Source of the DNA: Candidatus Phosphitivorax anaerolimi
GTDB taxonomy: Bacteria; Desulfobacterota; Desulfomonilia; UBA1062
Length of the DNA stretch: 64,000 bases
Direction: 5' to 3'
NCBI GenBank assembly: GCA_001896555.1
Contig: MPOS01000002.1
Location: 77,371 to 141,370, forward strand
Part shown: positions 1 through 64,000 of the stretch, piece after piece
Layout of the letters: every line of letters begins with the position of its first letter
How positions within the stretch are numbered: the first letter of the stretch is position 1
Made by a program: the position numbers and the translations under genes
The notes under the pieces: generated by a model
Seen by the model: the letters and a program-made list of their open reading frames with translations, nothing else
Database searches by the model: none
Told to the model about the DNA's origin: nothing

Positions 1-1
1 T

Positions 2-1348
2 CAGGGTAAAGATCGCGCCCGGGTTTGCCTGGGGTATCACCTCGATGTGCGATCCTATCTTGGCCATGGCGATACGGGCCTCTGTGAGCCCAAGACCGAT
101 CTTCATGGGGTCTGAGGATGTGAACGGGGCAAAGATGGTCTCGATATCGTCCTTCACGCCGGGTCCGTAATCACGCAGCGAAACATAGGCGAAACCATCA
201 CGGCGGGAGAGGGTGAGGAGGAACCTCTCCGACCCGGTTTCCACGGCATTGTCCAGGATGCGTGAGAATGCGGCCTGGACATGGCATGCATCGGTGAAGG
301 CCATGAGCTTCTCGTTGCCTTCGATGGCCACCTCGGGAGCGGCGGGATGGCGGGAAATCACCTCGGAGACCAGGAGGCGCAGGTTTTTCCGGGCATAGAC
401 GAGGCCCCTGTTCACCATATTCTCATACTGTTCGATCCTTACGATCATCTCCTCGATCCTCTGGATCGATGAGTGGATTCCGGAAAGTGCGGTGCCTATG
501 AGATCTGTCTTCAGGCCGTTTTCTTGCTTTTCGATCCTTTTTATGTATGCGCCGATCACGGTCAGCGGGTTTCTCAGTTCGTGGGAAAGCCCGTTGATCA
601 TGAGCGTGAGATCCTTTGCCTGCAGAGAAAGCCGGTGCTGCATGGAGCGGATATCGGTGATGTCTCTTCCGATGACCGAGAGCCCATAGATGCGTCCGTC
701 TTCGGACAAGGGCGTGCTCATGCATGAAAATATCCCGATTCTCCCCCCGGCCAGACGGAACCTCACCTCGACCTTGGAGGGAACGCCTTTGCGGAAACCC
801 CTTGCGACCATTTCATTGATCAGGTCCTTGTCTTCGTCCACCACATAATCTACGAGCGCCTGCCCGACGACATGCTTGGCGCCGCGAACCAGATATTTCT
901 GGACGGTCTCGTTGCAGAACATGACCTTGCCGGTGGGCCCCAGTGCGAAGATGAGGTCTGTGGCATTCCTGATGATGGCATTGTACCGTTTGCTGTCCCG
1001 CAGCATGGTCTTCTGCTTCTCCTGGATGGCGAGCTCTTTTTCGTTGAGTGACCGGATGAGCTTATCGCCGATGTCATAGGACTCGCGCATCTCGGTATAC
1101 AGGGTGATGATTGCCTGAATGACCATGGTATCGCGTGGAATCACCCCCACCACCTGTTCGGGCAAGGGCGTGGATATGGGGAGGTCTGACACGAGATAGA
1201 CCCGCTGGCCCCGAATTGCATCCCACTGAACACAACTCCTGTCATCGAGGAAGAGAAGGCTCTTCTCGGGAACACTCTCAAGGTTCTCTGTCTGCCTGAC
1301 CCCGGTTATCCCTGGGGGCACAGGACCTCCATACCAGAAAACATCCAT
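2..1348 (-). CDS. PAS-domain sensor histidine kinase (3' end runs off window start; start codon ATG at 1346-1348)
   Basis: Manual minus-strand translation of 1348->2 gives a continuous ORF with a PAS-like region, H-box (LSHELRNPLT) and HATPase_c motifs (DNAVETG...GLGL). It is absent from the ORF track because no stop lies in the window. Confidence 0.8.
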   Translation of the reverse strand, partial: MDVFWYGGPVPPGITGVRQTENLESVPEKSLLFLDDRSCVQWDAIRGQRVYLVSDLPISTPLPEQVVGVIPRDTMVIQAIITLYTEMRESYDIGDKLIRSLNEKELAIQEKQKTMLRDSKRYNAIIRNATDLIFALGPTGKVMFCNETVQKYLVRGAKHVVGQALVDYVVDEDKDLINEMVARGFRKGVPSKVEVRFRLAGGRIGIFSCMSTPLSEDGRIYGLSVIGRDITDIRSMQHRLSLQAKDLTLMINGLSHELRNPLTVIGAYIKRIEKQENGLKTDLIGTALSGIHSSIQRIEEMIVRIEQYENMVNRGLVYARKNLRLLVSEVISRHPAAPEVAIEGNEKLMAFTDACHVQAAFSRILDNAVETGSERFLLTLSRRDGFAYVSLRDYGPGVKDDIETIFAPFTSSDPMKIGLGLTEARIAMAKIGSHIEVIPQANPGAIFTL

Positions 1349-1476
1349 GGAGAATCACTCGGAATATTCGATAATATTCTTTATTTGCCTTCATCCTGCA
1401 AAGAAGAGACCCCCTCTTCTCCTTCCCCGTCCCTCACGTATTGATTTCGTGCGCGTTATCCGATAGGGGAAGACTC

Positions 1477-2634
1477 ATGAGAAACAAGATAACCGTCGGC
1501 ATTGCACTGGACAGCGGCGGGGCAATGGGCGGCGCACACATCGGGGTTCTCGAGGTTCTTCGAGAACACGACATTCCGATCGATATCATCATTGGCTCCA
1601 GCGCAGGTGCGGCTGTAGGGGCCATGTATGCGTGCGGCGCTTTGGATGCCTTCAAAGAGCTTATCTCGGATATTTCTTTCCTGGATGCCTTGAGCTTCTA
1701 TGCCGATCCTGTATTCCCGGTATCCGGCCTCTTTGCAGGGGAAAAGGCACGGAAATTCCTCCATTCCCTTCTCGGAGATACCTTGATCGAAGACCTCCCG
1801 ATCACCTTTGTGGCGGTGGCCACCGATCTCCTCACCGGAGAGACGGTTCCCCTGTCTCGCGGCTCCCTGGTCGATGCGGTTATGGCGAGCATCTCCATGC
1901 CCGGGATCTTCAAGCCTGCGGTGGTGGATGGAAGGCTCCTGGCTGACGGCGGGGTCTCGGACCCGCTTCCCCTCGATATTCTCGCCGGGCTCAACCCTGA
2001 TGTGACCATCGCGTGCAACCTGCATTCGAAGCTCCCCAATAAAATCCCGGCAAAACAGAAGCAGGCGATCGTGAACGCCCAGGAAGAATCATCGCGCGAC
2101 GATGAAGACCTTCCCTCCTGGTTCATCGACCGGGCGATCAGGACGCTCAGGAGCGAGTGGCTCTCCGCCAGGATGAAGTCAATCCGGGAAAAGCTGATGA
2201 ACACGGGTAGGGCTCAGGTCGAGGCCGTCCGTGACAATGAGCTCTTCGTGGCCCTGCAGGAACAGCTCATTCAGAGCAGAGACAGGATCTCATCACTGAT
2301 CGGCAGGGGCTTTGCGGAAAAGGATCAGACGGGCATGCTCAATATCTTCGAGGTCATGCTCAGCGCCACAAACATCCAGCAATATCAGAAAAACCGCCTG
2401 ATGCTTATGCACTTAAGGCCCGATATCCTCATCGAACCGGTGGTCGATGGGGTGCGTGCACTGGAGTTCAACAAAGGAGAGCATACCATCGAGCAGGGCA
2501 GAAGCAAGGCGCTTCAGGCCGTTCCCGAAATCAAGGCCCTGCTGGAGAGGAAATCGAACGCAACAGAGCAAAGGCATGAAAGAACCGGGCCGGTTCCGTC
2601 TCATGCTCCTGGCTCTGGAGACGGCGCATCCTAA
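1477..2634 (+). CDS. patatin-like phospholipase (RssA-like)
   Basis: GSSAG (GxSxG) nucleophile motif and an N-terminal glycine-rich oxyanion region (DSGGAMGGAH). ATG at 1477 follows a GGGGA Shine-Dalgarno; the track ORF begins at an upstream TTG (1441). Confidence 0.75.
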   Translation: MRNKITVGIALDSGGAMGGAHIGVLEVLREHDIPIDIIIGSSAGAAVGAMYACGALDAFKELISDISFLDALSFYADPVFPVSGLFAGEKARKFLHSLLGDTLIEDLPITFVAVATDLLTGETVPLSRGSLVDAVMASISMPGIFKPAVVDGRLLADGGVSDPLPLDILAGLNPDVTIACNLHSKLPNKIPAKQKQAIVNAQEESSRDDEDLPSWFIDRAIRTLRSEWLSARMKSIREKLMNTGRAQVEAVRDNELFVALQEQLIQSRDRISSLIGRGFAEKDQTGMLNIFEVMLSATNIQQYQKNRLMLMHLRPDILIEPVVDGVRALEFNKGEHTIEQGRSKALQAVPEIKALLERKSNATEQRHERTGPVPSHAPGSGDGAS

Positions 2635-2703
2635 AAGCGTGCCGCCACCCTAAAAAAGGAGCCTCATGTCATGCTGAACCGGTGTGCCGCCTCAAGACTC
2701 GAT

Positions 2704-3435
2704 CTATTTAACGATGAGAAGGTTTGCCTGCTTGAGTCTCTGGGCAAGGGAAGAGATGATCTTGTGGGCGACCTCGGGGTTTTCGCTGATGATCTTCTCC
2801 AGCCCGCCCTCGTGAACCGGAAGGACCTCGACCACGCTTCTGCCCAGGGAACGGATGGTTGCGCTCCTCGGCTCGTTGAGGATGAAACTCATCTCGCCGA
2901 AGTACTCGCCCGGTTTCGTGATCATGGCGATGCGCACGCCTTTTTTGAGAACCTCGAGCCCCTGCTCCGTCTGGTAGAGCTTGAATATCTCGGTACCGTC
3001 CGTGCCCTCTTCGATGATGGTCTCACCGTCGGCGAACTCACGGACATCGAGGTTGATGGTCTCGCTGTAGGGGATATTTGACTCTGCCACCGAGGTAGTC
3101 TGTTCGAGCTGCAGGTATGCCGAGCGCAGGATCATGCTCACCAGACCGGGCTTGCTGAATGCGATGTCTTCAATTGCGTCGGATTCATAGGCGGCCACGC
3201 GCGAGGGTTTCATAGCCTTTGCCGTGGTGCTGTAGGGAATCCCCCGATAGTAGTTCTCGAGGCCGAACACGTCGCGGTCGGAGAGGATGCGGATGGGTTT
3301 GTCCATCTGGTAGATCTGGACTTCTCCCTGGAGGATCGCATAGAAGAATTCGTTGGTGTCCCCTTCCCGTACGATCAGCTCTCCGGGACGATACTCCTTA
3401 ACCGACACCGCCTCGATGGTCTTGGGTTCCAGCAT
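2704..3435 (-). CDS. tandem cyclic-nucleotide-binding (cNMP/CAP-effector) domain protein without an HTH
   Basis: Two cNMP-binding domain signatures (FGE..., RSATIRS) in a 243-aa ORF with no DNA-binding domain. Confidence 0.7.
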   Translation of the reverse strand: MLEPKTIEAVSVKEYRPGELIVREGDTNEFFYAILQGEVQIYQMDKPIRILSDRDVFGLENYYRGIPYSTTAKAMKPSRVAAYESDAIEDIAFSKPGLVSMILRSAYLQLEQTTSVAESNIPYSETINLDVREFADGETIIEEGTDGTEIFKLYQTEQGLEVLKKGVRIAMITKPGEYFGEMSFILNEPRSATIRSLGRSVVEVLPVHEGGLEKIISENPEVAHKIISSLAQRLKQANLLIVK

Positions 3436-3474
3436 ACTTGCCGTTTCGGCACCAGATACGAGAAACTTTACCCT

Positions 3475-4491
3475 CTATCTCATTGCCAAAGGCCATACCC
3501 TGCCGTGTATTCTGATGAAATTCTCCAGCTCGGGAAACGGCTGCGGTTCGATGGAGGGAGTGTCGGTTCCCTTGAGGACATCCATCACCCGTGACACGGA
3601 CTCCTTCAATGCACCGAGATGGTAACCGCCTTCGAGCGAGTACACGACCGGTGCGTCTGTGTTCCGGGCAGCTTCCTGTATGATGGCTGCGATTGCGGCA
3701 AACCCATCTGAGCTGAGCCGCATCCCGCCGATGGGGTCCATTGCATGGGCGTCGAAACCGGCTGACACCAGAACCAGCCCGGGTTCGAAATCCTCGATGA
3801 TCGGCTGGAGAATGTGGCGGTATACGGCCAGGAAGTGCCCGTCACCCTTTCCTCCGTCCAGGGGGCAGTTCACGGTATATCCTGTACCCTCCCCTGTTCC
3901 GGTCTCGGACAAGGCCCCGGTCCCCGGATAGAAGGGGTACTGGTGCGTTGAGAAATACAGCACCCGGTTGTCGGCATAGAAGCTCTCCTGGGTGCCGTTC
4001 CCGTGATGGACGTCAAAGTCGACGATCGCCACCCGTTCGACCCCGAACGATCTGATGGCCTTGGATGCGGCGATCGCCACGTTGTTGAACAGGCAGAAGC
4101 CCATGGCGCGGTCTTTCCTCGCATGGTGCCCCGGCGGCCTCACACATGCAAACCCTACGTCGATTTCGCGATCGAGTGCCATCCTGCACAGGCTGATCAG
4201 CGAACCCACGGCGAGGAGGGAAACCTCGTACGATTCGGGACAGCACACGGTGTCGGGATCGAGATTCACCATCGACCCCCTCTCCGCAGTGCGGGCTATG
4301 GACTCGATGTACGTCCTGCCGTGGTTGAGCACGATGTCATCAACCGGCGAGGCAACCGGCTGGACGAGCATGATCCCGGGATCTTCCCCGGCGAACAGGG
4401 TATGGAGGTAATGAGTTCTCAGAGGACTCTCGGGATGGTACCCGCCGGTTTCGTGATCCATGAACCTCAGGTCTGACACCACACCGATCAT
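3475..4491 (-). CDS. histone deacetylase-family Zn amidohydrolase (AcuC/acetylpolyamine aminohydrolase-like)
   Basis: HDAC motifs RPPGHHA and DFDVHHGNGTQ. Strong SD (AGGGGGAA) precedes the ATG at 4491. Confidence 0.85.
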   Translation of the reverse strand: MIGVVSDLRFMDHETGGYHPESPLRTHYLHTLFAGEDPGIMLVQPVASPVDDIVLNHGRTYIESIARTAERGSMVNLDPDTVCCPESYEVSLLAVGSLISLCRMALDREIDVGFACVRPPGHHARKDRAMGFCLFNNVAIAASKAIRSFGVERVAIVDFDVHHGNGTQESFYADNRVLYFSTHQYPFYPGTGALSETGTGEGTGYTVNCPLDGGKGDGHFLAVYRHILQPIIEDFEPGLVLVSAGFDAHAMDPIGGMRLSSDGFAAIAAIIQEAARNTDAPVVYSLEGGYHLGALKESVSRVMDVLKGTDTPSIEPQPFPELENFIRIHGRVWPLAMR

Positions 4492-5146
4492 TGTTTCCCC
4501 CCTTTCAGCTATACATAGAGATCCAGGGCATGTGGGGCATCATCCTTCTGGGCCGGATAAACGCCCCCTCGCGCGGGGCCCGGAGAAGCCTCGCGCATTC
4601 TCCCGAAGAAGATCTCGTGAATCACCGAGGCGTTTGAAACCAGGGGGTCTGCTCCCAAGGTCGTGACCTGCGCCGGAGGGGTATATTCGATCCTCCGCAC
4701 AGGTGGTTCACGCCTCTCTACCTCGCCATGGAACCGTGGAAGTGCTGTGGCCTTCGTGTTGGATGTGGAGTCTCTGCCGGAATCCCCCTCAATGGTGACA
4801 TACCTGAACCTGCAGAAAGGGAGATCAACTGCAATCCCTTTAACATTCGGGATATGAGCAAAGGGATTCCCATTATGCATCTTTTTCTTGGTACGCCAAT
4901 CCGTGCCTTTTGACAAGCGTAATCTCCATGCGGGCCTCCCCCCATGCCTTTCTTCGATCCCCGTGAAGGGGTATGGGCTTTTTAGGAGGCAGATCTTTTT
5001 GCCCGTTTCCGCCGCAAAGGGCTTTTAGGTTGTGATCCTCGCTCCCAGCCCTTGAGAAGCGGACCGATGCGGATGATTCACTTGAGAACACCTGAAAGCG
5101 AAATAGTATGTATCAATATAATATAGTGTGAAGGAGGTTCAGTACC

Positions 5147-5884
5147 ATGAGGAGGATTTGCTTAGAAGGTTTGATCGTTCTTTTTGTGGTTGTTCTTCCA
5201 GGGTATCTCGCTGCGCAGGATATCATGGCCCAGGCCGATGCACTCTATGAGCAGGGCGGTCTCGACAATCTCCTGAAGTCGGCCGAGCTCTATGCACAGG
5301 CCTCTGAAGCGGACCCCACCAGTTACGAAGCCGCATGGAAGGCCTCCCGGGCCTATCGGGAATACTGCAACCAGGCAAAAGAGAGCAACGCTGAAGGCTG
5401 GGAGGATATCTGCAAGCAGTATGGAAAGATGGGCATGATGTACGGCGAGAAGGCCATCGCCCTCAACCCGGACAGGGTGGAGGGCCATTTCTGGTACGGA
5501 TGCTCCGTAGGAAATTACTCGGACGGGGTGAGCGTTCTCACGGCACTTCGGGAAGGGCTCAAGGACAAGACCCAGTCGAGCTTTGAGAAATCCTACGAGA
5601 TCGACAAGACCTATACGACCGGCGGCCCCATCAAGGCTCTTGGCCGCTTCTGGTACGTGCTGCCCTGGCCTTTGAGAGACAATGAGAAGGCCCTCTCGTA
5701 CCTGAAAGAATACAATCAGGCCTACCCGGACGATACCGAAGGCCAGGTCTTCCTCGCCGAGGCACTCATCGACGCCGGAGGAGAAGAAAATATTACACAG
5801 GCAAAGGCGCTTCTGGAAAAGGCCTCTGTCTGTGATGAGAAGTACTTCAGCGATTGGGCGAAGCGGCTCATGGCAGACCTCTGA
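5147..5884 (+). CDS. secreted hypothetical protein with TPR-like helical repeats
   Basis: N-terminal signal peptide (LIVLFVVVLPGYLAAQD). Perfect SD AAGGAGG lies upstream. Helical repeat composition; no recognisable catalytic motif. Confidence 0.5.
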   Translation: MRRICLEGLIVLFVVVLPGYLAAQDIMAQADALYEQGGLDNLLKSAELYAQASEADPTSYEAAWKASRAYREYCNQAKESNAEGWEDICKQYGKMGMMYGEKAIALNPDRVEGHFWYGCSVGNYSDGVSVLTALREGLKDKTQSSFEKSYEIDKTYTTGGPIKALGRFWYVLPWPLRDNEKALSYLKEYNQAYPDDTEGQVFLAEALIDAGGEENITQAKALLEKASVCDEKYFSDWAKRLMADL

Positions 5885-5898
5885 TCGTATCACCGGCC

Positions 5899-5930
5899 AT
5901 CGGGCATTCCGGTATCCGGGAATGCCCGAT
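5899..5930. terminator. near-perfect 14-bp stem hairpin between convergent genes (TPR gene and PilZ gene)
   Basis: ATCGGGCATTCCGG-TAT-CCGGGAATGCCCGAT starts about 15 nt after the stop of the 5147..5884 CDS. It has no clear U-tract. Confidence 0.4.
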
Positions 5931-6092
5931 ATCCGGTGCAATTCAAGGCTGATTTCTTTCTTGTGTGCGGCAAAGAGAGGACACATCCCTCACAAGAGGG
6001 GACTGCTCTGATTATTTGAAACCTTCGGTAGCGGGTACGTTCTCAAGGGTGGTTGCCGGCCGGGTGAGAAACGGTATGGGGGAAAGACCGGC

Positions 6093-6464
6093 TCAGTCGC
6101 CCTGAGCGGATCGGCTCAACGCCAGCAAAGAGGCCTGATCGAGTTTCCGCAGGCTGCTCAGGAGAAGCCTGACATCACGGTTGTTCTGATCATCGAATTC
6201 TATGGCCATCCCCTTGTTCCACTCGACCCTCACCACCTTGCCCGAAACATCGATCACCTTGCCGAGGTCATGGGCGTCGAGCGCAGCGTGAATACTCTCA
6301 CCCTTCTCCAGGGGATGCTGGGTTTCGATGAATACCCCTCCAAGGCTCAAGTTCCTCACGGTCCCCTTCAGGACCCTGCCGTGCGAGTCCTGGTAACGTG
6401 CTTCGATCCTGAGCAGTTTCCTGGAATGTCTTCGCTTGTCCTTCTTCACATCCACTCCATACAT
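6093..6464 (-). CDS. PilZ-domain protein (putative c-di-GMP receptor)
   Basis: RxxxR (RRHSRK) and DxSxxG-like (NLSLGGVF) PilZ motifs; 123 aa, single domain. Confidence 0.7.
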   Translation of the reverse strand: MYGVDVKKDKRRHSRKLLRIEARYQDSHGRVLKGTVRNLSLGGVFIETQHPLEKGESIHAALDAHDLGKVIDVSGKVVRVEWNKGMAIEFDDQNNRDVRLLLSSLRKLDQASLLALSRSAQGD

Positions 6465-6688
6465 TTCATATGATAGTATTATTCGACAAAGCTGCTTTAT
6501 TTCTTAATACTTCCCCTCAAAAAGAAACTGCTTTGGGGGTGAGGGAAACCGGATGTGCTATCCGGCACGAAAAAAGATAAACTGTTTTCCCCAGGGAAAA
6601 AGCTATGGTAGATAGGTCTGGTCATGTTCCTCCATGGACTAAAGGCCATGATACGACCAACGCGAAAGAGAGGTAAGACAAAGGGGTC

Positions 6689-7909
6689 ATGATCAGAATC
6701 AACGAGAACTACCTGAATCTCAAGGCATCGTACCTTTTCTCCGGGATCGCCAAGAGGGTCGCCTCGTTCCAGGAAAAAAACCCTGGGGTGAAGGTGATCA
6801 AGCTCGGCATCGGAGATGTCACCCGGCCGCTGCCCGGAGCATGTATCCGTGCCCTGCACGAGGCGGTGGACGAGATGTCCAAACAAGAAACCTTCCATGG
6901 ATACGGGCCCGAGCAGGGCTATGCATTCCTGCGTGAGGCGATCGCGGAAAACGACTTCGGATCGCGGGGTGCAGACATATCTCCAGACGAGATATTCATA
7001 AGCGATGGCGCTAAATGCGACACCGCGAACATCCAGGAAATCTTTGCCCGTGATATCAGGGTGGCCATCCCCGACCCGGTCTATCCGGTCTACCTGGACA
7101 CCAATATCATGGCCGGCAGGGCCGGGAATCCGTCAAACGGCCGGTACGGCAACATCGTGTATCTGGAGAGCACCGCCGGCAACGGCTTTGTCCCTGATCT
7201 ACCCCGTGAGAAGGTGGATCTGATCTATCTCTGTTTCCCCAACAACCCGACCGGGGCGACCATCACCCGGGACCTCCTCGCCGGCTGGGTGAACTACGCC
7301 CGTGAAAACCGGGCGCTCATCCTGTACGACGCCGCATACGAGGCCTTTATCCGCGACGACAACCTTCCCCGCTCCATCTACGAGATACCTGGTGCGCGGG
7401 AAGTCGCTATCGAGTTCAGGAGCTTCTCCAAGACCGCCGGGTTCACCGGCCTGAGGTGCGCATTCACCGTTGTCCCCAAAGACTGCGTAGCATACGACGC
7501 ATCAGGCGGCGCTCACCTGCTCCACGGATTGTGGAACAGGCGCCAGAGCACCAAGTTCAACGGCGTTTCCTATCCGGTACAGAGGGCGGCTGCAGCAGTC
7601 TATACCGATGAAGGCAGAGCACAGGTCAGATCTCTCATAGACTACTATCTGAACAATGCCGGGCACATCCGCGAGAAAATGGCCGGATTCGGCTATTCGT
7701 GCGTGGGCGGGGACAACTCGCCCTATATCTGGGTTGACGCAAAGACCGATTCCTGGGAATTCTTCGACCTGCTCCTGGAAAAGGCCGGTGTTGTCTGTAC
7801 CCCGGGCGCAGGCTTCGGACAGTGCGGCCAGGGTTACGTGAGGATCAGCGCATTCAACGACTTCGAACAGGTCGTCGAGGCCATGGAAAGGATCGGCGGA
7901 ATCATATAG
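6689..7909 (+). CDS. dapL: LL-diaminopimelate aminotransferase
   Basis: N-terminus [21 protein letters not shown] is characteristic of DapL. Aminotransferase class I fold length (406 aa); sits immediately upstream of dapF. Confidence 0.85.
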
Positions 7910-8116
7910 GAGAGAAGCACTGTCCAGGAGGGCGGAGTGGGCCGGCCGGTGCGGCCGTTTCCATGCCTAAGCATCGGTAATAACGGCTCGATACCGCCTT
8001 CCAATGTCCTTGACTTGATACGATGAGTCTGTTAATGCATGCACACTCCTGAAAAGTGTTTGCAGGTTTTTTGTATGAACCCTTTTTGCTGCGCATGAGA
8101 AAAGGCTCATAAAACG

Positions 8117-8938
8117 ATGAGGACGCCCCACACCATGGAGTTTACCAAAATGTCCGGCACCGGCAATGACTTTATCGTCATTGACTCGTTTCACCAGACT
8201 ATCGATATCGACTATGCCCAGTTCGCTCGGAAGTACTGCGCCCGCAAGGTGAGCGTGGGGGCCGACGGGGTCCTGGTGCTCGGCCCAGGTGACGGCGCCG
8301 TGGACTTCACCTACCGCATCTTCAATGCGGACGGCACCGAGGCCGAGATGTGCGGCAACGGGGCGCGGTGTGCAGCCGCTTTTGCGGTGGAGCGTTCCAT
8401 CGCAGGCAGGCACATGCGTTTCAAAACCCTGGCCGGAATCGTGGAGGCGCGGGTGAACCCAGAGGATGTCTCCATCCGGATGACCGAGCCTCACGGGCTG
8501 CGCAAGGATATCGCTATCACCGCGGAGGGCCGTGAGGCCGTGGTGCATCACATCAACACCGGTGTTCCTCACGCCATATGGTTCACCAGCGAGCTTGACA
8601 ACTTCCCGGTGGACGCGGTGGGAAGGGCTGTACGCACCCACCCCTTTTTCTCGCCTTCAGGCACCAATGTCGATTTTGTTCAGGTGATGGAATCCGGCGG
8701 CATCCGGGTCCGCACCTATGAGCGAGGCGTGGAGGCGGAAACGCTTGCCTGCGGCACCGGCGCCGTCGCCTCGGCCATCGTGAGCCACGCAACCGGCAGG
8801 GTCGCTGCCTCGCCTGTTCGCGTGAGCATGCCGGGAGGAGTCCTGACCATAGATTTCACCTGTATGGATGGAGATTACTCGGATGTATGGCTTACCGGTG
8901 AGGTATCCTTTGTCTATACCGGCACCCTCGTGCTTTGA
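8117..8938 (+). CDS. dapF: diaminopimelate epimerase
   Basis: MEFTKMSGTGNDFIVID N-terminal signature and a second Cys motif region. The true start may be the internal ATG at 8138. Confidence 0.9.
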   Translation: MRTPHTMEFTKMSGTGNDFIVIDSFHQTIDIDYAQFARKYCARKVSVGADGVLVLGPGDGAVDFTYRIFNADGTEAEMCGNGARCAAAFAVERSIAGRHMRFKTLAGIVEARVNPEDVSIRMTEPHGLRKDIAITAEGREAVVHHINTGVPHAIWFTSELDNFPVDAVGRAVRTHPFFSPSGTNVDFVQVMESGGIRVRTYERGVEAETLACGTGAVASAIVSHATGRVAASPVRVSMPGGVLTIDFTCMDGDYSDVWLTGEVSFVYTGTLVL

Positions 8939-9030
8939 TATGGTTCTCACCGGACCGGCACCATTTTCGGGCGAGCGTTTGCCCGCCGCGCCGCCATTTT
9001 CCGCATATGCCGCGTTCAAGGAGCATCATG

Positions 9031-10569
9031 ATGCGTGAGACCGTAGCAGTTCTGGATTTCGGCTCGCAGTACGCACAGCTCATCGCCCGCCGCATCAGGG
9101 AGTGCGGCGTCTACTGCGAGATCCTTCCTCACGACATCACGAGGGCCGAGATCGAGACCATGGCCCCCAAGGCCATCGTGCTCTCCGGCGGACCCTGCTC
9201 GGTCATGGATGCAAATCATCCCGGGATGGATGCCGGGCTCTTGATGACAGGGATCCCGATTCTGGGGATCTGCTACGGACTGCAGCTCCTGGCGAGCGAG
9301 CTGGGGGGAAGGCTCGCCCGCGGCAGCGCCCGCGAGTACGGGCCGGCCATCATCGAGATCATGGGCGACGGCGCCCTCTTCGAGCGAGTCGGAAAGAAGA
9401 TCGATGTATGGATGAGCCACGGCGACCACGTGGTCCAGGCGCCCGAAGGCTTCGAGGTCCTGGCACGTACGGCTTCGTGCCCCGTGGCCGCCATGGGGAA
9501 CCGTGAAAAAGGAATCTACGGAGTCCAATTCCATCCTGAGGTGGCTCACACCCCGCAGGGCAAAGAGATCCTGCAGAACTTTCTCTTCGGCGTGGCGAAC
9601 TTAAGCGGCGGATGGACCATGGCAGGCTTTGTCGAGGAGTCGGTGGCTTCCATCCGCTCACAGGTCGGCAACGGGCGGGTGATCTGCGGGCTCTCGGGCG
9701 GCGTTGACTCCGCGGTGACCGCGGCCCTCATCCACCGGGCCGTAGGCGAGCAGATGACCGCTATTTTCGTGGACAACGGGGTGCTCCGCTATGGCGAGGC
9801 GGACGAAATCCAGCGGATCTTCTCACACGACTACCCCCTGAACCTGCACATCGTGGATGCGGGCGACCTGTTCCTGGAAAGGCTTGCAGGCGTGACCGAC
9901 CCCGAGGAAAAACGCAAGAGGATCGGCAACACCTTTATCGACGTGTTCTCTGCAGAGGCAAGACGCATCGGAGGGGCCGAGTTCCTGGCCCAGGGCACGC
10001 TCTATCCCGACATCATCGAGAGCAGGTCCGCAAAGGGCGGCCCTTCGGCCACCATCAAGAGCCACCACAACGTGGGCGGGCTGCCCGAGAACCTCTCGTT
10101 CAGCCTGATCGAGCCCCTCAAAGAGCTCTTCAAGGACGAGGTGAGGGCCCTTGGCAGAGAGCTCGGCTTGCCTGAGAGCCTCATCAGCCGTCAACCCTTC
10201 CCCGGCCCCGGCCTGGCGGTGAGGATCCTGGGCGAGGTGAACGCGGAGAATGTCTCCATTCTCCAGCAAGCCGACTTGAGGGTGCAGGAGGAGATCGCGA
10301 AGTGGGACGGCTTTTCCGGCGTCTGGCAGTCCTTTGCCGTGCTGCTTCCTGTCAAGAGCGTGGGCGTCATGGGGGATGAGCGGACCTATGCCAATGTGAT
10401 CGCGGTCCGTGTGGTTTCGAGCCTCGACGGCATGACAGCAGATTGGGTGAAGGTCCCCTACGAGGTGCTCGCACGGATATCCACCCGGATCATCAACGAG
10501 GTCCCCGGGGTGAACCGGGTGGTGTACGATATCAGCTCCAAACCCCCAAGCACGATCGAATGGGAATAG
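9031..10569 (+). CDS. guaA: GMP synthase (glutamine-hydrolysing)
   Basis: GATase1 (GICYGLQ) plus ATP-PPase SGGVDS motif and conserved C-terminal dimerisation domain ending ...PPSTIEWE. AAGGAG SD lies 7 nt before the ATG at 9031; the track ORF begins upstream at 8935. Confidence 0.95.
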   Translation: MRETVAVLDFGSQYAQLIARRIRECGVYCEILPHDITRAEIETMAPKAIVLSGGPCSVMDANHPGMDAGLLMTGIPILGICYGLQLLASELGGRLARGSAREYGPAIIEIMGDGALFERVGKKIDVWMSHGDHVVQAPEGFEVLARTASCPVAAMGNREKGIYGVQFHPEVAHTPQGKEILQNFLFGVANLSGGWTMAGFVEESVASIRSQVGNGRVICGLSGGVDSAVTAALIHRAVGEQMTAIFVDNGVLRYGEADEIQRIFSHDYPLNLHIVDAGDLFLERLAGVTDPEEKRKRIGNTFIDVFSAEARRIGGAEFLAQGTLYPDIIESRSAKGGPSATIKSHHNVGGLPENLSFSLIEPLKELFKDEVRALGRELGLPESLISRQPFPGPGLAVRILGEVNAENVSILQQADLRVQEEIAKWDGFSGVWQSFAVLLPVKSVGVMGDERTYANVIAVRVVSSLDGMTADWVKVPYEVLARISTRIINEVPGVNRVVYDISSKPPSTIEWE

Positions 10570-10595
10570 AGGGAGATGATGCTCCAGAGAAAATC

Positions 10596-10619
10596 CGGGC
10601 ACGGATGCATCCGTGCCCG
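10596..10619. promoter_or_regulatory. perfect 24-bp palindrome (CGGGCACGGATG|CATCCGTGCCCG) between guaA and the PurF-like gene
   Basis: Exact reverse-complement symmetry read directly from the sequence. It could form a 12-bp-stem hairpin (terminator/attenuator without a U-tract) or act as a dimeric protein binding site. Confidence 0.4.
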
Positions 10620-10742
10620 AAAACGGCAACAAGGGCGGGCATACCACCCGCATGAACTCCCTAAGGCAAATAGAGCGGTCTTGCCCCGCACGAAGAACAC
10701 GTGCCGGGCAGACATCAGAGAAGGACGGATCGAGGTTCATCC

Positions 10743-12146
10743 ATGGGCGGACTTTTTGGCATTACAGCAAAGCAGGACTGTGTAAGAGATCTCTTTTACG
10801 GCACCGACTACCACTCGCACCTGGGCACCAGGCGGGCGGGAATGGTGGTGGCCAACAAAAAGGGATTCAACCGTTCCATTCACAATATCGAAAACGCATA
10901 CTTCAGGTCGAAATTCGAGCCCGAGCTCCAGACCTTCCACGGGTCAAACGGCATCGGCGTCATCAGCGACTTCGACGCCCAGCCGCTCATCATCAACTCC
11001 CATCTGGGAACCTTTGCCATCGTCACGGTGGGCAGGATCAACAACATCGATGCCCTGGGCAGAAGGGCCTTTGCCCGCAAGAAGTATTTCTCCGAGACCT
11101 CGGGCGGCGGGATAAACCCCACCGAGCTCGTCTCCATGATCATCTGTGAACAACAGACGTTCCAGGACGGCATTGCCTCCGTGTTCGACTCCATCAAGGG
11201 TTCGTGCTCGCTCCTGATCCTCACGAAAAAAGGAATCATCGCCGCCCGTGACAGGCTCGGCAGGACACCCCTGATCATAGGGAGCAAGGAGGGCGCTTTA
11301 GCCGTCACCTCGGAGACGTGCGCTCTTTCGAACCTCGGATACGAGACGGAATACTACCTGGGTCCGGGCGAAATCGTATATCTGAACGCCGAAGGGTTCC
11401 ACCAGCTCACCCCGCCCAACAGCGAGATGCAGATCTGTTCTTTCTTATGGGTCTACTACGGTTACCCGCCATCGAGCTATGAAAACATCAACGTGGAAAT
11501 GGTCAGGTATCGCTGCGGCCGCGCCCTGGCCAGAAAAGACACCATCGAGGCTGACCTGGTGTCGGGCATCCCGGACTCCGGCATCGGACACGCGGTGGGG
11601 TATGCAAACGAGAAACACATTCCCTATATGCGCCCGTACACGAAGTATACCCCGACCTGGCCCCGCAGCTTCATGCCCCGGAACCAGGCCGTGCGGGACC
11701 TGGTGGCGCGCATGAAGCTCATACCCAACCGTTCGATCATCGAGGGAAACCGCCTGGTGTTCTGTGATGATTCCATTGTCCGGGGCACTCAGCTCAAGGA
11801 CAACGTCAAGATCCTCTTCGACTACGGTGCCCGCGAGGTCCACATGCGGGTGGCCTGTCCCACCCTCATCTACCCGTGCGAGTTTCTGAATTTCTCAGCC
11901 TCGCGGTCCAGCCTCGACCTGGCGGGCCGCAAGGCCATCGTCGAGATCGAGGGCACAGACAAGGTGGACCTGGACGAATATGCAAAGGCGGGCTCGGAGA
12001 AGAACCTCGCCATGGTGGAGAAGATCCGGCAGCGCCTGGGGCTCACCACGCTCAAGTTCCAGACCATGGACGATCTGGTGGATGCCATCGGCCTGCCCAA
12101 GGAAAAGCTCTGCACCCACTGCTGGGACGGGAGCAGCCACTTCTGA
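10743..12146 (+). CDS. amidophosphoribosyltransferase-like protein (class-II GATase/PRTase fold) lacking the N-terminal Cys nucleophile
   Basis: PRTase motif VFCDDSIVRGTQL and PurF-like N-domain, but the N-terminus is MGGLFGI where PurF has MCGIVGI. Confidence 0.65.
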   Translation: MGGLFGITAKQDCVRDLFYGTDYHSHLGTRRAGMVVANKKGFNRSIHNIENAYFRSKFEPELQTFHGSNGIGVISDFDAQPLIINSHLGTFAIVTVGRINNIDALGRRAFARKKYFSETSGGGINPTELVSMIICEQQTFQDGIASVFDSIKGSCSLLILTKKGIIAARDRLGRTPLIIGSKEGALAVTSETCALSNLGYETEYYLGPGEIVYLNAEGFHQLTPPNSEMQICSFLWVYYGYPPSSYENINVEMVRYRCGRALARKDTIEADLVSGIPDSGIGHAVGYANEKHIPYMRPYTKYTPTWPRSFMPRNQAVRDLVARMKLIPNRSIIEGNRLVFCDDSIVRGTQLKDNVKILFDYGAREVHMRVACPTLIYPCEFLNFSASRSSLDLAGRKAIVEIEGTDKVDLDEYAKAGSEKNLAMVEKIRQRLGLTTLKFQTMDDLVDAIGLPKEKLCTHCWDGSSHF

Positions 12147-12300
12147 TCCCGCCAGGATGAACCCCTGTATGCACCTACCGGGGAAGTGCCATGTCCAAGG
12201 TCTTATTGTTCTTTCCGCTACCGGGTTGAAAGGGGCGGCCTGCGTTTTCGCCGGGCATTGGAAGAGACAAGGGGAGGCATCAGAGAAAGCCCGGCCGAAG

Positions 12301-13548
12301 TCACCGGAAAGACGGTATCACCGCGTATATGGTGTCTATGACCCGGCTCACAATTCCCTGTAGCCACCGGATGCCTGTTTGCCTGGTCTCTGCATCGAGC
12401 CCGCGCGCGGTCTCGATATAATCCCTGCCGGCCTCCCTGCCGGCCGCCAGCAGCGAGAGAAAGGCGTCGCGGTCTTGCTCGTCGCCGGTGCGGGATTTCA
12501 GGGAGCGGAGCATTTCGCACAGCCTGACCCATTTTTCGAAGAGGTCCCGCTTCTGAGCAATGAGGACGCGGCGCGCCGCCTTCCCCATGAGGGCCTGGTA
12601 CTCATGGATGGATTCGGGCATGTTCTCGGCCATCTCTCCCAGGTGTCTGATCCGCTCGTCGAGCGACATGTCGATTTTTTCCAGTGCGCCCCTGAGCAGT
12701 GCCTGCTCAATGGCCCCGGACCCGAAGAACTCCGAGCGCACAAAGACATACCAGGCGCGCAGTGCCACGAGATTTGCGATGAAAAGCAGATTGTTCCTGA
12801 CGCTGCGGGTGATCTCCCAGTAGATGCCTGGCCGGAAATCCCGCATGGCGGGCCGGGGGTGATCGTCGAACACCACCTTGCCGCCTTCGGTGATATCGCC
12901 GCGGATAATGGTCCCTGCCGAGATCACGGTGCCGTATTCAATGACAGCCGGCCCTACCAGTCCACCCTGTCCTCCGAGGAAGATTGGCCTCTCGCCCAGC
13001 ATAACACCCCGGGGGACATCCCCCAGCAGAGATGGTGCGGCCCTGTCACGGTTCGGGGTGAGATTAAAGTGCACAAAGGAGCTCCCCACCTCGCTGCAAT
13101 TCCTGCGGTCCGTGCCCCCTGCCATGAGACAATCGCAGAAATCGATGTGGCTCCCCAGGGTGACGAAAGGCATGAGGACCGTGTGCTCGAGCTTTATCGA
13201 GTGAGCCCCTGACACTTCTTCTTCCAGGATGCATGCGTCCCGGACATGGGCATCTCCGGCCACAGAGGACCGGTCCAGAAAAACGGACCGGCCGAAGAAC
13301 CCGCCTCCGAGCTCAACGTCCCTGCCTGTCTGGCAGTCGATGAGCGTGACCGGACCAGACGAGCCCAGGACGGTGCCCGCCTGGATGGAGGTGGTCTTGC
13401 CGGAGATCCTGCAGCCGGGATGGATGACGACTCCGGGCGCTATCATGCCTGGATCGACGTCTTCGCCGATCACAACGCCTGCAGGAAAGGGCATGATCAC
13501 GCCCTTATCCATGAGTGATCTCGTCTTGTGATCCAGACCGTTCTCCAT
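12301..13548 (-). CDS. left-handed beta-helix (hexapeptide-repeat) protein with C-terminal helical domain, function unknown
   Basis: Repeated [LIV]-G-x-x-x-x hexapeptide pattern across about 230 N-terminal residues. Co-directional with and 44 nt downstream of the large GH13 gene. Confidence 0.55.
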   Translation of the reverse strand: MENGLDHKTRSLMDKGVIMPFPAGVVIGEDVDPGMIAPGVVIHPGCRISGKTTSIQAGTVLGSSGPVTLIDCQTGRDVELGGGFFGRSVFLDRSSVAGDAHVRDACILEEEVSGAHSIKLEHTVLMPFVTLGSHIDFCDCLMAGGTDRRNCSEVGSSFVHFNLTPNRDRAAPSLLGDVPRGVMLGERPIFLGGQGGLVGPAVIEYGTVISAGTIIRGDITEGGKVVFDDHPRPAMRDFRPGIYWEITRSVRNNLLFIANLVALRAWYVFVRSEFFGSGAIEQALLRGALEKIDMSLDERIRHLGEMAENMPESIHEYQALMGKAARRVLIAQKRDLFEKWVRLCEMLRSLKSRTGDEQDRDAFLSLLAAGREAGRDYIETARGLDAETRQTGIRWLQGIVSRVIDTIYAVIPSFR

Positions 13549-13591
13549 GATACCGTCTCTCCTGACCCTATAAGGAGATTATGAACGGGTA

Positions 13592-16500
13592 TTACGGCTC
13601 GTCAAATTCCTTCAAAGACGACAGGAACTCCGCCACCGAGTACCCTGCCTTTCCGGCGGCCTCCGCCGCCTCGGTCACATATTGCCGGCTCGCTTTCAGC
13701 CTGTCTTCGTCAAGCTTCAGCTTTCCGGAAGACACCTCCATGGAGCGGATCGCCGAAGTCGTGAAGAGCCAATAGAGCATCTGCTCAAAGGACTCCTTGT
13801 TGAACCACAGCTTGCCGCCGAACTCGTTGACCCCCATGAAGGCCTGTGCATCCGCATCCGCGAACAGGTTCTCCATGACTGCACCCAATCCTTTCTCGAC
13901 CGAGAGCTCGTACCAGTCCTGATGGGAGATCAACGCCTGAACCAGGTGGAGTTCGAACCGTGCCGCGCCCTCATCAAGCCCCATAGAGACGAGGCTCTGC
14001 CTGAGGACCTTGCCCAGGAGAAGCTCGTCCATCAGGGCCCTGCTCTTGACAGGGACTGCCTCAGGCTCCACCAGGGTGCCGATACGACAGAGGATACCCC
14101 ACAGGAGAGGTATCCTCCACCAGGAGAGGTCTTGGGTCACGCCGGCCGGGACCCGGCTGAAGAGGTAGTCGAGCGGGGCCTTCAATCCCCTGCCCGCTCT
14201 CACGCGAAGCAGACGGATGTTGAGCAGGGACTTGAGCAGAGAGTGTATCGCTTCGACGATCTCCACGAGGTCCGACTCCTCGCGCCAGGCATAGAGGTAG
14301 ACCCGCACTTCCCTGAAGAACCCGGCCAGGACTTGCAGGAACGGGTCGGTCACATCGCCCAGATGCACGCCCTCCTGCACGCTCTGGAAGAGGAAGGACG
14401 GGTCCATAAGCGTCCGGAAAGGATCGAGGATGGGTTTCAAATAGAGCTCCTGGAGCTCTGAGGCGACATCCGGGACCCCCCGGCCGCCCAGGTAGTCGTG
14501 CAGCCGTTTCACCTGGCCGTCAAAGTCGCGCATCTCATGGAAGCCCATGAACACGTTCGACTTGAACGCACCCAGGTGCACAAAGAGGCCTTCAGTACAC
14601 AGGGACCGCCCTGACCGTAAGTATTGCAGCCCCTCGCGGAAATCCTCCAGCACATAGTAGACAGCCTCGTCACCGGAAAGCCTGAGCGCCTCTCCCAAGG
14701 TCTTGTGCACAAGCTGTCTCTTCCCGCCCCCCATGTCTACGCTCATGCCCACCGAACGCCTGACCCACCCCCGAGCCTCGGCGTAACGGTTGTTGTAGAC
14801 CACAAGGGTGCGCTCGTCACCTGCCATGTTGGAGTAGGCGAACACGTCCTCGTTCACATGCCCTTCTTCGGTAACCACGTCGAAGAGAGCGAAGTTGTCG
14901 ATCTCGCTGAAGAGATAGCGCTTGCGGAGCAAAGGAAAGATCTCGCGCTCGTGGCGTGCCACCAGGTGCTCGTCCACGCCTTCGTCCCAGTAGGAGCGGC
15001 GATATTCCATGCCGTACTTCTCGCCGAAGCCCTCGATCTGGCCGTGGCCGAACATGGGCAACCCGGGCAGGGTCACCATCATGGTGGCCACCCCGAAGTA
15101 CTTGTCGCCCTTGCCGAACTGCGCCACGGCAGGCTCCTCGTCAGGGTTGTTCATGAAGTTGACGAAGCGTTTGAGGATCTCGGGGTTGAAGCGGAGCACG
15201 TTTTTTATCACGTCGCGGTACTTGCTGTTTTCCTCTGTCTTGAGCATGTTCATGAATGCGCTGTTGTAGACGCGGTGCATGCCCAGGCTCCTGACAAAGT
15301 AGCCTTCCATGAGCCAGAACGCTTCGGCCAGCAGCAGGGTGTTGGGTGCCTCCACGGCCACCCGGTCGACCAGCTCCCGCCAGAACTCCTCGGGGAACAT
15401 CGCATCGAACTCCTCCTGCGACACGCTGTGGGCCGAGCGCGAGGGGATGTCTCCGCCGTATCCGGGCAGCGGATACCAGAGCCGCTGGAAGTGGCGCTTG
15501 GCGAGCGTCATGGCCGCGTCGAACCGGATGACCGGAAACTCTCTGGCTACCTCGATGGTCTTCTGTATCACCGCCTCCCTGACTTCAGCCTTGATGAAGT
15601 CGAGCTGGGCCGTGTCGTTCCAGGGCGTGCTCGTGCCGTCGTTTCCGTGATAGATGTAGCGGGTGTCGCCGGTATAGCGGTCGTATCGCTTGAATACCAC
15701 CGCAGCATCGGTGCGGGTCCAGTAGCCGTCCTCGATCTGGATCACCACGCGATCGTCCTCCGAGAGGTTTTCGCCGGTGAACCGGTAGGAGGGAAAGGGG
15801 CTGTGCCTGAGCTGGATGAACCAGTCGGGGTGCTCGATCACCCACTTGGAGTAGATGCCCATGTGGTTGGGGACCATGTCGGTCGCCATCCGGATGCCAT
15901 AGCGCATGGCGCGCTTCTTGAGGTTGTCGAACGCGGGCTTGCCCCCCAGCTCACCTGCGATGACGTAATCGTAGATGGAGTACGCCGAGGCGGCCGCTTC
16001 GGGGTTTCCCGTGATCTGTTTGATCTTGCGGGATGCGGGGCTCCGCTCCCAGATGCCGATGAGCCACAGCCCGGTGATTCCCCACCGGGCGAGCTGCTCA
16101 AGCTCTTCGTCTGGGATCTCGTCGAGCCGGGAGATGGTGCGGCCGTATTTGCGGGAGAGCTGGTAGAGCCATACATAGGTGCTCTTGGCGATGAGCACGA
16201 GGTGCGGCATCCAGTCGAGATCGGCGCTGAAGCGCTCGATCTCTTCGAGCTCGCGGGCTCCGAAGAGGGGAACCAGGGAAGGACCGGGGCCGAAGTAGCG
16301 CGCCCGGTGCTCCTCGCGGTAGAAGTCCATGCCCTTGAGGATGCGCAGCAGGAGGTCCTTGAGCAGGTACCCCCAGTGGGTCCGGATGTATTCGAGCTGC
16401 CCGTAGAGCGAATCGGGAGAGGCCTTGGCGGGCGCGCGCAGGAGCTCGAGCAGGGTCTGACCTTCAGGGCCGAACACCGGCTGGGAGGCGAAGAAATCCT

Positions 16501-17047
16501 CCAGCGATTTCAGGATATCCATATACCGGCTCTGATCTTCCAGCAGGGTGTCGTCGAAGAGCTCGAGGTAGCGGGAGAACGCCGGATTTTCGTTGGCAAG
16601 AAAGAGCAGGATCATCTCCTCCAGGGTGATGTGCGTATTCTCGACACCCGTGGTGCGATCCCTCAGGTAGGCCGTTTCCGGGATCTTGCCCTGATAGACC
16701 GCGACCGGGGGGAATTGCTCTACAAACTTCTGCAGGGTGGGGTCCACTTCGCCCACGTTCTCCTGCGCCCAGGCGTAGGCCTCGGCCATGATGGAGGGCT
16801 TGACGCTCCTGCGGTAGAGCTCAACCATGAAGTGGAGGATCTCGTCGATGAGACCCATGGCATAGATATCGCTTGCCGAGACCGAGCGTTCGGGATAGAT
16901 CGCGGCCTGGCGGACCTGGTTCATCTTGTCTGCAAACCTGCGCGCCATGAAGAAATCCGCCAGGATGACATTGCCGGTGATGGAGAAAAGGGCTTCCTCG
17001 AACTGGTACTTGTCTCTTACCTGCCTGGAAATGTGGAACTCAAACAT
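13592..17047 (-). CDS. large (1151 aa) GH13 alpha-amylase-family protein, maltooligosyltrehalose-synthase (TreY)-like core
   Basis: GH13 conserved regions DMVPNHMG, VIRFDAAMTL, LLLAEAFW and a C-terminal LPGLPMFGHGQ-E block reminiscent of TreY. The N- and C-terminal extensions have no recognisable motifs. Confidence 0.6.
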   Translation of the reverse strand: MFEFHISRQVRDKYQFEEALFSITGNVILADFFMARRFADKMNQVRQAAIYPERSVSASDIYAMGLIDEILHFMVELYRRSVKPSIMAEAYAWAQENVGEVDPTLQKFVEQFPPVAVYQGKIPETAYLRDRTTGVENTHITLEEMILLFLANENPAFSRYLELFDDTLLEDQSRYMDILKSLEDFFASQPVFGPEGQTLLELLRAPAKASPDSLYGQLEYIRTHWGYLLKDLLLRILKGMDFYREEHRARYFGPGPSLVPLFGARELEEIERFSADLDWMPHLVLIAKSTYVWLYQLSRKYGRTISRLDEIPDEELEQLARWGITGLWLIGIWERSPASRKIKQITGNPEAAASAYSIYDYVIAGELGGKPAFDNLKKRAMRYGIRMATDMVPNHMGIYSKWVIEHPDWFIQLRHSPFPSYRFTGENLSEDDRVVIQIEDGYWTRTDAAVVFKRYDRYTGDTRYIYHGNDGTSTPWNDTAQLDFIKAEVREAVIQKTIEVAREFPVIRFDAAMTLAKRHFQRLWYPLPGYGGDIPSRSAHSVSQEEFDAMFPEEFWRELVDRVAVEAPNTLLLAEAFWLMEGYFVRSLGMHRVYNSAFMNMLKTEENSKYRDVIKNVLRFNPEILKRFVNFMNNPDEEPAVAQFGKGDKYFGVATMMVTLPGLPMFGHGQIEGFGEKYGMEYRRSYWDEGVDEHLVARHEREIFPLLRKRYLFSEIDNFALFDVVTEEGHVNEDVFAYSNMAGDERTLVVYNNRYAEARGWVRRSVGMSVDMGGGKRQLVHKTLGEALRLSGDEAVYYVLEDFREGLQYLRSGRSLCTEGLFVHLGAFKSNVFMGFHEMRDFDGQVKRLHDYLGGRGVPDVASELQELYLKPILDPFRTLMDPSFLFQSVQEGVHLGDVTDPFLQVLAGFFREVRVYLYAWREESDLVEIVEAIHSLLKSLLNIRLLRVRAGRGLKAPLDYLFSRVPAGVTQDLSWWRIPLLWGILCRIGTLVEPEAVPVKSRALMDELLLGKVLRQSLVSMGLDEGAARFELHLVQALISHQDWYELSVEKGLGAVMENLFADADAQAFMGVNEFGGKLWFNKESFEQMLYWLFTTSAIRSMEVSSGKLKLDEDRLKASRQYVTEAAEAAGKAGYSVAEFLSSLKEFDEP

Positions 17048-17235
17048 GCATTCTTCTCTTTCAAAAGGAATTGGTGATCACCACGATACCATTGGTTGTT
17101 TTTCAAGCCCGCTGTCCTGCATCGCCGGTGCAGCCACAACCGCCTATGACAATAGAGTAGAATCTAGGAGAAAGAATCTCCACAGTCAAGGCATAATGAT
17201 CGGATAAAACAAAGGGTGTTGCCTTTCAGACAGCC

Positions 17236-18090
17236 TCAGCCCCGTTTCATGGCCATGAAGCTCCCCATGGGTACGTCCACCTCCTGTGAGACGACCGGGC
17301 ACTTGACCATGAAGAGGTGGAAAACCTCCCTGCCGGGTGCATCGAGGGTTTCGAAGTTGCCCTGCCCCTTGGATATGACCAGGTCCGCGGCCGCGAAGCA
17401 CTCCAGAAACTCCTCGCTGCACAAGGAAAGCGGTGTTCCCGGGGCCTCGGAGCCGCTCGGGATGACCCTGCATAGCCTGTCGAGCCCGGCCTGGGCCGCA
17501 TCGGTCAGGGTGGCGTCGTTGATGACGGGAGCCGACCTGACCGCGCAGGTGACCCTATCCGGCCCGATATGCTCGATGAATATCCGGTCGAGAACGATCT
17601 CGCCGGCGTTGTCGGCGACGTAGAGGACGCGCTCCGCCTTTCTAAGCCGCTCGATGAGCTCAGGGATGTCGTTGACGGCAAACGATGAGTCCAGGGCGTT
17701 CATGATCGTGTCTTCTACTGCGATTTCCTCGCAGCCGTGTGCGCCAAGCCCGAAATCGATGATGTTGCCGGCTACCGCCATGCGTAGAGCAGCCTCCAGC
17801 ATATCGGGCCTGGATGCAATGATCCGCCTCAGCCGCGGCGCCAGAGACAGGGCCTGCTCGTTGGAGTGCCTCTTCTTTTCTCCGTAGGGATCGCCCTTGC
17901 CGTCCATGTCTCTGTAGATCCGGTAGATCTCCCGGGTGAACAGGGGCGGCGGAGCGTCACAGTCGAAACGGGCTAGGCCTTCGAGGACCCGGCGCATGAA
18001 AGGCTCCCGCTTATGCGGGGCGAGATACTCCCGGGCCAGCCCGGCCGCCTGCTTTGTCAGGCAGGCTATGCATTCGACCTGGGTGCGCAT
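17236..18090 (-). CDS. DUF89 family protein (ARMT1-like damage-control phosphatase family)
   Basis: Length and N-terminal ECIACL-containing region are consistent with DUF89. Co-operonic with the upstream mrp (3-nt gap). Confidence 0.5.
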   Translation of the reverse strand: MRTQVECIACLTKQAAGLAREYLAPHKREPFMRRVLEGLARFDCDAPPPLFTREIYRIYRDMDGKGDPYGEKKRHSNEQALSLAPRLRRIIASRPDMLEAALRMAVAGNIIDFGLGAHGCEEIAVEDTIMNALDSSFAVNDIPELIERLRKAERVLYVADNAGEIVLDRIFIEHIGPDRVTCAVRSAPVINDATLTDAAQAGLDRLCRVIPSGSEAPGTPLSLCSEEFLECFAAADLVISKGQGNFETLDAPGREVFHLFMVKCPVVSQEVDVPMGSFMAMKRG

Positions 18091-18093
18091 CTT

Positions 18094-18957
18094 TCAACGT
18101 GAAACGATCTGCTCGAGTATTTTCGAGACGATCTTTGCAAACGCCTTGCCCGCTTCCGTATCACCCGATGACGCCACGAACGGCCTGCCCTCATCGGTGT
18201 CGCGAACGATACCCGGATCTATGGGGACCGCGCCCAGGAACGGCACGCCCAGGTCCTCGGACGCCTTCCTGCCGCCGCCCGTCTTGAAGAGGTCGATGCT
18301 CTTGCCGCAGTGCGGGCAGGCAAAGCCGCTCATGTTCTCGATGATGCCGAGAGGTTTGAGCTCGAGTGCCCTGGCGAACTCCACACTCTTGCGCGAGTCC
18401 AGAAGCGCCACGTCCTGCGGGGTGGTGACGATCACCGCATAGGGCGTCTCCACTCCCTCGACGCCCTTGGTGAGCTGCGCGATGGAAAGCGGCTCGTCGC
18501 CCGTGCCCGGAGGCAGATCAACCACGAGGAAATCGAGGTCGCCCCAGTTCACGTCCTTCAGAAACTGTCTCATGACCGTATGTTTCATGGGGCCGCGCCA
18601 GATCACCGGCGTGTCAGGGCTGTCCAGCAGGTACCCCACAGAGACCACCTTGATGCCGCCGATGGCCTCCACGGGCAGGATATTGCCTTTTTCGTCGCCC
18701 ATGAGTCTCATGTTTTCCACTCCCAGGACCTTGGGGATGTCGGGCCCGTGAATGTCGCCGTCGAGCACACCCACCCGGTAGCCCTCACGTGCCAGGCTGA
18801 GGGCCAGGTTTGCCGTCACCGTGGACTTGCCTACCCCGCCCTTGCCGCTCATGACCATGATGGTATGCCTGATCCGGGAAAGCTGCTTCTTCAGTTTTTT
18901 CTGCTGATTCTCCTGTATCTGTATTATCTTGCTGTTATCGATATCTGTCATCCTCAT
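18094..18957 (-). CDS. Mrp/NBP35/ApbC-family P-loop ATPase (Fe-S cluster carrier)
   Basis: Deviant Walker [11 protein letters not shown] and CPHCG cysteine motif. Confidence 0.85.
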
Positions 18958-19213
18958 CTCCTGATACTTAAAAAAGGTGGATGTTACCTATCACATAGTT
19001 CAGCCCACGACAATGGCTCAAGGGTTTTACTGTCTTCCTATTTTTCATGTGGTATTTGCAGCACTTCAAGCGCGTCTCTCCTTTGTTGGAAAAGACTTCA
19101 CATCCCTGCCTTCGAAGCCGTCGTGCGCCATCCCTATGAAATGCTCACTTAAAGATCATAGGTTATCAGCTTGTCTGGACATTGTCGGGAACAATCCGAT
19201 CAAGCCCCATATT

Positions 19214-19229
19214 ATGTTATATATAACAT
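19214..19229. promoter_or_regulatory. perfect 16-bp palindrome ATGTTATATATAACAT (Zur/Fur-family-like operator candidate)
   Basis: Exact inverted repeat inside a roughly 170-bp AT-rich island in the divergent mrp/fmdE intergenic region. Its half-sites match the gamma-proteobacterial Zur box half-sites ATGTTATA/TATAACAT, but here they are abutted without the central N. Confidence 0.5.
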
Positions 19230-19255
19230 AAATAATACTTGCACAAGCTGTTGTT

Positions 19256-19271
19256 ATGTTATAGTTAACAT
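19256..19271. promoter_or_regulatory. second, imperfect copy of the same palindrome (ATGTTATAGTTAACAT)
   Basis: 14/16 symmetric positions. Its centre lies 42 bp (about 4 helical turns) from the first site. It overlaps the putative -10 region downstream of a TTGCAC -35 (19239-19244), about 55 nt before the fmdE-like start. Confidence 0.45.
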
Positions 19272-19326
19272 ATAAAATGAATGTATGGGCTCTCGGGCTC
19301 ATGAATAGATTTGAAAGGATATAGAC

Positions 19327-19881
19327 ATGGCATCCATCGTTGATTACGACACTCTTCTGGACGAGTGCATCACGTTTCACGGGCATCTCTGCATGGGGCA
19401 GGTTCTGGGAGTGCGGGTAGCATCAAAAGGCCTGGAGCTTGTCTCGCCTGATTTACCGCGGGATCTGATCGTTGCTGTGGAGATAGACCGCTGCCTGGCG
19501 GACGCTGTGCTCACGGTCACGGGCACGAGGATAGGGCGGCGCAGCCTCAAGCTGTATAATTACGGCCGCATGGCGGCATCGTTTCTGAACTGCACAACCG
19601 GAAAGGCATACCGGGTAAGGGCTGCCTACCAGGGGCCCCAGCCTGGGGACGACGAGAAGGCCATGAGGTCGATCCTTGTGCTCCCGGATGAAGAGATCGT
19701 CGCCTGGGAAGAGATCGAGCTCGTATTCCCTGAAAGCGAAATGCCCGGGAGACCAAAGAGAACCGTCCTCTGCAGCATCTGCGGCGAGAAGATCTTCGAC
19801 GGCAAGGACAGGCCGGGGCCCGATGGCCCTGCTTGCGCCGCATGCCTCGACGGCAGGTACTATACGGTCAAGAAGAGCTGA
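19327..19881 (+). CDS. FmdE-family protein (formylmethanofuran dehydrogenase subunit E-like domain with C-terminal Cys4 zinc ribbon)
   Basis: FHGHLCMG motif typical of the FmdE domain; C-terminal CSICGEK...CAAC zinc-ribbon. Confidence 0.6.
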   Translation: MASIVDYDTLLDECITFHGHLCMGQVLGVRVASKGLELVSPDLPRDLIVAVEIDRCLADAVLTVTGTRIGRRSLKLYNYGRMAASFLNCTTGKAYRVRAAYQGPQPGDDEKAMRSILVLPDEEIVAWEEIELVFPESEMPGRPKRTVLCSICGEKIFDGKDRPGPDGPACAACLDGRYYTVKKS

Positions 19882-19910
19882 AAATCGTAAAATTAGGGAG
19901 AGAGGTATCA

Positions 19911-20705
19911 ATGGGGCTGCATTTTGCCAGAAGGAAAGGATCGCCGTGGAGCCTGTTCGATCGGCTCATCGAGGGAATCCCGCAGGAGATCGAGGTCGAA
20001 GATTGTCTTGTCGGGCTCCACTGGATCATGGTCCGGTCGAAGGGTGTGGGGATTGCCATGACGCCGCCCGAGGGCTCCAGGCATATCGAGGGCGCGGGAA
20101 CATTCAGGGGCAGGAAGGTCAGGGATCTGGCCGGGCTCATGAGGTCGTGGAGCATCATGGAGGCGGCAATCGGCGCAGCCGCTGCCAACTCGTATTACAA
20201 TGCGCCCGAGGTGCTGGCGGAAACCTGGGATATCGACATCCACAACCAGCCTGAGCTCAATGCGTTCGAGTATTATCAGAAACGCCTTGAGGGAAAGAAG
20301 GTTGCAGTGAAAGGCCATTTTCCGGGGCTCGAAGGCCTCGCAGAGGCATGCGAGCTCTCGATCCTGGAGAGAAGGCCTCAGAAAGGTGATTTCCCCGATC
20401 CTGCCTGCGAATATCTCCTCCCCCGTCAGGATGCGGTCTTCATGACCGGGACCGCCCTCATCAACAAAACCATGCCCCGCCTCCTCGAACTCGCTGCCGG
20501 AGGGATGAGCGTGGTCGTCGGCCCCACCACGCCGATCACGCCTCTGCTCTTCGCCTTTGGTGCGACAGCGCTTGCAGGCTCTGTGGTCATCGATGAGAAG
20601 AACGCATGGCGCCACGTTGCAGAGGGCGGGGACAGGTCGATCTTCTCCCACGGGACCCGGATGATAAAGGCTGAGCCTGCCATGGCAAGGAGGAGCGGGC
20701 GATGA
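19911..20705 (+). CDS. DUF4213/DUF364 'putative heavy-metal chelation' family protein (paralogue 1)
   Basis: About 265 aa. N-terminal small domain plus C-terminal Rossmann-like domain ending ...GGDRS. The architecture and the fmdE/ABC-transporter context match the DUF4213+DUF364 family. The call is by pattern, not by search. Start chosen at the ATG after SD AGGGAGAGAGG. Confidence 0.5.
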   Translation: MGLHFARRKGSPWSLFDRLIEGIPQEIEVEDCLVGLHWIMVRSKGVGIAMTPPEGSRHIEGAGTFRGRKVRDLAGLMRSWSIMEAAIGAAAANSYYNAPEVLAETWDIDIHNQPELNAFEYYQKRLEGKKVAVKGHFPGLEGLAEACELSILERRPQKGDFPDPACEYLLPRQDAVFMTGTALINKTMPRLLELAAGGMSVVVGPTTPITPLLFAFGATALAGSVVIDEKNAWRHVAEGGDRSIFSHGTRMIKAEPAMARRSGR

Positions 20706-21541
20706 CTGTCCCGGGGTATGACCGCATGATCGATGCAATCGCCTCTTCGGCAGACCCGAGGCCGCGCATCGAGGACATCCGCATCTACACCAACTGGGTC
20801 CTGGTCAAGACGGGCAAGTGGTCGCTGTCCACGGTCTTTCGGGGCATGCCGGGCTTCGACGAGCACCCGGGCATGGACACCTGGATGGGGGGCTGGCTGG
20901 GAAGGCCCGGTCTCGAATCCGCCATGGAGCTCCTTTCGAGCAGGGAAACGCTCAAGCGCGCCGTGGGAATGGCCTGCCTAAAATCCCTGCTCCCGGAGCC
21001 CGAGCACGTGCTCTTCGGGAATGCCATCGACATGTTCGAGGCCGCATCGCCGCATGTGCCCATATGCTTCATCGGGCATTTCAAGGATGGCGCGGACTGG
21101 CGCAGCAGAGGCCGCCCGGTCTCCATCGTGGAGCTCTTTCCAAGGCCGGGAGACATCCACTGGGATGAGGCGGATGAAGTCCTTGAAAAGGCGCGGATCG
21201 TGCTCATGACAGGGCTCACCGTGGTAAACGAGACCCTTTCGGCAGTGGTGGCCCGCACGCCCTCGGCCCTCATCCGCGTGATCATGGGCCCGACCGTGCC
21301 GCCGAGCCGGGCGCTCTTCGACTTCGGCATCGACATGCTCGGCGTGACCCTGGTCGACGATGTCGAGGCCATGGTGGGATATGCGCGGCTGGGAGGGGGC
21401 AGCATCGCCTATTCTCCTCCGGGCGCCCTCCGGAAGATCAATATGGTGAGAAGCGCCGACGATATACGCCGGAGGCTTGCCTCCCTGCTGACGGACCAGT
21501 GGGAGATCACAGGGGAAAAGGAAGAACTGGCATGTGGCTGA
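20702..21541 (+). CDS. DUF4213/DUF364 'putative heavy-metal chelation' family protein (paralogue 2)
   Basis: Same architecture as the preceding gene (C-terminal ...LGGGSIAY). ATGA start/stop overlap with paralogue 1 suggests translational coupling. Confidence 0.5.
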   Translation: MTVPGYDRMIDAIASSADPRPRIEDIRIYTNWVLVKTGKWSLSTVFRGMPGFDEHPGMDTWMGGWLGRPGLESAMELLSSRETLKRAVGMACLKSLLPEPEHVLFGNAIDMFEAASPHVPICFIGHFKDGADWRSRGRPVSIVELFPRPGDIHWDEADEVLEKARIVLMTGLTVVNETLSAVVARTPSALIRVIMGPTVPPSRALFDFGIDMLGVTLVDDVEAMVGYARLGGGSIAYSPPGALRKINMVRSADDIRRRLASLLTDQWEITGEKEELACG

Positions 21542-22356
21542 ACGCAGTCGCCCAATGGCGCTCGAAACGGGTTGCCTGCGCCCTGGTGACGATCATCGAA
21601 TCGGCCGGGTCAACTCCCCGCAAGGCCGGATCGAAAATGGCGGTGAGCGCGTGCGGGAAAACCGCAGGCTCTGTTGGCGGAGGCGCAGTCGAGCTGAAAT
21701 GCATAGAGCTTGCGAAAGAAGCGATTGCCCGGGGGGCCTGCATCACCGGGCGCTTCGTTTCAAACGACCAGGGCAACGACTGGACGCTTGCGGAGCAGGA
21801 TAGGTTGCTTGGCCTGTGCGGCGGGACGCTCACGGTGTTCGTCGAGCCTCTGACGCCCGAGCCTGAGCTGGTGATCTTCGGCGGAGGCCACATAGGCATG
21901 CACCTGGGAAGGCTGTGCGAGGTCCTGGAAATGCCGTACCGCGTGTACGACGAGCGGAAAGACTTCGTTGACGAAAAGCGCTTCTCCGGTGCCAAGGCCC
22001 TCGTCTGCGCCCCGTTCGCCGAGATTTCAGCGCATGTCGAGCTGTCGGACAGGAGCTACTGCGTGGTCATGACCTACGGCCACGAGCACGACGAAGAGGT
22101 CCTGGAACAGCTCCTGAAAAACAGCGCGATCCCCTACATCGGCATGATCGGCAGCCCGAACAAGGCGGGCGTCCTGGTCCGGAACATCAGGCAGCGAGGC
22201 GGCGTCATCGACGATAGGCTCTACTGCCCCATCGGGCTTTGCATCGGCCGGAACCTCCCGCAGGAGATCGCCCTGTCGGTCATGGCCGAGGTCGTGCTGC
22301 TCGCAAGGGGAGGACGGTACGACCATATGCGGATCGACTGGACCGGGAAAACTTAA
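21532..22356 (+). CDS. XdhC/CoxI-family protein (molybdenum-cofactor insertion chaperone-like)
   Basis: XdhC_CoxI N-domain (TIIESAGSTPRKAGSKMAV...GSVGGGAVE) plus XdhC Rossmann domain (VIFGGGHIG). SD AAAAGGAAGAA upstream; 10-nt overlap with the preceding gene. Confidence 0.7.
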   Translation: MWLNAVAQWRSKRVACALVTIIESAGSTPRKAGSKMAVSACGKTAGSVGGGAVELKCIELAKEAIARGACITGRFVSNDQGNDWTLAEQDRLLGLCGGTLTVFVEPLTPEPELVIFGGGHIGMHLGRLCEVLEMPYRVYDERKDFVDEKRFSGAKALVCAPFAEISAHVELSDRSYCVVMTYGHEHDEEVLEQLLKNSAIPYIGMIGSPNKAGVLVRNIRQRGGVIDDRLYCPIGLCIGRNLPQEIALSVMAEVVLLARGGRYDHMRIDWTGKT

Positions 22357-22454
22357 AATCAGCGGCATGAACCCCGGGGCAAGCCGTTGACTTTGTTTTA
22401 TTACAAGCGGCGGGGGATAAGCCCAGGAGACATTCAAATCATGCGAGAGGAAAT

Positions 22455-24485
22455 GTGAATATGAAGAGGGGATTGGGCATCAGGTGCATTTGCGGACTGG
22501 TTGTGCTTTTCCTGGCCTTCTCCGGTGCGGCGGCTGCCCGGGAGGCGGGCGGAGAAGCGAAAAAAGGCGATGCGAACGTCTTTAAGCTCGGAGAGGTGGA
22601 AGTCAGCGGAAAAAAAGAAGCGGTAAAGAACGTGACCGTGGACAAGGTCTCGTCGGAAGAGATGAGGCTCTTCAATGCAGACAACGTTGCCGAGGCCGCG
22701 GGCAGGCTCCCCGGGGTGAACATGTCCGCTTTCGGTGTAAGGAACGAGCGGATGGTATACGTGAGGGGCTTCGATCTCAAGCACGCGCCGATCTTCCTGG
22801 ACGGCATCCCCATCTATGTCCCCTATGACGGATACCCGGACCTCGGCAGGTTCACCACCTCCGATTTGTCGGAGATCGTGGTTTCCAAGGGGTTCACGTC
22901 CGTACTCTACGGGCCGAACACCATGGGAGGCGCGATCAACATGGTGTCGCGGAGACCGGAAAAGACCTTTGAAGGCGATGCGGGCGCCGGCTACGGCACC
23001 GGGGGGACCTACAGGGCACACCTCAATCTCGGGACGAATCAGGGAAGGTGGTATGTCCAGGCAGGCGGGTCATACATCGACAGCGATTATTTCCCGCTTT
23101 CCGACAGCTTCGACCCCACGCCTGCGGAAGACGGTAAGCGCAGAGAAAACTCCTATTATAAGGACGAGAGCGCAAACATAAAAATCGGCTTCACTCCCAA
23201 TGCCGAAGACGAGTATGCCTTGAGCTACATTCGCCAGCACGGCGTGAAGGGCTCGCCGCCGTATGCCGGGACAGACACTTCCCAGACTGCCCGTTACTGG
23301 CAGTGGCCCTACTGGAACAAGGAGAGCGTGTACTTCACCTCCAGGACGGAATTTCAAGCCCCCTTCTACCTGAAAACAGGCGCTTTCTATGACAGGTTCT
23401 GGAATTCCCTCCTGAGCTTCGACGATGCTACATACTCCACCATTACCCGGAAATACGCATTCAGGAGCGACTACAACGACCATACCTTCGGCGGTTCCGT
23501 CGAGGTCGGGACGGAAGCGGTCCGGTCCAACCTGATCAAGCTCTCTCTCAGGTACAAGAACGACATCCACAAGGAGTGGAACGAGGGAAAACCCATCCAG
23601 ACCTTCCAGGACTGCACCCTTTCCGCCGGTCTGGAAGATACGGTCACTATTTCCGAAGAGCTGTATGTCATTGCCGGAGCGAGCTATGACATGGCGGATA
23701 CCGTGGAGGCGGAAGACCTGGACGGCTCGAATCAGAGGGTCGATTTCGAGATGGAAAGAACAGCTGCGTTCAACCCCCAGCTCGGCATATTCTATACCCT
23801 CCCCGGCAAGGGAGTGATCCATGCCGCGATATCGAGAAAGACCCGCATACCTTCCATCAAGGACAAGTTCTCCTACAGGCTGGGCACCGCGATCCCCAAC
23901 CCCGGTCTCGATCCGGAGAAGTCGATCAACTATGAGATCGGATATCAGAACACCTTCTTCGGCAGGTTCTTCTTCAAGACCACGGTCTTCCACAACAACA
24001 TCACCGACTACATTCTCCAGGCAACGGTGCCCGATCCCTCGAACCCCGGGAGCACGACCCTGCAGAACCAGAACATCGGGAAGGTATCCCAGTACGGGGC
24101 CGAGGTGGAAGTATCGGGGGCACTGCTCGATGTCCTCGAAGGAGGCCTCACCTACGCCTATATCCACCAGAACAACAGAACGAATTCCAACAAGCTGACA
24201 AACGTCCCCGCGGCCAAGGCGGGAGGCTACCTCAAGTGCTCTCCCGCACACTTTGTGAGCGGGCTCGTGGACGTGCAGTACGTTTCAAAGATGTACAGCT
24301 CGTCGAACGGCGTGCGGGAGGCCGGGGACTTCACTGTCGTGAATGCGAAGCTCATGTGCGAGCCGGTGAAAGGAATCACGGCTGAAGCAGGGCTCGACAA
24401 TGTGTTCGACAGGAACTACGCTCTGGATGAGGGATTTCCCGAGCCGGGCAGGACCATGTTCGCAAATATCGGCTACAGGTTCTAG
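22455..24485 (+). CDS. TonB-dependent outer-membrane receptor
   Basis: Signal peptide, plug-domain motifs and a C-terminal beta-barrel ending in the terminal aromatic ...IGYRF. Confidence 0.85.
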   Translation: MNMKRGLGIRCICGLVVLFLAFSGAAAAREAGGEAKKGDANVFKLGEVEVSGKKEAVKNVTVDKVSSEEMRLFNADNVAEAAGRLPGVNMSAFGVRNERMVYVRGFDLKHAPIFLDGIPIYVPYDGYPDLGRFTTSDLSEIVVSKGFTSVLYGPNTMGGAINMVSRRPEKTFEGDAGAGYGTGGTYRAHLNLGTNQGRWYVQAGGSYIDSDYFPLSDSFDPTPAEDGKRRENSYYKDESANIKIGFTPNAEDEYALSYIRQHGVKGSPPYAGTDTSQTARYWQWPYWNKESVYFTSRTEFQAPFYLKTGAFYDRFWNSLLSFDDATYSTITRKYAFRSDYNDHTFGGSVEVGTEAVRSNLIKLSLRYKNDIHKEWNEGKPIQTFQDCTLSAGLEDTVTISEELYVIAGASYDMADTVEAEDLDGSNQRVDFEMERTAAFNPQLGIFYTLPGKGVIHAAISRKTRIPSIKDKFSYRLGTAIPNPGLDPEKSINYEIGYQNTFFGRFFFKTTVFHNNITDYILQATVPDPSNPGSTTLQNQNIGKVSQYGAEVEVSGALLDVLEGGLTYAYIHQNNRTNSNKLTNVPAAKAGGYLKCSPAHFVSGLVDVQYVSKMYSSSNGVREAGDFTVVNAKLMCEPVKGITAEAGLDNVFDRNYALDEGFPEPGRTMFANIGYRF

Positions 24486-24494
24486 GGGCTTGGA

Positions 24495-25565
24495 ATGCGG
24501 CGGAGCTCCCGGTATCGCGTCGCGGCATATACGCTGCCCATCCTGGTCATGACCTTCCTCTTTCCGGTCCTGGCAGGCATGTCGCCTGCCTCGGCCGGGG
24601 AGATCACTGACATGACCGGCAGGAAAGTCGTCGTGCCTGACACAATCAACCGGGTGTTCGCCGTATCCCCACCGGGCACCTATCTGCTCTATGCCCTCGA
24701 CCCATCCGTCATCATCGGCCTGAACTTCCCTCTGTGGGAGAGCGAGAAGCGGTATACGGCGAAAAGCTACCAGACCCTGCCGGTCATCGGCGGCATGGTG
24801 GGCCAGGGAAGGAACATCAATCAGGAGGTGCTCCTGGCGGCAAAGCCCGATGTAATCGTCATCTGGGCAGGCAGAGTCTCCGCTGTGACGAGAAACTACG
24901 AAGAGATGTTTGCGAGGATGAAGATCCCCTGGTTCAACGTTTGCCTCGATACCATAGATGATTACCCTGAAGCGATCCTGTTTGTGGGCAGGCTCCTGGG
25001 CAGGAAAGAGCGGGCCGCAGAGCTCCATGGCTATGCCGTGTGTTCGCTGAACCAGGTGAAAACTTCTGTTGCCGGGATACCCGAGGCTTCACGGCCAAAA
25101 GTGTATTATGCACAGGGCATGGACGGCCTCTGCACCGATCCTGCCGGCTCCATGCATACCGAGCTGATCGAGTTCTGCGGCGGCGTCAACGTCCACAGGA
25201 AGCAGTCGCGCGACAATTACGGCTACGGCATGGACAAGGTGACTTTGGAACAGGTCATGCTCTATGACCCGGACGCCATTCTCATCAAGGAAAAGGCCTT
25301 TTACGCCGAGGTGTTCTCAGACCCGCGGTGGAGAAGGATCAAAGCCGTGCGGGAGAAAAGATGCTTCCTGATCCCGCATGGCCCGTTCAACTGGTTCGAC
25401 CGGCCGCCCTCGTTCATGCGGCTCCTGGGCGCCAAGTGGCTCATGTCGATCCTCCATCCCGAACGCTTCCCCATCGACATGATGGGCGAGACGAAGCTCT
25501 TCTACCGGCTCTTCCTGGGAGTCGACCTGAGCGACAAAGAGGCAAAGGAGCTTCTCGGAGAGTGA
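24495..25565 (+). CDS. periplasmic substrate-binding protein, class III (FecB/BtuF/FhuD-like) of an ABC importer
   Basis: Signal peptide, about 350 aa. The two-lobe helical-backbone family pattern is typical of siderophore, heme or cobalamin binders. Confidence 0.75.
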   Translation: MRRSSRYRVAAYTLPILVMTFLFPVLAGMSPASAGEITDMTGRKVVVPDTINRVFAVSPPGTYLLYALDPSVIIGLNFPLWESEKRYTAKSYQTLPVIGGMVGQGRNINQEVLLAAKPDVIVIWAGRVSAVTRNYEEMFARMKIPWFNVCLDTIDDYPEAILFVGRLLGRKERAAELHGYAVCSLNQVKTSVAGIPEASRPKVYYAQGMDGLCTDPAGSMHTELIEFCGGVNVHRKQSRDNYGYGMDKVTLEQVMLYDPDAILIKEKAFYAEVFSDPRWRRIKAVREKRCFLIPHGPFNWFDRPPSFMRLLGAKWLMSILHPERFPIDMMGETKLFYRLFLGVDLSDKEAKELLGE

Positions 25566-26572
25566 AGCCTTCGATCCTCATAATCCTTTGCGCCGTGCTT
25601 GGTCTTATGTGCTGCCTCTCGCTCACCCTCGGCAAATATCCGGTCGGTATAGGCGACATGGCTGCATTCTTCCTGTACAAAACAGCCGGCGCGGGGCCGA
25701 TGGGGGTGGCGGATGCCGAGCTCATGGAGAACCTGCTCTTCGACATCAGGCTTCCCCGCATCCTCGCCGCCATGCTGATCGGAGCCGCTCTTTCCACATC
25801 GGGGGCGTCGTTCCAGGCGCTGTTCACCAACCCGCTCGTGTCTCCGAAGATGCTGGGCGTGCTTTCCGGCGCGTCCTTCGGCGCGGTATCGGCAATGCTC
25901 TTTACCAGGAGCTGGTTCGTGGTGCAGGCCTCTGCAGCGGCCTTCGGCTTCATCGCGGTAGGCGCTGCGATCGGGATAGCCCGGCTGTACCGGACGGATT
26001 CGATCATCATGCTGGTCCTGGGAGGCATCATCAGCGAGGCCCTGTTTACCTCCCTGATCTCCATCGTCAAATACGTTGCCGACCCCTACGACGATCTGCC
26101 CGCCATCACCTACTGGCTCATGGGAAACCTCTCGTTCGTGAATTTAAGGACTGTCACCATCGCCGGTGTCCCGATCCTTGCGGGCGTCTTCGCGCTCATG
26201 CTGTACGGAAAGCATTTGAATGTTCTTTCCCTGGGCGATGAAGAGGCGCACAGCCTGGGCGTCAACATACGGGTCATCCGCTATGGCATCATCTTTTTTG
26301 CCACGCTCGCAAGCACCCTGACCGTGGTCATCGGCGGCATGGTGGGCTGGGTGGGCCTCATCATACCTCACGTGGCCAGGATGCTCGTAGGCCCCAACAA
26401 TATCATCCTCCTTCCCGCCTCGGCGCTCCTGGGGGCAATCTATCTGCTGCTCGCCGACGGTCTTTCCCGGCTGCTGTTCAGCTTCGAGATACCAATCGGC
26501 ATCGTGACCTCGCTCTTCGGCATCCCCTTTTTCCTGTACATCCTGAGGAATGCGAAGAAGGGGTGGAGCTGA
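25562..26572 (+). CDS. FecCD-family ABC permease
   Basis: Polytopic membrane protein with FecCD/BtuC-type conserved glycine-rich segments. GTG start overlaps the stop of the binding-protein gene. Confidence 0.8.
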   Translation: MKPSILIILCAVLGLMCCLSLTLGKYPVGIGDMAAFFLYKTAGAGPMGVADAELMENLLFDIRLPRILAAMLIGAALSTSGASFQALFTNPLVSPKMLGVLSGASFGAVSAMLFTRSWFVVQASAAAFGFIAVGAAIGIARLYRTDSIIMLVLGGIISEALFTSLISIVKYVADPYDDLPAITYWLMGNLSFVNLRTVTIAGVPILAGVFALMLYGKHLNVLSLGDEEAHSLGVNIRVIRYGIIFFATLASTLTVVIGGMVGWVGLIIPHVARMLVGPNNIILLPASALLGAIYLLLADGLSRLLFSFEIPIGIVTSLFGIPFFLYILRNAKKGWS

Positions 26573-26575
26573 ATC

Positions 26576-27472
26576 ATGTTCATCCGAGTCGAGAACATCA
26601 GTTTTTCATACGGGAAAAAGGAAGTGCTCGACGATGTCTCCCTCTCTTTTCGCCGAGGCGAGGTGGTATCCCTGCTCGGACCGAACGGAAGCGGCAAGAC
26701 GACCCTCCTGAAGGTTCTCCTGGGAATCCTCAAGCCTTCAAGGGGCAGGGTCCTGTTCGAAGGTGCTCCGATCGTTGCGATCGGCGCGAAACGGTTCGCC
26801 CGGAGGGTAGCCTATGTGCCGCAGCTGCATCACGGCGCGTTTTCCTACTCTGTCCTGGACGTCGTGCTCATGGGGCGCATGCCGTACAAGAATTTTTTTT
26901 CGCGGTTCACCCGCCGCGACAACGAGATAGCCGAATCCATGCTCGAAAAGCTGGGGATCGTCCACCTCAAGCACAAGCCGTATACGGAGATCAGCGGCGG
27001 CGAGCGCCAGCTCACCCTCATCGCGCGCGCACTGGCACAGGGGGCCGACACCTTCATCATGGACGAGCCCATAACCGGCCTGGACTACGGGAATCAGATC
27101 AGGCTCCTGGAGCAGATCATGGTTCTTTCGGCAGAGGGGCATACCGTCATCAAGTCGACGCACTTTCCCGACCATGCCCTGTGGGTGTCCGACCGCGCGG
27201 TGCTTATGAAGGACGGGACCGTGGCGGCGGACGGCACTGCATCCGGGGAGATCACGGCGGGCAACCTGGGCAAACTCTACAACATCCCGGTGCGGGTCAT
27301 GGACGCCGGCAACGGATTCAGCGTCTGCATCCCCTCTTCGAAGAAATGGGAGTGCACATGCCGGGACAGGAAGAACGGGCCTGCACATCACAAACACGAC
27401 TGCTTCCGCAAAGAAGGGGGAGAGACGAGAGCAGGCAAGACCGCCTGCAGCGGTGAGGGAAAGAAGGAGTAA
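26576..27472 (+). CDS. ABC transporter ATP-binding protein (FepC/BtuD-type) with Cys/His-rich C-terminal extension
   Basis: Walker [10 protein letters not shown], signature SGGERQ, Walker B FIMDEP. It has an extra tail of about 45 aa containing 5 Cys and 3 His ([26 protein letters not shown]...C). Confidence 0.85.
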
Positions 27473-27477
27473 CCGTT

Positions 27478-27912
27478 GTGGAATGGCTGAAGATCGTGAT
27501 CGACTACGGGATTGTCGGGCTGCTCCTCGTCATGAGCGTTATGGCGCTGGCCGTCGCCCTGGAGAGGTACCTGTTCTATCGCAGCGTCAAGATCGATGAG
27601 TTCACGGACAGGAAGACCCTGGAGCTCGAGCTCACCGGGAAGCTCCACCTCATCGCCACCATAGGCAGCAATGCGCCGTACATCGGGCTGCTCGGCACCG
27701 TGCTCGGGATCATGCTCACGTTCTACACCATGGGCAGCGCCGGCTTCATGGATACGGGAAAGATCATGATCGGACTCGCTCTGGCGCTCAAGGTGACTGC
27801 CGTGGGACTTCTCGTGGCCATACCGTCGGTAGCCTGCTACAACCTTCTCCTGAGGAAGGCGAAGGTGCTCATCCTTCAGTGGGAGATCAAGCATGGAAGA
27901 CAAGGGCTTTGA
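27478..27912 (+). CDS. exbB: MotA/TolQ/ExbB-family proton-channel protein (short form)
   Basis: Two to three TM helices with the conserved TolQ/ExbB C-terminal helix pattern. GTG start; followed by exbD with overlap. Confidence 0.6.
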
Positions 27913-28273
27913 TTACATCAATGTCATTCCGCTGGTGGATGTGATGCTCGTGCTGCTCACCATCGTGCTCACGACCTCGACCTTTGTGGCCACGGGCTCG
28001 ATGCCGGTGGAACTCCCCAGGGCAAGAGAGGTCCACGGAGATGCCCTGAAGACCCTGACCGTGGAAATAGATGCCTCGGGACGGATCTTCATGAACGCAG
28101 CGCCGGTATCTCTCGAAGGAATGAGGGCAATGATGAGCCCGCTCGAAAGGTCGCTTCCCGTCCAGATACGGGCGGACAGGGCCATCGCCCTCCAGGTGTT
28201 CGTGGATGTGCTGGAAATCATTCAGACTCTTGGATTCACGAGGGTGAATCTCCAGCTCGAGCTCAAGAAATGA
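27893..28273 (+). CDS. exbD: ExbD/TolR-family biopolymer transport protein
   Basis: Single N-terminal TM ([14 protein letters not shown]) plus a periplasmic domain; length 126 aa. Confidence 0.75.
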
Positions 28274-28992
28274 GCCGGCAGGCGAGGGCAATCATCCTAT
28301 CCCTCTTCCTCCATGCCGTGGCCGTCGCATCGGTTTGGGCCATGAGCTGCTCTTTCAATTCTCTCTCCCAGCCTGTAACCATTGACCTGAGCCTCCTTGA
28401 TGCCGGAGGTCTCCTTGCCGGGAACGGATTGCCGGCAGACAGGCATGCCGGGGGTCCCTGCCTGAAGCCGCCGGAGAAGGCCTTCAAAAAGAAAAAGCCG
28501 GTCGAGAATGACGTGCATGAACCGATTATTCCTCTGGCAGAAACGCGGAATCCGGCGCCTGACGCGCTCTCGGATACAGGGGCAATAGAGCCCCTTGCAT
28601 CTTCGGACCCGGATATTCAGGCCACCGGCGGAACAGCCGCTGTTGACAGAGCGGAATCTCCTTCCGGGAGCGGTTCCTCCTCCATGCCTGGAGGGGCTCA
28701 AAGAGACGGCCATGCACTATACACGGCGGAGCAGTTCAATTATATCAAGGAGATGATCCGTAAGAACCTCGTTTATCCTCACATGGCCAGGAAGCTCGGC
28801 GTGGAGGGCAGCGTGGTCCTGGCTTTCATCGTCCTGCCCGACGGCGGGGTGAAGGATGTTCGGGTTACGATCAGCAGCGGCAGCAGCATTCTTGACAGCA
28901 ATGCCGTCACTACGGTCAGGAAGACGGCGCCTTTCCCCAGACCGCCCGTAGAGGCAGAGATCATCATTCCCGTTGTGTACAGACTGAAATAG
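28270..28992 (+). CDS. tonB: TonB-family energy transducer
   Basis: N-terminal TM anchor, Pro/Ala-rich linker and TonB C-terminal domain (GSVVLAFIVLPDGGVKDVRV). ATGA overlap with exbD. Confidence 0.7.
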   Translation: MSRQARAIILSLFLHAVAVASVWAMSCSFNSLSQPVTIDLSLLDAGGLLAGNGLPADRHAGGPCLKPPEKAFKKKKPVENDVHEPIIPLAETRNPAPDALSDTGAIEPLASSDPDIQATGGTAAVDRAESPSGSGSSSMPGGAQRDGHALYTAEQFNYIKEMIRKNLVYPHMARKLGVEGSVVLAFIVLPDGGVKDVRVTISSGSSILDSNAVTTVRKTAPFPRPPVEAEIIIPVVYRLK

Positions 28993-29006
28993 TTCCGGTA
29001 ACAAGA

Positions 29007-29894
29007 ATGTCTGAAAGAGATGATATGAAAAACAGAAGGGATGGGCAGCCGAATATGGACAGGATGCCGGATTGGCCCCTGCTCTGGAAGCAGCTAGCAG
29101 AGATCCAGGCCAGGGGCATGAATAAAAAACGGAGCAGCAAGCCCGAAGATGCGTGGGCGAACCGGGCGCGCACCTTCGGCGACAGCATCAAGAAACGATG
29201 GGAAAAAGAGGATTCCAGCAGGAGATTCCTGCTCGATCTGCTGAAGACCAATCCCGGATCCACCGTGCTCGACATCGGCGCCGGAACAGGTTCCTGGGCC
29301 TGCCTGCTTTCCCCGTACGCGGCCAAGGTCACCGCCCTCGAGCCCTCGCCCGCAATGATCGCACTCATGGAGGAGAACATCAGGGGGCTCGGGATCACGA
29401 ATGTGGAGATCGTCGAGGGCTCATGGCCCGGCGCCCAAGTCCAGGACCATGACTTCACACTGTGCTCGCATGCCATGTATGAATGCACCGATTTCCCCGC
29501 CTTTGTGCGGCGCATGAACGACGTCTCAAGACGCTGCTGCCTTCTCCTCATGCGTGCGGCTGTTCCCGACGGCGTCATGGCCGAAGTCGCCCGGGAGGTC
29601 TGGGGGCAGCCGCATGACAGCCCCAATTTCCTCATCGGCTACAACATCCTTTTCCAGATGGGCATTTTTGCAAACGTGCTCATCGAGGACACCGGCCTCT
29701 GGAAGCCCTGGACCAATACCGATCTGGATGAGGCCCTGGCCGACGTGAAGCGCAGGCTCGGATTGGCCGGAGATGATCGTCACGACGGCCCCATTGAGAA
29801 AATACTGATCGACAGGCTTACCTGGAAGGATGGAAGGCTCGTCTGGCCGCCCGGTGTCCGCTCGGCCTTGGTGTATTGGTACAAGCAGACATGA
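29007..29894 (+). CDS. class I SAM-dependent methyltransferase
   Basis: Motif I VLDIGAGTG. Last gene of the co-directional block. Confidence 0.65.
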   Translation: MSERDDMKNRRDGQPNMDRMPDWPLLWKQLAEIQARGMNKKRSSKPEDAWANRARTFGDSIKKRWEKEDSSRRFLLDLLKTNPGSTVLDIGAGTGSWACLLSPYAAKVTALEPSPAMIALMEENIRGLGITNVEIVEGSWPGAQVQDHDFTLCSHAMYECTDFPAFVRRMNDVSRRCCLLLMRAAVPDGVMAEVAREVWGQPHDSPNFLIGYNILFQMGIFANVLIEDTGLWKPWTNTDLDEALADVKRRLGLAGDDRHDGPIEKILIDRLTWKDGRLVWPPGVRSALVYWYKQT

Positions 29895-30013
29895 AGGCTC
29901 CCCGGCACCTGCACGGCTTCTTCATTGGCAGGCAGATAAAAAATGCGCGCACTGCCCCGGAAGACCGGATCATCGTCATCCGGATCCTGTGACCGGTTAC
30001 GGCAGGGGCGCTG

Positions 30014-31969
30014 TCAAATCATCCGGGCAATGGATGCGCCATCGAAGGTTGCGTTGATGATTTTCCGGGGTTCTTTGCAATCCCCGATGACATACGTCTC
30101 CCGGGCACAATCGCGGGCAGCCTCCATCATGACGTCCGCCGGGCGCGAACCCAGGGCAATCACGACGTTGTCCGCCTCGAGAAGCGACTTGTTTCCCCAG
30201 CGGTCCAGCACCACCACGCCCTGGTCCGTGATCTCAGCAATGACTCGGCTGAGAAGGGCCTTGATCCCTGCCTGAGGCATCAGCTCGGTCAGAAAGTCGT
30301 ACCGGGTAATGGGTTCCATGTCGGAGGCGAGATTGTCCAGCATCTCTACGATCGTGACATCCTTTCCCTGTTCGGCCAGAAACAGGGCTGTTTCGCACCC
30401 GACCAGACCGCCGCCCGCCACCACGACCTTTTTGCCGGGTACCTGTGCCGAGGCGTTGAGCACATCCCAGCTCCCTCTCACCTTCTCGGAGTTGTCAATA
30501 CCTTTGATGTCAGGGACAAGGGGCACAGCACCGGTCGCAAAAATGACCACATCGGGCTTTTCCCTCTCGATGGTGTTCGCATCTACCGGCGTGTTCATCT
30601 CCATCCGGACCCCGGCTGCCTTCAGCGTGTGTGAATAATATTCAGGAATAAAGCTCAGCTTGCCCTTGCCCGGCCCCTTGACGGCCGTGCGCACCTGGCC
30701 GCCCAGCTCGCCGCTTTTTTCGTAGAGGGTCACTTCGTGCCCCCTGAGGGCGGCCACCCGCGCGGCCTCCATGCCGCCCGGACCGGCGCCCACGACCATC
30801 ACCTTTTTCCTCTTCTTCGCCGGGATCAGGTTCACCCATCCTTCAAACCGCTCGTGGCCTGTCACCGGGTTTACCGTGCACCTCATGTAGAGGTCGTTGA
30901 ACACATGCCCCCCGATGCAGCCGATATTGCAGCTGATACATTTTCGGATCTCGGGCACCCTTCCTTCCTCGACCTTCCGGGGCCAGTGAGGGTCGGCGAT
31001 GAGCGTTCTGCCCAGTGCCACAAAATCTGCCATGCCCTCCTCGAGGACCCTCTCGGCCACTTCAGGGCTCCGGATCTGTCCGACCGTGATGACCGGGATC
31101 TTCACCACCTTCTTGATTGCCGCAGCCAGATACGCCCTCCACCCCTCCTCGAAGCGCATGGGCTCGAGGATCCGCTGCATGGATTCATAGATGCCCGCAC
31201 TCACATGCAGGACATCGATGCCTGCATCCTCCAGATATTGAGCGATCTTTTTTGCATCGTCCAGCGTGATCCCTCCGGGCACGAACTCATCCGCGCTGAA
31301 CCGGAACGACAGGGGGAAACGGGGGCCTACCTTCTCGCGCGTGCGCTCGATAATCTTCAAGGGAAACCGCATGCGCCGCTCAAAGGTTCCTCCCCACTCG
31401 TCTACCCTCTGATTGGTGTGCGGAGACATGAACTCATTGATGAGATACCCATGGGCGCCGTGAAACTCTACACCGTCCATCCCGGCCATCTTGGCCCTGA
31501 GCGCGGTCTCTGAGAAGCGCTCCACCAGGTCCTGGGTCTCTTCCGGCTTGAGCGCCCGCACGGGCTGCTGGAGAAAGCCGTCGGGTATACCTGATGGATC
31601 GACGCCCTCTTCGCCCTCGATGTCGTGGTACTGCCGCCCCGCATGGTGGATCTGGATGAAAATCTTCGCCTGGTGAGCATGCACCGCCTCGGCCAGCTCC
31701 TGGAATCCTGGAATGTACTTGTTCTTATCCAGTCTGAGCTGGCACGCCACATTCTTTCCCTGAGGGTACTTCACCTGGACGTTCTCGACAATGATCAGCC
31801 CGGCGCCGCCTTTCGCCCGCTCCGCATAGTATCCGATCAGACGTTCGGTCGGCTCTCCTGAGGGGCCGGCATAGTTCGTAGCCATGGGCGGCATGACAAT
31901 TCGGTTCTTCACTGTCATACTCCCGATCCTTCCCTCTTCGAACAGCCGGTAATACGGCGTACACGGCAT
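30014..31969 (-). CDS. NADH:flavin oxidoreductase (Old-Yellow-Enzyme TIM barrel fused to FAD/NAD(P)-binding domain; 2-enoate/2,4-dienoyl-CoA reductase-like)
   Basis: OYE N-terminal motifs (MPPMATN, IQIHHAGRQ), 4Fe-4S Cys cluster and a C-terminal GAGPGG dinucleotide fold. Confidence 0.8.
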   Translation of the reverse strand: MPCTPYYRLFEEGRIGSMTVKNRIVMPPMATNYAGPSGEPTERLIGYYAERAKGGAGLIIVENVQVKYPQGKNVACQLRLDKNKYIPGFQELAEAVHAHQAKIFIQIHHAGRQYHDIEGEEGVDPSGIPDGFLQQPVRALKPEETQDLVERFSETALRAKMAGMDGVEFHGAHGYLINEFMSPHTNQRVDEWGGTFERRMRFPLKIIERTREKVGPRFPLSFRFSADEFVPGGITLDDAKKIAQYLEDAGIDVLHVSAGIYESMQRILEPMRFEEGWRAYLAAAIKKVVKIPVITVGQIRSPEVAERVLEEGMADFVALGRTLIADPHWPRKVEEGRVPEIRKCISCNIGCIGGHVFNDLYMRCTVNPVTGHERFEGWVNLIPAKKRKKVMVVGAGPGGMEAARVAALRGHEVTLYEKSGELGGQVRTAVKGPGKGKLSFIPEYYSHTLKAAGVRMEMNTPVDANTIEREKPDVVIFATGAVPLVPDIKGIDNSEKVRGSWDVLNASAQVPGKKVVVAGGGLVGCETALFLAEQGKDVTIVEMLDNLASDMEPITRYDFLTELMPQAGIKALLSRVIAEITDQGVVVLDRWGNKSLLEADNVVIALGSRPADVMMEAARDCARETYVIGDCKEPRKIINATFDGASIARMI

Positions 31970-32368
31970 TGGTGCACCTCCTTTTCATTCTCGTATTCTC
32001 CCTTGAGCTTCCCCGGGAATGTCAGCCGGTCTTCATGGCTGGGTGCATCCAGTCCTCTTTGGGCATGCACTATGCGCGTTCCCGCAGCCTTGGATGAGAC
32101 GCTGTGCTTCCTTAGGTTTGATATCCGGGTGTTATTCGATGATGGTACAGGCCATTGCGAGGCACGCCCTTTGACCCGGTTTGGAGCAGTAAACAGTCTG
32201 AAAGGGGACATCCCCCTTCCTGGAGCAGGGGAGCTTCTCGGGCGCTTCTACTCTATATATATTCTTCAGGACAGGGGAACTCAAACCGTATGCGGCGCCG
32301 CCAAGGTCTCCGGCCGATCATCCCCCTTTTGCGCCCGCTTCAAAGGACTCTGCGGAAGATGCGCCGCC

Positions 32369-33946
32369 TTATTGCAAACCGCCGGATCGGTCCGTTCTCA
32401 CCACCTTTGCCGTGGGCCGTATCTTGCCCAGGGCCCGGTAGGCGTAAGCCCTCACATACCATGACGGGTCGTGGAGAAAGGACTGTTCGAGGAGATCGCC
32501 CGCCTTATCGGATGGCATGTCGCCGAGCGCCCGGCACGCCCGTGTCCGGACGTTAAGCTGAGGATCAAACAGGGCCTCTTCGACAACGTCCAGATAGCGG
32601 GCATCCTTTCTCATGCCTGCCTCGTGGATCGCCCGGAGCCTGATGCGCGGGCTGATGTCCCGCGCAAATCTGTTCAGCTCACCCGGTGTGAACTCATCAG
32701 GAAAGGTCAGGAGCGCGATGTAGCGCATCTCCTCGTGCTCGGACAGGATATACTCAGCGATCTTTTCCGGATGCAGGATGAGCTTGTGGCGCTGGTATAC
32801 GCTTTTCCACGCCGGGTAAAAGAGCGAGAGGTACAAGGCAAAGAGCACGCCTGCCGCAATCTTCGACCTCAGGGAAAGGTTTGTGAGAAAGAGCGCAAAC
32901 CAGAGCATGAACAGAACCGGGATGAGCACCAGGGGCCCGCGATAGAAAAAGAGGCCGATGCCATGGCGCAGCATCCTGTTCTTGTCAAAGGCGATTCCGG
33001 TTTCCGCCTCCTTCATGATACGGTTCGACACATTGGCGGGCCGGTCGTCCCGGAGGATGACCGAGGTGCAGGAGAGCTTCTCCTTGCTCACCGCCAGGTC
33101 GCGGAAGGCAAGGCCGCAAGGGTCAGGGGTACGCACCCACAGACTTCCGTGCGGCATGGGGCCGATGGCGCGTATCTCGTCCGAGACCGCGATCACCTTC
33201 TGCTCCAGGGCCGATACCGGCTTGATCACGTGTGCGGCAAGCAGGGTGTGATCGTAGTAGAAGTCCGATATGTTCCTCATGACCGGGAGTGTGAGCATGG
33301 AATCTCTGATGACCTCGAACGAGGCATTGCCCAGCACGAGCATGAACAGAAACGGGGCCGAAACAGAAGCGGCCAGGGCAAACCACCGCCTGAACCTGAT
33401 CTCTCGGGGCCTGCTTCTCCGGATGATCAGGGCCCAGGGCACGAAAAACGCCGCCGGGCTCAAAAAACCGAAAACAACCGAGAGCACCGGTTCCTCGGCG
33501 CTGTAGCCCAGCCAGGTGCACAGAGCGCCCAGGGCAAGAAAGGCAGCGATATCGGGCCACGAGTACCGGCTTTTACGCCAGGGGAAGAAGGACAGTACCA
33601 TTGCCGCCAGGGCGTTCAACACACCCAGCGTACACCCGAAGAACAGGGCGCTCGAAAACCTGTGGCTGAAATGTGTCAGAAATGGATCATCAGGTTTGAC
33701 CAGGGGCTCCATGCCGGATGAGATGAAAAACTGCATCTGCGAGGAGAGATGTTGTGCATGCCGGCTTACCAGGATGAACCCGAACAAGGTGATCAGAACG
33801 ATGCTGCACAGCGTGCCGGCAAAGGACGCGCGGAACCACTGAGTGTAATCGCGGTACCCGGACAGGCCGAACACCCTTACCCCTGCACTGACAGCATCCG
33901 GCAACGGGGTTGCGTTGTCTATGAGCTGTCCTGAAGCGTTATACAA
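32369..33946 (-). CDS. polytopic membrane protein with C-terminal HEAT (PBS-lyase-like) repeats, function unknown
   Basis: Multiple hydrophobic helices in the first 400 aa or so. The C-terminus has repeated ...VRxxAxxALGxI HEAT-like units. Confidence 0.5.
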   Translation of the reverse strand: MYNASGQLIDNATPLPDAVSAGVRVFGLSGYRDYTQWFRASFAGTLCSIVLITLFGFILVSRHAQHLSSQMQFFISSGMEPLVKPDDPFLTHFSHRFSSALFFGCTLGVLNALAAMVLSFFPWRKSRYSWPDIAAFLALGALCTWLGYSAEEPVLSVVFGFLSPAAFFVPWALIIRRSRPREIRFRRWFALAASVSAPFLFMLVLGNASFEVIRDSMLTLPVMRNISDFYYDHTLLAAHVIKPVSALEQKVIAVSDEIRAIGPMPHGSLWVRTPDPCGLAFRDLAVSKEKLSCTSVILRDDRPANVSNRIMKEAETGIAFDKNRMLRHGIGLFFYRGPLVLIPVLFMLWFALFLTNLSLRSKIAAGVLFALYLSLFYPAWKSVYQRHKLILHPEKIAEYILSEHEEMRYIALLTFPDEFTPGELNRFARDISPRIRLRAIHEAGMRKDARYLDVVEEALFDPQLNVRTRACRALGDMPSDKAGDLLEQSFLHDPSWYVRAYAYRALGKIRPTAKVVRTDRSGGLQ

Positions 33947-33948
33947 TT

Positions 33949-34515
33949 CTACTTCAATGACTGTCCGATCTTTGCGGCCTTCTCGGCATTCTTGTACTGC
34001 CTGAGAAGGCTTTCTATCTCGACGGACGACTTCACGCTCTTCCTGCCCCTCACCGCCTCAACATCCGACCGGGAAATCCATACGTTCTTAAAGTTCTTTT
34101 CCTGCTTGGTAAACTCAATGAAATTTGCCAGAGCATCGTCACAGACATGGGTGAACCTCCGGTTGTCGAAGGAGGCGATGTCCCGGATCTTCTCCACCGT
34201 GTCCTTGCCCAGCCTCATGACATACCGTATGCGCTTCTCCGAAGTGTCGGCCCGCGGCCCGACATAGCGCTTTTTTTTCCGTATGGGGATTTCTCCGCCG
34301 TATTCCTGCTCTTTTTTGAATATGTATGCATCCAGTGCCGCGCCTACGAAATCGACCATGGCGATGTTGAGCATGCGGGAGATGACCCTGAGCTCGCTGA
34401 GATTATTCGGCTTGAAATACATCATGAACCGGGACGAACCATTACTGCTTTCTCTAGAATTCATCGATGCTCCTCCTTGATGCTGCCGGAACAGCCCCTT
34501 TCTTCGCTTCTCCAC
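33949..34515 (-). CDS. hypothetical protein
   Basis: ORF with coding-like composition and a 2-nt gap to the downstream HEAT membrane gene; no recognisable motifs. The start may instead be the internal Met (MNSRESS...). Confidence 0.4.
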   Translation of the reverse strand: MEKRRKGLFRQHQGGASMNSRESSNGSSRFMMYFKPNNLSELRVISRMLNIAMVDFVGAALDAYIFKKEQEYGGEIPIRKKKRYVGPRADTSEKRIRYVMRLGKDTVEKIRDIASFDNRRFTHVCDDALANFIEFTKQEKNFKNVWISRSDVEAVRGRKSVKSSVEIESLLRQYKNAEKAAKIGQSLK

Positions 34516-34575
34516 GGGGCACTGCTTCGGCTGTTCCCCGGGCCGAACTCTTCGTGGTGAAAAACACTAACCAAC

Positions 34576-35133
34576 TCATACTTCCATGATTTCTTTTTCT
34601 TTATCGGCAAGCATGGCGTCCACCTGCCTGATATAGTCATTGGTGAGGTCCTGGACCTTGTCCTGCGATGTTTTCAGCTCGTCCTGGCTGATCTCCTTGT
34701 CCTTTTCCAGGTCCTTGAGCATTGCATTGGCGTCCCGTCGATGGTTGCGGATCTCCACCCGGTACTCTTCCGCCATCTTTTTCACCATCTTCACCAAGTC
34801 TCTGCGCCGCTCTTCGTTCAAGGGGGGAATCGGTACACGGATGATCTTTCCGTCGTTGGCCGGGGTCAGTCCGAGTTCCGACTTGAAGATGGCCTTCTCG
34901 ATGCTCGATATGGCGCCCTTGTCCCACGGCTGAATGGTGATGAGCCGGGGCTCCGGAACAGCGAGTGTAGCCAGCTGCTTCAGCGGCGTCGGGGTCCCGT
35001 AGTAGTCGACCATGATGCCGTCCAGGATTCCGATAGAGGCCCTGCCCGTTCTCACCTTCTGCAACGACTGCTTCATGGCTGCAACAGTCTTTTCCATATC
35101 CTGTTTCATTCCATCGATCACTTCATTCATCAT
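34576..35133 (-). CDS. frr: ribosome recycling factor
   Basis: Full-length RRF similarity (VRTGRASIGILDGIMVDYYG...). Confidence 0.95.
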   Translation of the reverse strand: MMNEVIDGMKQDMEKTVAAMKQSLQKVRTGRASIGILDGIMVDYYGTPTPLKQLATLAVPEPRLITIQPWDKGAISSIEKAIFKSELGLTPANDGKIIRVPIPPLNEERRRDLVKMVKKMAEEYRVEIRNHRRDANAMLKDLEKDKEISQDELKTSQDKVQDLTNDYIRQVDAMLADKEKEIMEV

Positions 35134-35855
35134 ACCCTGTCCCTCCTTGCAGTCACGACCGAGCCGATATTCTCTCCCGCAAGCATCCTTTCGAGGTTTC
35201 CCGGGGTTTTGATATTGATAATACGGACAACGAGACCATTGTCACGACAGAGGCTCGTAGCGGTCAGGTCCATGACCTTCAGCTGCATCGCAAGCACCTG
35301 GTCGTAATCGATTTCAGGATAGAAAACGGCATCGGGATGCAGGACCGGGTCCTTGTCGTAGATGCCGTTGACCTTTGTGGCCTTCACGAGCGCATCCGCC
35401 CCGATCTCCAGGGCCCTGAGCGCCGCTGCGGTATCCGTGGTGAAGTAGGGACACCCGGTGCCCCCGCCGAAGACCACCACGCGCCCCTGTTCGAGATGTT
35501 CCCGCGCCTTCTCCGCGCTGAACGCATCCACGACTGTGGGCACGGCAAAGGAGCCGAGCACGGTGCACTCGGCTCCCTGACGCTTCAACGTATCCCTGAG
35601 GGCGAGCGCGTTGATGAGTGTGGCGAGCATGCCCATCTGGTCGGCACTCACCCGGTCGGAGGCTATAGCGGAATCCTGTCCGCGGAAGATGTTCCCCCCG
35701 CCGATCACGATCCCGATCTGAACGCCCATCCGGGCGGCTTCCACGACAGCCTTTGCTATGGCATCGAGGGTCGCCGGATCGAATCCGTATCCCCTGTCTC
35801 CTGCAAGGGCCTCGCCGCTGAGTTTAAGGAGAATACGCCCGTAGAGAACAGACAC
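35130..35855 (-). CDS. pyrH: UMP kinase
   Basis: LKLSGEAL and GGGNIFRG motifs. Confidence 0.95.
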   Translation of the reverse strand: MSVLYGRILLKLSGEALAGDRGYGFDPATLDAIAKAVVEAARMGVQIGIVIGGGNIFRGQDSAIASDRVSADQMGMLATLINALALRDTLKRQGAECTVLGSFAVPTVVDAFSAEKAREHLEQGRVVVFGGGTGCPYFTTDTAAALRALEIGADALVKATKVNGIYDKDPVLHPDAVFYPEIDYDQVLAMQLKVMDLTATSLCRDNGLVVRIINIKTPGNLERMLAGENIGSVVTARRDRV

Positions 35856-35858
35856 TGT

Positions 35859-36458
35859 TTAGATCTCTTCTCCCAACTGGTACCGGGTGAAACGTCTCAC
35901 CAGGCATTTCTCGCCGGTCTTGGCCATCAGCTCGTCCAGGAGCTGTTTGATGGTCTTGTCCGTATCCTTCACAAAGGGCTGATCAAGCAGGCAGTGCTCG
36001 GCGTAGAACTTGGTGAGCCTCCCCTCGATGATCTTCTCGATCACCTTTTCGGGCTTGCCTGATTTGAGCGCCTGCTCCTTGAGGATCTCCTTCTCTTTGT
36101 CGAGCACAGCCTGGGGGACGTCTTCCCGGCTCACCCAGTCAGGGCTTGCTGCAGCGATGTGCATGGCAACGTCTTTGACAAAGGTGGTGAAATGCTCTGA
36201 CTTGGCGACGAAATCGCTCTCGCAGTTCACCTCGACCAGAACGCCGACCTTGCCGCCCAGGTGGATGTAGGAAGAGACCATTCCCTGGGAGGCCTGCCTC
36301 CCCGAACGCTTGTTCGCAACCTCGATCCCCTTCTTCCTGAGGTATTCAACAGCCTTGTCGAAGTCCCCGCCGCATGCTTCGAGGGCCTTCTTACAGTCCA
36401 TCATTCCCACGCCGGTCTTGTCTCTGAGTTTTTTTACGTCTTCTGATGTGATCTGCAC
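35859..36458 (-). CDS. tsf: elongation factor Ts
   Basis: N-terminal UBA-like VKKLRDKTGVGMMDCKKAL signature; short-form EF-Ts (199 aa). Confidence 0.95.
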   Translation of the reverse strand: MQITSEDVKKLRDKTGVGMMDCKKALEACGGDFDKAVEYLRKKGIEVANKRSGRQASQGMVSSYIHLGGKVGVLVEVNCESDFVAKSEHFTTFVKDVAMHIAAASPDWVSREDVPQAVLDKEKEILKEQALKSGKPEKVIEKIIEGRLTKFYAEHCLLDQPFVKDTDKTIKQLLDELMAKTGEKCLVRRFTRYQLGEEI

Positions 36459-36478
36459 CTTATTCTCGCCTCCCTCGA

Positions 36479-37396
36479 TTATTCGGCAAAATCTTCCGTG
36501 TCGTCGGCGTCACTGCCGCTGTCATCTATTGTTGTCTCCGGCTTGGGTTCCGGTTTCGGTCCCCTCTTCCTTCCTTTGCCTTCCTTGACGATGATCTCTA
36601 TCTCGCCCTCGAGCCCTTTGCCCATGGTCTCCCTCGGGGCCGCTTCTTCTCCGGGCGCAGCAGCCCCTTCAGACACGGCAGCTTCCTTTTCCTCTTTCTG
36701 GAGCCTGTCGATATATCGGGAGGTTCCTTCACCCACGGCGTCGGCGATCTTCGAGCTGAAAAGGCGGATGGCCCTGATGGCGTCGTCGTTGCCCGGTATG
36801 ACATAGTCGATCATGGTCGGGTCGCAGTTGGTGTCTACGATGGCAACTATGGGAATACCCAGCGTCTTGGCCTCTCTCACAGCGATATATTCGCGCGAGG
36901 GGTCGACGATGTAGAGGATGTTCGGCAATGTCTCCATGTTTTTGATCCCATGGAGGGAGCGCTCGAGTTTGATCTTGTGGCGCTTCATGCTGATCTGTTC
37001 CTTCTTGGGATAATCCTCGATCGTGCCGTTATCGATGATGCTCTCGAGCCATTTGAGCTTTTCGACGCTCTTGCGGATAGTCTGGAAGTTGGTCAGGGTC
37101 CCGCCGAGCCACCGGTAGTTCACATAGTACGCCCCTACCCGGGTGGCTTCTTCTTCGATGGCGTCCTGGGCCTGCTTTTTTGTTCCGACAAAGAGCACCT
37201 TGCCGCCGTTTTCCGTAACCTCGCGGATAAAGTCGCATGCCTTCTCGAAGAGCTTTTCTGTCTTCTGAAGATCGATGATGTGAATGCCGTTGCGTGATCC
37301 GAAGATGTAGGGTTTCATCTTGGGGTTCCACCTCGGGGTCTGATGCCCGAAATGCACCCCTGCCTCTAAGAGCTGTTTCATGGTTACTACTGCCAT
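36479..37396 (-). CDS. rpsB: 30S ribosomal protein S2 (with acidic/Pro-rich C-terminal extension)
   Basis: [22 protein letters not shown] signature. Confidence 0.95.
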
Positions 37397-37578
37397 TGAC
37401 TGTCCTCCTGGTTTTTCCTCCGTCCGGCAGGACCAATCCTTTTAAAAGACAAAGGACACCAATAAGCCCTGCGCTGTCTTGCGGACGTGTGTTTTGGTGA
37501 GCCCTTTATCACACAAGGTCGGCGGTTTCAAGGCCTGAATATTCCAAGAAGCGAAATATTGTTCGCATGATGCCCCTT

Positions 37579-38154
37579 TTACTTGAAAAACGGGGCAAGC
37601 CTTTTGAATTGCGCGGTTCCGGCCTTCTCCAGAAGCATGAACGCGATCATCTCGGTTGAGTAGATCAGGGCGCCGGCGCTTCGCATCTCTCTCATGGCCT
37701 CTTCCCGGTCCAGCTCGCGCCGTGAAGACACGGCATCGCTTGCAACAACGACCCGGTATCCGGCCATGAGAAGGTCGATCACGGTCTGAAACACGCAGAC
37801 ATGCGTTTCCATTCCCGCCACGATCACGGTGTTTCGCCCCAGGGAATCGGTCCGATCCCTGATCGCGGGGTCGCGATAGCAGCTGAAATAGAGCTTCTCA
37901 TAACGGTGGGTGCCGCGGATATGCTCTTCGATCTCCGGGATGGTCCCCCCCATGCCCTTGGGGTACTGCTCGGTTACCACAATCGGCATATCCAGCGTCT
38001 GTGACGCCTCTATGAGGATACGGCAGTTCCTGATCAACATCGATCTGAACCGTTCGTCCATTGCGGCGAACAGCTTCTCCTGGATGTCGATGAGCATGAC
38101 TGCACAATCTTCGGCCTGGAGCAGAAATTTGTTCATATGCATTTTCCCGAACAT
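37579..38154 (-). CDS. isochorismatase-family cysteine hydrolase
   Basis: Isochorismatase-like segments (AVMLIDIQ, VIVAGMETHVCVFQT). The track ORF extends to 38247, but that begins at TTG and would overlap the next gene. Start placed at the first in-frame ATG (MFGKMHMNK). Confidence 0.65.
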   Translation of the reverse strand: MFGKMHMNKFLLQAEDCAVMLIDIQEKLFAAMDERFRSMLIRNCRILIEASQTLDMPIVVTEQYPKGMGGTIPEIEEHIRGTHRYEKLYFSCYRDPAIRDRTDSLGRNTVIVAGMETHVCVFQTVIDLLMAGYRVVVASDAVSSRRELDREEAMREMRSAGALIYSTEMIAFMLLEKAGTAQFKRLAPFFK

Positions 38155-38218
38155 AGCTGTGTCTTTTACATAATACAGTTCCAAACTTCTTTGCAATGTC
38201 GATTCTTTTCTTTTTTCG

Positions 38219-38893
38219 CTACACGATGAATGGGTACACGGCTGCAAAGCCTAAGCCCGGGATGAAATTTCCTACCCGGATCCGGGTGATTTCCATGAGA
38301 TTGATGCCGATGCCCAGAATGATCATCCCGCCCGTGGACGTTATTGAGGCGAGCACCTGGGGATCCTGGAGAAAGGCCAGATGCGAGGCCGCCAGCGTCA
38401 GCCCTCCCTGGACCACCAAGACAGGGAGGGCGGCAAAAGCCACTCCCACCCCCAGCGTGGACGCCAGTGCCACGGACGCCACACCATCGAGGAGGGACTT
38501 GAGGTAGAGTGTGCTGGCATCGCCTATGGTCCCGTCCTGGATGCAGCCGATGATCATCATTGCCCCGGTGAGATAAAGGACCGAAGCGGAGACAAAACCC
38601 TGCACAAAGGTAGCCGACTCGGACCGGAACCGCTCCTTGAGATGGACGCCCACCCAGGCGACCCCGTCTTCGATGCGAAGCATCTCACCAACAAGACCTC
38701 CCAGGAGCAGACAGGCGACCATGGGAATAAGGCTGTCCACCGAAAGGGCCATCTTCAGGCCGATCGTTATCACCGCAAGGCCCAGGGCGTGCATGAGCGT
38801 GCCCCTGATCCTCTCGGAGATATGCCTTCCTGCAAGCAGGCCCAGTATAGACCCGGCCGCAACCGCCGATGCATTCACGAGCGTTCCTGTCAC
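38219..38893 (-). CDS. DUF554-family membrane protein
   Basis: N-terminus MTGTLVNASAVAAGSILG and a polytopic glycine-rich membrane pattern typical of DUF554. GTG start. Confidence 0.5.
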   Translation of the reverse strand: MTGTLVNASAVAAGSILGLLAGRHISERIRGTLMHALGLAVITIGLKMALSVDSLIPMVACLLLGGLVGEMLRIEDGVAWVGVHLKERFRSESATFVQGFVSASVLYLTGAMMIIGCIQDGTIGDASTLYLKSLLDGVASVALASTLGVGVAFAALPVLVVQGGLTLAASHLAFLQDPQVLASITSTGGMIILGIGINLMEITRIRVGNFIPGLGFAAVYPFIV

Positions 38894-39083
38894 TTCACTT
38901 CCCTTTTCTTGCCGTGCTCAACCGTTAGTACAGAAGAAAGTTCGCCGAGGTCAATCACAAAGATTTTCTTACGAGGATACTCTCCCTCGCAGAAAATATC
39001 ATATCAGAGGGCATATATCGTCTGTTAGTAAAACAATATTATCTGCTCTTGACACACACCCCTATAAGCCTTACATTTTTCAT

Positions 39084-39437
39084 ATGGCCGCTCCATATCC
39101 ACAGGATCCTTCGGCCCGTGAGGAAAGGATCAACAGGATCAGAGGTCTTCTCCCCTCCAGCGAGCTGGTAGTGACCGAACTTGCCGATTTTTTCAAGCTC
39201 TTCAGTGATTCAACCCGCATCAAGATTCTCTTCGCTTTAGGCGCGTCCGAGCTCTGCGTGAGCGACATCGCCTCCATCCTGGAGATGAACCATTCCGCAA
39301 TTTCGCACCAGCTCAGGACACTGAACCGCTCCCGCCTGGTAAAATCCCGCAAGGCCGGCAAAAAAGTCTACTATTCCCTGAACGACAAGCACATCAGGAA
39401 CGTGCTGATGCAAGGCTTTGAGCATATTCGGGAATAG
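39084..39437 (+). CDS. ArsR/SmtB-family transcriptional regulator
   Basis: wHTH signature ...ELCVSDIASILEMNHSAISHQLRTL... Only one Cys in the ELCV(S)D alpha3 site, so it is not a canonical As/Cd-sensing site. It is divergent from the DUF554/isochorismatase pair. Confidence 0.8.
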   Translation: MAAPYPQDPSAREERINRIRGLLPSSELVVTELADFFKLFSDSTRIKILFALGASELCVSDIASILEMNHSAISHQLRTLNRSRLVKSRKAGKKVYYSLNDKHIRNVLMQGFEHIRE

Positions 39438-39601
39438 AGTCTCTGCCAAGATGCCCGATCTTCCCTTGTCATTTTGCTGCGGCGGACGGGCAGCGCATCC
39501 GGAATTGCCTTTTTTCAATTTTTTCGAGTAGGTTCTTCATATTTCTCAATATTCTACCGATACAGAATTACCAAGGATGAAAGAACGGATATCAATGATC
39601 A

Positions 39602-40732
<1,131 letters not shown>

Positions 40733-40734
40733 CC

Positions 40735-41388
40735 TCATAGGATGCCCATGAGCTCACGGGGCGAGCTCAGCAGCGCGAAGGCCCCGGCAGAGGTGAGCCT
40801 CTCGGGCGTCTGATACCCCCAGAGTACTCCCACCGGCACCATCCCCGCCCTTACCGCGGTCTCCATGTCAATGTCAGAGTCGCCTACGAAGATCACCTGC
40901 TCGGCAGGCAGACCCAGGGAATCGGCCATCTCCAGGGCGATGTGCGGGTCTGGCTTTCTTGGCAGGCCCTGAACCAGGCCTCTCACCTCGAAGAAGTGCC
41001 AGTCGCCCAGGAGGGCGCTGACCATCTGCTTGGCAAAGGAGTCGAGCTTGTTCGACAGCACCGAGAAGGGAATTCCCCTTTCGGTGAGGAGGGTGAGCAT
41101 CTCCGTGACACCGGGATACGGCCGGGAGGTGAGCGACCACCTCCGGTCATACTCTTCGCGCATGGCGGCCGCAACCCGGGAGACGGTCTCATCGTCGCGC
41201 CGGTCCTCGGGAACCGCGCGCCTGGCGAGCACATCCATGCCCGCGCCGATCATCGTACGGTATGCGCCGTAATCATGGACGGGAAACCCATAGCGGGCAA
41301 GCACCTCATTCATGGAATCCGCAATGTCGGTGAGTGTATCGAGCAGGGTGCCGTCCAGATCGAATATAACCGCCTTCTTATTCTTCAT
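40735..41388 (-). CDS. HAD-superfamily hydrolase (phosphoglycolate phosphatase-like)
   Basis: DLDGTL motif I, SNK motif and GDSDID motif IV. Confidence 0.8.
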   Translation of the reverse strand: MKNKKAVIFDLDGTLLDTLTDIADSMNEVLARYGFPVHDYGAYRTMIGAGMDVLARRAVPEDRRDDETVSRVAAAMREEYDRRWSLTSRPYPGVTEMLTLLTERGIPFSVLSNKLDSFAKQMVSALLGDWHFFEVRGLVQGLPRKPDPHIALEMADSLGLPAEQVIFVGDSDIDMETAVRAGMVPVGVLWGYQTPERLTSAGAFALLSSPRELMGIL

Positions 41389-41580
41389 TCGTAATCATCC
41401 CTTCTCGAGGAGTATTTCGAGATGCGAAAAATGCAGACGATTCTCCTAGTGCATATCACAGACGAACGAAGAAAGACATGCGCATTCCGATCATGGACCC
41501 GGGTGGAGAGTGACGTGAGGAACCTGCTCCGGCGAAGAACTCCAGCCGCACCGGCAGTTCACCCGGTTGGAGGTGCGTCA

Positions 41581-42948
41581 TCAGAACCTGCGATACTTTG
41601 CCATGGCCAGCGCCATCTGGGCCGCACCCTCGATGGTATGTGCGACCGGGACGCCGTTGATTTCAAAGCCCTCGATGAGCATCCGGTATTTTTCGTGCCT
41701 CGGCAGATACGCGATCATGGGCTTGCCTGCCTGTTTGCTGACGATGCTCAACCTGGCGCCCAAGTCTGAGGAGAGGCCGGGGGCGTACGGCAAGAGGAGC
41801 ATCATGAGGCATTCGATCTGATCGAATGCCCCGATTACCCGTGCCGCCTCGACATAGTCGTCATCCGTGGAGGTGCCGGTGAGATCCACCGGATTGGTAC
41901 AGGTGGCAATGGAGGCGATAGAGGGCCTCAGGCGCTTGCGGATCAGATCCTGCTCAAGCTGGGAGAATGGGGGTACGGTGAGTCCATACTCGAAGCAGAG
42001 GTCGGTGGCAAGCGCTCCGTGCCCGCCGCTGAGCGTGATGATGCTTACATTGCCCTGTATGGGCGTCTGGTAGGCGCTCAGAGATTCGCAGAAGTGCATG
42101 AGCTCCGAGGGATTCCTGGCCTCCACGATGCCGTTCTGCGAGAGGACCTTGGAAAAAACCGTATAGTCACCCGCAAGCGATGCGGTATGACTGGAAACAG
42201 CCTTGCTTCCTCCCGGGCTCTTGCCCGCCTTGAGCAGGACTATGGGTTTTTTGCACTTCTTTGCCTTGAGCAGGAACTCGCGCCCCTCATCTTCGGCGAA
42301 CCCCTCGATGTACAGGCAGATCACCCGGGTCTTTTCATCCTGTTCGAGATAATCCAGCAGGTCGGTCTCGCCGATTACCGCCTTGTTCCCGATGCTGACT
42401 GCCAGGGAGAGTCCCACCCCCTCCACGGAAAATCCGATCATCTGGTCGACCAGCAGACCTCCGCTCTGGCTGATGATCGCCACATTTCCCTGTTGAGGCA
42501 CACTCATGCGCTCCGGAGCGAAGAAGAAGCTGTCGTAGTGCGACGGCGAATAAATGCCAAGACAATTCGGTCCGATAAAGGGGAAGTCCGCATCCCTGGC
42601 TATGGAGACGATCTGCCTCTGAAGATCGTTGTTTCCGACCTCTGCAAAACCGCCTGAGATGATGGCCCCTGCCTTTACCCCTGTGGTGACGCAGTCTTCG
42701 AGTATCCCCGGGACGGCTTCCGCCCGGGCCGAGATGATGGCGAGGTCCACCACCTCCGGGAGATCCCGCACGCTTGAATATGCGGCAACCCCTTTGAGCA
42801 CCCCAGCCTTGGGGTTGACCGGGTAGGCTTCCACGGGATACCGGTAGAGGTTCTTGTAGAAGATGATATTGGAAGGATGCAGGTCATTATGCAGCGAAAC
42901 CCCGACAACGGCCAGCGATTTCGGTTCGAATAACGGCTTGAGGTCCAT
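41581..42948 (-). CDS. CoA-binding acyl-CoA synthetase (NDP-forming) alpha-type subunit
   Basis: CoA-binding Rossmann domain plus succinyl-CoA-synthetase-like flavodoxin domain pattern; no ATP-grasp domain. Start set at MDLKPL after SD AAGGGGG; the track ORF begins 39 nt upstream. Confidence 0.6.
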   Translation of the reverse strand: MDLKPLFEPKSLAVVGVSLHNDLHPSNIIFYKNLYRYPVEAYPVNPKAGVLKGVAAYSSVRDLPEVVDLAIISARAEAVPGILEDCVTTGVKAGAIISGGFAEVGNNDLQRQIVSIARDADFPFIGPNCLGIYSPSHYDSFFFAPERMSVPQQGNVAIISQSGGLLVDQMIGFSVEGVGLSLAVSIGNKAVIGETDLLDYLEQDEKTRVICLYIEGFAEDEGREFLLKAKKCKKPIVLLKAGKSPGGSKAVSSHTASLAGDYTVFSKVLSQNGIVEARNPSELMHFCESLSAYQTPIQGNVSIITLSGGHGALATDLCFEYGLTVPPFSQLEQDLIRKRLRPSIASIATCTNPVDLTGTSTDDDYVEAARVIGAFDQIECLMMLLLPYAPGLSSDLGARLSIVSKQAGKPMIAYLPRHEKYRMLIEGFEINGVPVAHTIEGAAQMALAMAKYRRF

Positions 42949-43194
42949 GGCACCCCCTTGAGCACTGGGTAGAGATACTATCATCAATAATAAGAACGGG
43001 GAGATTTATTCCCAAGGGCGGGTGAAAGGATCAAACGTGATCGTAAAAAAGCCCTTCTACTGCACATGAACCCTTCCGGAACCGGATGCTTCTGCTTTGC
43101 ACCCCCTGAAGGAGCTGGACGACAAACCGATCGTTTCCATGATCGGCCGGCCCGGTAGAGGTATGAAAAGGCGCGCCCGGCTCTCCCGGGTGCA

Positions 43195-43473
43195 TCACCC
43201 CGTGAAGGGTTCCACGAAATATAACTGCTTGTGGTGGAGCCTTTCAAATGCCTTCTGTGCTTCCTCGGCCTCCTGCCTGGTCTTCCGGATGCATACGAGA
43301 AACTTCAGCCCGTTGTCGTCCTGCCGCCAGAGGGCCCATCGGCTTGAGTGTTCCTCCCGTAACCGATCCCGGTCTGGACGGCTGTCTGAGCCGGACACGG
43401 TTCCGCGCCTTTCATGCTCTGCCTGCCTTCTGGAGCCGGGCAAGTCTGGACCATCCATTCTTCCGTGCTTCAC
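43195..43473 (-). CDS. possible small conserved protein downstream of the ykgJ-like gene (very uncertain)
   Basis: The C-terminal half (...DNGLKFLVCIRKTRQEAEEAQKAFERLHHKQLYFVEPF) looks protein-like, but the N-terminal half is low-complexity. No motif recognised. Confidence 0.2.
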   Translation of the reverse strand: MKHGRMDGPDLPGSRRQAEHERRGTVSGSDSRPDRDRLREEHSSRWALWRQDDNGLKFLVCIRKTRQEAEEAQKAFERLHHKQLYFVEPFTG

Positions 43474-43517
43474 CTACTGCCTGCCTGATCGACGTAACGG
43501 ACCGTTCTGGGTGTGCA

Positions 43518-43985
43518 TCACCTTCCGAGCACCTCTTTTACGAGGATCTCGTAGATGGGGTAACTTGCGCCGATGCACTCCAGGATGGCCTCTTTCGAAT
43601 ACAGGTGGCCTTTGCCGATCCCGGGGCAGACTACAGCCACCCCCTTCCACGCATAGAGTGAACGCATGTTCTGAAACCAGAACGGAAAGGTCCTACACTG
43701 CAGGGGCCGGACAGGATAGACGGCACATCCGTTTTCGAAGAAAATACATCTGCCGTCATCGGCCTCTCTGATTGCATAACTTGTCTTGAGGCGATACAGG
43801 CATCTCTCTATGAACACCTGGCGAGAGATATCCATGAAGTCGGAGATTTCGGTGATCTCCCGGTCGTTCACATATACCACTCCGGGCTCTCCCGTGCAGC
43901 ATGCCCCGCATCGCTGACACTCGAATCTGATGCCGTCATCGAAGAAATATGGCTGTGTTTTCATACTTTCCAGAAGTGAATCCAT
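43518..43985 (-). CDS. YkgJ/UPF0153-family putative Fe-S/Zn-binding protein
   Basis: CxxCGACC... Cys-cluster pattern of the 'putative zinc- or iron-chelating domain' family. Confidence 0.6.
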   Translation of the reverse strand: MDSLLESMKTQPYFFDDGIRFECQRCGACCTGEPGVVYVNDREITEISDFMDISRQVFIERCLYRLKTSYAIREADDGRCIFFENGCAVYPVRPLQCRTFPFWFQNMRSLYAWKGVAVVCPGIGKGHLYSKEAILECIGASYPIYEILVKEVLGR

Positions 43986-44259
43986 CTTGTCTCCATGAGT
44001 CTTGCCAGTCTAGCCGATGTTCCTTGTTAAAAAAGCTGTCCTTTTATGTCCGGAGCCTGGCAAACGAATCATCATGAAAAGCAGCGTATAGGGAAAATAT
44101 CCAGGCTTTTTCACCATCCGCCTCTGCATGGCAGAACATCAAGGCGGCTATCCAAGTCATTTATGGGCATGTGAGACAATACCACAACCTCTGAAAAAAA
44201 ACAAAAAAGGGCTTGCCATTTATCGCTATTTTTTATACCACCCATGCAGGATAGCATGA

Positions 44260-44448
<189 letters not shown>

Positions 44449-44851
44449 GGTGCAAGACAGGAATTGCACAAAACCTCGCCGGTATTTTCGACAGCCTTGA
44501 CTGCTGTGTCGTAATTTTCATGATTCCGGAGAATGCCGTTGCCTTCCCATAGGAAGCAGGTCTTCTCCGGATATCTACTTCCGGTACTCCTTAAGCTATA
44601 CAGGCCTGTTATCTCTCCGGGCCGCACGTACCAGTGCTTATGACGGCCTATCTCTCTTCGGGTCCAATACTCCTTTGTATTTACTGAATAAAAGGCCTCT
44701 TCACCTTATGGGGTTAAACCCCTCCAGCTTGAATTGATGAAATACCCGCGGCTGCCCTATTGGAATGGCATGGATAAGAACCGGCTCCGTCCGAATGGCG
44801 GACAGCGGCCCTGCAGTGTTCTTCAAACCTCCGGGGGGAAACGGTGCGTGA

Positions 44852-45151
44852 TTACTGTTCCTCTTCCTTGCCTGAGAGCTTCGACCTCAGCACATTCGAA
44901 AGGGAAAAGGTGACAACGGTCCTGGGGGAGATCACGATCTCCTCTGCTGTCTTGGGATTGCGCCCCCGGCGTGCAGTCTTTTCTCTGACCTTCCACTTCC
45001 CGAAACCAGAGATGCTCACGGGCTCCTTCTTCTCCAAGGTTTCTTTTATGATCTCGATGAAGGTTTCGACTCCGTCACTGGCTTCTTTCCGGGAAAGTCC
45101 TGTGTTGAGAACGATTTCATCGATAATTCCGCTCTTGGTTAACGTGGCCAT
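44852..45151 (-). CDS. HU/IHF-family DNA-binding protein
   Basis: IHF/HU signature GFGKWKVRE...RNPKT (beta-arm). Confidence 0.8.
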   Translation of the reverse strand: MATLTKSGIIDEIVLNTGLSRKEASDGVETFIEIIKETLEKKEPVSISGFGKWKVREKTARRGRNPKTAEEIVISPRTVVTFSLSNVLRSKLSGKEEEQ

Positions 45152-45221
45152 ACTTTCCTCCTTTCATGTGCCTGGAACTCGTATAACTACATAAATTTAT
45201 TAATCGCTGAACAGGAAGAAG

Positions 45222-45587
45222 TCAATAGCCTATTGGATTATAAGATTCTTTTATGGCTCTGCGGATGCCGAAATCCCGCGCCATGATCACGCGCATTCCC
45301 GATATGTTCAGGATCCTGAAATCGTGGTTTATCCCATATGTGATTGAAAATATGTGTAATTTATCGATTGCCTCATCCTCCGAGAGAGGCTCTACCGACA
45401 CCCTCCACCCCTGGGAGCGGAAGTAGGGCACGATCTTTTTCAGGTCCTGCCAGGAGAAGCACTCTTTCCAATAATCCTCCTGCGACACACCGGTCTGGTG
45501 CGGGTTCTCCTTGATGATCTCGTATCGTCCGATGCCGGGTAGAAAGGTATAAACATTGTATCTTCTCATACTCCAGGCTATCGTCAT
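45222..45587 (-). CDS. hypothetical protein (locally lower GC)
   Basis: 121-aa ORF with no recognisable motif. Surrounding DNA is visibly more AT-rich than flanking genes. Confidence 0.35.
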   Translation of the reverse strand: MTIAWSMRRYNVYTFLPGIGRYEIIKENPHQTGVSQEDYWKECFSWQDLKKIVPYFRSQGWRVSVEPLSEDEAIDKLHIFSITYGINHDFRILNISGMRVIMARDFGIRRAIKESYNPIGY

Positions 45588-45707
45588 TTCCTCTTCTTGT
45601 CTTTAGTATTATACATAACACGCTGATTCAAGGAAGCAAGAGCACAGACCCGCTCAATACACGAAAATTCTTCATTAATGGAGCAGCCGAATCCGTAAGG
45701 AAGCGCG

Positions 45708-47066
45708 TTATCGAGAAAAGGTGCGCAGAGCGTCTCCGACATGGGCGATGGGGATGAGGTCCATCCCTTTCACCAAGGCCAAGGATCCGCTGTTGGAAGC
45801 AGGGATGAGCGCGCGGGTGAACCCGGTTCTGAGTGCCTCGCGGAGCCTGAACTCCATATGGTTCACCGGCCTGAGCTCTCCGCCAAGGCCTATCTCACCA
45901 ACGCAGACTGTTCCCCTTTGAAGAGGTTTGTCCAGCGCACTCGACAAGATGGCCATGACAACCGCCAGGTCCACCGCGGGCTCAGTCACCCGCATGCCGC
46001 CCGCAATGTTAACGACCACATCCGAATGTGAGAGTACCACGCCCGCACGCTTCTCCAGGACCGCGAGCAGGACCGACAGGCGCGACTGATCAGAGCCGAT
46101 GGAGATGCGCTTGGGCATGCTGAAGCTCGTTCTGCTCACCAGCGACTGTACTTCGACCACGAACGCCCTGCTGCCCTCAACCGTTGCCATGACCGCGCTG
46201 CCCGGCACGTCGCCGCCGAGTCCGTTGATAAAGATCGACGACGGGTCGCTCACCTCGATGAGCCCGGTCGATTTCATTTCGAACACGCCGATCTCGCCCG
46301 AGGTGCCGAACCGGTTCTTCACGGCCCGCAAGATCCGGTAGACCCCGGAGGCGTCGCCCTCGAAATACAGCACCGTATCCACCATGTGCTCGAGCATCTT
46401 GGGCCCCGCGATCCAGCCCTCCTTGGTTACGTGCCCCACCACGAAGACCACGGTGTTCATCCCCTTGGCGATCTCCATGAACACGCCCGCGCCCTCGCGA
46501 ATCTGCGACACGCTGCCCGGCGGTGCGTCGATCTGCGAGGAGAACACCGACTGGATAGAGTCGATGATCACGATATCCGGCCTCAATGCCGCAATCTGCT
46601 TCCTGATCTCCTCGAGCACCACCTCGGGATAGATGAGTATGTCATCCGATACGATGCCCAGTCTCTCGCTTCTGAGCTTGAGCTGGATCGCAGACTCCTC
46701 TCCGCTCACGTAGAGTATGCGCATGCCCGAGGCGGCAAGTTTGAAAGCCATCTGGAGCATGAGGGTGGATTTTCCGATCCCCGGATCCCCCCCTATCAGT
46801 ACCAGGGAACCTTCTACGATCCCGCCGCCCAGCACGCGGTCGAGCTCGGCCATGCCGCACTTCTTGCGCATGAAGGGAGACGAGGCGATCGTACCGAGCG
46901 GGATGGGCTCGTTGTTTCCGGGCTTGATCATTCGAACCGCTCTGGTCTCCTGAACGATGTCCTCAACCAGGGTGTTCCACTCGTCGCACTGGCTGCACTT
47001 GCCCATCCACTGGGGATGTTCCTGTCCGCAGGAAGAGCAGCGAAAGATCCGTCTCTGCTTCGCCAT
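45708..47066 (-). CDS. radA: DNA repair protein RadA/Sms
   Basis: N-terminal C4 zinc finger (CSSCGQ...CSQCDEW), RecA-like Walker A GDPGIGKST and C-terminal Lon-like domain. Confidence 0.9.
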   Translation of the reverse strand: MAKQRRIFRCSSCGQEHPQWMGKCSQCDEWNTLVEDIVQETRAVRMIKPGNNEPIPLGTIASSPFMRKKCGMAELDRVLGGGIVEGSLVLIGGDPGIGKSTLMLQMAFKLAASGMRILYVSGEESAIQLKLRSERLGIVSDDILIYPEVVLEEIRKQIAALRPDIVIIDSIQSVFSSQIDAPPGSVSQIREGAGVFMEIAKGMNTVVFVVGHVTKEGWIAGPKMLEHMVDTVLYFEGDASGVYRILRAVKNRFGTSGEIGVFEMKSTGLIEVSDPSSIFINGLGGDVPGSAVMATVEGSRAFVVEVQSLVSRTSFSMPKRISIGSDQSRLSVLLAVLEKRAGVVLSHSDVVVNIAGGMRVTEPAVDLAVVMAILSSALDKPLQRGTVCVGEIGLGGELRPVNHMEFRLREALRTGFTRALIPASNSGSLALVKGMDLIPIAHVGDALRTFSR

Positions 47067-48763
47067 TACTGCTGGGTCACCCTGAGCACTTCCTCAATGG
47101 TGGTCACGCCGTCTTCGACCTTCCGGGCCCCGTCCTGTCTCAGGGTGTGGAGCCCCTCACCCACGGCTACCTGCTTGATCGCGTTGGAATCGGATGTCTT
47201 GAGCACGGTGCTCCTGATGGCGTCGCTCATGAACAGGATCTCGTAGATACCGGTCCTGCCCTTGTACCCCGTGCCGATGCACTCGCTGCAGCCCGCCCCG
47301 CGGTAGAGGTAGCCCTCCTTGTCGAGCATTTCCTTGGAAAGGCCGATCTCCAGCAGGCTCTCGTCTTCGGGGAAATACTCCTGCTTGCACGCCGGACAGA
47401 TCTTTCGGACAAGCCTCTGGGCGAGGATCGCATTGACGGACGAGGTTACGAGAAAGGGCTCGATGCCCATGTCGATGAGCCTGGTCACCGCGCTGGCCGA
47501 GTCGTTGGTGTGCAGGGTGGAGAAGACGAGATGGCCGGTCAGGGCCGCCTGGATAGCGATCTCCGCGGTCTCCAGGTCGCGGATCTCTCCCACGAGGATC
47601 ACGTCCGGGTCCTGCCTTACGATGGAGCGCAGGCCCGAGGCAAAGGTGAGGCCCACCTTGGTGTTCACCGGGATCTGGCCGATGCCCTTGAGCTGATACT
47701 CGATCGGGTCCTCGATGGTGAGGATGTTCTTGTCCGGCGAGTTGATCCTGCTCAGCATGGAGTAGAGGCTGGTGGTCTTTCCGGAGCCGGTCGGCCCGGT
47801 GACCAGGATGATGCCGTGCTCCTGCTTGATGAGCCGCTCGATCCTCTCCAGGTCGTCCGGGTAGAACCCGAGCTCTTCCAGGCCGTAGAGGACGCTCGAC
47901 TTGTCGAGGATACGCATGACTACGCGCTCGCCGTTGACGGTGGGTACTATCGATATACGCAGGTCGACCGAGTGATCGCCCAGCTTGATGCCGATCCTGC
48001 CGTCCTGGGGCAGCCTCTTTTCCGCGATGTTCAGTGAGGCCATGACCTTGATGCGCGAGACCACAGCCGAGTGAATCCGCTTGGGCAGAGTGAGCACGTC
48101 GTGGAGAATGCCGTCGATGCGGTAGCGCACCTTGACATCGGTTTGATAGGGCTCCACGTGGATATCCGACGCCCGCTCGCGAAAGGCCTGGACCATCATC
48201 CGGTTGACCATCCGGATGATGGGAGCCTCGGTCTCCATCACGGTGATGTCCTGGATGCTCTCGAGGTCTTTGAGGATCTCGTCATCCTCGTCCTCGATAT
48301 CCTCCATGATGTCCTCGGCGTTTTCCTCCTTCATCTCCACGAGGCGGTTGATGGCCTTGAGGATCTCCTGCTTGGGCGCGAGCACCCGGGTGATCTCACG
48401 GATGTTGAGGATCTTGGCAATGTCGAACAGGGGCTCCTGGTCGGTCGGGTCGTTCACGGCCACTTCCATCATGTCGGCATTGAGCTTGACCGGCACCATG
48501 GTGTACTTCCGCAGGAAGGTGATGGGGAGCACGTCCACGATGGAAGGATCCACCTCGATCTCTTCAATCTTGTTCATGAGCGGGATATTCCAGAGCCGGG
48601 CAAGCGCCTGCAGGAGATCGTGATCGCTCAAGACCCCGGCCGAGAGCAGGGCGTCGCGCAGCGGCAGCGCCTTTTCCCTCTGCACGCTCTTGGCCTTGTC
48701 CAGACCGGAGTCATCTACGAGCTGCATCTCGACCAGAACCTGCTCAAGGCTTTGGATTTTCAT
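47066..48763 (-). CDS. gspE: type II secretion system ATPase GspE
   Basis: GspE N1 domain, Walker A GPTGSGKTT, Asp box, His box and C-terminal tetracysteine CPAC...CSEC. Confidence 0.85.
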   Translation of the reverse strand: MKIQSLEQVLVEMQLVDDSGLDKAKSVQREKALPLRDALLSAGVLSDHDLLQALARLWNIPLMNKIEEIEVDPSIVDVLPITFLRKYTMVPVKLNADMMEVAVNDPTDQEPLFDIAKILNIREITRVLAPKQEILKAINRLVEMKEENAEDIMEDIEDEDDEILKDLESIQDITVMETEAPIIRMVNRMMVQAFRERASDIHVEPYQTDVKVRYRIDGILHDVLTLPKRIHSAVVSRIKVMASLNIAEKRLPQDGRIGIKLGDHSVDLRISIVPTVNGERVVMRILDKSSVLYGLEELGFYPDDLERIERLIKQEHGIILVTGPTGSGKTTSLYSMLSRINSPDKNILTIEDPIEYQLKGIGQIPVNTKVGLTFASGLRSIVRQDPDVILVGEIRDLETAEIAIQAALTGHLVFSTLHTNDSASAVTRLIDMGIEPFLVTSSVNAILAQRLVRKICPACKQEYFPEDESLLEIGLSKEMLDKEGYLYRGAGCSECIGTGYKGRTGIYEILFMSDAIRSTVLKTSDSNAIKQVAVGEGLHTLRQDGARKVEDGVTTIEEVLRVTQQ

Positions 48764-50978
48764 TCTTCTTGCCCTTTTCCTTGGCGTCTTTTGCCCTCTT
48801 CATCTCCCCGTACTTCTCACGATAGAGCTCTTCGGTCTTCTGCTCAGTGTCGATGATCTGAGGGGTGAGGAAGATGTAGAGGTTGGTCTTCTCGTATTTC
48901 TTTGACCGTGACTTGAAGAGATGGCCCAAGATGGGGATTCTGCCCAGCAGAGGAACCCGGGTTTCGCCAAAGGTCACGGAGTCGCCGATGAGGCCGCCGA
49001 TGACCATGGTCGATCCGTCTTTGACCGTTACCGTGGTCTTGGCCGAGCGCTTCAGGGTTGTCGGGGCATACGCGTCAGCGCCCTGCCCCGCCACCAGGCT
49101 GGTGTTTTCCTGGAAGAGTTCGAGCCTGATCCAGCCCTGCTGGTTGATCTGGGGGGTAAACCGGAGCATCACGCCGACGTCGCGGTAGTCATAGGTCCGG
49201 ATGGTCCGGTCGATGTTCGTGGTATCTGTGTCCTCGCGGGTCACATAGGGCACATTGGCGCCCACCGTGATCTCGGCCTCCTTGTTGTCCAGAGTGATGA
49301 TCTGAGGGGTCGAGAGGATATTGACATCCGTGTCCTGAGCCATGGCGTTGATGAACGAGGCCATGTTCGGGAAGGTGATCTCGGTGCCGCCCTTGTTGAT
49401 CGTGATGGCATCCCCTACCACGCCGAACAGCGCTCCCGAGGGGAGATCGCCCAGGTTGGTGATGAAGTTGGTACCGGTCCTGCCGAAAACCCCGCCCGTT
49501 CTCTGGCCGTCGTCATAGGTGAAGTCTTCGAATGCCGACCATTCCACGCCCACCTTGAAATCTTGATTGGTGTTGACCTCCATGATCATGGCCTTCACGT
49601 AGACCTGTTTGCGCGGGATATCGAGGCATTTGATCGTCTCCAGGATGCTCTGGTAGGTATCTGGGTCTGCATAGATAATCAGGGAGTTGGTTTCCTTATC
49701 GAAGGAGATCTTGAAATTCTTTTCCCGCGACGTTCCGTATCCGCCCCTTGTGCCGGGCGCGCCTTCCACTGGGGCGGCCATGCTTTTTTCCGGAGTAGGC
49801 ATATCGGTCAGAACCTTGGCCAGGTCCTCGGCACTGCCATACTGGAGATAGTAGACGTGGATATCTTCCTTTCCCGTGGGGGTGGGAATATCGAGCTCCT
49901 TGATGAGGTTCGCGATCTCCGCCATGTCAATGGCGGAGGCCAGCACGATGAGGGAGTTGGTCCGCTCGTAGGGAATGATCCGTGCAGTGCCCCGTTGAGA
50001 AACGGCTGTCTGGTTCCTTGCGCTCCGGATGCGCTGTGCCCGGTCTGCGCGGTCTTCTGAGAGAATGTCCCGCAGCTTTGCGCTCAAGTCGGCTGCAGAG
50101 GCGTAGGTGAGCGAGAAGATCCTGAACTCTTCCCCGAACCCGGACTTGTCGATGATCTCGAGGATCTCGGTGATCTTTTTGATATTGGAGCGCGTATCCG
50201 TGATGATGAGCACATTGCTCTGGGGATAGGCCAGCAGCTGCGAGCTTCCCCTGGTCATGAGCGGGGTGAAGAGGGCCTTCATGTCATTGGCGTCTACGTG
50301 TTTGAGCTGGATGATCTGCGTGACCAGGACATCCTCCCGCTTCTTCGGCGAATCCGTCACCGTGTCAAGGCTCCGGGTGATGGCGTCGGCGGCCCTGATG
50401 ATCTTGGTCACCCCCCCGTTGGTGACCGTGCCGAAGCCGTTTACCTCCAGCACGCTCAAGAAGACCTGATATGCCTCATCCAGGGACATCTTGCGGGGCG
50501 AGATGACTGTGACCTTGCCGGAAACCTTGTCGTCGAGAATGAAGTTCTTGCCTGTGATGTCGGCGATGAACTTGATGAAGACCTTGATGTCCACACCGTC
50601 AAAGTCCATGGTGACATACTGCTTGTCGTCCTGCGCGGCATCGCCTGTTCCGGCGGTTCCGGCGCCGCCCTGAGGACCTGTCTTCGCCGGCGCAGGCGGC
50701 GAGGCGGGCGGGCGGGCGGCCGCACCCGGATTTATCCTCTCTGAGGGTTTCTGCACAGGGGGAGAGGGCGCAATCACTTCCCCGGCGTCTTCTTCATCGG
50801 TGCCGATTGCCGGGGCCGGCTTCTGCGGCACAGGGACGGCAGGCGCCTGAATCCCGGGCCTGCTCTCGCCCTGAGGCTGGCCGGCTGCCTGTCCCTGCAT
50901 CAGCCTCGCTCCCCACACTCCGGAAGAGCCGAGCATGAGAATAAGTATGGTGATAACCAGAATGTTTCGAGTTCTCAT
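48744..50978 (-). CDS. gspD: type II secretion system secretin GspD
   Basis: Signal peptide, Pro/Ala-rich linker, secretin N domains and C-terminal secretin domain (...VPLLGRIPILGHLF...). Start set at MRTRNILV after SD AAGGGGGA. Confidence 0.85.
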   Translation of the reverse strand: MRTRNILVITILILMLGSSGVWGARLMQGQAAGQPQGESRPGIQAPAVPVPQKPAPAIGTDEEDAGEVIAPSPPVQKPSERINPGAAARPPASPPAPAKTGPQGGAGTAGTGDAAQDDKQYVTMDFDGVDIKVFIKFIADITGKNFILDDKVSGKVTVISPRKMSLDEAYQVFLSVLEVNGFGTVTNGGVTKIIRAADAITRSLDTVTDSPKKREDVLVTQIIQLKHVDANDMKALFTPLMTRGSSQLLAYPQSNVLIITDTRSNIKKITEILEIIDKSGFGEEFRIFSLTYASAADLSAKLRDILSEDRADRAQRIRSARNQTAVSQRGTARIIPYERTNSLIVLASAIDMAEIANLIKELDIPTPTGKEDIHVYYLQYGSAEDLAKVLTDMPTPEKSMAAPVEGAPGTRGGYGTSREKNFKISFDKETNSLIIYADPDTYQSILETIKCLDIPRKQVYVKAMIMEVNTNQDFKVGVEWSAFEDFTYDDGQRTGGVFGRTGTNFITNLGDLPSGALFGVVGDAITINKGGTEITFPNMASFINAMAQDTDVNILSTPQIITLDNKEAEITVGANVPYVTREDTDTTNIDRTIRTYDYRDVGVMLRFTPQINQQGWIRLELFQENTSLVAGQGADAYAPTTLKRSAKTTVTVKDGSTMVIGGLIGDSVTFGETRVPLLGRIPILGHLFKSRSKKYEKTNLYIFLTPQIIDTEQKTEELYREKYGEMKRAKDAKEKGKKNENPKP

Positions 50979-50994
50979 TCTTCCCCCTTGTGTG

Positions 50995-51732
50995 CTACTG
51001 TGCACCCACGATTTCATCAAAATCCGCTGTATCCTTCAGGGTCAACAGGTCGGGATCCCGGACTGCCCAGTGGCGGGCCTCAGGGTTCATGGTGCACGCG
51101 GTTTTCAGATATGAAATGGCCTGGTTTTTATCGCCCATCTGCGCATAAGCGCACGCCAGGTTGTACACGGGCTCCACGGATTCCCTGGACAGAGATTTCG
51201 CCTGTTTGAAATAGTTGACTGCCTTTTCCGGCTCACCTTTGGCGAGCATGACGATCCCGATATTGTTCAGGAGGCGGGGTTCCCTTCTGGAAAATCGCAT
51301 CGCCTGCGTGTAAGCTGCCAGCGCCTTGTCGTATTCCCCTGCCATGTAATGCCGTTCTCCCTGGTCGATGTATGCATCCGAATCATCCTCTGCGGCGGAT
51401 CCGGTCATGGGTACCGAGGCTGCCTCCCGGGTCTTGCCGGCCTCATTGGTTCCGTTCTTCAGGTCGTCTGTCCGGGCTGCGGGGACGTTCCTGCCCCCTG
51501 AATCCTCCTGATATCCGCCACGGGCCGGCTCCTTGCCGGCCGGATCGCTGTCCCATTCGACAAATACAACTGCCGTAACGGCCCCGATGAGGCACACAAG
51601 GCAGAATGAAAGCGCCGTAACGAGCACCCATCGTCTCGCGTGCCCGGATGACTCCGCGTCGCGAGGGGAAGGGAAAAGCCGTGAATGCCTTTCTCCCTGA
51701 ATCCTTTTGAGGGCATCGTAAATGGAGCTCAT
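50995..51732 (-). CDS. membrane-anchored TPR-repeat protein (possible ExeB/GspB-like T2SS accessory)
   Basis: One N-terminal TM helix and C-terminal TPR repeats. Sits between exeA-like and gspD genes in the position GspB occupies in Aeromonas/Vibrio. Confidence 0.5.
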   Translation of the reverse strand: MSSIYDALKRIQGERHSRLFPSPRDAESSGHARRWVLVTALSFCLVCLIGAVTAVVFVEWDSDPAGKEPARGGYQEDSGGRNVPAARTDDLKNGTNEAGKTREAASVPMTGSAAEDDSDAYIDQGERHYMAGEYDKALAAYTQAMRFSRREPRLLNNIGIVMLAKGEPEKAVNYFKQAKSLSRESVEPVYNLACAYAQMGDKNQAISYLKTACTMNPEARHWAVRDPDLLTLKDTADFDEIVGAQ

Positions 51733-53234
51733 TGCATTCCTTTTTCAACCATATCAAAAACTACGAGTGTTTCCTCCCCCGCCACCCCGTCTCTCTTCAG
51801 GCCGAAATCCTCCTGCATCCGTTCGACGGCGGCGGCGGTGGTGATATCATAGAACCCGTCCTGCTCCACAGGGTATCCCATAGCGGCCAGGATGTGCTGT
51901 ATCCTCTCCACACCGTAGCCGGAGTCCCCCCTCGTATAGAACTCATCGTCAGGCCCCTTTGCATAGGTGAGGATGATGTTCCACTTATACAGAGACCGGA
52001 ATTCCCCCATGGGTATTTCGACCAGGGCCCGATTCCTACCGAGTACCCGCACGAAGTCGTCAGTTGCGTATACCAGAACCACATACCCCTTTTCAACCGA
52101 TGCGATCGACGGCCTGATGATGAACTTCAGGCGACCGGGATCGGGATGGAGGTTGAGCGTCTCAGGACCGGCCAGACCATCTTTGACCGTAGTGAGTATC
52201 TCCAGGGCTTCCACATAATCCGGTATCACGTATTGATCGGGCGACAGCGGGATGATCTCCTCGCCGTCATCCGCCTTGGGGACCTCGTGATCCGTGGCAA
52301 CGATGGTCGGGGCCATGTATTCCGACAGCTCGGAGAAGATGCTCGGCCAGACTATGGCTATGACCGCTGCGACAGCCGTGACCGCGAACACCGGCACGAG
52401 CAGCGACTTACGGCCAGCCGGCTCACCGTAGTTGCCCTTGAGCTCCTCCCGCGCCTCGGCGGCGATCGACCGGGTGACCCTCCTCTTGCCTTTGAGATAT
52501 GCGATCAGGAGAGACCTCTCGGCAATGGCGTTCACCCTCCGGGGAAGCCCCTGGGAATACTGGTGAATCAGCCTCTGTGCGCCAAGGGTGAAGACATCGC
52601 TCCGGGCCGCGCCTGCGACCTCCATGCGGTGACGAAGGTAGTCCCTGGTCTCGCGACGGCTCAGGGGCCACAGATGGTACCGCAGGACGATGCGGTCGTT
52701 TATCTGTCTCAAACCCGGCGACTGGAGCATCTGCGCCAGCTCGGGCTGGCCGATCATGACGATCTGCAGGAGTTTTTCCTTCTCGGTCTCCAGGTTGGAG
52801 AGCAGGCGGATCTGCTCCAGGACCCCGGGGGTGAGGTTCTGGCACTCGTCGATGATCAGCACTGCGTTCTCTCCCTGGATGAATACCTGGATGAGAAAAT
52901 CATAGAGATCATCCAGCAGTTCTTTGCGTGAGGTCGAGGAAGAGCTGATGCCGAAGTCCTGGTTGATGGCCTGCAGCAGCTCGACATCGGACAGAGAGGG
53001 GTTCAGTATCAGTGCGGTCCGGGTCTTGCCGGGAAGCGAGGCCAGCAGGCTGCGGCACAGGGTGGTCTTGCCCGTGCCCACCTCACCGGTGATCAGAACG
53101 AAGCCCTTGCGCTGATCGATCCCATACTGCAGGTGGGACAGAGCCTCTTTATGAACTTCCGAAAGAAAGAGATACTTCGGGTCGGGGGTGAGATTGAAAG
53201 GGTTTTCTATAAGCCCGAAAAAATCCTCAAACAT
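51729..53234 (-). CDS. GspA/ExeA-type AAA ATPase with C-terminal peptidoglycan-binding domain
   Basis: Walker A GEVGTGKTT in the N-terminal AAA domain, a TM segment and C-terminal PG_binding_1-like repeats (YGVERIQHILAAMGY...FGLKRDGVAG). Confidence 0.7.
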   Translation of the reverse strand: MFEDFFGLIENPFNLTPDPKYLFLSEVHKEALSHLQYGIDQRKGFVLITGEVGTGKTTLCRSLLASLPGKTRTALILNPSLSDVELLQAINQDFGISSSSTSRKELLDDLYDFLIQVFIQGENAVLIIDECQNLTPGVLEQIRLLSNLETEKEKLLQIVMIGQPELAQMLQSPGLRQINDRIVLRYHLWPLSRRETRDYLRHRMEVAGAARSDVFTLGAQRLIHQYSQGLPRRVNAIAERSLLIAYLKGKRRVTRSIAAEAREELKGNYGEPAGRKSLLVPVFAVTAVAAVIAIVWPSIFSELSEYMAPTIVATDHEVPKADDGEEIIPLSPDQYVIPDYVEALEILTTVKDGLAGPETLNLHPDPGRLKFIIRPSIASVEKGYVVLVYATDDFVRVLGRNRALVEIPMGEFRSLYKWNIILTYAKGPDDEFYTRGDSGYGVERIQHILAAMGYPVEQDGFYDITTAAAVERMQEDFGLKRDGVAGEETLVVFDMVEKGMQ

Positions 53235-53284
53235 GGCTATTGTCCATTCACCACCTTCATGACGTGCACCGGCGGATAAGTCCC

Positions 53285-54157
53285 CTACCGAAGCGGCACA
53301 GTCACCGTGGTCGGTTCCCCGTTTCTCTCCAGCTCCACCTGGACGCTGGACTCGTTCTGGAACTGCTGGTATGCCTTGAAAGCATCCTCCGGTGTGCGGA
53401 TTGGGATCCCGTTCACGGAACGGATGACATCCCCGGACCTGACCCCAAGCTCATAGATCATGGCATCACTGCTTAAGTTGCTCACCCTGAACCCGTAGGG
53501 CTCGCCGCCTTTGAAATACGGGACTACCCTGGCCTTTCCGATATACTCATCCAGGTTCTTCATGACATTGGTCAGTCCCGAGCTCTCCGCGGGTTCAGGG
53601 ATCTCTCTGGGCGGCCGGGCCGCCCGCGGAGGGGCCGCAGCAGCGGCCGGGGCCTTTGCCTTGGTCTCCACATCCTCGATGACCAGCATCTGCTCTTGTC
53701 CGCCCACGTCCACGATAACCTTGTTGCGGTAGATCGCCAGAAGTATGGCCCCCTTGATCTCGTCACCGATCTTGTAGCTCTTCTGTTCCTTGCGGTCTTC
53801 GATGATGGCCCGGGCGATCTCTTTCGGCCCTGCAATGGTTCCCTTCAAGGCCAGCCCCATCTCGGCGATGGGCCGGACGACATCCTCTTCCTCGGGCTGC
53901 TGCTTCGATGATGCCGGGGTGCTCTTGGAGACCTTCAGGAGATCTCTTTCCGAGATGATGTCGTACGCGGTTTTGGCCTGCGAGCCCGCCTGGCCGTGAG
54001 ACTCCTGGATGGTGCGTGTCTGAACGGGGCTGGGATAACTGTAGAGAAAATACCCTACCGTATTGACAATGATGCCCGCACCCACCCACGCAAAGAGGGT
54101 AAGCGCCAGCATCCGGGCGACCCATGGCATGTGTTTGAGCATACCCTTGACCGGCAT
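53285..54157 (-). CDS. type II secretion protein GspC-like (TM anchor + C-terminal PDZ domain)
   Basis: Single TM helix (ARMLALTLFAWVGAGIIV), a Pro/Ala-rich segment and a PDZ-like C-terminus (GDVIRSVNGIPIRTPEDAFKAY). The track ORF extends to 54319 and would overlap the EF-G gene; the internal Met was chosen. Confidence 0.5.
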   Translation of the reverse strand: MPVKGMLKHMPWVARMLALTLFAWVGAGIIVNTVGYFLYSYPSPVQTRTIQESHGQAGSQAKTAYDIISERDLLKVSKSTPASSKQQPEEEDVVRPIAEMGLALKGTIAGPKEIARAIIEDRKEQKSYKIGDEIKGAILLAIYRNKVIVDVGGQEQMLVIEDVETKAKAPAAAAAPPRAARPPREIPEPAESSGLTNVMKNLDEYIGKARVVPYFKGGEPYGFRVSNLSSDAMIYELGVRSGDVIRSVNGIPIRTPEDAFKAYQQFQNESSVQVELERNGEPTTVTVPLR

Positions 54158-54305
54158 ATCACCCCGCGGCCCGGAAATCAGGTCCGCCACCTCTGCCTGA
54201 AGGCATGTAAGCTCCTTCCTGGTGAAAACACATTTCCACTCCGGCACCCGCTGTTTGCAGCACCGCTCCGGAGTGAACCGTTCTCCTCTTCTTTCCCACA
54301 GAACA

Positions 54306-56324
54306 TCACACCTTGTCAAATCCGTGGAACATCATGCTGAAGCTCCCCCTTCCGCGGGTAAGCGAGCGGAGGGCCGTGGAGTAGCCGAATGTTCTGGAAA
54401 GAGGGACCAGGGCCTTTACCTGGTGGTACTTGCCCTTGATGACCACTCCCTCGATACTCGCTCTGCGCGAGCTTAAGTCTCCCACCACATCGCCCACATA
54501 CTCTTCCGGAGAGAGTATATCGATGTCCATGACCGGCTCCATCTTGACGACTCCGGCCTTGACCATGGCCTCCTGCACGGCCATCTGGGTTGCTATCTTC
54601 AGTCCCTGCGGCGTGGTCTTCTCGTTGAGCACCACCCTCTCCACGGTCGCATGGATATCCACAGCCTCGTATCCGAAGACGGGATCGGCCAGGCAGGCCT
54701 CTCTCAGTCCGTCGAACACATGATCCCTCATCTCCTGAGGGATGTCCTGCTCGAAGACAAAGGCATTGCCCTCCCCCCGCTTGTTGGGCCTGACCGAGAC
54801 CTTCACGTGCCCAGCGTGATCAGTCTCGCCGATCTTCTTTTCGAAGACCTTCTCCCCGCTCGCCGGCTGTTCGATGGTGGAGCAGTAGAGTACCTGCGGT
54901 TTGCCTACATTGATGTCAACGCCGAAGGCTGACTTGAACCGTTCCACCGCGATCTCCATATGCAGCTCGCCCATCCCGGCGAGGATCACCTGACCGGTGT
55001 CCGGGTCCTCACTCACCCTGATGGTAGGGTCCTCCTCCATGATCTTTTGCATGTTCTGTTCGAGTCTCGAGGCGGCGTCCGAGCTTTTGGGCTCGATCGC
55101 CACCGAGATCACGGGCTTGAGGACCGGAATAGGCTCGAGCACCACGGATTCCTCAAGAGAAGAGATAGTGTCGCCGGTCACTGAGCTCTTCAGACCCATT
55201 GCCGCCACAATATCTCCGGCGACCGCCTTGTCGATCCGCTGCCTTTCGTGGGAATGCATCTCAAAGAGCCGGGCGATCTTCTCCTTTGTCCCGCGGGTGG
55301 TGTTGTATACCTCGTCGCCCACGTGCAGGGTTCCGGAATAGAGTCTCAGATAGACCATCCTCCTGCCTTCGTCCATGTACACCTTGAACACGTATCCCAG
55401 CATGGGACCGTCGGTGGTAACTTCCACCGGCACGTCCCTTCCGGTGTCTTTATCATGGGCGATCATGGGCTTGACCTCATGGGGCGACGGGAGATAGTCG
55501 ATGATGGCGTTGATAAGCGGCTGTATGCCCTTGTTCCTCAGGGCCGACCCGCAGAGCACCGGGACGGCCTTGTTGTCGAGGGTGACCTTACGGACGGTCT
55601 CCTTGATCTTCCTCTCGTCGGGTATCTCTCCCGCCAGGTATTGCTCCATGATCTGGTCATCATAGTCTGCGAGGGCCTCAAGCAAAGAGTCGCGTGCCGT
55701 ACCCGCCTCTTCAAGCACATTGTCGGGTACGGGCAGAACCTGGAAGGTCGCACCCAGGCTGTCTTCATCCCAGACGAGCAGCCGCCACTCGACGAGATCC
55801 ACCACGCCTCTGAAGGCATCTCCCTCATAGTAGGGGATCTGGAGAAGAAGGGTCTTGACCTCGAGCCGCTCGTTCATCTGTCTGATCACAGAATCGAAGT
55901 CCGCTCCCAGCCGGTCGAGCTTGTTGATAAAGGCAACGGTGGGCACCCGGTATCTCCGGCACTGCTGCCATACTGTTTCTGTCTGGGCCTGGACCCCCCC
56001 AACCGCGCACAGGATCATCACCGCGCCGTCCAGGACCCTCAAAGAGCGCTCCACCTCAATGGTGAAATCCACATGTCCCGGGGTGTCGATGATATGGATC
56101 ACGTGATTGTTCCAGGCACAGGTAGTCACTGCAGAGGAGATGGTGATTCCCCGTTCCTGCTCCTGGGGCATCCAGTCCATGGTCGCCTGGCCGTCATGGA
56201 CCTCTCCCATGCGGTGAATCTTGCCCGCATAGTAGAGCACGCGCTCGGTCACCGTGGTCTTGCCTGCGTCGATGTGGGCTACGAAGCCCATATTCCGGAC
56301 CCGTGAAAGCTTTTTCCCGTTCAT
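54306..56324 (-). CDS. elongation factor G paralogue (EF-G2-like), not in a str operon
   Basis: G1 motif AHIDAGKTT, DTPGHVDF, NKLDR and full five-domain length (672 aa). Confidence 0.85.
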   Translation of the reverse strand: MNGKKLSRVRNMGFVAHIDAGKTTVTERVLYYAGKIHRMGEVHDGQATMDWMPQEQERGITISSAVTTCAWNNHVIHIIDTPGHVDFTIEVERSLRVLDGAVMILCAVGGVQAQTETVWQQCRRYRVPTVAFINKLDRLGADFDSVIRQMNERLEVKTLLLQIPYYEGDAFRGVVDLVEWRLLVWDEDSLGATFQVLPVPDNVLEEAGTARDSLLEALADYDDQIMEQYLAGEIPDERKIKETVRKVTLDNKAVPVLCGSALRNKGIQPLINAIIDYLPSPHEVKPMIAHDKDTGRDVPVEVTTDGPMLGYVFKVYMDEGRRMVYLRLYSGTLHVGDEVYNTTRGTKEKIARLFEMHSHERQRIDKAVAGDIVAAMGLKSSVTGDTISSLEESVVLEPIPVLKPVISVAIEPKSSDAASRLEQNMQKIMEEDPTIRVSEDPDTGQVILAGMGELHMEIAVERFKSAFGVDINVGKPQVLYCSTIEQPASGEKVFEKKIGETDHAGHVKVSVRPNKRGEGNAFVFEQDIPQEMRDHVFDGLREACLADPVFGYEAVDIHATVERVVLNEKTTPQGLKIATQMAVQEAMVKAGVVKMEPVMDIDILSPEEYVGDVVGDLSSRRASIEGVVIKGKYHQVKALVPLSRTFGYSTALRSLTRGRGSFSMMFHGFDKV

Positions 56325-56360
56325 GATTTCATTCCCGCATTCCTGATTTATGGCACAGCA

Positions 56361-57155
56361 TCATACACAAAGATCAACTTCGTATACATACTCCATTTTC
56401 TGTCCCAGAAAAATTTCTCCCAGCTCGATGAACCGCTCCGAGACATCTGAGAGGTAGTAGACCACCGACCGGTCACGGCCTGCAGAAGACGATGCCCCAT
56501 GGATCCCGGCAACGACGCGGGCTGTTGACACGGCTGAGTCCACAATGCGCACGCCCTCTCCTGCGACCCTTTGGAGGACCTGCTTGAGCATCGGATAATG
56601 GGTGCATCCGAGCAGAAGGGTGTCGATACCCTTGCTCAGGAGATCATCGAGATACCGGTGCGCCACCTGCTCGGTTATCGCATCGTCGCACCACCCCTCC
56701 TCCACCAGGGGGACAAAGAGCGGGCAGGCCCGGGAATGGACCTGTACCTCGGGCGAAAGGGCACGCAGCGCACTCTCATAGGCCCCGCTCCGGATGGTGG
56801 AAGGGGTCCCGATTACCCCGATGTTCTTTCCTCCCGCATCGATCGCGGCCCGTGACCCGGAGTCCACCACTCCGATCACCGGGATATTCAGGGCCTTTTC
56901 CAGCGCGGGCAGGGCATGCGAGCTTGCGGTGTTGCACGCCACAACCAGCATGTCGATGTTCTTGGAGGCGAGGAACTGTCCGCACTGAAGACTGTAGCGG
57001 ATAATGGTCCGGGGTGATTTCGTCCCATAGGGCAGGCGCGCGCAATCGCCCAGGTACACCACATCGGAATCGGGCACAAGAGAGAGGATCTCCTTGAGCA
57101 CAGTAATTCCTCCGATGCCTGAGTCGAATATACCGATTTTGTTTCTTTCTCTCAT
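56361..57155 (-). CDS. murI: glutamate racemase
   Basis: IGIFDSGIGG N-terminus and the two conserved Cys regions (ACNTAS, GCTHYP). Confidence 0.9.
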   Translation of the reverse strand: MRERNKIGIFDSGIGGITVLKEILSLVPDSDVVYLGDCARLPYGTKSPRTIIRYSLQCGQFLASKNIDMLVVACNTASSHALPALEKALNIPVIGVVDSGSRAAIDAGGKNIGVIGTPSTIRSGAYESALRALSPEVQVHSRACPLFVPLVEEGWCDDAITEQVAHRYLDDLLSKGIDTLLLGCTHYPMLKQVLQRVAGEGVRIVDSAVSTARVVAGIHGASSSAGRDRSVVYYLSDVSERFIELGEIFLGQKMEYVYEVDLCV

Positions 57156-57478
57156 GATTTCCCCGATCGGACCATTCCATCAATACATATTCCATCCCTG
57201 TCTATGTCTTTTGGGATACGGTGTCAAGCAGAGAGGAACGAGCCGGATCAGCCCAGCACCAGGGTTTCGGCGCGGGGAGTACGGCAAGTGGTGGATTCCC
57301 GGACTTATAAAAACCAATGATATGGTTTTTCTCGGGTGGATGGGCTGTTGTGAGACCCGGAGCCTGAGAGGTCTCATAATGGAGTGACAGCTCTTCGCTT
57401 TGCCCATAGAAATCCGTTTCGCTGCCACGTACAGATATGATATGGGAATTCCCTGTCAAGTAGCCCTGTACGAGGAGG

Positions 57479-58741
57479 ATGAACATGGAACACCGGATCG
57501 GCATTATCGGCCTTGGCTATGTCGGGCTGCCCCTGGCCGTTGAGTTCGGGAAAAAATATACCACCATCGGGTTCGATATCAATGAAAAGAGAATCAACGA
57601 GCTAAGGTCGTCCTTCGACCGGACGCGGGAGATGGACCGGGAAGAGCTGAATCGAGCACGATTCCTGACCTATACAACCGACGAGAACGAGCTCAAGCCA
57701 TGCAACATCTACATCGTCACGGTCCCAACCCCCATCGATATTTTCAACAGGCCTGACATCACACTGCTCCTGAAGGCGAGCGAGACTGTGGGCCGTGTGA
57801 TATCTCCCGGTGATATCGTGATCTACGAGTCAACCGTGTATCCCGGGGCAACCGAGGAAGACTGCGTGCCGGTGATCGAACGGGTGTCCGGGCTCACCTA
57901 CAATCAGGATTTCTTCTGCGGATACAGCCCCGAGCGCATCAATCCCGGCGATAAAAAACACCGGCTCACCACTATCAAGAAGGTGACCTCGGGCTCGACC
58001 CCGGAGGTCGCCGAAATCGTGGACTCCCTCTATGCATCCATTATCGAGGCCGGTACCCACCGCGCCCCTTCCATCCGGGTGGCGGAGGCTGCAAAGGTGA
58101 TCGAGAACGCCCAGCGGGACATCAATATCGCATTTATCAACGAGCTTTCCATGATCTTCGCACGCATGGGCATCCGGACCAAGGATGTTCTCGAGGCCGC
58201 GCGTACCAAGTGGAACTTCCTGAGCTTCGAACCGGGATTGGTGGGAGGGCACTGCATAGGAGTAGACCCCTACTACCTTACCCACAAGGCCGAAAGCCTG
58301 GGCTATATCCCGCAGATCATCCTCGCCGGCAGACGGCTGAACGACGGGATGGGGAGATACGTGGCAACCCAGCTCATCAAGATGATGGTGAAAAAGGCCC
58401 ACAGGATCACGGACTCCAATGTGCTGGTCATGGGAATCACTTTCAAGGAAAATTGCCCGGATATCCGAAACTCCAAGGTCATCGACATCATCCGCCAGCT
58501 TAAGGACTTTGCCTGCAATATCGACATTTTCGATCCCTTTGCCGACCCGGATGAGGTGAAGCATGAGTACGGGCTCGATATCATCACCTCGGAGGCGGGG
58601 CTCAGACCCCAGTACGAAGGGATCATGGTCGCTGTTTCGCATGATGAGTTCAGACAGATCGACATAAACAAATACAAAGCACCCGGTTGCGTAGTGTATG
58701 ATGTGAAAAACGTCTATAGTGACTCGGATGAGTATCTTTAG
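57479..58741 (+). CDS. UDP-N-acetyl-D-hexosamine/nucleotide-sugar 6-dehydrogenase (TviB/WbpA/WecC family)
   Basis: N-terminal [10 protein letters not shown] Rossmann fold and catalytic Cys region [12 protein letters not shown]. Confidence 0.8.
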
Positions 58742-58845
58742 TCCTAAGGGCGGCCCGTCCTTTCAAGACTCCGGATTTACAATCCATCGCTCCGAGGGTA
58801 TAAAGGCGTAAGAATCAAACAATACGAGGGAGAAAACACACTACC

Positions 58846-59322
58846 ATGAGCACTCTCTGGGCCCCCTGGCGCAGTGAATATATTACCCGGCCGAAAGATT
58901 CCTCGTGTGTGTTCTGCGCCGCCCCGCAAAACAATGACCCGCTTATTCTCAAGAAAGGCGCAAGCAGCTTTGTCATCATGAACAGGTTTCCCTATACGGC
59001 CGGTCATTGCCTGGTGGCGCCTTACCGCCATGTGGGGGACATTGTCGAGCTCAACGAAGAGGAGCTCCGCGATATCAACTCCCTGGTGCAGGAAGTCGTT
59101 GCAGCCATACGCAAGGCCATGAACCCCAACGGTTTCAACGTGGGGGTGAACATCGGATCGGCGGCAGGCGCAGGGATAGCCGATCACCTCCATGTTCACA
59201 TCGTACCCCGCTGGGCGGGAGACACCAATTTCATGCCCGTGATCGCCGAAACACATATCATCTCCGAGCACATCATGAAGACACGAGGCAAGATAGCCCA
59301 GGTGCTGGGTGGGGCGGAATAG
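58846..59322 (+). CDS. HIT-family hydrolase
   Basis: Histidine triad HLHVHIVPR. Confidence 0.8.
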   Translation: MSTLWAPWRSEYITRPKDSSCVFCAAPQNNDPLILKKGASSFVIMNRFPYTAGHCLVAPYRHVGDIVELNEEELRDINSLVQEVVAAIRKAMNPNGFNVGVNIGSAAGAGIADHLHVHIVPRWAGDTNFMPVIAETHIISEHIMKTRGKIAQVLGGAE

Positions 59323-59325
59323 TTC

Positions 59326-60246
59326 ATGAAGGACCGCGGGCAGGCCTGTTCATGTCCGGAAAGAATCCCTTCCTGGGCGAAGAAGAACAAACGGCTGAAG
59401 GATCTCCACCTCACCAAGACCGGCCTGCGTACCTTGAGCCTCGCATCGGTCTGTGAGGAGGCCCGCTGCCCCAACATCGCCGAGTGCTTTGCCAGGCCGA
59501 CGGCCACCTTTCTCATCCTGGGCGATATCTGTACCAGGGGATGCCGGTTCTGCTCCATCCGCAAAGGCGTCCCGGCCCCGCCCGATCCCCGCGAGGGGGA
59601 GCGCCTGGCCCAGGCCGCAGCCACCATGGGTCTCAAACACGTGGTCATCACCTCCGTGACCCGTGACGATCTTCCGGATCAGGGAGCCGCCGCGTTTGCC
59701 GGCACAATCAGAGCAATTCGAAAGCTCCTGCCGGGCGCAACCGTCGAGGTGCTCATCCCTGATTTCTCCGGAAGGACGGATCTCATCGAGACAGTGCTCC
59801 GGGAAAGGCCCGAGGTGTTCAACCACAATGTGGAGACCGTGGGCAGGCTATACGGATCTATAAGGCCGCAGGCCAGCCTGAAGACGAGTCTTGCGGTTCT
59901 CCGCACGGCCAGGGAGTATTCCTGTGACACGGTGGTCAAGTCGGGTTTCATGCTGGGTCTGGGGGAGAGCAAGGAGGAAGTTGCCGAGCTCCTGGAGGCC
60001 CTGAGCCGTTCGGGGTGCGAGGTCGTCACCATGGGGCAGTATCTTCAGCCCACAGCCGCGCAGGTGCCGGTCTCGCGATACTGGTCTCCAGAGGATTTCA
60101 AGCGATTTTCAGATATTGCGAAAAACGCCGGCATACGATATGTTATATCCGGACCGCTGGTCAGAAGTTCGTATCAGGCGAAAGAGGTTCTGGAAGAGGT
60201 CAGGCGCAACCGAATCGGCGTGGGCAAGGATGGAACGTGTCTTTAA
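59326..60246 (+). CDS. lipA: lipoyl synthase
   Basis: CEEARCPNIAEC auxiliary cluster motif and radical-SAM CTRGCRFC motif. Confidence 0.85.
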   Translation: MKDRGQACSCPERIPSWAKKNKRLKDLHLTKTGLRTLSLASVCEEARCPNIAECFARPTATFLILGDICTRGCRFCSIRKGVPAPPDPREGERLAQAAATMGLKHVVITSVTRDDLPDQGAAAFAGTIRAIRKLLPGATVEVLIPDFSGRTDLIETVLRERPEVFNHNVETVGRLYGSIRPQASLKTSLAVLRTAREYSCDTVVKSGFMLGLGESKEEVAELLEALSRSGCEVVTMGQYLQPTAAQVPVSRYWSPEDFKRFSDIAKNAGIRYVISGPLVRSSYQAKEVLEEVRRNRIGVGKDGTCL

Positions 60247-60364
60247 AAAAATGCCGGAACTGAATGCCGCATCCACAGGACATCCCCGCCAGCTGTACAA
60301 TCCCGCCCGCCTGTTCCATGAAAAACTGTACCGGGAACGATGCATACAGCTTTAAGGAGAGCAC

Positions 60365-61687
60365 ATGGAAAGCATTAAAATCGGTTTGATCGGTCTTGGC
60401 ACCATCGGCACGGGCGTAGCGAAGACACTGCTGGAGAACACCGCCCTTCTTGAAGAACGCCTCGGCTTTTCTCTCGATCTGACGGCCATTGCCGATATCG
60501 ACATCACCACTGACCGGGGCGTAACCATTCCCCGAGGCCTGCTCACCACCGATGCGTATGCACTCATCAACAATCCCGATATCGATATCGTGGTGGAGCT
60601 CATCGGCGGCATCGAGCCGGCGAGGACCTTCATCCTCGATGCACTCAAAGCCGGCAAGCACGTGGTGACCGCAAACAAGGCCCTGCTCGCCTCACGCGGC
60701 AAGGAGCTCTTCGATGCGGCCCAGACCTACGGCAAGGACCTGTACTACGAGGCGTCGGTCGGGGGCGGAGTCCCGATCATCAAGGCATTACGGGAATCGC
60801 TCGTGGCGAACAACTTCATCTTCATTTACGGGATCCTCAACGGGACCTGCAACTTCATCCTCACCGAGATGAGCGAGAAGGGCTCGTCCTTCGAAGACGC
60901 ACTGAGACAGGCCCAGGAGCTCGGATACGCAGAGGCCGATCCCTCGATGGATGTGGAGGGTATCGACTCGTCTCACAAGCTTGCCATCATCACCAGCCTT
61001 GCCTATGGCGTGCCGCCCGACTTGAAAGGGGTCTATGTCGAGGGGATCGCGGCCCTCGATAAACTCGACGTGGGCTATGCACGCGAGCTCGGTTACAAGG
61101 TCAAGCTCCTCGCGCTCGCCATCGACCGCGGAGACCGGATCGAGGCGAGAGTCCATCCCACGCTCGTCCCCATGAACTACCTCCTCTCGAAGGTCGACGG
61201 CGTTTTCAACGCCTTTTATGTGCGGGGTGACATCGTGGATTCCACGCTCTTCTACGGCAGGGGAGCGGGCATGATGCCGACCGCCTCCGCGGTGGTGAGC
61301 GACATCGCCGATATCGGGAGAAACATCCTTGCGGGGATCGCGGGCAGGGTTCCCCATCTTGGATATCGCAAGGGAGTATCCAGGCCAAAGAGCTATATGC
61401 CCATTGACGACGTCATGACCAACTACTATCTGAGAATAAACGTGCTGGACAAGCCGGGCGTTCTCGCCAGCATAGCCGGGATCCTTGGTGAGAGGGACAT
61501 CAGCATCGTGTCCGTGATCCAGAAGGCTGTCCACATGGACGGCTATGTGCCCATCGTCATGCTTACGCACGAGGCAAAGGAGTCGAATATCAGGAGCGCG
61601 ATGAAAAAGATCGAGTCTATGGACTATGTAGGAGGAAAGCCCGTGGTCATCAGGGTTGAAGACAAGAACCTGAAGAAACCTTCATGA
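60365..61687 (+). CDS. hom: homoserine dehydrogenase (with C-terminal ACT domain)
   Basis: N-terminal IGLIGLGTIGTG NAD fold, catalytic domain and C-terminal ACT domain. Confidence 0.9.
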   Translation: MESIKIGLIGLGTIGTGVAKTLLENTALLEERLGFSLDLTAIADIDITTDRGVTIPRGLLTTDAYALINNPDIDIVVELIGGIEPARTFILDALKAGKHVVTANKALLASRGKELFDAAQTYGKDLYYEASVGGGVPIIKALRESLVANNFIFIYGILNGTCNFILTEMSEKGSSFEDALRQAQELGYAEADPSMDVEGIDSSHKLAIITSLAYGVPPDLKGVYVEGIAALDKLDVGYARELGYKVKLLALAIDRGDRIEARVHPTLVPMNYLLSKVDGVFNAFYVRGDIVDSTLFYGRGAGMMPTASAVVSDIADIGRNILAGIAGRVPHLGYRKGVSRPKSYMPIDDVMTNYYLRINVLDKPGVLASIAGILGERDISIVSVIQKAVHMDGYVPIVMLTHEAKESNIRSAMKKIESMDYVGGKPVVIRVEDKNLKKPS

Positions 61688-62898
61688 AAGGACATGAGAC
61701 TGTGAAGAGCATCATACTGCTAGGCGACGGCATGGCCGACGAGCCCCTGGAAGATCTCGGCGGCAAGACGCCCCTTGAAGTGGCGAATACCCCGTATATG
61801 GACAAGCTTGCCTCCCGTGGTGAGCTCGGGATGGTGCGCACGGTAAAGGATGGCTTCCCACCGGGGAGCGATGTAGCGAATATGACCGTCTTGGGGTTGG
61901 ATCCCGGGGTCTACTACAACGGGAGGGCCCCCATCGAGGCGGTGAGCATGGGGGTCGAACTGAAGTCCGACGATACCGCATTCAGAATCAACCTCGTGAC
62001 GGTCTCCATGCGCGAGAAGGGCCTGATCCTTGAGGATTACTGTTCAGATCACGTATCCACCCAGGAAGCGGGAGAGCTCATCGAGGCGATACAGACCATG
62101 GTGCGTGATCATGAGAACATCCATGTCTATCCGGGGATCGAATACCGGCATCTCATGGTGATACACGGTTACGAGCATCCAGGGCTCAAGACCACCCCTC
62201 CCCACGACATTACCGGCGAGTACATCGATGCGCACCTCCCCAACGACGAACTGCTGAAGGGGCTCATCCGGAAATCCATCGAAGTGCTCCAGGATCATCC
62301 TGTCAATATCGCCCGGAGAAAGCAGGGCAAGCGGGAGGCCACAGCTATCTGGCCCTGGGGCGAGGGAAAAGGGCTGAATGTGCCCACCCTGAAAGAAGAA
62401 TACGGCGTCTCAGGCGCCATGATTTCAGCCGTGGACCTGCTGAAAGGCCTGGGCATTCTCAGGGGAATGGAGATTATCCATGTCCCGGGAGCAACCGGCT
62501 GGATAGACACCAACTACGAAGGAAAGGCCCGGGCGGCCCTCAAGGCACTCTCCGACCACGACCTGGTCTACGTACACGTGGAGGCGCCCGACGAGGCAGG
62601 GCACGGCGGCCTTCTTAGGGAAAAGATCAAGGCCATCGAAGACTTCGACGAGATGGTGGTGGGCCACATCGTCAGGAGCATGGAGAGTCTGGGCGATCCC
62701 TTCCGGGTCCTCTTCCTGCCGGATCACCCCACACCCATAGCAAAGAAGACCCATACGCCGGATCCAGTGCCCTTTGTCTTGTATGACAGCACCGATCCCG
62801 GCAACCACAATCGCCAGTTCACGGAAAGAGACGCTGCACAGGCTGGTCTTTTCATCGAGGAAGGGCATACCCTTCTAGGGAGGCTTCTCTCACGGTAG
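61684..62898 (+). CDS. cofactor-independent phosphoglycerate-mutase family protein, archaeal ApgM type (candidate non-canonical homoserine kinase)
   Basis: ApgM-type N-terminus IILLGDGMADEPLEDLGGKTPLEVANTPYMDKLA and metalloenzyme C-terminal motifs (HVEAPDEAGH). ATGA overlap with hom. Confidence 0.7.
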   Translation: MKGHETVKSIILLGDGMADEPLEDLGGKTPLEVANTPYMDKLASRGELGMVRTVKDGFPPGSDVANMTVLGLDPGVYYNGRAPIEAVSMGVELKSDDTAFRINLVTVSMREKGLILEDYCSDHVSTQEAGELIEAIQTMVRDHENIHVYPGIEYRHLMVIHGYEHPGLKTTPPHDITGEYIDAHLPNDELLKGLIRKSIEVLQDHPVNIARRKQGKREATAIWPWGEGKGLNVPTLKEEYGVSGAMISAVDLLKGLGILRGMEIIHVPGATGWIDTNYEGKARAALKALSDHDLVYVHVEAPDEAGHGGLLREKIKAIEDFDEMVVGHIVRSMESLGDPFRVLFLPDHPTPIAKKTHTPDPVPFVLYDSTDPGNHNRQFTERDAAQAGLFIEEGHTLLGRLLSR

Positions 62899-62928
62899 GT
62901 TTCCCTGCCTGATCCGCTGGTGCCGGCT

Positions 62929-63825
62929 CTACCACCTGAACGCAGAGAGCAGGGCGCTGTGCCGGTCTATCTCCAGGTCGAGCTGCCCCATCAGGGCAAT
63001 GAGCCCCTCGGTGCTGAAGTTCTCCCTCAGCTCGTACAGAACCGGTACGATCTTCTTGTCCATGGGGAGAAAATAGCGGTCCTTCAGGGGTGAGATGCCC
63101 TTGATCGTGCACAGGAGGTCGGCCAGATGGACGCATGCCGCCAGGGCCTGATTCGAGCCGGACCGGTGCGGTTCGTGGTGCCAGGCTACGGCATCGACAA
63201 TTTCCCGGGGAAACATCCAGGCCTCCAGAAGTTTTCCTCCCACCTCTGCGTGCGTCATCCCGAAGAACTTCTCTTCCACTGCATGGTAGGTGGTTCTGAT
63301 GTCCTGCCGCTCCAGCATGGTGAGCATTTCATTGAACTTTTCGGGGAAATACTGGGAGAGAAACACCTTGCCCATGTCATGGAGGAGTCCGCTCACGAAA
63401 TACTTTCCGTCCATCCTGAGGTTAAGGTATGAAGCGAGCATCCGCGACCCCACCCCCACAGAGAAACTATGCCTCCAGAGCTTTTCCGTGAACTCCGAGC
63501 CCCTGCGGTCGAACAGCTGGACAACCGACATGCTCAGTGCCAGGTTCTGAATCTCCTGAAACCCCAGAACCACCACGGCATGAGAAATGGTCGACACCTT
63601 CTTGGTGAAACCCAGGTACGAGGAGTTGGCAACCGAGAGGATTTTCGCCGTCATGGCGGGATCGCTCTCGATCAGGGTGGTGAGATCGGAAGCAGAGGAG
63701 TTCCTGCCCGAAGCCGCATCCAGGATCCGATGCACAATAGGAGGCAGGGTAAGGATATCCGTGCACCTCGACAGGAGATCGAGAATATGTTCCCTGCTCT
63801 GCTCGGAAAAGTATAGTTCCTCCAC
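62929..63825 (-). CDS. HDOD-domain signalling protein
   Basis: HD-related output domain pattern (LPPIVHRILDA...LLHDMGKVFL...HAEVGGKLLEAW). Confidence 0.7.
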   Translation of the reverse strand: MEELYFSEQSREHILDLLSRCTDILTLPPIVHRILDAASGRNSSASDLTTLIESDPAMTAKILSVANSSYLGFTKKVSTISHAVVVLGFQEIQNLALSMSVVQLFDRRGSEFTEKLWRHSFSVGVGSRMLASYLNLRMDGKYFVSGLLHDMGKVFLSQYFPEKFNEMLTMLERQDIRTTYHAVEEKFFGMTHAEVGGKLLEAWMFPREIVDAVAWHHEPHRSGSNQALAACVHLADLLCTIKGISPLKDRYFLPMDKKIVPVLYELRENFSTEGLIALMGQLDLEIDRHSALLSAFRW

Positions 63826-64000
63826 TCTTCAACCACTCGGAAGAGTGCGCCACTTTCTTTAGAGCCGTGTCTTGTCATCTATGACCGGGGGATTTTCCCA
63901 AGGTGTGAATCATCCTAAAGAGTGATCTCCGGTTTCCCGATAAGACAGGATAATGGAAACCGGACAGACAGTGTGGATTATCGTTTATGTGATCATCGGG

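What the first reader, a model, noticed from the sequence alone, without database searches (positions are those of the whole stretch)
12301..17047. Giant TreY-like GH13 protein with unexplained 300+ aa extensions, followed by a hexapeptide-repeat protein
The 1151-aa ORF contains the GH13 catalytic signatures (DMVPNHMG, RFDAAMTL, LLLAEAFW) and a C-terminal block resembling maltooligosyltrehalose synthase (TreY). It is 250-400 aa longer than characterised TreY/amylase enzymes, with N-terminal (~330 aa) and C-terminal (~350 aa) regions lacking recognisable motifs. It is followed 44 nt downstream by a 415-aa protein whose N-terminal half is a left-handed beta-helix. That fold is typical of acyl/nucleotidyl transferases, and this partner pairing is not part of known trehalose (TreYZ) or glycogen operons. 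Together with the upstream mrp-DUF89 pair, all four genes are co-directional and could form one unit. This could be an unusual alpha-glucan/compatible-solute pathway.
Basis: partly seen in the sequence, partly recalled or inferred. Interest (0 to 1): 0.55.

Follow-up and report, generated by a model that had tools for sequence, protein, structure and literature searches.

The report
Widespread uncharacterised giant glycogen-linked amylase-family enzyme
The 1151-residue protein is not a trehalose synthase but an ordinary-length member of a very large, untested branch of the alpha-amylase family that sits beside or fused to glycogen genes in many phyla, and the neighbouring beta-helix gene belongs to a separate amino-sugar gene set.

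Summary
Both ORFs are real: 13592-17047(-), 1151 aa, and 12301-13548(-), 415 aa, 43 nt apart.

**The large protein**
- It is a GH13 enzyme with invariant DMVPNH, RFDAAMT (D510), LLLAEAFW (E575) and FMNNPDE (D636).
- It is not TreY: TIGR02401 scores 20.7 bits against a cut-off of 498.65, over a 38-residue match.
- Its length is routine. More than 8000 homologues and at least 1237 50%-identity clusters, from over 10 phyla, are nearly all 1100-1250 aa.
- The N-terminal (about 270 aa) and C-terminal (about 305 aa) helical extensions match nothing in Pfam or the PDB. A confident N-domain model has no Foldseek PDB hit.
- I found no characterised member.
- 25 of 80 loci from other species carry GH57, MalQ, GlgC, GlgA or a small GH13 nearby. 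Fusions to MalQ, GlgA and GlgC exist.
- I read it as a cytoplasmic glycogen or maltodextrin enzyme of unknown exact reaction.

**The 415-aa protein**
- It resembles the GlmU acetyltransferase domain.
- Its family normally sits next to glmM, glmS-like and nagB-like genes.
- Close relatives have GH13-glmM-LbH, so the window has lost glmM from between the two genes.

**The upstream pair.** mrp-DUF89 is separated from GH13 by other genes, or is incomplete, in relatives. A four-gene unit is not supported.

The parts
13592..17047 (-). Whole ORF of the 1151-aa GH13-family protein (the stop codon is 13592-13594).
   Evidence: ORF list and translation. The N-terminus MFEFHISR is shared by homologues, so the start codon is right. 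The identical protein is called on 21 or more public contigs.
16232..17047 (-). N-terminal all-helical domain, residues 1-272, of unknown function.
   Evidence: AF2 model of residues 1-305 has pLDDT 81.8 and pTM 0.75. There is no Pfam hit, no PDB profile hit, and the best Foldseek PDB hit has E 1.6 with TM 0.2 or less. 33 of 247 columns are invariant. The domain is absent from the 496-aa relatives.
14903..16231 (-). GH13 catalytic module (barrel plus long domain B), residues 273-715. It carries CSR-I DMVPNH (390-395), CSR-II VIRFDAAMT (506-514), CSR-III LLLAEAFW (571-578), CSR-IV FMNNPD (631-636) and CSR-VII GLPMFGHGQ (662-670).
   Evidence: PF00128. The best PDB sequence hit is 4gkl and NF041321 MalA covers residues 551-759. 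182 of 415 columns are invariant and all CSRs are invariant. Foldseek gives only GH13 structures. The module aligns with the 496-aa GH13 proteins over residues 275-833.
15518..15520 (-). Codon of D510, the predicted catalytic nucleophile (CSR-II).
   Evidence: Invariant. Its position in RFD corresponds to the GH13 GxRxD motif.
15323..15325 (-). Codon of E575, the predicted general acid/base (CSR-III).
   Evidence: Invariant. It aligns with the Glu of FLAEAF in GlgE.
15140..15142 (-). Codon of D636, the predicted transition-state stabiliser (CSR-IV). It is preceded by Pro635 where most GH13 enzymes have His.
   Evidence: Invariant NNPD. It aligns with ENHD of 4gkl, with ENHD of the short relatives and with NTPD of GlgE.
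14522..14902 (-). Beta-sandwich domain C, residues 716-842.
   Evidence: The model shows strands 720-840 at pLDDT 83-91. The region aligns with the C-terminal part of the short GH13 proteins and of GlgE.
13595..14521 (-). C-terminal helical extension, residues 843-1151, of unknown function. It is the least conserved part of the protein.
   Evidence: Helical at pLDDT 80-95. There is no Pfam hit and no natural PDB hit. Mean identity to the window is 31%. The region is absent from the short relatives.
17048..17235 (-). 188-nt gap between DUF89 and GH13, with a promoter-like site TTGACT-17-TAGATT at 17189-17161.
   Evidence: This is a consensus match only. In relatives this position holds unrelated genes.
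12301..13548 (-). 415-aa protein made of a GlmU-acetyltransferase-like left-handed beta-helix (residues about 1-240, 12829-13548) and a helical C-terminal half (12304-12828). It is probably co-transcribed with GH13 but belongs to a hexosamine gene set.
   Evidence: Translation. GlmU models match weakly. The family profile hits the GlmU acetyltransferase domain in PDB entry 5vmk at E 5.7e-5. The gap is 43 nt with an AGGAGA ribosome-binding site and no terminator. Its neighbours elsewhere are glmM, glmS-like and nagB-like genes.

Best explanation
[quoted passage not shown] It belongs to a very large family that is conserved across phyla and has no characterised member. Every member has the same four-part build:
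- a helical N-terminal domain with no known relative;
- a divergent GH13 barrel with a long domain B;
- a beta-sandwich domain C;
- a helical C-terminal domain.

The catalytic Asp-Glu-Asp triad is intact, so the protein should cleave or transfer alpha-glucosidic bonds by the usual retaining double-displacement mechanism (inferred, not shown). Its substrate is most likely intracellular glycogen or maltodextrin, because relatives sit in, or are fused to, glycogen genes. The exact reaction is not determined; it could be hydrolysis, chain transfer or branching.

The 415-aa neighbour is a GlmU-acetyltransferase-like beta-helix protein that belongs to a hexosamine gene set (glmS-like, glmM, nagB-like). 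It abuts the GH13 gene here only because this genome lacks the glmM gene that separates the two in close relatives.

The mrp-DUF89 pair is regional synteny, not part of a unit.
For: **GH13 identity and active site**
- PF00128 passes its cut-off.
- D390/H395, R508/D510, E575 and D636 are invariant in 36 sequences.

**Family size and uniform length**
- 8000 of 8000 scored candidates hit, and the best 120 are nearly all about 1140-1180 aa.
- 1237 50%-identity clusters reach E below 1e-30, and the top 150 are mostly 1100-1250 aa.
- The 80 species loci span Chloroflexota, Desulfobacterota, KSB1, Calditrichota, Spirochaetota, Acidobacteriota, Verrucomicrobiota, Chlorobi, Chlamydiota and others.

**Glycogen link**
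- 25 of 80 loci carry GH57+DUF3536 (12), MalQ (9), GlgC (6), GlgA (5) or a GH13_48-like amylase (5) within 8 kb.
- L014 has GH13 | GH57 | GlgA | GlgC | MalQ.
- L054 has GH13-GlgC-GlgA on one strand.
- Fusions exist: MalQ-GH13 (P0256), GH13-GlgA (P0301) and GlgC-GH13 (P0084).

**Location.** The N-terminus has no signal-peptide-like hydrophobic stretch (direct reading).

**LbH protein**
- The family profile aligns with GlmU residues 245-454.
- glmM is adjacent in L084-L087 and L090-L092, and in 44 of 80 metagenome loci.
- That glmM passes TIGR01455 (599 bits against 447.55).
- The 74%-identical relative L091 has GH13-glmM-LbH.
Against: - No member of the family has been tested, and I found no paper on it.
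- The window itself contains no glycogen gene.
- Two of the three canonical GH13 histidines are replaced (T514, P635), so substrate or reaction may be unusual.
- The catalytic barrel was poorly modelled (pLDDT below 50 over much of residues 500-690), so the fold evidence for the core is weak.
- 55 of 80 loci show no glycogen neighbour.
- A short GH13 related to this core also sits beside the LbH gene in a second lineage. That argues the GH13-LbH neighbourhood may not be accidental.
Confidence: 0.6

Rival explanations
1. The enzyme is a non-hydrolytic glucan transferase. It could be a GlgE-like maltosyltransferase using a sugar phosphate donor, or the branching or chain-transfer enzyme missing from GlgA-GlgC-MalQ-GH57 clusters.
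For: - CSR-III LAEAF and CSR-IV N-x-P-D (His replaced by Pro) are shared with GlgE, which has FLAEAFT and NTPD.
- hhalign aligns residues 552-752 with GlgE 390-592 at 28% identity over 174 columns, E 3.8e-5.
- The gene is co-oriented with the biosynthetic genes glgC-glgA in L054, and fusions to GlgC and GlgA exist.
- Chloroflexi clusters show no recognisable branching enzyme within the 8-kb flanks.
Against: - No GlgE model hits the protein.
- CSR-II is RFDAAMT, not GlgE's RVDNPH (the GlgE motif is from memory, not checked here).
- No treS, maltokinase or glgM-type gene was seen in the neighbourhoods.
- The closest full-length relatives of the core carry the GVRCD and ENHD signatures of the hydrolytic GH13_48/49 clade (PMC11239784).
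Confidence: 0.2
2. GH13 and the LbH protein work together with hexosamine genes. They would make or recycle an amino-sugar-containing alpha-glycan, or couple glucan breakdown to UDP-GlcNAc synthesis.
For: - GH13-(glmS-like)-glmM-LbH lie on one strand in L002, L087, L090, L091 and L092.
- The gap in the window is 43 nt with no terminator.
- Separately, a 496-aa GH13 homologous to this core lies directly upstream of the LbH gene in 7 low-GC loci. In some of them an archaeal-type GlmU lies in between.
Against: - None of 80 GH13 loci from other species has the LbH gene within 8 kb.
- None of 80 LbH loci has the giant GH13 within 5 kb.
- L001, L088 and L089, all close relatives, lack LbH next to GH13.
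- Each adjacency may be a single inherited event in a housekeeping region (rpsB-tsf-pyrH-frr ... guaA-dapF).
Confidence: 0.15
3. One reading: a TreY-type maltooligosyltrehalose synthase in a compatible-solute pathway.
For: - Weak TreY matches around CSR-I: TIGR02401 at E 1e-4 over residues 362-399, and PDB entries 5zcr and 3hje at E 0.01-0.03.
- hhalign to a TreY covers residues 342-417.
Against: - Scores lie far below the TreY cut-offs: 20.7 against 498.65, 15.4 against 1021 and 16.2 against 2148.
- The match covers only the beta2-beta3 region common to many GH13 enzymes.
- No treZ is in the window.
- No treZ or treY cluster appears among the recurrent neighbours.
- The C-terminal region has no TreY similarity.
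Confidence: 0.03

Closest known systems
GH13_48 / GH13_49 / GH13_38 clade, represented by Thermotoga neapolitana maltogenic amylase AmyB (PDB 4gkl) and Haloarcula japonica alpha-amylase MalA (PMC11239784)
   Same: - Best PDB sequence hit is 4gkl, E 6.5e-6 over residues 313-413.
- Best NCBIfam hit is MalA, residues 551-759.
- CSR-VII ends in GQ and CSR-V ends in L-[DN].
- The HP[DE]WF motif follows CSR-I.
- The 496-aa proteins that align with the whole core carry this clade's GVRCD and ENHD signatures.
   Different: - No Cys before the nucleophile; the giant family has Phe.
- CSR-IV is NNPD, not ENHD.
- CSR-II ends M-T, not [WY]-[GA].
- There is no Asp before the acid/base residue.
- Domain B is much longer, and there is an insertion of about 40 residues after CSR-II.
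- There are about 270-aa N-terminal and about 305-aa C-terminal helical domains.
- The protein is 1151 aa against 420-670 aa.
GlgE, alpha-1,4-glucan:maltose-1-phosphate maltosyltransferase (GH13_3; PDB 3zss, 4cn1)
   Same: - LAEAF around the acid/base residue and N-x-P-D in CSR-IV.
- An EKY motif after beta8.
- Alignment of 174 columns at 28% identity over the second half of the barrel and the start of domain C.
- Foldseek lists GlgE structures among the top hits.
   Different: - No GlgE family model matches.
- The first half of the barrel aligns better with GH13_48 and TreY.
- No treS or maltokinase genes are nearby.
- The N-terminal domains differ, and there is an extra C-terminal domain.
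TreY, maltooligosyltrehalose synthase (GH13_26)
   Same: A GH13 fold and similarity around CSR-I.
   Different: It fails every TreY model by more than 20-fold in score. There is no treZ partner. The architecture and length differ. The C-terminal region has no similarity.
GlmU (bifunctional GlcN-1-P acetyltransferase / GlcNAc-1-P uridylyltransferase), compared with the 415-aa neighbour
   Same: - The left-handed beta-helix aligns with GlmU residues 245-454.
- Asn162 aligns with the Asn of GlmU's NYDG motif.
- Its genes sit next to glmM, glmS-like and nagB-like genes.
   Different: - There is no nucleotidyltransferase domain.
- TIGR01173 scores 31.6 against 366.85.
- The aligned position of the GlmU catalytic His is Phe137 (the residue's role is from memory).
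- There is an extra helical C-terminal half of about 175 aa.
- It co-occurs with a complete archaeal-type GlmU in some loci, so it is not simply a split GlmU.

Membership tests
GH13 (alpha-amylase family) | Match to the family's catalytic-domain profile above the curated cut-off. | tested here: met
   PF00128 scores 31.8 bits against 22, but only over residues 315-406. Homologues match across model positions 23-369.
GH13 (alpha-amylase family) | Catalytic triad of Asp (CSR-II), Glu (CSR-III) and Asp (CSR-IV). | tested here: met
   D510, E575 and D636 are invariant in 36 sequences. They align with the catalytic residues of 4gkl, GlgE and the short GH13 proteins.
GH13 (alpha-amylase family) | Conserved histidines of CSR-I, CSR-II and CSR-IV. 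| tested here: not met
   H395 is present. The CSR-II terminal position is T514 and the CSR-IV position is P635, both invariant. These histidines are typical rather than obligatory; GlgE also has Pro in CSR-IV.
GH13 (alpha-amylase family) | (beta/alpha)8 barrel with domain B and a beta-sandwich domain C. | tested here: inconclusive
   All top Foldseek hits are GH13 structures (probability 1.0), but TM is 0.35 or less and rmsd 12-18 A. The barrel region has pLDDT below 50. Domain C is well modelled.
TreY (GH13_26, TIGR02401) | Score above the equivalog cut-off over the full length. | tested here: not met
   20.7 against 498.65 bits over a 38-residue match. PRK14511 scores 15.4 against 1021 and PRK14507 scores 16.2 against 2148.
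TreY (GH13_26, TIGR02401) | A treZ partner in the neighbourhood. | tested here: not met
   No GH13 or treZ-like gene lies elsewhere in the 64-kb window. None is among the recurrent neighbours in 80 loci.
GH13_48 | Cys before the nucleophile, L-[DN] at the end of CSR-V, GQ at the end of CSR-VII and NHD in CSR-IV (PMC11239784). | tested here: not met
   L-[DN] and GQ are present. Phe replaces the Cys and NPD replaces NHD.
GH13_49 | [WY]-[GA] at the end of CSR-II, Asp before the acid/base residue, and Glu in CSR-IV. | tested here: not met
   The protein has M-T, Ala and Asn at these positions. NF041321 scores 36.3 against 875.
GlgE (GH13_3) | Family model match and a maltose-1-phosphate supply (treS-pep2 or glgM) nearby. 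| tested here: not met
   No GlgE model is among the NCBIfam hits. No such neighbours were seen. Only the CSR-III and CSR-IV motifs and a partial alignment are shared.
GlgE (GH13_3) | Maltosyl transfer from maltose-1-phosphate. | not testable with these tools
   This needs an enzyme assay.
GlmU (for the 415-aa protein) | N-terminal nucleotidyltransferase domain together with a C-terminal LbH acetyltransferase domain, scoring above the equivalog cut-off. | tested here: not met
   The protein starts with the LbH domain and has no NTP_transferase hit. TIGR01173 scores 31.6 against 366.85.
Left-handed beta-helix acyltransferases (for the 415-aa protein) | A hexapeptide-repeat beta-helix homologous to known acyltransferase domains. 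| tested here: met
   The family profile hits the GlmU acetyltransferase domain at E 5.7e-5, residues 5-239 against 245-454. There are faint PF24894 and PF25087 hits in homologues.

The most novel reading that the evidence does not exclude
The giant family is a previously unrecognised core enzyme of glycogen metabolism in many mostly anaerobic phyla. It would be a transferase (branching, chain-elongating or GlgE-like) rather than an amylase. Its two unknown helical domains, the N-terminal one being a new fold, would bind the polymer or regulate activity. The recurrent neighbourhood with the hexosamine/LbH cassette would reflect a real metabolic coupling.
Probability: 0.2. Interest if true: 0.7.

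Novelty: new variant of a known kind. Interest (0 to 1): 0.42.

Why it matters
If the context inference is right, a protein found in thousands of genomes across more than ten phyla is a standard but unstudied part of bacterial glycogen metabolism. Its catalytic core is 71-79% identical between phyla. About 575 of its residues, in two domains, have no known relative. Characterising one member would annotate a very large family and could fill a missing step (branching, debranching or chain transfer) in organisms whose glycogen clusters lack the classical enzymes. For this window specifically, the result is deflationary: there is no trehalose pathway and no special operon.

Tried and rejected
- **Full-length AF2 model** (36-sequence alignment). 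The catalytic barrel came out at low confidence, probably because the core is too conserved to carry covariation. The Foldseek PDB hits are therefore generic GH13 only.
- **Profiles of the N- and C-terminal regions** against the PDB and Pfam gave nothing except designed helical bundles.
- **A 186-residue core segment** against the PDB gave only rBAT and a fucanase at E about 0.5.
- **Local HMM and hhalign comparisons** with GlgE, TreY, TreS and GH13_48-like sequences gave only fragmentary alignments. They cannot assign a subfamily.
- **Literature searches** found no study of this family. A 2024 review of prokaryotic alpha-glucan enzymes (PMC11046441) has no mention of Chloroflexi, Deltaproteobacteria or Spirochaetes carriers in the text held.
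- **Rejected: a split GlmU.** Some loci also encode a complete archaeal-type GlmU next to the LbH gene.
- **Rejected: mrp-DUF89 as part of the unit**.
Full report
**1. Observation**

The two ORFs exist as described. One lies at 13592-17047(-) and encodes 1151 aa. The other lies at 12301-13548(-) and encodes 415 aa. They are separated by 43 nt that carry an AGGAGA ribosome-binding site and no terminator-like hairpin. Upstream on the same strand are a DUF89/ARMT1 damage-control phosphatase (17236-18090) and an Mrp/ApbC Fe-S carrier (18094-18957).

In an alignment of 36 homologues they are invariant: DMVPNH, (V/I)IRFDAAMT, LLLAEAFW, FMNNPDE and GLPMFGHGQ. The identical protein is called on at least 21 public contigs, including the MAG GCA_050949605.1, with the same gene order.

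**2. It is GH13 but not TreY**

Pfam finds only PF00128, over residues 315-406 (31.8 bits, cut-off 22). NCBIfam gives nothing near a cut-off:
- MalA of Haloarcula: 36.3 against 875.
- TreY TIGR02401: 20.7 against 498.65, over 38 residues.

The best solved relative by sequence is Thermotoga neapolitana AmyB (4gkl, E 6.5e-6, residues 313-413). TreY structures reach only E 0.01-0.03. A profile of the last 307 residues finds no TreY or any natural protein in the PDB. The 'TreY-like C-terminal block' is therefore not there.

The 64-kb window contains no treZ, glgE, glgB or other alpha-glucan gene.

**3. The length is normal for its family**

- The word-indexed search saturated at 8000 hits. The best 120 (52-100% identity) are almost all 1126-1228 aa.
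- The exhaustive search of 50%-identity representatives found 1237 clusters at E 1e-30 or better. The top 150 are mostly 1100-1250 aa and match from residue about 2 to beyond 880.
- Species-representative genomes carrying it include Chloroflexota, Desulfobacterota, KSB1, Calditrichota, Spirochaetota (Treponema, Breznakiella), Acidobacteriota, Verrucomicrobiota, Chlorobiaceae, Chlamydiota, Hydrogenedentota, Nitrospirota and Bacteroidota.

Conservation by region:

| Region | Residues | Mean identity to the window | Invariant columns |
|---|---|---|---|
| N-domain | 1-247 | 55% | 33 of 247 |
| Catalytic core | 301-715 | 79% | 182 of 415 |
| Domain C | 716-842 | 56% | 13 of 127 |
| C-terminal region | 843-1151 | 31% | 11 of 309 |

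**4. Anatomy**

The full-length AF2 model has mean pLDDT 71.4. It gives:
- a confident helical N-domain;
- a poorly resolved barrel;
- a confident beta-sandwich at 720-840;
- a confident helical C-terminal domain.

The boundaries of the catalytic module come from 496-aa homologues that consist of that module alone. They align with residues about 275-843. The extensions are therefore about 270 aa (N) and about 305 aa (C).

Neither extension matches Pfam or the PDB by profile. An N-domain-only model (pLDDT 81.8, pTM 0.75) has no Foldseek PDB match (best E 1.6). More sensitive libraries were unavailable. The extensions remain unexplained, but they are a constant feature of the family and not a peculiarity of this gene.

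**5. Where the core sits within GH13**

Against the signatures published for GH13_48 and GH13_49 (PMC11239784), the family:
- shares GQ at the end of CSR-VII and L-[DN] at the end of CSR-V;
- has Phe instead of Cys before the nucleophile;
- has NNPD instead of (E)NHD;
- lacks the features specific to GH13_49.

The 496-aa relatives do carry GVRCD and ENHD. The giant family therefore looks like a derived sister of that clade. It has a much longer domain B, an insertion after CSR-II, and loss of two of the three canonical histidines (T514, P635).

Its LAEAF and N-x-P-D motifs recur in GlgE (FLAEAFT, NTPD). hhalign aligns residues 552-752 with GlgE 390-592 at 28% identity. This is a lead toward transferase chemistry, not a membership.

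**6. Function from context**

In 80 loci from other species, 25 carry alpha-glucan genes within 8 kb:
- GH57+DUF3536 in 12;
- MalQ in 9;
- GlgC in 6;
- GlgA in 5;
- a GH13_48-like amylase in 5.

Examples are L014 (GH13 | GH57 | GlgA | GlgC | MalQ) and L054 (GH13-GlgC-GlgA on one strand). Fusion proteins join the family to MalQ (P0256), GlgA (P0301) and GlgC (P0084). One joins it to glycerate-2-kinase (P0080).

The N-terminus has no signal peptide. I infer a cytoplasmic enzyme acting on glycogen or maltodextrin. The reaction type is open. I found no experimental paper on the family.

**7. The 415-aa neighbour**

Its N-terminal half aligns with the acetyltransferase beta-helix of GlmU. It has no nucleotidyltransferase domain, and the C-terminal 175 residues are helical and unannotated.

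The family has 4734 hits. Its neighbours elsewhere:
- It is adjacent to glmM in L084-L087 and L090-L092.
- In 80 metagenome loci, 44 have glmM beside it, 25 a glmS-like gene and 17 a long nagB-like gene. The glmS-like gene is often a 1215-1238-aa form.
- The glmM passes TIGR01455.

Relatives 57-74% identical to the window GH13 show GH13-(glmS-like)-glmM-LbH (L002, L087, L090, L091, L092). Others have GH13 without LbH (L001, L088, L089). None of the 80 species loci has LbH within 8 kb. The direct GH13-LbH contact in the window is thus a derived state after loss of glmM from the locus.

**8. The mrp-DUF89 pair**

In relatives, the space between this pair and GH13 holds fur-feoA-feoA-feoB (L087, L090) or an opposite-strand ABC substrate-binding gene (L091). 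Elsewhere DUF89 is missing (L089, L092, L001). The window has a 188-nt gap with a promoter-like site. A four-gene unit is not supported.

**9. A loose end**

In seven low-GC metagenome loci, a 496-aa GH13 lies directly upstream of the LbH gene. This GH13 is the closest full-length relative of the giant's core that I found. In some loci an archaeal-type bifunctional GlmU lies in between, and glmS and nagB-like genes lie alongside. Two separate lineages therefore place a GH13 of this lineage beside the LbH/hexosamine cassette. This may be chance in carbohydrate-rich housekeeping regions, or a real link. I give it 0.15.

**10. Verdict**

The interpretation (TreY-like, unusual length, dedicated partner, four-gene unit) is mostly not supported. 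What is there is a typical member of a very large, highly conserved, uncharacterised GH13 family tied to glycogen genes, with two unexplained helical domains. It sits next to an unrelated hexosamine-cassette gene. Interest is moderate. It rests on the family as a whole, not on this locus.

Noticed in passing
L090:9553-13269; L086:2874-6521; L002:4411-8160: A giant GlmS-like protein (1215-1238 aa; weak GATase_6 plus SIS). It is about twice the size of canonical GlmS and matches TIGR01135 only over residues about 369-908, below the cut-off. It recurs next to glmM and the LbH gene. The extra 600 or so residues are unexplained.
   Followed up: partly
L122, L125, L131, L140, L143, L163, L166 (for example L140:1824-6212): In a low-GC (32-35%) lineage, a 496-aa GH13 homologous to the giant's core lies directly upstream of the LbH-family gene. 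In four loci an archaeal-type bifunctional GlmU (TIGR03992 above its cut-off) lies in between. Canonical glmS and a long nagB-like gene lie alongside. This is a second GH13-LbH neighbourhood.
   Followed up: partly
window 14903-16141 (residues about 301-715): The catalytic core is unusually conserved for a GH13 enzyme. 182 of 415 columns are invariant and identity is 71% or more between Desulfobacterota, Chloroflexota, Planctomycetota and others. This probably explains why AlphaFold modelled this part poorly from the alignment.
   Followed up: partly
P0080 (1620 aa, JGI contig of 7497 bp): A fusion of glycerate-2-kinase (DUF4147 plus MOFRL) to the giant GH13. It is a single cluster and could be a gene-calling artefact or a hint of a link to glycerate-derived solutes.
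   Followed up: no
window 19327-27472 (+): Divergent from mrp lies a cluster of FmdE, two DUF364/DUF4213 'heavy-metal chelation' proteins, XdhC, a TonB-dependent receptor, FecCD permease and an ABC ATPase. It looks like a metal or cofactor uptake and insertion cluster. In one other contig carrying the identical GH13 (L081) it is replaced by different genes.
   Followed up: no
window 12301-12828 (residues 241-415 of the LbH protein): The helical C-terminal half of the LbH protein has its own invariant residues (N259, W266, Y267, R271, F274, E298, R299, W395). It has no Pfam or PDB match.
   Followed up: no
L014:11583-13007 and 11 other loci: The GH57 protein that most often neighbours the giant GH13 carries DUF3536, not the DUF1957 of known GH57 branching enzymes (the DUF1957 assignment is from memory). 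It is itself an uncharacterised type.
   Followed up: no
L094:424-3744: Azospirillum ramasamyi encodes a 1106-aa 'maltotransferase domain-containing protein' (GlgE-like). BLAST suggests the GH13 N-terminal region is duplicated in it.
   Followed up: no

What the first reader, a model, noticed from the sequence alone, without database searches (positions are those of the whole stretch)
19214..19271. Twin Zur/Fur-like palindromes 42 bp apart in an AT-rich divergent promoter
A perfect 16-bp palindrome ATGTTATATATAACAT (19214-19229) and a 14/16 copy ATGTTATAGTTAACAT (19256-19271) sit in a roughly 170-bp island of about 30% GC inside an otherwise roughly 60% GC window. Their centres are 42 bp apart, which puts them on the same helical face. 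The half-sites ATGTTATA/TATAACAT are those of the Zur box described for gamma-proteobacteria (GAAATGTTATAnTATAACATTTC). Here the halves are abutted without the central base, so the cognate regulator may be a different Fur-family member or an unrelated dimeric repressor. The second site overlaps the predicted -10 of the fmdE-like operon (TTGCAC -35 at 19239-19244), a classic repressor arrangement. No regulator gene is present in the window, so control is in trans.
Basis: partly seen in the sequence, partly recalled or inferred. Interest (0 to 1): 0.7.

Follow-up and report, generated by a model that had tools for sequence, protein, structure and literature searches.

The report
Conserved twin operator, molybdenum/tungsten uptake operon
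Two near-identical 16-20 bp palindromes 42 bp apart bracket the promoter of a TonB-dependent uptake operon in an uncultured Desulfomonilia bacterium; they are conserved in three related species and look like a real repressor-binding pair, but the gene context points to molybdenum/tungsten rather than zinc (Zur) control, and the regulator is still unidentified.

Summary
ATGTTATATATAACAT (19214-19229) extends to a perfect 20-bp palindrome at 19212-31. ATGTTATAGTTAACAT (19256-19271) lies 42 bp downstream. TTGCAC sits between them, and site 2 covers a TGnTATAGT extended -10.

The pair is not chance: 0/3000 local-composition simulations reproduced it. It is also conserved at 42/41/42 bp spacing upstream of orthologous fmdE operons (79-84% FmdE identity) in three other contigs, where the rest of the upstream DNA is unrelated.

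The Zur reading is not supported. All eight strong sites are TGTTAT-N2-ATAACA, one base shorter than Zur boxes with the same half-sites. The operon is fmdE, 2x DUF364, xdhC, a TonB-dependent receptor, a MolA-like ABC importer, exbBD-tonB and a methyltransferase. In other lineages it carries Moco/Tuco riboswitches, canonical ModE boxes, or adjacent modE/modA or XRE-molybdate-binding regulator genes.

Best reading: a tandem operator for a trans-encoded dimeric repressor, probably answering to molybdate/tungstate status. Its family is unresolved. The sites fit the PadR ATGT-N8-ACAT motif and the E. coli GntR ATGTTA-N4-TAACAT motif equally well, and they are not a ModE box.

The feature is real and worth modest follow-up. 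The uncharacterised Mo/W-linked TonB-dependent cluster may be the more interesting object.

The parts
19212..19231 (.). Operator O1: perfect 20-bp palindrome TTATGTTATATATAACATAA (16-bp core 19214-19229), centred about 18 bp upstream of the centre of the -35-like hexamer
   Evidence: Conserved in L055 (7881-7900), L059 (986-1005) and L063 (526-545, left half decayed). DNA homology to those contigs begins here.
19239..19244 (+). -35-like hexamer TTGCAC between the two operators
   Evidence: Conserved as TTGCGA, TTGCAC and TTGTGC at the same position in L055, L059 and L063. Its role as a -35 is inferred, not shown.
19254..19273 (.). Operator O2: TTATGTTATAGTTAACATAT (core 19256-19271). It overlaps the putative extended -10 TGtTATAGT (19257-19265).
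   Evidence: It is the best-conserved block of the intergenic alignment, TTATGTTATA..TAACA in 4 of 4 sequences. Spacing to O1 is 42, 42, 41 and 42 bp in the four species.
18981..18996 (.). Possible weak third site ATGTTACCTATCACAT, 24 bp upstream of the start codon of the divergent MrpORP-like gene
   Evidence: It keeps ATGT-N8-ACAT but scores under 12 bits with the PWM. It cannot be footprinted because the other species have different upstream neighbours. Tentative.
19327..19881 (+). fmdE-like gene (FmdE N-terminal domain plus a C-terminal CxxC...CxxC zinc ribbon), first gene of the regulated operon
19911..22356 (+). Two DUF4213/DUF364 genes (19911-20705, 20702-21541) and an XdhC-family gene (21532-22356; best NCBIfam match is the XdhC-family aldehyde-oxidoreductase maturation factor, below its cut-off)
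22461..27472 (+). TonB-dependent receptor (22461-24485), class-III periplasmic binding protein (24495-25565; PDB relatives include H. influenzae HI_1472, which I recall is the molybdate/tungstate-binding MolA), FecCD-type permease (25562-26572) and ABC ATPase (26576-27472)
27478..29894 (+). exbB (27478-27912), exbD (27893-28273), tonB (28270-28992) and a SAM-dependent methyltransferase (29025-29894); end of the operon
   Evidence: The near-identical strain contig L025 is colinear with the window only from 29979 onward.
17236..18957 (-). Divergent genes: an Mrp/NBP35 Fe-S carrier ATPase (18094-18957; best NCBIfam match MrpORP, below cut-off) and a DUF89/ARMT1-like damage-control phosphatase (17236-18090). 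They may be co-regulated through the weak third site.
   Evidence: The link to the operator is inferred only.

Best explanation
O1 and O2 are a tandem pair of operators for one trans-encoded, homodimeric helix-turn-helix repressor.

Mechanism. One dimer sits on O2 and covers the extended -10 (TGtTATAGT) of the fmdE-operon promoter. A second dimer sits on O1, just upstream of the -35-like TTGCAC. The centres are 42 bp (four helical turns) apart, so both dimers face the same side of the DNA. They can stabilise each other and sandwich the RNA-polymerase site, shutting off the 10.5-kb operon.

The operon. It encodes a TonB-dependent outer-membrane receptor, ExbBD-TonB, a MolA/MolBC-like type II ABC importer and cofactor-handling proteins (FmdE, DUF364 x2, XdhC). 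In other lineages this cluster is wired to molybdenum/tungsten sensing. The most likely signal is therefore molybdate/tungstate (or Mo/W-cofactor) sufficiency: repression when replete, derepression when starved.

What is shown and what is inferred.
- Shown: the sites exist, are non-random, are conserved in sequence, spacing and position in four species, and travel with the operon as one cassette. Orthologous clusters elsewhere carry Mo/W regulatory devices.
- Inferred: protein binding, repression and cooperativity, the promoter assignment, and the effector.
- Unresolved: the regulator family. The sites match the PadR-type ATGT-N8-ACAT motif and the LacI-type ATGTTA-N4-TAACAT motif exactly. They are not a Zur, ModE or TunR box.
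For: 1. The sites are exact and statistically unexpected.
2. Phylogenetic footprint. In contigs encoding FmdE at 84%, 83% and 79% identity (L055, L059, L063) the same twin sites occur at 42, 41 and 42 bp spacing. A -35-like TTGC/TTGT hexamer lies between them. Sequence upstream of O1 is unrelated and the neighbouring genes differ.
3. Each site is palindromic on its own, in all four species. This is the signature of a dimeric protein.
4. Position. O2 overlaps TGnTATAGT and O1 abuts the -35.
5. Mo/W context.
- RF01055 riboswitches lie directly upstream of fmdE or inside the cluster in L003, L004, L007, L010, L013 and L015-L017. The L007 copies lack P3, which Regulski et al. (PMC2408646) link to a possible switch from Moco to Tuco specificity.
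- ModE boxes with 3 or fewer mismatches sit next to the cluster in L001/L028, L002, L003, L004, L005, L008, L056-58 and L061 (consensus from PMC545781 and PMC2700814).
- modE-like genes are adjacent in L002, L056/57 and L061, the last together with a modA-like gene.
- An XRE plus molybdate-binding-domain regulator sits next to tandem 16-bp palindromes in L007.
- The binding protein is related to PDB HI_1472, which I recall is MolA. The XdhC gene resembles an aldehyde-oxidoreductase maturation factor, and the Mrp gene resembles MrpORP.
6. No regulator gene lies beside the operon in the window (about 20 kb each side) or in L055 (8 kb each side), which fits a trans-acting regulator.
Against: - No binding protein has been identified and no expression data are available.
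- The regulon could not be surveyed, because only about 64 kb of this genome plus a few contigs were accessible. No second target promoter is known apart from the weak site at 18981.
- The sites do not match any described Mo/W regulator motif. ModE is CGnTATATA-N6-TATATAnCG and the best window match has 4 of 18 mismatches. The 30-bp TunR motif is known to me only from memory.
- The -10 hexamer is imperfectly conserved (TATAGT, TATAAA, TATAAG, TATAGG) and the -35/-10 spacer would be only 15 bp, so the promoter assignment is soft.
- The Mo/W inference rests on orthologues at 34-70% FmdE identity, not on the twin-site clade itself.
- The transporter components are of a type that usually carries iron-siderophore, haem or B12 substrates.
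Confidence: 0.55

Rival explanations
1. Zur or another Fur-family metalloregulator operator. A zinc-loaded (or other metal-loaded) Fur-family dimer binds each box and represses a zinc or metallophore uptake operon.
For: - The half-sites ATGTTATA/TATAACAT are identical to the gamma-proteobacterial Zur box. Even-length Zur boxes exist, such as GATATGTTATAACATATC in the Rhodobacter group (PMC2706843).
- Zur sites typically overlap the -10 and act in trans.
- Zur regulons often include TonB-dependent receptors; the NCBIfam library holds a model for the zinc-piracy TonB-dependent receptor ZnuD.
Against: - All eight strong sites have N2 between TGTTAT and ATAACA. None has the N3 or N0 of described Zur boxes.
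- The E. coli structural core RNNNYxxxRNNNY is not satisfied.
- The delta-proteobacterial Zur boxes described are ATGCAACNNNGTTGCAT or Bacillus-like.
- Weak sites keep the outer bases and lose the central ones, opposite to Zur.
- Orthologous operons are under Moco/Tuco riboswitch and ModE control, and no zinc gene is in the cluster.
Confidence: 0.1
2. Operator of a PadR-family repressor, or of another small-molecule-sensing repressor such as a LacI/GntR-type, whose signal is not Mo/W. The signal could be, for example, the imported chelate or an organic ligand.
For: - Ten of ten sites fit ATGT-N8-ACAT within one base: window O1, O2 and the weak third site, L055 x2, L059 x2, L063 x2 and L060. 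This is the canonical PadR/LmrR/LadR motif (PMC4517056 and PMC10295242).
- The outer tetranucleotides are the best-kept positions in the weak sites.
- The E. coli GntR consensus ATGTTACCCGTAACAT has identical half-sites and spacing (PMC10450161).
Against: - No PadR or LacI gene lies next to the operon in the window or in L055, whereas the L. plantarum padR is contiguous with its target and LmrR binds its own promoter.
- The centre of the palindrome is never CG. As I recall, most LacI-family operators have a central CG.
- ATGT-N8-ACAT has only eight specified bases, so the match carries little information.
- I know of no PadR or LacI regulator of metal uptake (from memory).
Confidence: 0.2
3. 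The two arms pair with each other in a transcript, forming a 17-19 bp AU-rich hairpin with a 22-nt loop. This would act as an RNA-level element such as an attenuator, a processing site or a thermosensor.
For: Predicted hairpin of -19.4 kcal/mol, z = -3.9 against shuffles. RNAalifold draws the same stem in all four species, and two pairs are changed on both sides in L063.
Against: - The covariation term is about 0 (+0.25), and the pairing follows trivially from two copies of one palindrome.
- A hairpin does not require each arm to be self-complementary, yet each arm is, in four species.
- A conserved -35-like hexamer sits in the 'loop'.
- DNA homology between species starts at O1, so no conserved promoter exists upstream to transcribe it.
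- No Rfam family matches.
Confidence: 0.03
4. No dedicated regulator is involved. The palindromes are promoter architecture only, such as back-to-back extended -10 elements (TGTTATA reads the same on both strands) or AT-rich UP or nucleoid-protein sites.
For: Each half-site contains TGnTATA. The region is an AT-rich island, which nucleoid proteins favour.
Against: - Full dyad symmetry over 18-20 bp and a fixed 41-42 bp spacing are conserved, while the -10-like hexamer itself varies.
- Two of the three other species have no called gene on the opposite strand directly upstream of O1 for a divergent promoter to serve: none is seen in the 480 bp upstream in L063, and in L055 there is only a doubtful 84-aa ORF; L059 has a divergent 245-aa ORF.
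Confidence: 0.05

Closest known systems
Gamma/beta-proteobacterial Zur box (GAAATGTTATANTATAACATTTC; Fur family)
   Same: Identical 8-bp half-sites ATGTTATA/TATAACAT. AT-rich palindrome of about 20 bp. Overlaps the -10. Trans-acting metalloregulator of uptake genes, often including TonB-dependent receptors.
   Different: One base pair shorter between the half-sites in every copy. Does not fit RNNNYxxxRNNNY. The gene context is Mo/W rather than zinc. The conservation pattern favours the outer bases over the central ones.
PadR-family operators (ATGT-N8-ACAT; PadR, LmrR, LadR)
   Same: Exact geometry and exact conserved tetranucleotides. More than one site occurs at a promoter here, as I recall for lmrCD and padC. 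The position is that of a repressor.
   Different: No adjacent or autoregulated padR gene. The known PadR targets cited in the papers read here are phenolic-acid genes and multidrug-transporter (lmrCD, mdrL) genes, not metal uptake. The inner TAT/ATA bases are also conserved here.
ModE box (ATCGnTATATA-N6-TATATAnCGAT) and the ModE molybdate regulon
   Same: The same operon type is preceded by genuine ModE boxes in other lineages. The half-site TGTTATATA differs from CGTTATATA by one base. The expected logic is the same: repression of uptake when molybdate or tungstate is replete.
   Different: The half-sites are about 10 bp (one helical turn) closer together. The CG ends are replaced by TG/CA. 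No modE gene is in the window. The best ModE-box match in the window has 4 of 18 mismatches.
Tandem TGACAT-N4-ATGTCA palindromes next to an XRE-HTH/molybdate-binding-domain (PF12727) regulator upstream of fmdE in a Syntrophales MAG (L007)
   Same: 16-bp 6-4-6 palindromes in tandem immediately upstream of an fmdE orthologue. The hexamer ATGTCA resembles ATGTTA. A Mo-annotated one-component regulator is present.
   Different: The hexamers are everted rather than inverted. Spacing is 20 bp rather than 42 bp. The regulator is encoded next door there but not here. That system is itself uncharacterised.
H. influenzae MolABC (HI1470-72) and TonB-dependent metallophore uptake
   Same: A type II (FecCD/BtuC-like) ABC importer with a class-III binding protein related to HI_1472 (which I recall is MolA). 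TonB-ExbBD energises an outer-membrane step.
   Different: No TonB-dependent receptor or FmdE/DUF364/XdhC genes are part of MolABC as far as I know. The substrate here is unknown.

Membership tests
Zur box (Fur family) | Half-sites TGTTAT/ATAACA (gamma/beta type) | tested here: met
   ATGTTATA/TATAACAT are identical to the published consensus.
Zur box (Fur family) | Spacing: 9-1-9 / 7-3-7 palindrome (or the abutted 18-mer of alpha-proteobacteria); RNNNYxxxRNNNY core for one dimer | tested here: not met
   All 8 strong sites in 4 species are 7-2-7. The purine/pyrimidine pentads G5-T9 and A12-C16 are separated by 2 bases, not 3 (sequence compared).
Zur box (Fur family) | Located upstream of zinc-homeostasis genes (znuABC, COG0523, C- ribosomal paralogues) | tested here: not met
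   The operon content and the Mo/W riboswitches, ModE boxes and modE/modA genes at orthologous clusters. The rest of the genome could not be scanned.
Zur box (Fur family) | Zinc-dependent binding by a Fur-family protein | not testable with these tools
   Needs EMSA or footprinting.
PadR-family operator | Inverted repeat ATGT-N8-ACAT | tested here: met
   Searches compared with PMC4517056 and PMC10295242. Exceptions: ACAC in L059 and L063 site 2, GTGT in L063 site 1.
PadR-family operator | Cognate padR gene adjacent and/or autoregulated through the same box | tested here: not met
   No PF03551 gene in the 64-kb window or within 8 kb either side in L055.
ModE box | CGnTATATA-N6-TATATAnCG | tested here: not met
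   The best window match has 4 of 18 mismatches at 19205 and merely overlaps O1. The same scan finds matches with 3 or fewer mismatches at orthologous clusters in other lineages.
ModE box | Precedes molybdate/tungstate transport or Moco genes | tested here: inconclusive
   The context is Mo/W-linked by orthology, but the substrate of this transporter is unproven.
LacI-family GntR-type operator | ATGTTA-N4-TAACAT 16-mer | tested here: met
   Sequence compared with PMC10450161.
LacI-family GntR-type operator | Central CG step and sugar-catabolic target genes with a lacI-type gene nearby | tested here: not met
   The centres are AT, AG, AA, AA, AG, AA, CT and AG. There is no LacI-family gene or sugar gene at the locus. 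The central-CG rule is from memory.
Moco/Tuco riboswitch (RF01055) | Covariance-model match in the 5' leader | tested here: not met
   No hit in the window at gathering threshold, or at E up to 10 in 18800-19500.

The most novel reading that the evidence does not exclude
O1 and O2 are the recognition site of an undescribed molybdate/tungstate-responsive repressor. It could be a ModE-type winged helix on a different dimer scaffold, which would place the near-identical half-sites one helical turn closer together. It could instead be an XRE/PBP-type sensor. A long shot is the zinc-ribbon FmdE protein acting as autoregulator. In one Desulfomonilia-related clade this regulator would have replaced the ModE-box and riboswitch control found elsewhere. 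It travels with a mobile TonB-dependent tungsten/molybdenum acquisition cassette (fmdE-DUF364-xdhC-TBDR-molABC-like-exbBD-tonB) that has not been characterised in any organism.
Probability: 0.25. Interest if true: 0.65.

Novelty: new member of a known kind. Interest (0 to 1): 0.42.

Why it matters
Molybdenum and tungsten supply limits formate dehydrogenases, aldehyde oxidoreductases and related enzymes in syntrophic and sulfate-reducing anaerobes, including those in anaerobic digesters where this organism lives.

The operator gives a concrete, testable handle: a 20-bp probe with a fixed 42-bp tandem geometry. It could be used to fish out the unknown regulator and to define a Mo/W regulon in uncultured Desulfomonilia.

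The comparative work also shows that one conserved but uncharacterised gene cluster sits behind three or four different regulatory devices in different phyla: the Moco/Tuco riboswitch, the ModE box, XRE-PBP palindromes and this twin operator. The cluster comprises a TonB-dependent receptor, a MolA-like ABC importer, FmdE, DUF364 and XdhC. That pattern is strong circumstantial evidence for a TonB-dependent route of Mo/W acquisition, and for roles of FmdE and DUF364 in it.

If the regulator proves to be an ordinary PadR or Fur paralogue, the finding becomes routine annotation.

Tried and rejected
1. Genome-wide regulon search. This was not possible. Closer relatives came from the protein search plus exact look-ups, which are now exhausted.
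2. PWM and mismatch scans of the window and all 64 loci found no further convincing sites. The L051 hit lies inside a coding ORF and the L025 hit is weak; I treat both as chance.
3. Rfam found nothing in the window.
4. The RNA-hairpin reading was rejected for lack of covariation and because each arm is palindromic on its own.
5. The TunR paper could not be retrieved, so the TunR motif is known to me only from memory.
6. Candidate local regulators.
- The 84-aa ORF divergent from fmdE in L055 and the 245-aa ORF in L059 have no DNA-binding domain.
- The window's ArsR/SmtB gene at 39084 has no copy of the motif upstream.
- The cNMP-binding protein at 2704-3435 shows no HTH.
7. FmdE as a DNA-binding autoregulator. 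Only a speculation in PMC2954224 supports this. I kept it as part of the novel case and not as an explanation.
8. A search for an XRE-PBP regulator of the L007 type in this organism returned no hit named Desulfomonilia among the 120 listed, which is uninformative.
9. A plasmid search with FmdE gave only distant homologues at 32% identity or less.
10. The literature search for DUF364 together with Mo/W found nothing.
Full report
**1. Observation**

The sequences and coordinates are exactly as reported.
- ATGTTATATATAACAT occupies 19214-19229. It is the core of a perfect 20-bp palindrome, TTATGTTATATATAACATAA, 19212-19231.
- ATGTTATAGTTAACAT occupies 19256-19271, 42 bp downstream, and matches the first site at 14 of 16 positions.
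- TTGCAC is at 19239-19244.
- GC falls to 0.31-0.35 across about 19150-19350, against 0.58 for the whole window.

A mismatch search found a third, weaker copy, ATGTTACCTATCACAT, at 18981-18996. That makes 3 matches where 0.01 are expected from whole-window shuffles. The region is AT-rich, so I also simulated the 177-bp intergenic stretch from its own first-order composition. A perfect 16-bp palindrome arose in 24 of 3000 simulations, a 14/16 repeat in 31 of 3000, and both together in none.

**2. Surroundings**

The + strand operon runs from 19327 to 29894. It encodes:
- FmdE, with a C-terminal CxxC...CxxC zinc ribbon;
- two DUF4213/DUF364 proteins;
- an XdhC-family protein;
- a TonB-dependent receptor;
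- a class-III periplasmic binding protein, a FecCD-type permease and an ABC ATPase;
- ExbB, ExbD and TonB;
- a SAM-dependent methyltransferase.

Divergently transcribed are an Mrp/NBP35 ATPase and a DUF89 phosphatase. The organism is an uncultured Desulfomonilia bacterium (Desulfobacterota) recovered repeatedly from anaerobic digesters. The window does contain one regulator gene, an ArsR/SmtB-family gene at 39084-39437. It has no copy of the motif.

**3. Conservation**

FmdE homologues at 84%, 83% and 79% identity were found by protein search, and their contigs were retrieved.

| Locus | FmdE identity | Site 1 | Site 2 | Spacing |
|---|---|---|---|---|
| window | - | ATGTTATATATAACAT | ATGTTATAGTTAACAT | 42 |
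| L055 | 84% | ATGTTATAAATAACAT | ATGTTATAAATAACAT | 42 |
| L059 | 83% | ATGTTATAGATAACAT | ATGTTATAAGTAACAC | 41 |
| L063 | 79% | GTGTTCCCTATAACAT | ATGTTATAGGTAACAC | 42 |

(Sequences.)

In the four-way alignment only four blocks are conserved: the two sites, a TTGCAC/TTGCGA/TTGTGC hexamer between them, and the ribosome-binding region. blastn shows that DNA homology between these contigs and the window begins at the left edge of site 1 (19211-19222). The genes upstream differ in every case. A 99.7%-identical strain contig (L025) is colinear with the window only from 29979 onward, 85 bp past the end of the operon.

The operators therefore belong to the operon as one cassette, and they have been kept under selection. 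A 71% relative (L060) retains one degenerate copy, ATGTCCATAAGAACAT. A 73% relative (L064) has fmdE in a different operon position with no promoter. The refined consensus is TTATGTTAT-NN-ATAACATAA.

**4. What the operon is wired to elsewhere**

- Riboswitches. Homologous fmdE loci in Chloroflexi, Geobacteraceae and Syntrophales carry the molybdenum/tungsten-cofactor riboswitch RF01055 directly upstream of fmdE or inside the cluster. Eight loci score 36-79 bits. The two Syntrophales copies lack the P3 stem. Regulski et al. connect that feature with a possible switch from Moco to Tuco specificity (PMC2408646).
- ModE boxes. A scan with the ModE consensus CGnTATATA-N6-TATATAnCG (PMC545781 and PMC2700814) finds sites with 3 or fewer mismatches beside the cluster in at least eight lineages. 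One example is CGTTATATAGTTATTTACATATCG in front of the receptor gene in L061. L056-58 carry three sites each.
- Regulator and transporter genes. modE-like genes (HTH plus TOBE) adjoin the cluster in L002, L056/57 and L061, the last together with a modA-like gene.
- A second regulator type. In L007 an XRE-HTH plus PF12727 regulator sits two genes upstream of fmdE. Its family is annotated by sources as 'molybdate-binding protein/XRE regulator'. The perfect palindrome TGACATGATAATGTCA follows its stop codon, and two more copies lie 20 bp apart just upstream of fmdE.
- Protein similarities. The window's binding protein matches PDB HI_1472 at E = 2.7e-16; I recall that this protein is the molybdate/tungstate-binding MolA. 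The XdhC protein is closest to the 'aldehyde oxidoreductase maturation factor' model, and the Mrp protein is closest to MrpORP. Both score below the curated cut-offs.

None of this involves zinc.

**5. What the sites are**

Each site is self-complementary in four species, which points to a dimeric DNA-binding protein.

Site 2 contains TG-T-TATAGT, an extended -10 motif, 15 bp after the conserved TTGCAC. Site 1 ends 7 bp before that hexamer. The centres are four helical turns apart. The most economical mechanism is two repressor dimers on one face of the DNA, one over the -10 and one upstream of the -35, probably stabilising each other. Binding, repression and cooperativity are inferred, not shown. 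The promoter call is soft because the hexamer varies and the spacer is short.

Given section 4, the likeliest signal is Mo/W sufficiency.

**6. Which regulator**

The motif alone cannot decide the family.

- Zur. The sites share their half-sites with the gamma-proteobacterial Zur box, but they are one base shorter in all eight strong copies. They do not fit the RNNNYxxxRNNNY core. The weak copies keep the outer ATGT/ACAT and lose the centre, whereas central bases are critical for Zur.
- PadR. The sites fit the canonical ATGT-N8-ACAT exactly.
- LacI-type GntR. The sites fit the E. coli consensus ATGTTACCCGTAACAT in half-site and spacing.
- No PadR or LacI gene is nearby, and neither family is known to me for metal uptake.
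- ModE. The sites share 8 of 9 bases with a ModE half-site (TGTTATATA against CGTTATATA), but the halves are about 10 bp closer, so this is not a ModE box.
- L007 palindromes. They have the same 6-4-6 geometry and a similar hexamer, but in everted orientation.

I therefore commit to 'trans-encoded dimeric repressor, probably Mo/W-responsive, family unresolved'. I rank Zur low.

**7. Rivals considered**

An RNA hairpin between the two arms is predicted at -19.4 kcal/mol with z = -3.9. It shows no covariation, it does not explain why each arm is itself a palindrome, and it would need a promoter upstream of the point where conservation begins. A promoter-only reading does not explain the conserved dyad symmetry and spacing.

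**8. Novelty and interest**

A tandem operator flanking a promoter is a familiar device. What is new is this particular motif, its unknown regulator, and its association with a widespread but uncharacterised Mo/W-linked TonB-dependent uptake cluster. I found no open-access literature connecting DUF364/FmdE clusters with Mo/W.

I rate interest as moderate (0.42). The decisive test is a PWM scan of the complete MAGs, which these tools could not perform.

Noticed in passing
window 19211-29979: The fmdE operon with its twin operators behaves as a cassette. DNA homology to three other species starts exactly at O1. A 99.7%-identical strain contig (L025) is colinear with the window only from 29979 onward and has a Big_5/NHL gene where the operon would be.
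   Followed up: partly
L007 4963-4978, 5917-5952; regulator gene L007 3832-4950: In a Syntrophales MAG there are three TGACAT-N4-ATGTCA palindromes, two of them 20 bp apart upstream of fmdE. They lie next to an XRE-HTH/PF12727 'molybdate-binding' regulator. This is probably the operator set of an uncharacterised Mo/W one-component regulator family that is common in Geobacteraceae and Desulfuromonadales.
   Followed up: partly
L003 1283-1306 with riboswitch 1322-1439; L004 1122-1145 with riboswitch 1162-1280: A ModE-box-like site lies 16 bp upstream of a Moco riboswitch in two Geobacteraceae loci, which suggests stacked protein and RNA control of the same transcript. Moco-II RNA hits (RF01713) follow at L003 1526-1572 and L004 1407-1456.
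   Followed up: no
L005 5853-5901: A perfect 18-nt inverted repeat, CTATTTAACTCTTGACAT-N13-ATGTCAAGAGTTAAATAG, lies upstream of fmdE in a Geobacter MAG and overlaps a ModE-box-like match with 3 mismatches. A second 19-nt inverted repeat follows at 5895-5935. Their function is unknown.
   Followed up: no
fmdE-type clusters in L002, L003, L004, L007, L010, L013, L015-17, L056-58, L061 and window 19327-29894: One gene set (TonB-dependent receptor, Peripla_BP_2/FecCD/ABC importer, FmdE, DUF364, XdhC, often a methyltransferase) recurs across phyla behind Moco/Tuco riboswitches or ModE boxes. It looks like an undescribed TonB-dependent Mo/W acquisition and cofactor-handling system.
   Followed up: partly
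locus of P0017 (no DNA held): A 67% FmdE relative sits in a larger neighbourhood: an ArsR-type HTH gene, a NifX-like Nitro_FeMo-Co gene, DUF134, an HMGL-like (homocitrate-synthase-like) gene, TrmO_N, the receptor/DUF364/FmdE/ABC genes, XdhC, a chromate-transporter-family gene and ABC_tran/BPD_transp_1 ABC-transporter genes (possibly modBC-type, my inference).
   Followed up: no
window 18958-19211: About 255 bp of non-coding DNA (GC about 0.45) lie between the Mrp-like start and O1. There is no credible ORF, no Rfam hit and no homology to the other species. Only the weak third site at 18981-18996 stands out.
   Followed up: partly
window 39084-39437 (+): An ArsR/SmtB-family regulator gene lies next to a GGDEF gene, about 20 kb from the operators. 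This contradicts the statement that the window holds no regulator, but no copy of the motif lies near it.
   Followed up: partly
window 19301-19319: A conserved block in the 5' leader (consensus AATGGAATTGAAAGG) lies just before the start codon in all four species. It extends further upstream than a Shine-Dalgarno sequence needs.
   Followed up: no

What the first reader, a model, noticed from the sequence alone, without database searches (positions are those of the whole stretch)
19327..22356. FmdE-domain protein + tandem DUF4213/DUF364 paralogues + XdhC-like chaperone: an uncharacterised metal/cofactor-handling module
Four tightly packed co-directional genes, with start/stop overlaps at 20702 and 21532-21541, follow the palindromic operator. 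They encode an FmdE-like Cys-rich protein, two paralogous proteins of about 265-280 aa with the architecture of the DUF4213+DUF364 'putative heavy-metal chelation' family, and an XdhC/CoxI-type protein. None of the first three families has a biochemically established function. XdhC homologues are known to bind and insert molybdenum cofactor into molybdo-enzymes. The module sits directly upstream of a TonB-dependent/ABC import system, suggesting a processing or insertion step for an imported metal or metal chelate (Mo/W cofactor, corrinoid, or Zn/Co/Ni complex). The duplication of the DUF364 gene, with paralogues too divergent to be a recent duplication, hints at a heterodimer.
Basis: inference. 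Interest (0 to 1): 0.75.

Follow-up and report, generated by a model that had tools for sequence, protein, structure and literature searches.

The report
Molybdenum/tungsten uptake operon with unknown helpers
The four genes begin a 12-gene operon that most likely scavenges molybdenum or tungsten through an outer-membrane receptor and an ABC pump; what the four cytoplasmic helper proteins do chemically remains unknown.

Summary
FmdE (19327-19881), two 23%-identical DUF4213/DUF364 paralogues (19911-20705, 20702-21541) and an XdhC-family protein (21532-22356) are real, overlapping and co-directional. They lie behind a doubled 20-nt palindrome.

They head a 12-gene operon: TonB-dependent receptor, binding protein, permease, ATPase, ExbB, ExbD, TonB and a SAM methyltransferase.

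Four lines of evidence point to Mo/W rather than corrinoid, Zn, Co or Ni:
- The permease and binding protein are closest to MolB and MolA, the H. influenzae molybdate/tungstate type II importer.
- Twelve of 80 orthologous loci carry Moco/Tuco riboswitches. In at least nine they sit directly upstream of FmdE, DUF364, XdhC or the ABC genes.
- ModABC/TupABC, MoeA and Mop genes cluster around the orthologues.
- The palindrome matches a box that abuts the start codon of ModE-like (HTH_1 + PBP_like) regulators. These regulators are divergent from tup/mod transporters.

FmdE+DUF364a and DUF364b+XdhC behave as two independent pairs. The a/b heterodimer idea is therefore not supported.

The chemistry of the cytoplasmic proteins is still unknown. 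The only characterised DUF364 enzyme acts on a SAM derivative.

This is a new variant of a known kind of system, of moderate interest.

The parts
19212..19231 (.). Operator box 1: perfect 20-nt palindrome TTATGTTATA|TATAACATAA
   Evidence: 0 mismatches, 0.00 expected by chance. Conserved in the closest relative L089. Matches the box that abuts the start codon of ModE-like HTH_1+PBP_like regulators in L195 and L212-L214.
19254..19272 (.). Operator box 2: TTATGTTATAGTTAACATA, 2 mismatches, 42 nt after box 1
   Evidence: L089 has the same two-box arrangement, 41 nt apart.
19251..19278 (+). Sigma-70-like promoter (TTGTTA, 16 nt spacer, TAAAAT) whose spacer is covered by box 2
   Evidence: This is a consensus match only, 9 of 12 positions. 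A repressor role for the boxes is inferred from the geometry.
19327..19881 (+). FmdE-family protein, 184 aa. It has the FHGHLC motif (residues 17-22), Cys56, and a C-terminal CxxC...CxxC zinc ribbon (C149, C152, C170, C173).
   Evidence: The motif definitions come from PMC2954224.
19911..20705 (+). DUF4213+DUF364 protein 'a', 264 aa, close relative of the solved structure Dhaf4260 (3l5o)
20702..21541 (+). DUF4213+DUF364 protein 'b', 279 aa, an old paralogue (23% identity) that travels with XdhC
21532..22356 (+). XdhC-family protein, 274 aa (XdhC_CoxI + XdhC_C Rossmann). It belongs to a subfamily with GSVGGGAVE in place of SGGCVE.
22461..24485 (+). TonB-dependent outer-membrane receptor (Plug + beta-barrel), 674 aa
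24495..25565 (+). Periplasmic binding protein (Peripla_BP_2), MolA-like
   Evidence: 4pag E 5e-76, MolA (3psa/3psh) E 2.7e-16, BtuF E 1e-5.
25562..26572 (+). FecCD-type permease of a type II ABC importer, MolB-like
   Evidence: HI1471 (2nq2) E 2.6e-59, FhuB E 5e-50, BtuC E 1e-35.
26576..27472 (+). ABC ATPase
27478..27912 (+). ExbB (MotA_ExbB)
27893..28273 (+). ExbD
28270..28992 (+). TonB (TonB_C)
29025..29894 (+). Class I SAM-dependent methyltransferase, last gene of the operon (an alternative start is at 29007)
   Evidence: A 76% orthologue sits at the same position in L089. Methyltransferases recur in the Syntrophus and Methanospirillum Mo/W islands.

Best explanation
The region is the front end of a 12-gene operon (19327-29894) of a Desulfomonilia bacterium from anaerobic digesters. 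The operon most likely acquires molybdenum and/or tungsten when these metals are scarce.

Proposed path:
1. A TonB-dependent receptor captures the Mo/W species at the outer membrane. It is powered by the operon's own ExbB-ExbD-TonB.
2. A MolA-like binding protein hands the species to a MolBC-like type II ABC importer.
3. Two independent pairs of cytoplasmic proteins then handle the metal or the pterin cofactor. FmdE plus DUF364a is the core pair and is almost always found with such importers. DUF364b plus a Cys-less XdhC-type protein is an optional pair, probably acting at the molybdopterin/cofactor level.
4. A SAM methyltransferase closes the operon. Its role is unknown.

Transcription is probably repressed by a Mo/W-responsive ModE-like regulator (HTH_1 + PBP_like). 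It would bind the two palindromic boxes that flank and cover the promoter. This would do the job that Moco/Tuco riboswitches do for the same genes in Firmicutes.

Shown here:
- the gene content
- the homologies
- the conserved neighbourhoods
- riboswitch control of the orthologues
- the match of the box to the regulator's own promoters

Inferred:
- that the substrate is the free oxyanion (about even odds against a complexed or thiolated form)
- the order of hand-over between proteins
- repression by the boxes
- that the DUF364 proteins bind an adenosyl ligand such as SAM
For: 1. Operon structure. Twelve co-directional genes have gaps of at most about 105 nt and five overlaps. The structure is identical in six independent assemblies.

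2. Transporter identity. The permease's best solved relative is MolB (HI1471, E 2.6e-59), against 5e-50 for FhuB and 1e-35 for BtuC. The binding protein hits MolA at E 2.7e-16, against 1e-5 for BtuF. MolBC-A binds and imports molybdate/tungstate (PMC4031551).

3. Riboswitches. Rfam finds RF01055 directly upstream of the orthologous operon in 5 of 17 loci. A covariance model finds 19 copies in 12 of 80 loci. Examples: L079, riboswitch then XdhC-FmdE-DUF364a-FecCD-ATPase-PBP; L016, riboswitch then FmdE-DUF364a-FecCD; L048, riboswitch then FecCD-ATPase-PBP-DUF364a. Both the P3-containing (Moco) and the P3-lacking (Tuco) classes occur (classes per PMC2408646).

4. Neighbourhood. Of 80 DUF364a loci, 55 have FecCD, 28 FmdE, 22 a receptor and 16 XdhC. 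Type I ModABC/Tup genes lie within 10 kb in about 12 loci and MoeA in 6. In Desulfofundulus, the DUF364a orthologue lies next to type I Mo/W ABC transporter genes that follow a Tuco riboswitch; a second DUF364 gene sits between their ModB and ModC genes. The Methanospirillum island holds FDH, FdhD, MoeA, DUF364b-XdhC, two Mop/TOBE genes, ModABC and FmdE. In M. maripaludis, fmdE is adjacent to modA-modB-DUF364-modC, and the cluster is cofit with nifH.

5. Operator. The box is conserved as a pair in the closest relative. In high-GC metagenome contigs the same box lies between an HTH_1+PBP_like regulator-MoeA pair and a Tup-like transporter (L195). It also lies upstream of an FmdE-Zn finger-MoCF_biosynth fusion (L150). 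Orthologous regulators carry the box against their start codon. JGI names them 'molybdate transport repressor ModE-like'.

6. Fusion. The FmdE-MoCF_biosynth fusion ties FmdE to molybdopterin handling (also noted in PMC2954224).
Against: - No Mo/W gene other than the XdhC-like one, and no such regulator, lies in the 64-kb window. The window itself has no riboswitch. The metal assignment therefore rests on orthologues and on the operator match.
- MolA is a low-affinity binder, and its role as the physiological substrate binder has only been shown in H. influenzae.
- The closest relatives of the binding protein (4pag, 4ovk) have no known ligand.
- The oxyanion-binding residues were not compared.
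- TonB-dependent receptors and type II importers usually carry bulky chelates or cofactors, not small oxyanions.
- The only characterised DUF364 enzyme does SAM chemistry with no link to Mo. Methyltransferases recur in these islands without explanation.
- The regulator-box link is by position and conservation only. No binding was tested, and the TunR literature could not be read.
- One 66%-identical DUF364a orthologue (L007/L088) has no transporter nearby.
Confidence: 0.75

Rival explanations
1. Chelate or metallophore system. The DUF364 enzymes, with the methyltransferase, use SAM to build or process a small-molecule Mo/W carrier. Alternatively they release the metal from an imported complex or thiomolybdate. 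The receptor and type II importer would then take up that complex rather than the free oxyanion.
For: The only characterised DUF364 enzyme cleaves a SAM derivative at C-gamma, giving azetidine plus MTA. The adenosyl-binding hallmarks (GH loop, acidic residue after beta-2) are kept in both paralogues. Class I methyltransferases, and a TrmO_N gene, recur next to these genes. TonB-dependent receptors plus type II importers typically carry chelates. Many hosts are strict anaerobes from settings where sulfide is common, and in sulfidic culture medium molybdate is converted to thiomolybdates (PMC10390477).
Confidence: 0.15
2. Cofactor salvage. By analogy with BtuB-BtuFCD for vitamin B12, the system would import a pterin cofactor or precursor (Moco, molybdopterin, cPMP). 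XdhC and the DUF364 proteins would be the cytoplasmic acceptors.
For: The architecture is the same as the B12 and haem salvage systems. The orthologues are controlled by a cofactor-sensing riboswitch. XdhC-family proteins are cofactor carriers. The Dhaf4260 structure paper predicted a pterin- or flavin-like ligand (PMC2954201).
Against: XdhC is present in only 16 of 80 loci and has been lost in the closest relative. DUF364 and FmdE also accompany oxyanion-specific type I transporters. The permease and binding protein are nearest to MolB/MolA, not BtuC/BtuF. No Moco uptake system is known in bacteria (own knowledge).
Confidence: 0.07
3. Another metal or cofactor: a Zur-type zinc regulon, a corrinoid importer or a siderophore importer.
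For: The TGTTATA half-site resembles gamma-proteobacterial Zur boxes (own recollection, not tested). FmdE crystals bound Zn/Ni at the His2Cys2 site. The methyltransferase and the DUF364 fold weakly resemble CbiT. NCBIfam lists BtuC, FecC and FhuB among sub-threshold hits.
Against: No cobalamin riboswitch was found in the window or in the 17 related loci searched with Rfam; only Moco riboswitches and tRNAs were found. No zinc, nickel or cobalt genes appear in any neighbourhood inspected. The published delta-proteobacterial Zur and Fur consensus sequences differ from the box. In other high-GC contigs the box sits in Mo/W gene clusters.
Confidence: 0.03

Closest known systems
MolBC-A (HI1470/71/72) of Haemophilus influenzae, a type II ABC importer for molybdate/tungstate
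   Same: The permease is the best solved match (E 2.6e-59). The binding protein is the best characterised match (E 2.7e-16). Both systems have the FecCD-type architecture, and molBCA is repressed by molybdate.
   Different: This operon has its own TonB-dependent receptor and ExbBD-TonB. It also carries four cytoplasmic accessory proteins and a methyltransferase. The binding protein is much closer to uncharacterised 4pag (E 5e-76) than to MolA. Ligand residues and affinity are unknown.
ModABC / TupABC / WtpABC type I Mo/W transporters with embedded DUF364 and adjacent fmdE (Methanococcus maripaludis MMP_RS02670-02690; Desulfofundulus L087)
   Same: The same accessory families (DUF364, FmdE) are attached to Mo/W uptake. 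In Desulfofundulus the transporter genes are under a Tuco riboswitch. In M. maripaludis the cluster is cofit with nitrogenase.
   Different: The transporter class differs (type I, with a ModA/TupA-type binding protein), and there is no outer-membrane step. The mod-embedded DUF364 is a different subfamily: BLASTP finds no similarity to DUF364b.
BtuB-BtuFCD and haem/siderophore TonB-dependent uptake systems
   Same: The same three-tier layout: TonB-dependent receptor, Peripla_BP_2 binding protein, FecCD permease and ATPase. In Firmicutes the orthologues are under cofactor-riboswitch control.
   Different: The riboswitch is Moco/Tuco, not cobalamin. The sequences are closer to MolAB. The accessory genes are unrelated to B12 or iron handling.
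Dhaf4260 (PDB 3l5o), the DUF364 structure from Desulfitobacterium hafniense, and Orf5, the DUF364 4''-methyl-SAM cyclase of bonnevillamide biosynthesis
   Different: Dhaf4260 has no known function. Orf5 sits in a Streptomyces non-ribosomal peptide cluster next to a radical-SAM methylase, not next to metal transporters. Its catalytic Tyr61 and Glu204 could not be mapped here.
XdhC of Rhodobacter capsulatus and the XdhC_rel_AOR / CoxF-type Moco chaperones
   Same: The same two-domain architecture, with both Pfam domains above threshold. The CGGxLxVFxEP motif is kept.
   Different: It scores below both NCBIfam equivalog cut-offs (123 against 161.6; 201 against 350). It lacks the Cys of the SGGCVE motif. 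It is paired with DUF364b and not with a xanthine-oxidase-family enzyme.
ModE / TunR / TaoR-type Mo/W-responsive regulators
   Same: The window's box fits the box found at the start codon of HTH_1+PBP_like regulators. These are encoded with MoeA and are divergent from tup/mod transporters. The HTH + PBP-like layout is that described for W/Mo regulators (PMC11980592).
   Different: The classical ModE consensus (CGnTATATA-N6-TATATAnCG) and the Desulfovibrio one (CGGTCACG-N14-CGTGACCG) differ from this box. The regulator gene is not in the window. Binding is untested.

Membership tests
FmdE (PF02663) | Profile score above Pfam gathering cut-off | tested here: met
   88 bits against a cut-off of 22.9.
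FmdE (PF02663) | [quoted passage not shown] | tested here: met
   FHGHLC at residues 17-22, Cys56, and C149/C152/C170/C173. Motif definitions come from PMC2954224. Metal occupancy is not testable here.
FmdE as a formylmethanofuran dehydrogenase operon member | Co-transcription with fmd/fwd catalytic subunit genes | tested here: not met
   There are no fmd/fwd genes in the operon or in the 64-kb window.
DUF4213/DUF364 (PF13938 + PF04016) | Both domains above cut-off, and the Dhaf4260 fold | tested here: met
DUF364 azetidine-carboxylate synthases (Orf5 type) | Cyclisation of (methyl-)SAM with catalytic Tyr61 and Glu204, in a natural-product cluster with a radical-SAM C-methylase | tested here: not met
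   The context criterion fails: there is no radical-SAM or NRPS gene in the operon. Activity is not testable here.
XdhC family | XdhC_CoxI plus XdhC_C domains | tested here: met
   68 and 112 bits, both above cut-off.
XdhC equivalogs (TIGR02964 xanthine dehydrogenase accessory protein; NF045664 AOR maturation factor) | Score above the curated equivalog cut-off, and adjacency to the client molybdo-enzyme | tested here: not met
   123.2 against 161.6, and 200.7 against 350. No xanthine-oxidase-family enzyme lies in the window. The SGGCVE cysteine is replaced by Ala.
MolBC-A-type type II molybdate/tungstate importer | FecCD permease and Peripla_BP_2 binding protein whose nearest characterised relatives are MolB and MolA | tested here: met
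   MolB E 2.6e-59 is the top solved hit. MolA E 2.7e-16 is the top characterised hit.
MolBC-A-type type II molybdate/tungstate importer | Binding pocket residues that coordinate the oxyanion, and measured binding | not tested
   The MolA structure paper was not available. Ligand residues were not mapped, and binding is not testable with these tools.
Mo/W-regulated regulon | Control by a Moco/Tuco riboswitch or a Mo/W-responsive repressor | tested here: inconclusive
   The window has no riboswitch. Orthologous operons have one in 12 of 80 loci. The window's boxes match the operator of ModE-like regulators, but the regulator is not in the window.
TonB-dependent transporter system | Plug plus 22-strand barrel receptor, with ExbB, ExbD and TonB | tested here: met
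   Plug 69 bits and barrel 114 bits. ExbB, ExbD and TonB_C are in the same operon.
BtuB-BtuFCD corrinoid uptake | Cobalamin riboswitch, or BtuF/BtuC as nearest relatives | tested here: not met
   No RF00174 hit in the window or in 17 related loci. BtuF E 1e-5 and BtuC E 1e-35 are far behind MolA and MolB.
Opine / nicotianamine-type metallophore clusters (Cnt-like) | Nicotianamine-synthase-like enzyme, opine dehydrogenase and an exporter | tested here: not met
Zur regulon | A Zur box upstream of zinc uptake or zinc-sparing genes | tested here: not met
   No zinc genes were found. The published delta-proteobacterial Zur consensus sequences differ from the box. The box occurs in Mo/W clusters elsewhere.

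The most novel reading that the evidence does not exclude
FmdE and the DUF364 proteins may be a missing, SAM- or nucleotide-dependent step of Mo/W handling in anaerobes. One possibility is that they convert an imported complexed or thiolated Mo/W species into the form that MoeA can insert. Another is that they select between Mo and W. In this reading Gram-negative anaerobes take up Mo/W through a dedicated TonB-dependent receptor, an outer-membrane step for which the literature searches here found no description.
Probability: 0.3. Interest if true: 0.8.

Novelty: new variant of a known kind. Interest (0 to 1): 0.6.

Why it matters
Two protein families have lacked a role for a long time. FmdE has been seen in fmd operons since the 1990s. 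DUF364 had its first structure in 2010 and its first enzyme in 2026.

Here both are placed firmly in Mo/W acquisition, by riboswitch control, gene neighbourhood, a gene fusion and operator evidence. That turns an open annotation problem into specific experiments in cultivable organisms that carry orthologues: Desulfitobacterium, Syntrophus, Methanospirillum and M. maripaludis.

The finding also suggests that many anaerobes and soil bacteria use a TonB-dependent, MolBC-like route for Mo/W. These include Desulfobacterota, Fibrobacterota, Acidobacteriota and Verrucomicrobiota. Such a route bears on trace-metal limitation of formate, CO2 and nitrogen metabolism in sulfidic or peat environments.

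If the substrate proves to be the plain oxyanion and the helpers are simple carriers, the finding is a useful but unsurprising annotation.

Tried and rejected
1. Zinc idea. The TGTTATA half-site first suggested a Zur box. This was rejected after the riboswitch, neighbourhood and regulator evidence.

2. Odd-spaced version of the box (ATGTTATANTATAACAT). It gave no match in the window; the box is even-spaced.

3. The box in the 80 genome loci. It was not found upstream of the more distant orthologous operons and is specific to this lineage. It was seen only in L089 and in unrelated Mo/W clusters.

4. MAFFT alignment of five riboswitches. L048 was put out of register. The covariance model was built from four sequences instead.

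6. BLASTP of DUF364b against the mod-embedded DUF364 of Desulfofundulus found no similarity. These are different subfamilies.

7. Papers that could not be read. The MolA structure paper and the TunR paper were not held. Full-text searches for TunR found nothing usable. The oxyanion ligand residues and the published TunR motif could therefore not be compared.

8. Literature search for TonB-dependent Mo/W uptake or molybdophores. It found nothing matching this system.

9. Rest of the window. It holds only housekeeping genes, with no Mo/W gene and no candidate regulator apart from an ArsR-type protein 9 kb downstream of the operon.

10. PDB search with the methyltransferase and the receptor. No close characterised relative was found.

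11. Metagenome scan for the box. Only the high-GC hits were used.

Full report
**What is in the sequence**

FmdE is at 19327-19881 (184 aa). A DUF4213+DUF364 protein is at 19911-20705 (264 aa). Its called start is ATG 19911 behind a GGGAGAGAGG ribosome-binding site, not the TTG at 19833 that opens the longest ORF.

A second DUF4213+DUF364 protein is at 20702-21541 (279 aa). An XdhC_CoxI+XdhC_C protein is at 21532-22356 (274 aa). All score above Pfam's gathering thresholds. The ATGA overlap at 20702-20705 and the 10-nt overlap at 21532-21541 are exact. The two DUF364 proteins share 23% identity. Profile-profile comparison of their two subfamilies gives 99.6% probability of homology.

Upstream lies a perfect 20-nt palindrome, TTATGTTATA|TATAACATAA, at 19212-19231. 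A second copy with 2 mismatches lies 42 nt downstream at 19254-19272. Shuffled sequence gives 0.00 such matches. The second copy fills the spacer of a sigma-70-like promoter.

**The unit is larger than the finding**

Identical contigs from six assemblies show a 12-gene operon:
- FmdE, DUF364a, DUF364b, XdhC
- TonB-dependent receptor (22461-24485)
- Peripla_BP_2 binding protein (24495-25565)
- FecCD permease (25562-26572)
- ABC ATPase (26576-27472)
- ExbB, ExbD, TonB
- a class I SAM methyltransferase (29025-29894)

The organism is a Desulfomonilia bacterium from anaerobic digesters. The rest of the window is housekeeping. It holds no molybdenum gene and no obvious regulator for this operon. Rfam finds no riboswitch in the window.

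**Which metal: the transporter**

The permease's best solved relative is HI1471 (MolB) at E 2.6e-59. FhuB follows at 5e-50 and BtuC at 1e-35. The binding protein is closest to two uncharacterised structures, 4pag (E 5e-76) and 4ovk. Next comes HI_1472 (MolA) at E 2.7e-16, with BtuF only at 1e-5. MolBC-A is the type II importer shown to bind and take up molybdate and tungstate (PMC4031551).

**Which metal: riboswitches**

I scanned one genome per species with a DUF364a alignment and kept 80 loci. Rfam run on 17 of them found the Moco/Tuco riboswitch RF01055 in five, each directly upstream of the orthologous genes. It found no cobalamin riboswitch.

A covariance model built from four of these riboswitches found 19 copies in 12 loci:
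- L016: riboswitch, then FmdE-DUF364a-FecCD-ATPase-PBP
- L022 and L012: riboswitch, then DUF364a
- L021: riboswitch, then FmdE-DUF364a
- L079 (a Desulfitobacterium MAG): riboswitch, then XdhC-FmdE-DUF364a-FecCD-ATPase-PBP
- L048: riboswitch, then FecCD-ATPase-PBP-DUF364a
- L081 and L077: riboswitch, then PBP (with FecCD-ATPase in L081) on the other strand

Most of these have the P3 stem. L048 and the three copies in Desulfofundulus lack it. Regulski et al. link P3 presence to Moco and P3 absence to the tungsten cofactor (PMC2408646). The module therefore serves either metal, depending on the organism.

**Which metal: neighbourhood**

Across the 80 loci the counts are:

| Partner of DUF364a | Loci (of 80) |
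|---|---|
| FecCD permease | 55 (47 on the same strand within 5 kb) |
| FecCD + ATPase + binding protein, same strand within 5 kb | 41 |
| FmdE | 28 |
| TonB-dependent receptor | 22 (Gram-negative phyla) |
| XdhC | 16 |
| DUF364b | 6 |

Type I ModA/ModB/ModC or TupA genes lie within 10 kb in about 12 loci, and MoeA in six.

In Desulfofundulus thermobenzoicus, a second DUF364 gene sits between the ModB and ModC genes of a type I Mo/W ABC operon behind a Tuco riboswitch. The DUF364a orthologue lies immediately downstream, next to further type I permease and ATPase genes, with two MoeA genes nearby. The DUF364 link is therefore to Mo/W uptake as such, not to one transporter class.

In M. maripaludis, fmdE (MMP_RS02690) lies next to modA-modB-DUF364-modC. 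That cluster is cofit with nifH under nitrogen fixation.

**Which metal: the operator**

The box is absent from the more distant orthologous operons. The closest relative (L089; DUF364a 74%, FmdE 84%) keeps two copies, TTATGTTATAAATAACATAA, 41 nt apart at the same place.

A metagenome scan for TATGTTATANATAACATA gave mostly chance hits in AT-rich DNA. The few high-GC hits are telling:
- In L195 (GC 0.61) the box lies between a regulator-MoeA pair and a ModB-ATPase-TupA-like operon. The regulator has HTH_1 and PBP_like (PF12727) domains.
- In L150 (GC 0.66) the exact box precedes a gene that fuses FmdE, its zinc finger and a molybdopterin-binding MoCF_biosynth domain.

JGI names the regulator family 'molybdate transport repressor ModE-like protein'. 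Three orthologous loci have the same layout: regulator-MoeA, divergent from Tup-like and ModABC genes, with formate-dehydrogenase-type enzymes nearby. Each carries a related box against the regulator's start codon: TATGCTATAAATAACATA, TATGCTATATCCTGCATA and TATGTTGTATATTGCATA.

I conclude that the window's boxes are most likely the operator of a regulator of this family. The classical ModE consensus and the Zur consensus sequences published for delta-proteobacteria differ from the box.

**Anatomy of the cytoplasmic part**

The four proteins are not one block.

FmdE and DUF364a form the common pair. The closest relative keeps only these two. Between DUF364a and the receptor it has decayed remnants of the N-termini of DUF364b and XdhC.

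DUF364b and XdhC form a second pair. Orthologues at 65-66% and 61-65% identity occur together in Syntrophus aciditrophicus. There they sit next to an orthologous receptor and importer but without FmdE or DUF364a.

The same pair occurs in Methanospirillum. It lies in an island with FDH, FdhD, MoeA, two Mop/TOBE genes, ModABC, FmdE and three methyltransferases.

This pattern argues against an obligate a/b heterodimer. It suggests FmdE-DUF364a and DUF364b-XdhC as the working pairs.

**What the cytoplasmic proteins look like**

- FmdE has the FHGHxC motif and Cys56 of the His2Cys2 metal site, plus a CxxC...CxxC zinc ribbon.
- Both paralogues keep the Gly-His loop and the Glu after the second Rossmann strand. 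The structure paper equates these with adenosyl binding.
- The only characterised family member, Orf5, cyclises 4''-methyl-SAM.
- The XdhC protein falls below both NCBIfam equivalog cut-offs. Like most module-linked XdhC proteins, it has GSVGGG[ATGP][VA]E where the solved mycobacterial homologue has SGGCVE.

**How it most likely works**

Under Mo/W shortage the repressor leaves the boxes. The receptor, energised by its own ExbBD-TonB, concentrates the Mo/W species in the periplasm. The MolA-like protein and the MolBC-like pump bring it in.

FmdE-DUF364a then receive or process the metal. DUF364b-XdhC act on or carry the pterin cofactor.

The system-level assignment is well supported; I put it at about 0.75. 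The steps inside the cell are inference.

Whether the cargo is the bare oxyanion is open. Type II importers and TonB-dependent receptors usually carry bulky ligands. Many of the hosts are strict anaerobes, and in sulfidic culture medium molybdate is converted to thiomolybdates. SAM-type enzymes also recur in these islands. I therefore keep a chelate/processing rival at about 0.15 and cofactor salvage at about 0.07. Zinc, corrinoid or iron readings are left with about 0.03.

**Comparison with what is known, and novelty**

The transporter core works like MolBC-A and passes the sequence-level membership tests. Its ligand residues were not checked.

The association of DUF364 and FmdE with metal transporters was noted in 2010, and for M. 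maripaludis in 2024.

Three things are new here:
- riboswitch, fusion and operator evidence that fixes the metal
- the split into two accessory pairs
- the conserved TonB-dependent tier in several Gram-negative phyla

My literature searches found no description of this third feature.

I rate this a new variant of a known kind of system, with interest about 0.6. It makes the long-open roles of FmdE and DUF364 testable, but it does not itself reveal their chemistry.

Noticed in passing
L089 10792-11090: The closest relative has short decayed remnants of the DUF364b and XdhC N-termini between DUF364a and the receptor gene (MTVPVYNRMISVIAS..., MWLKSITEWRKAG...). The pair was therefore lost recently and together.
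   Followed up: yes
L090 10001-11822; L091 10001-11657: The DUF364b-XdhC pair is 61-66% identical between this Desulfomonilia MAG, Syntrophus aciditrophicus and the archaeon Methanospirillum. This suggests gene transfer between domains among syntrophic partners.
   Followed up: partly
window 18981-18997: A third, weaker copy of the box (ATGTTACCTATCACATA, 3 mismatches) lies 24 nt upstream of the divergent mrp/NUBPL-type ATPase (18094-18957, minus strand) and DUF89/ARMT1 phosphatase (17236-18090, minus strand) genes. These two genes are not conserved next to the module elsewhere.
   Followed up: no
window 21532-22356 and XdhC genes of L008, L009, L011, L014, L017, L025, L090, L091: Module-linked XdhC proteins share GSVGGG[ATGP][VA]E in place of the SGGCVE cysteine motif of the solved mycobacterial homologue. 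They keep CGG[ST]LTVFIEP. This looks like a distinct subfamily.
   Followed up: partly
window 29025-29894; L089 17753; L090 560-1195 and 6160-6942; L091 7653-8504, 12542-13258 and 19316-20182: Class I SAM methyltransferases recur in these Mo/W islands without an evident role. In Syntrophus a TrmO_N (PF01980) gene follows XdhC. PF01980 is a domain that the FmdE structure paper reports fused to FmdE in other proteins.
   Followed up: partly
L150 8321-10117: A fusion protein (FmdE + treble-clef zinc finger + MoCF_biosynth molybdopterin-binding domain) is preceded by an exact copy of the box. ModABC-like genes lie on the same contig.
   Followed up: partly
L144 4120-4165; L109 1489-1560: The box is embedded in a roughly 44-nt perfect palindrome next to a DrrA-like ABC ATPase (L144). 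It also occurs as four tandem boxes at 21-22 nt spacing between two small divergent genes of unknown family (L109). These may be other targets of the same regulator family.
   Followed up: no
L007/L088 10001-10786: A 66%-identical DUF364a orthologue in a Deltaproteobacteria MAG stands alone. It has no transporter, FmdE or XdhC within 10 kb and lies next to a multicopper oxidase and a hydrolase.
   Followed up: partly
L045 9091-9735: In a Desulfitobacteriia MAG, two tandem Moco riboswitches are followed by an ORF that looks Crp/Fnr-like by eye (no domain search was run) and then by DUF364a.
   Followed up: no
window 38637-39437; 13592-17047; 47066-54319: Three other features of the window: an ArsR-type HTH protein with a roughly 190-aa N-terminal extension of no known family; a 1151-aa protein with only a weak alpha-amylase match; and a type II secretion gene cluster (secretin, GspE-type ATPase, GspC-like).
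   Followed up: no
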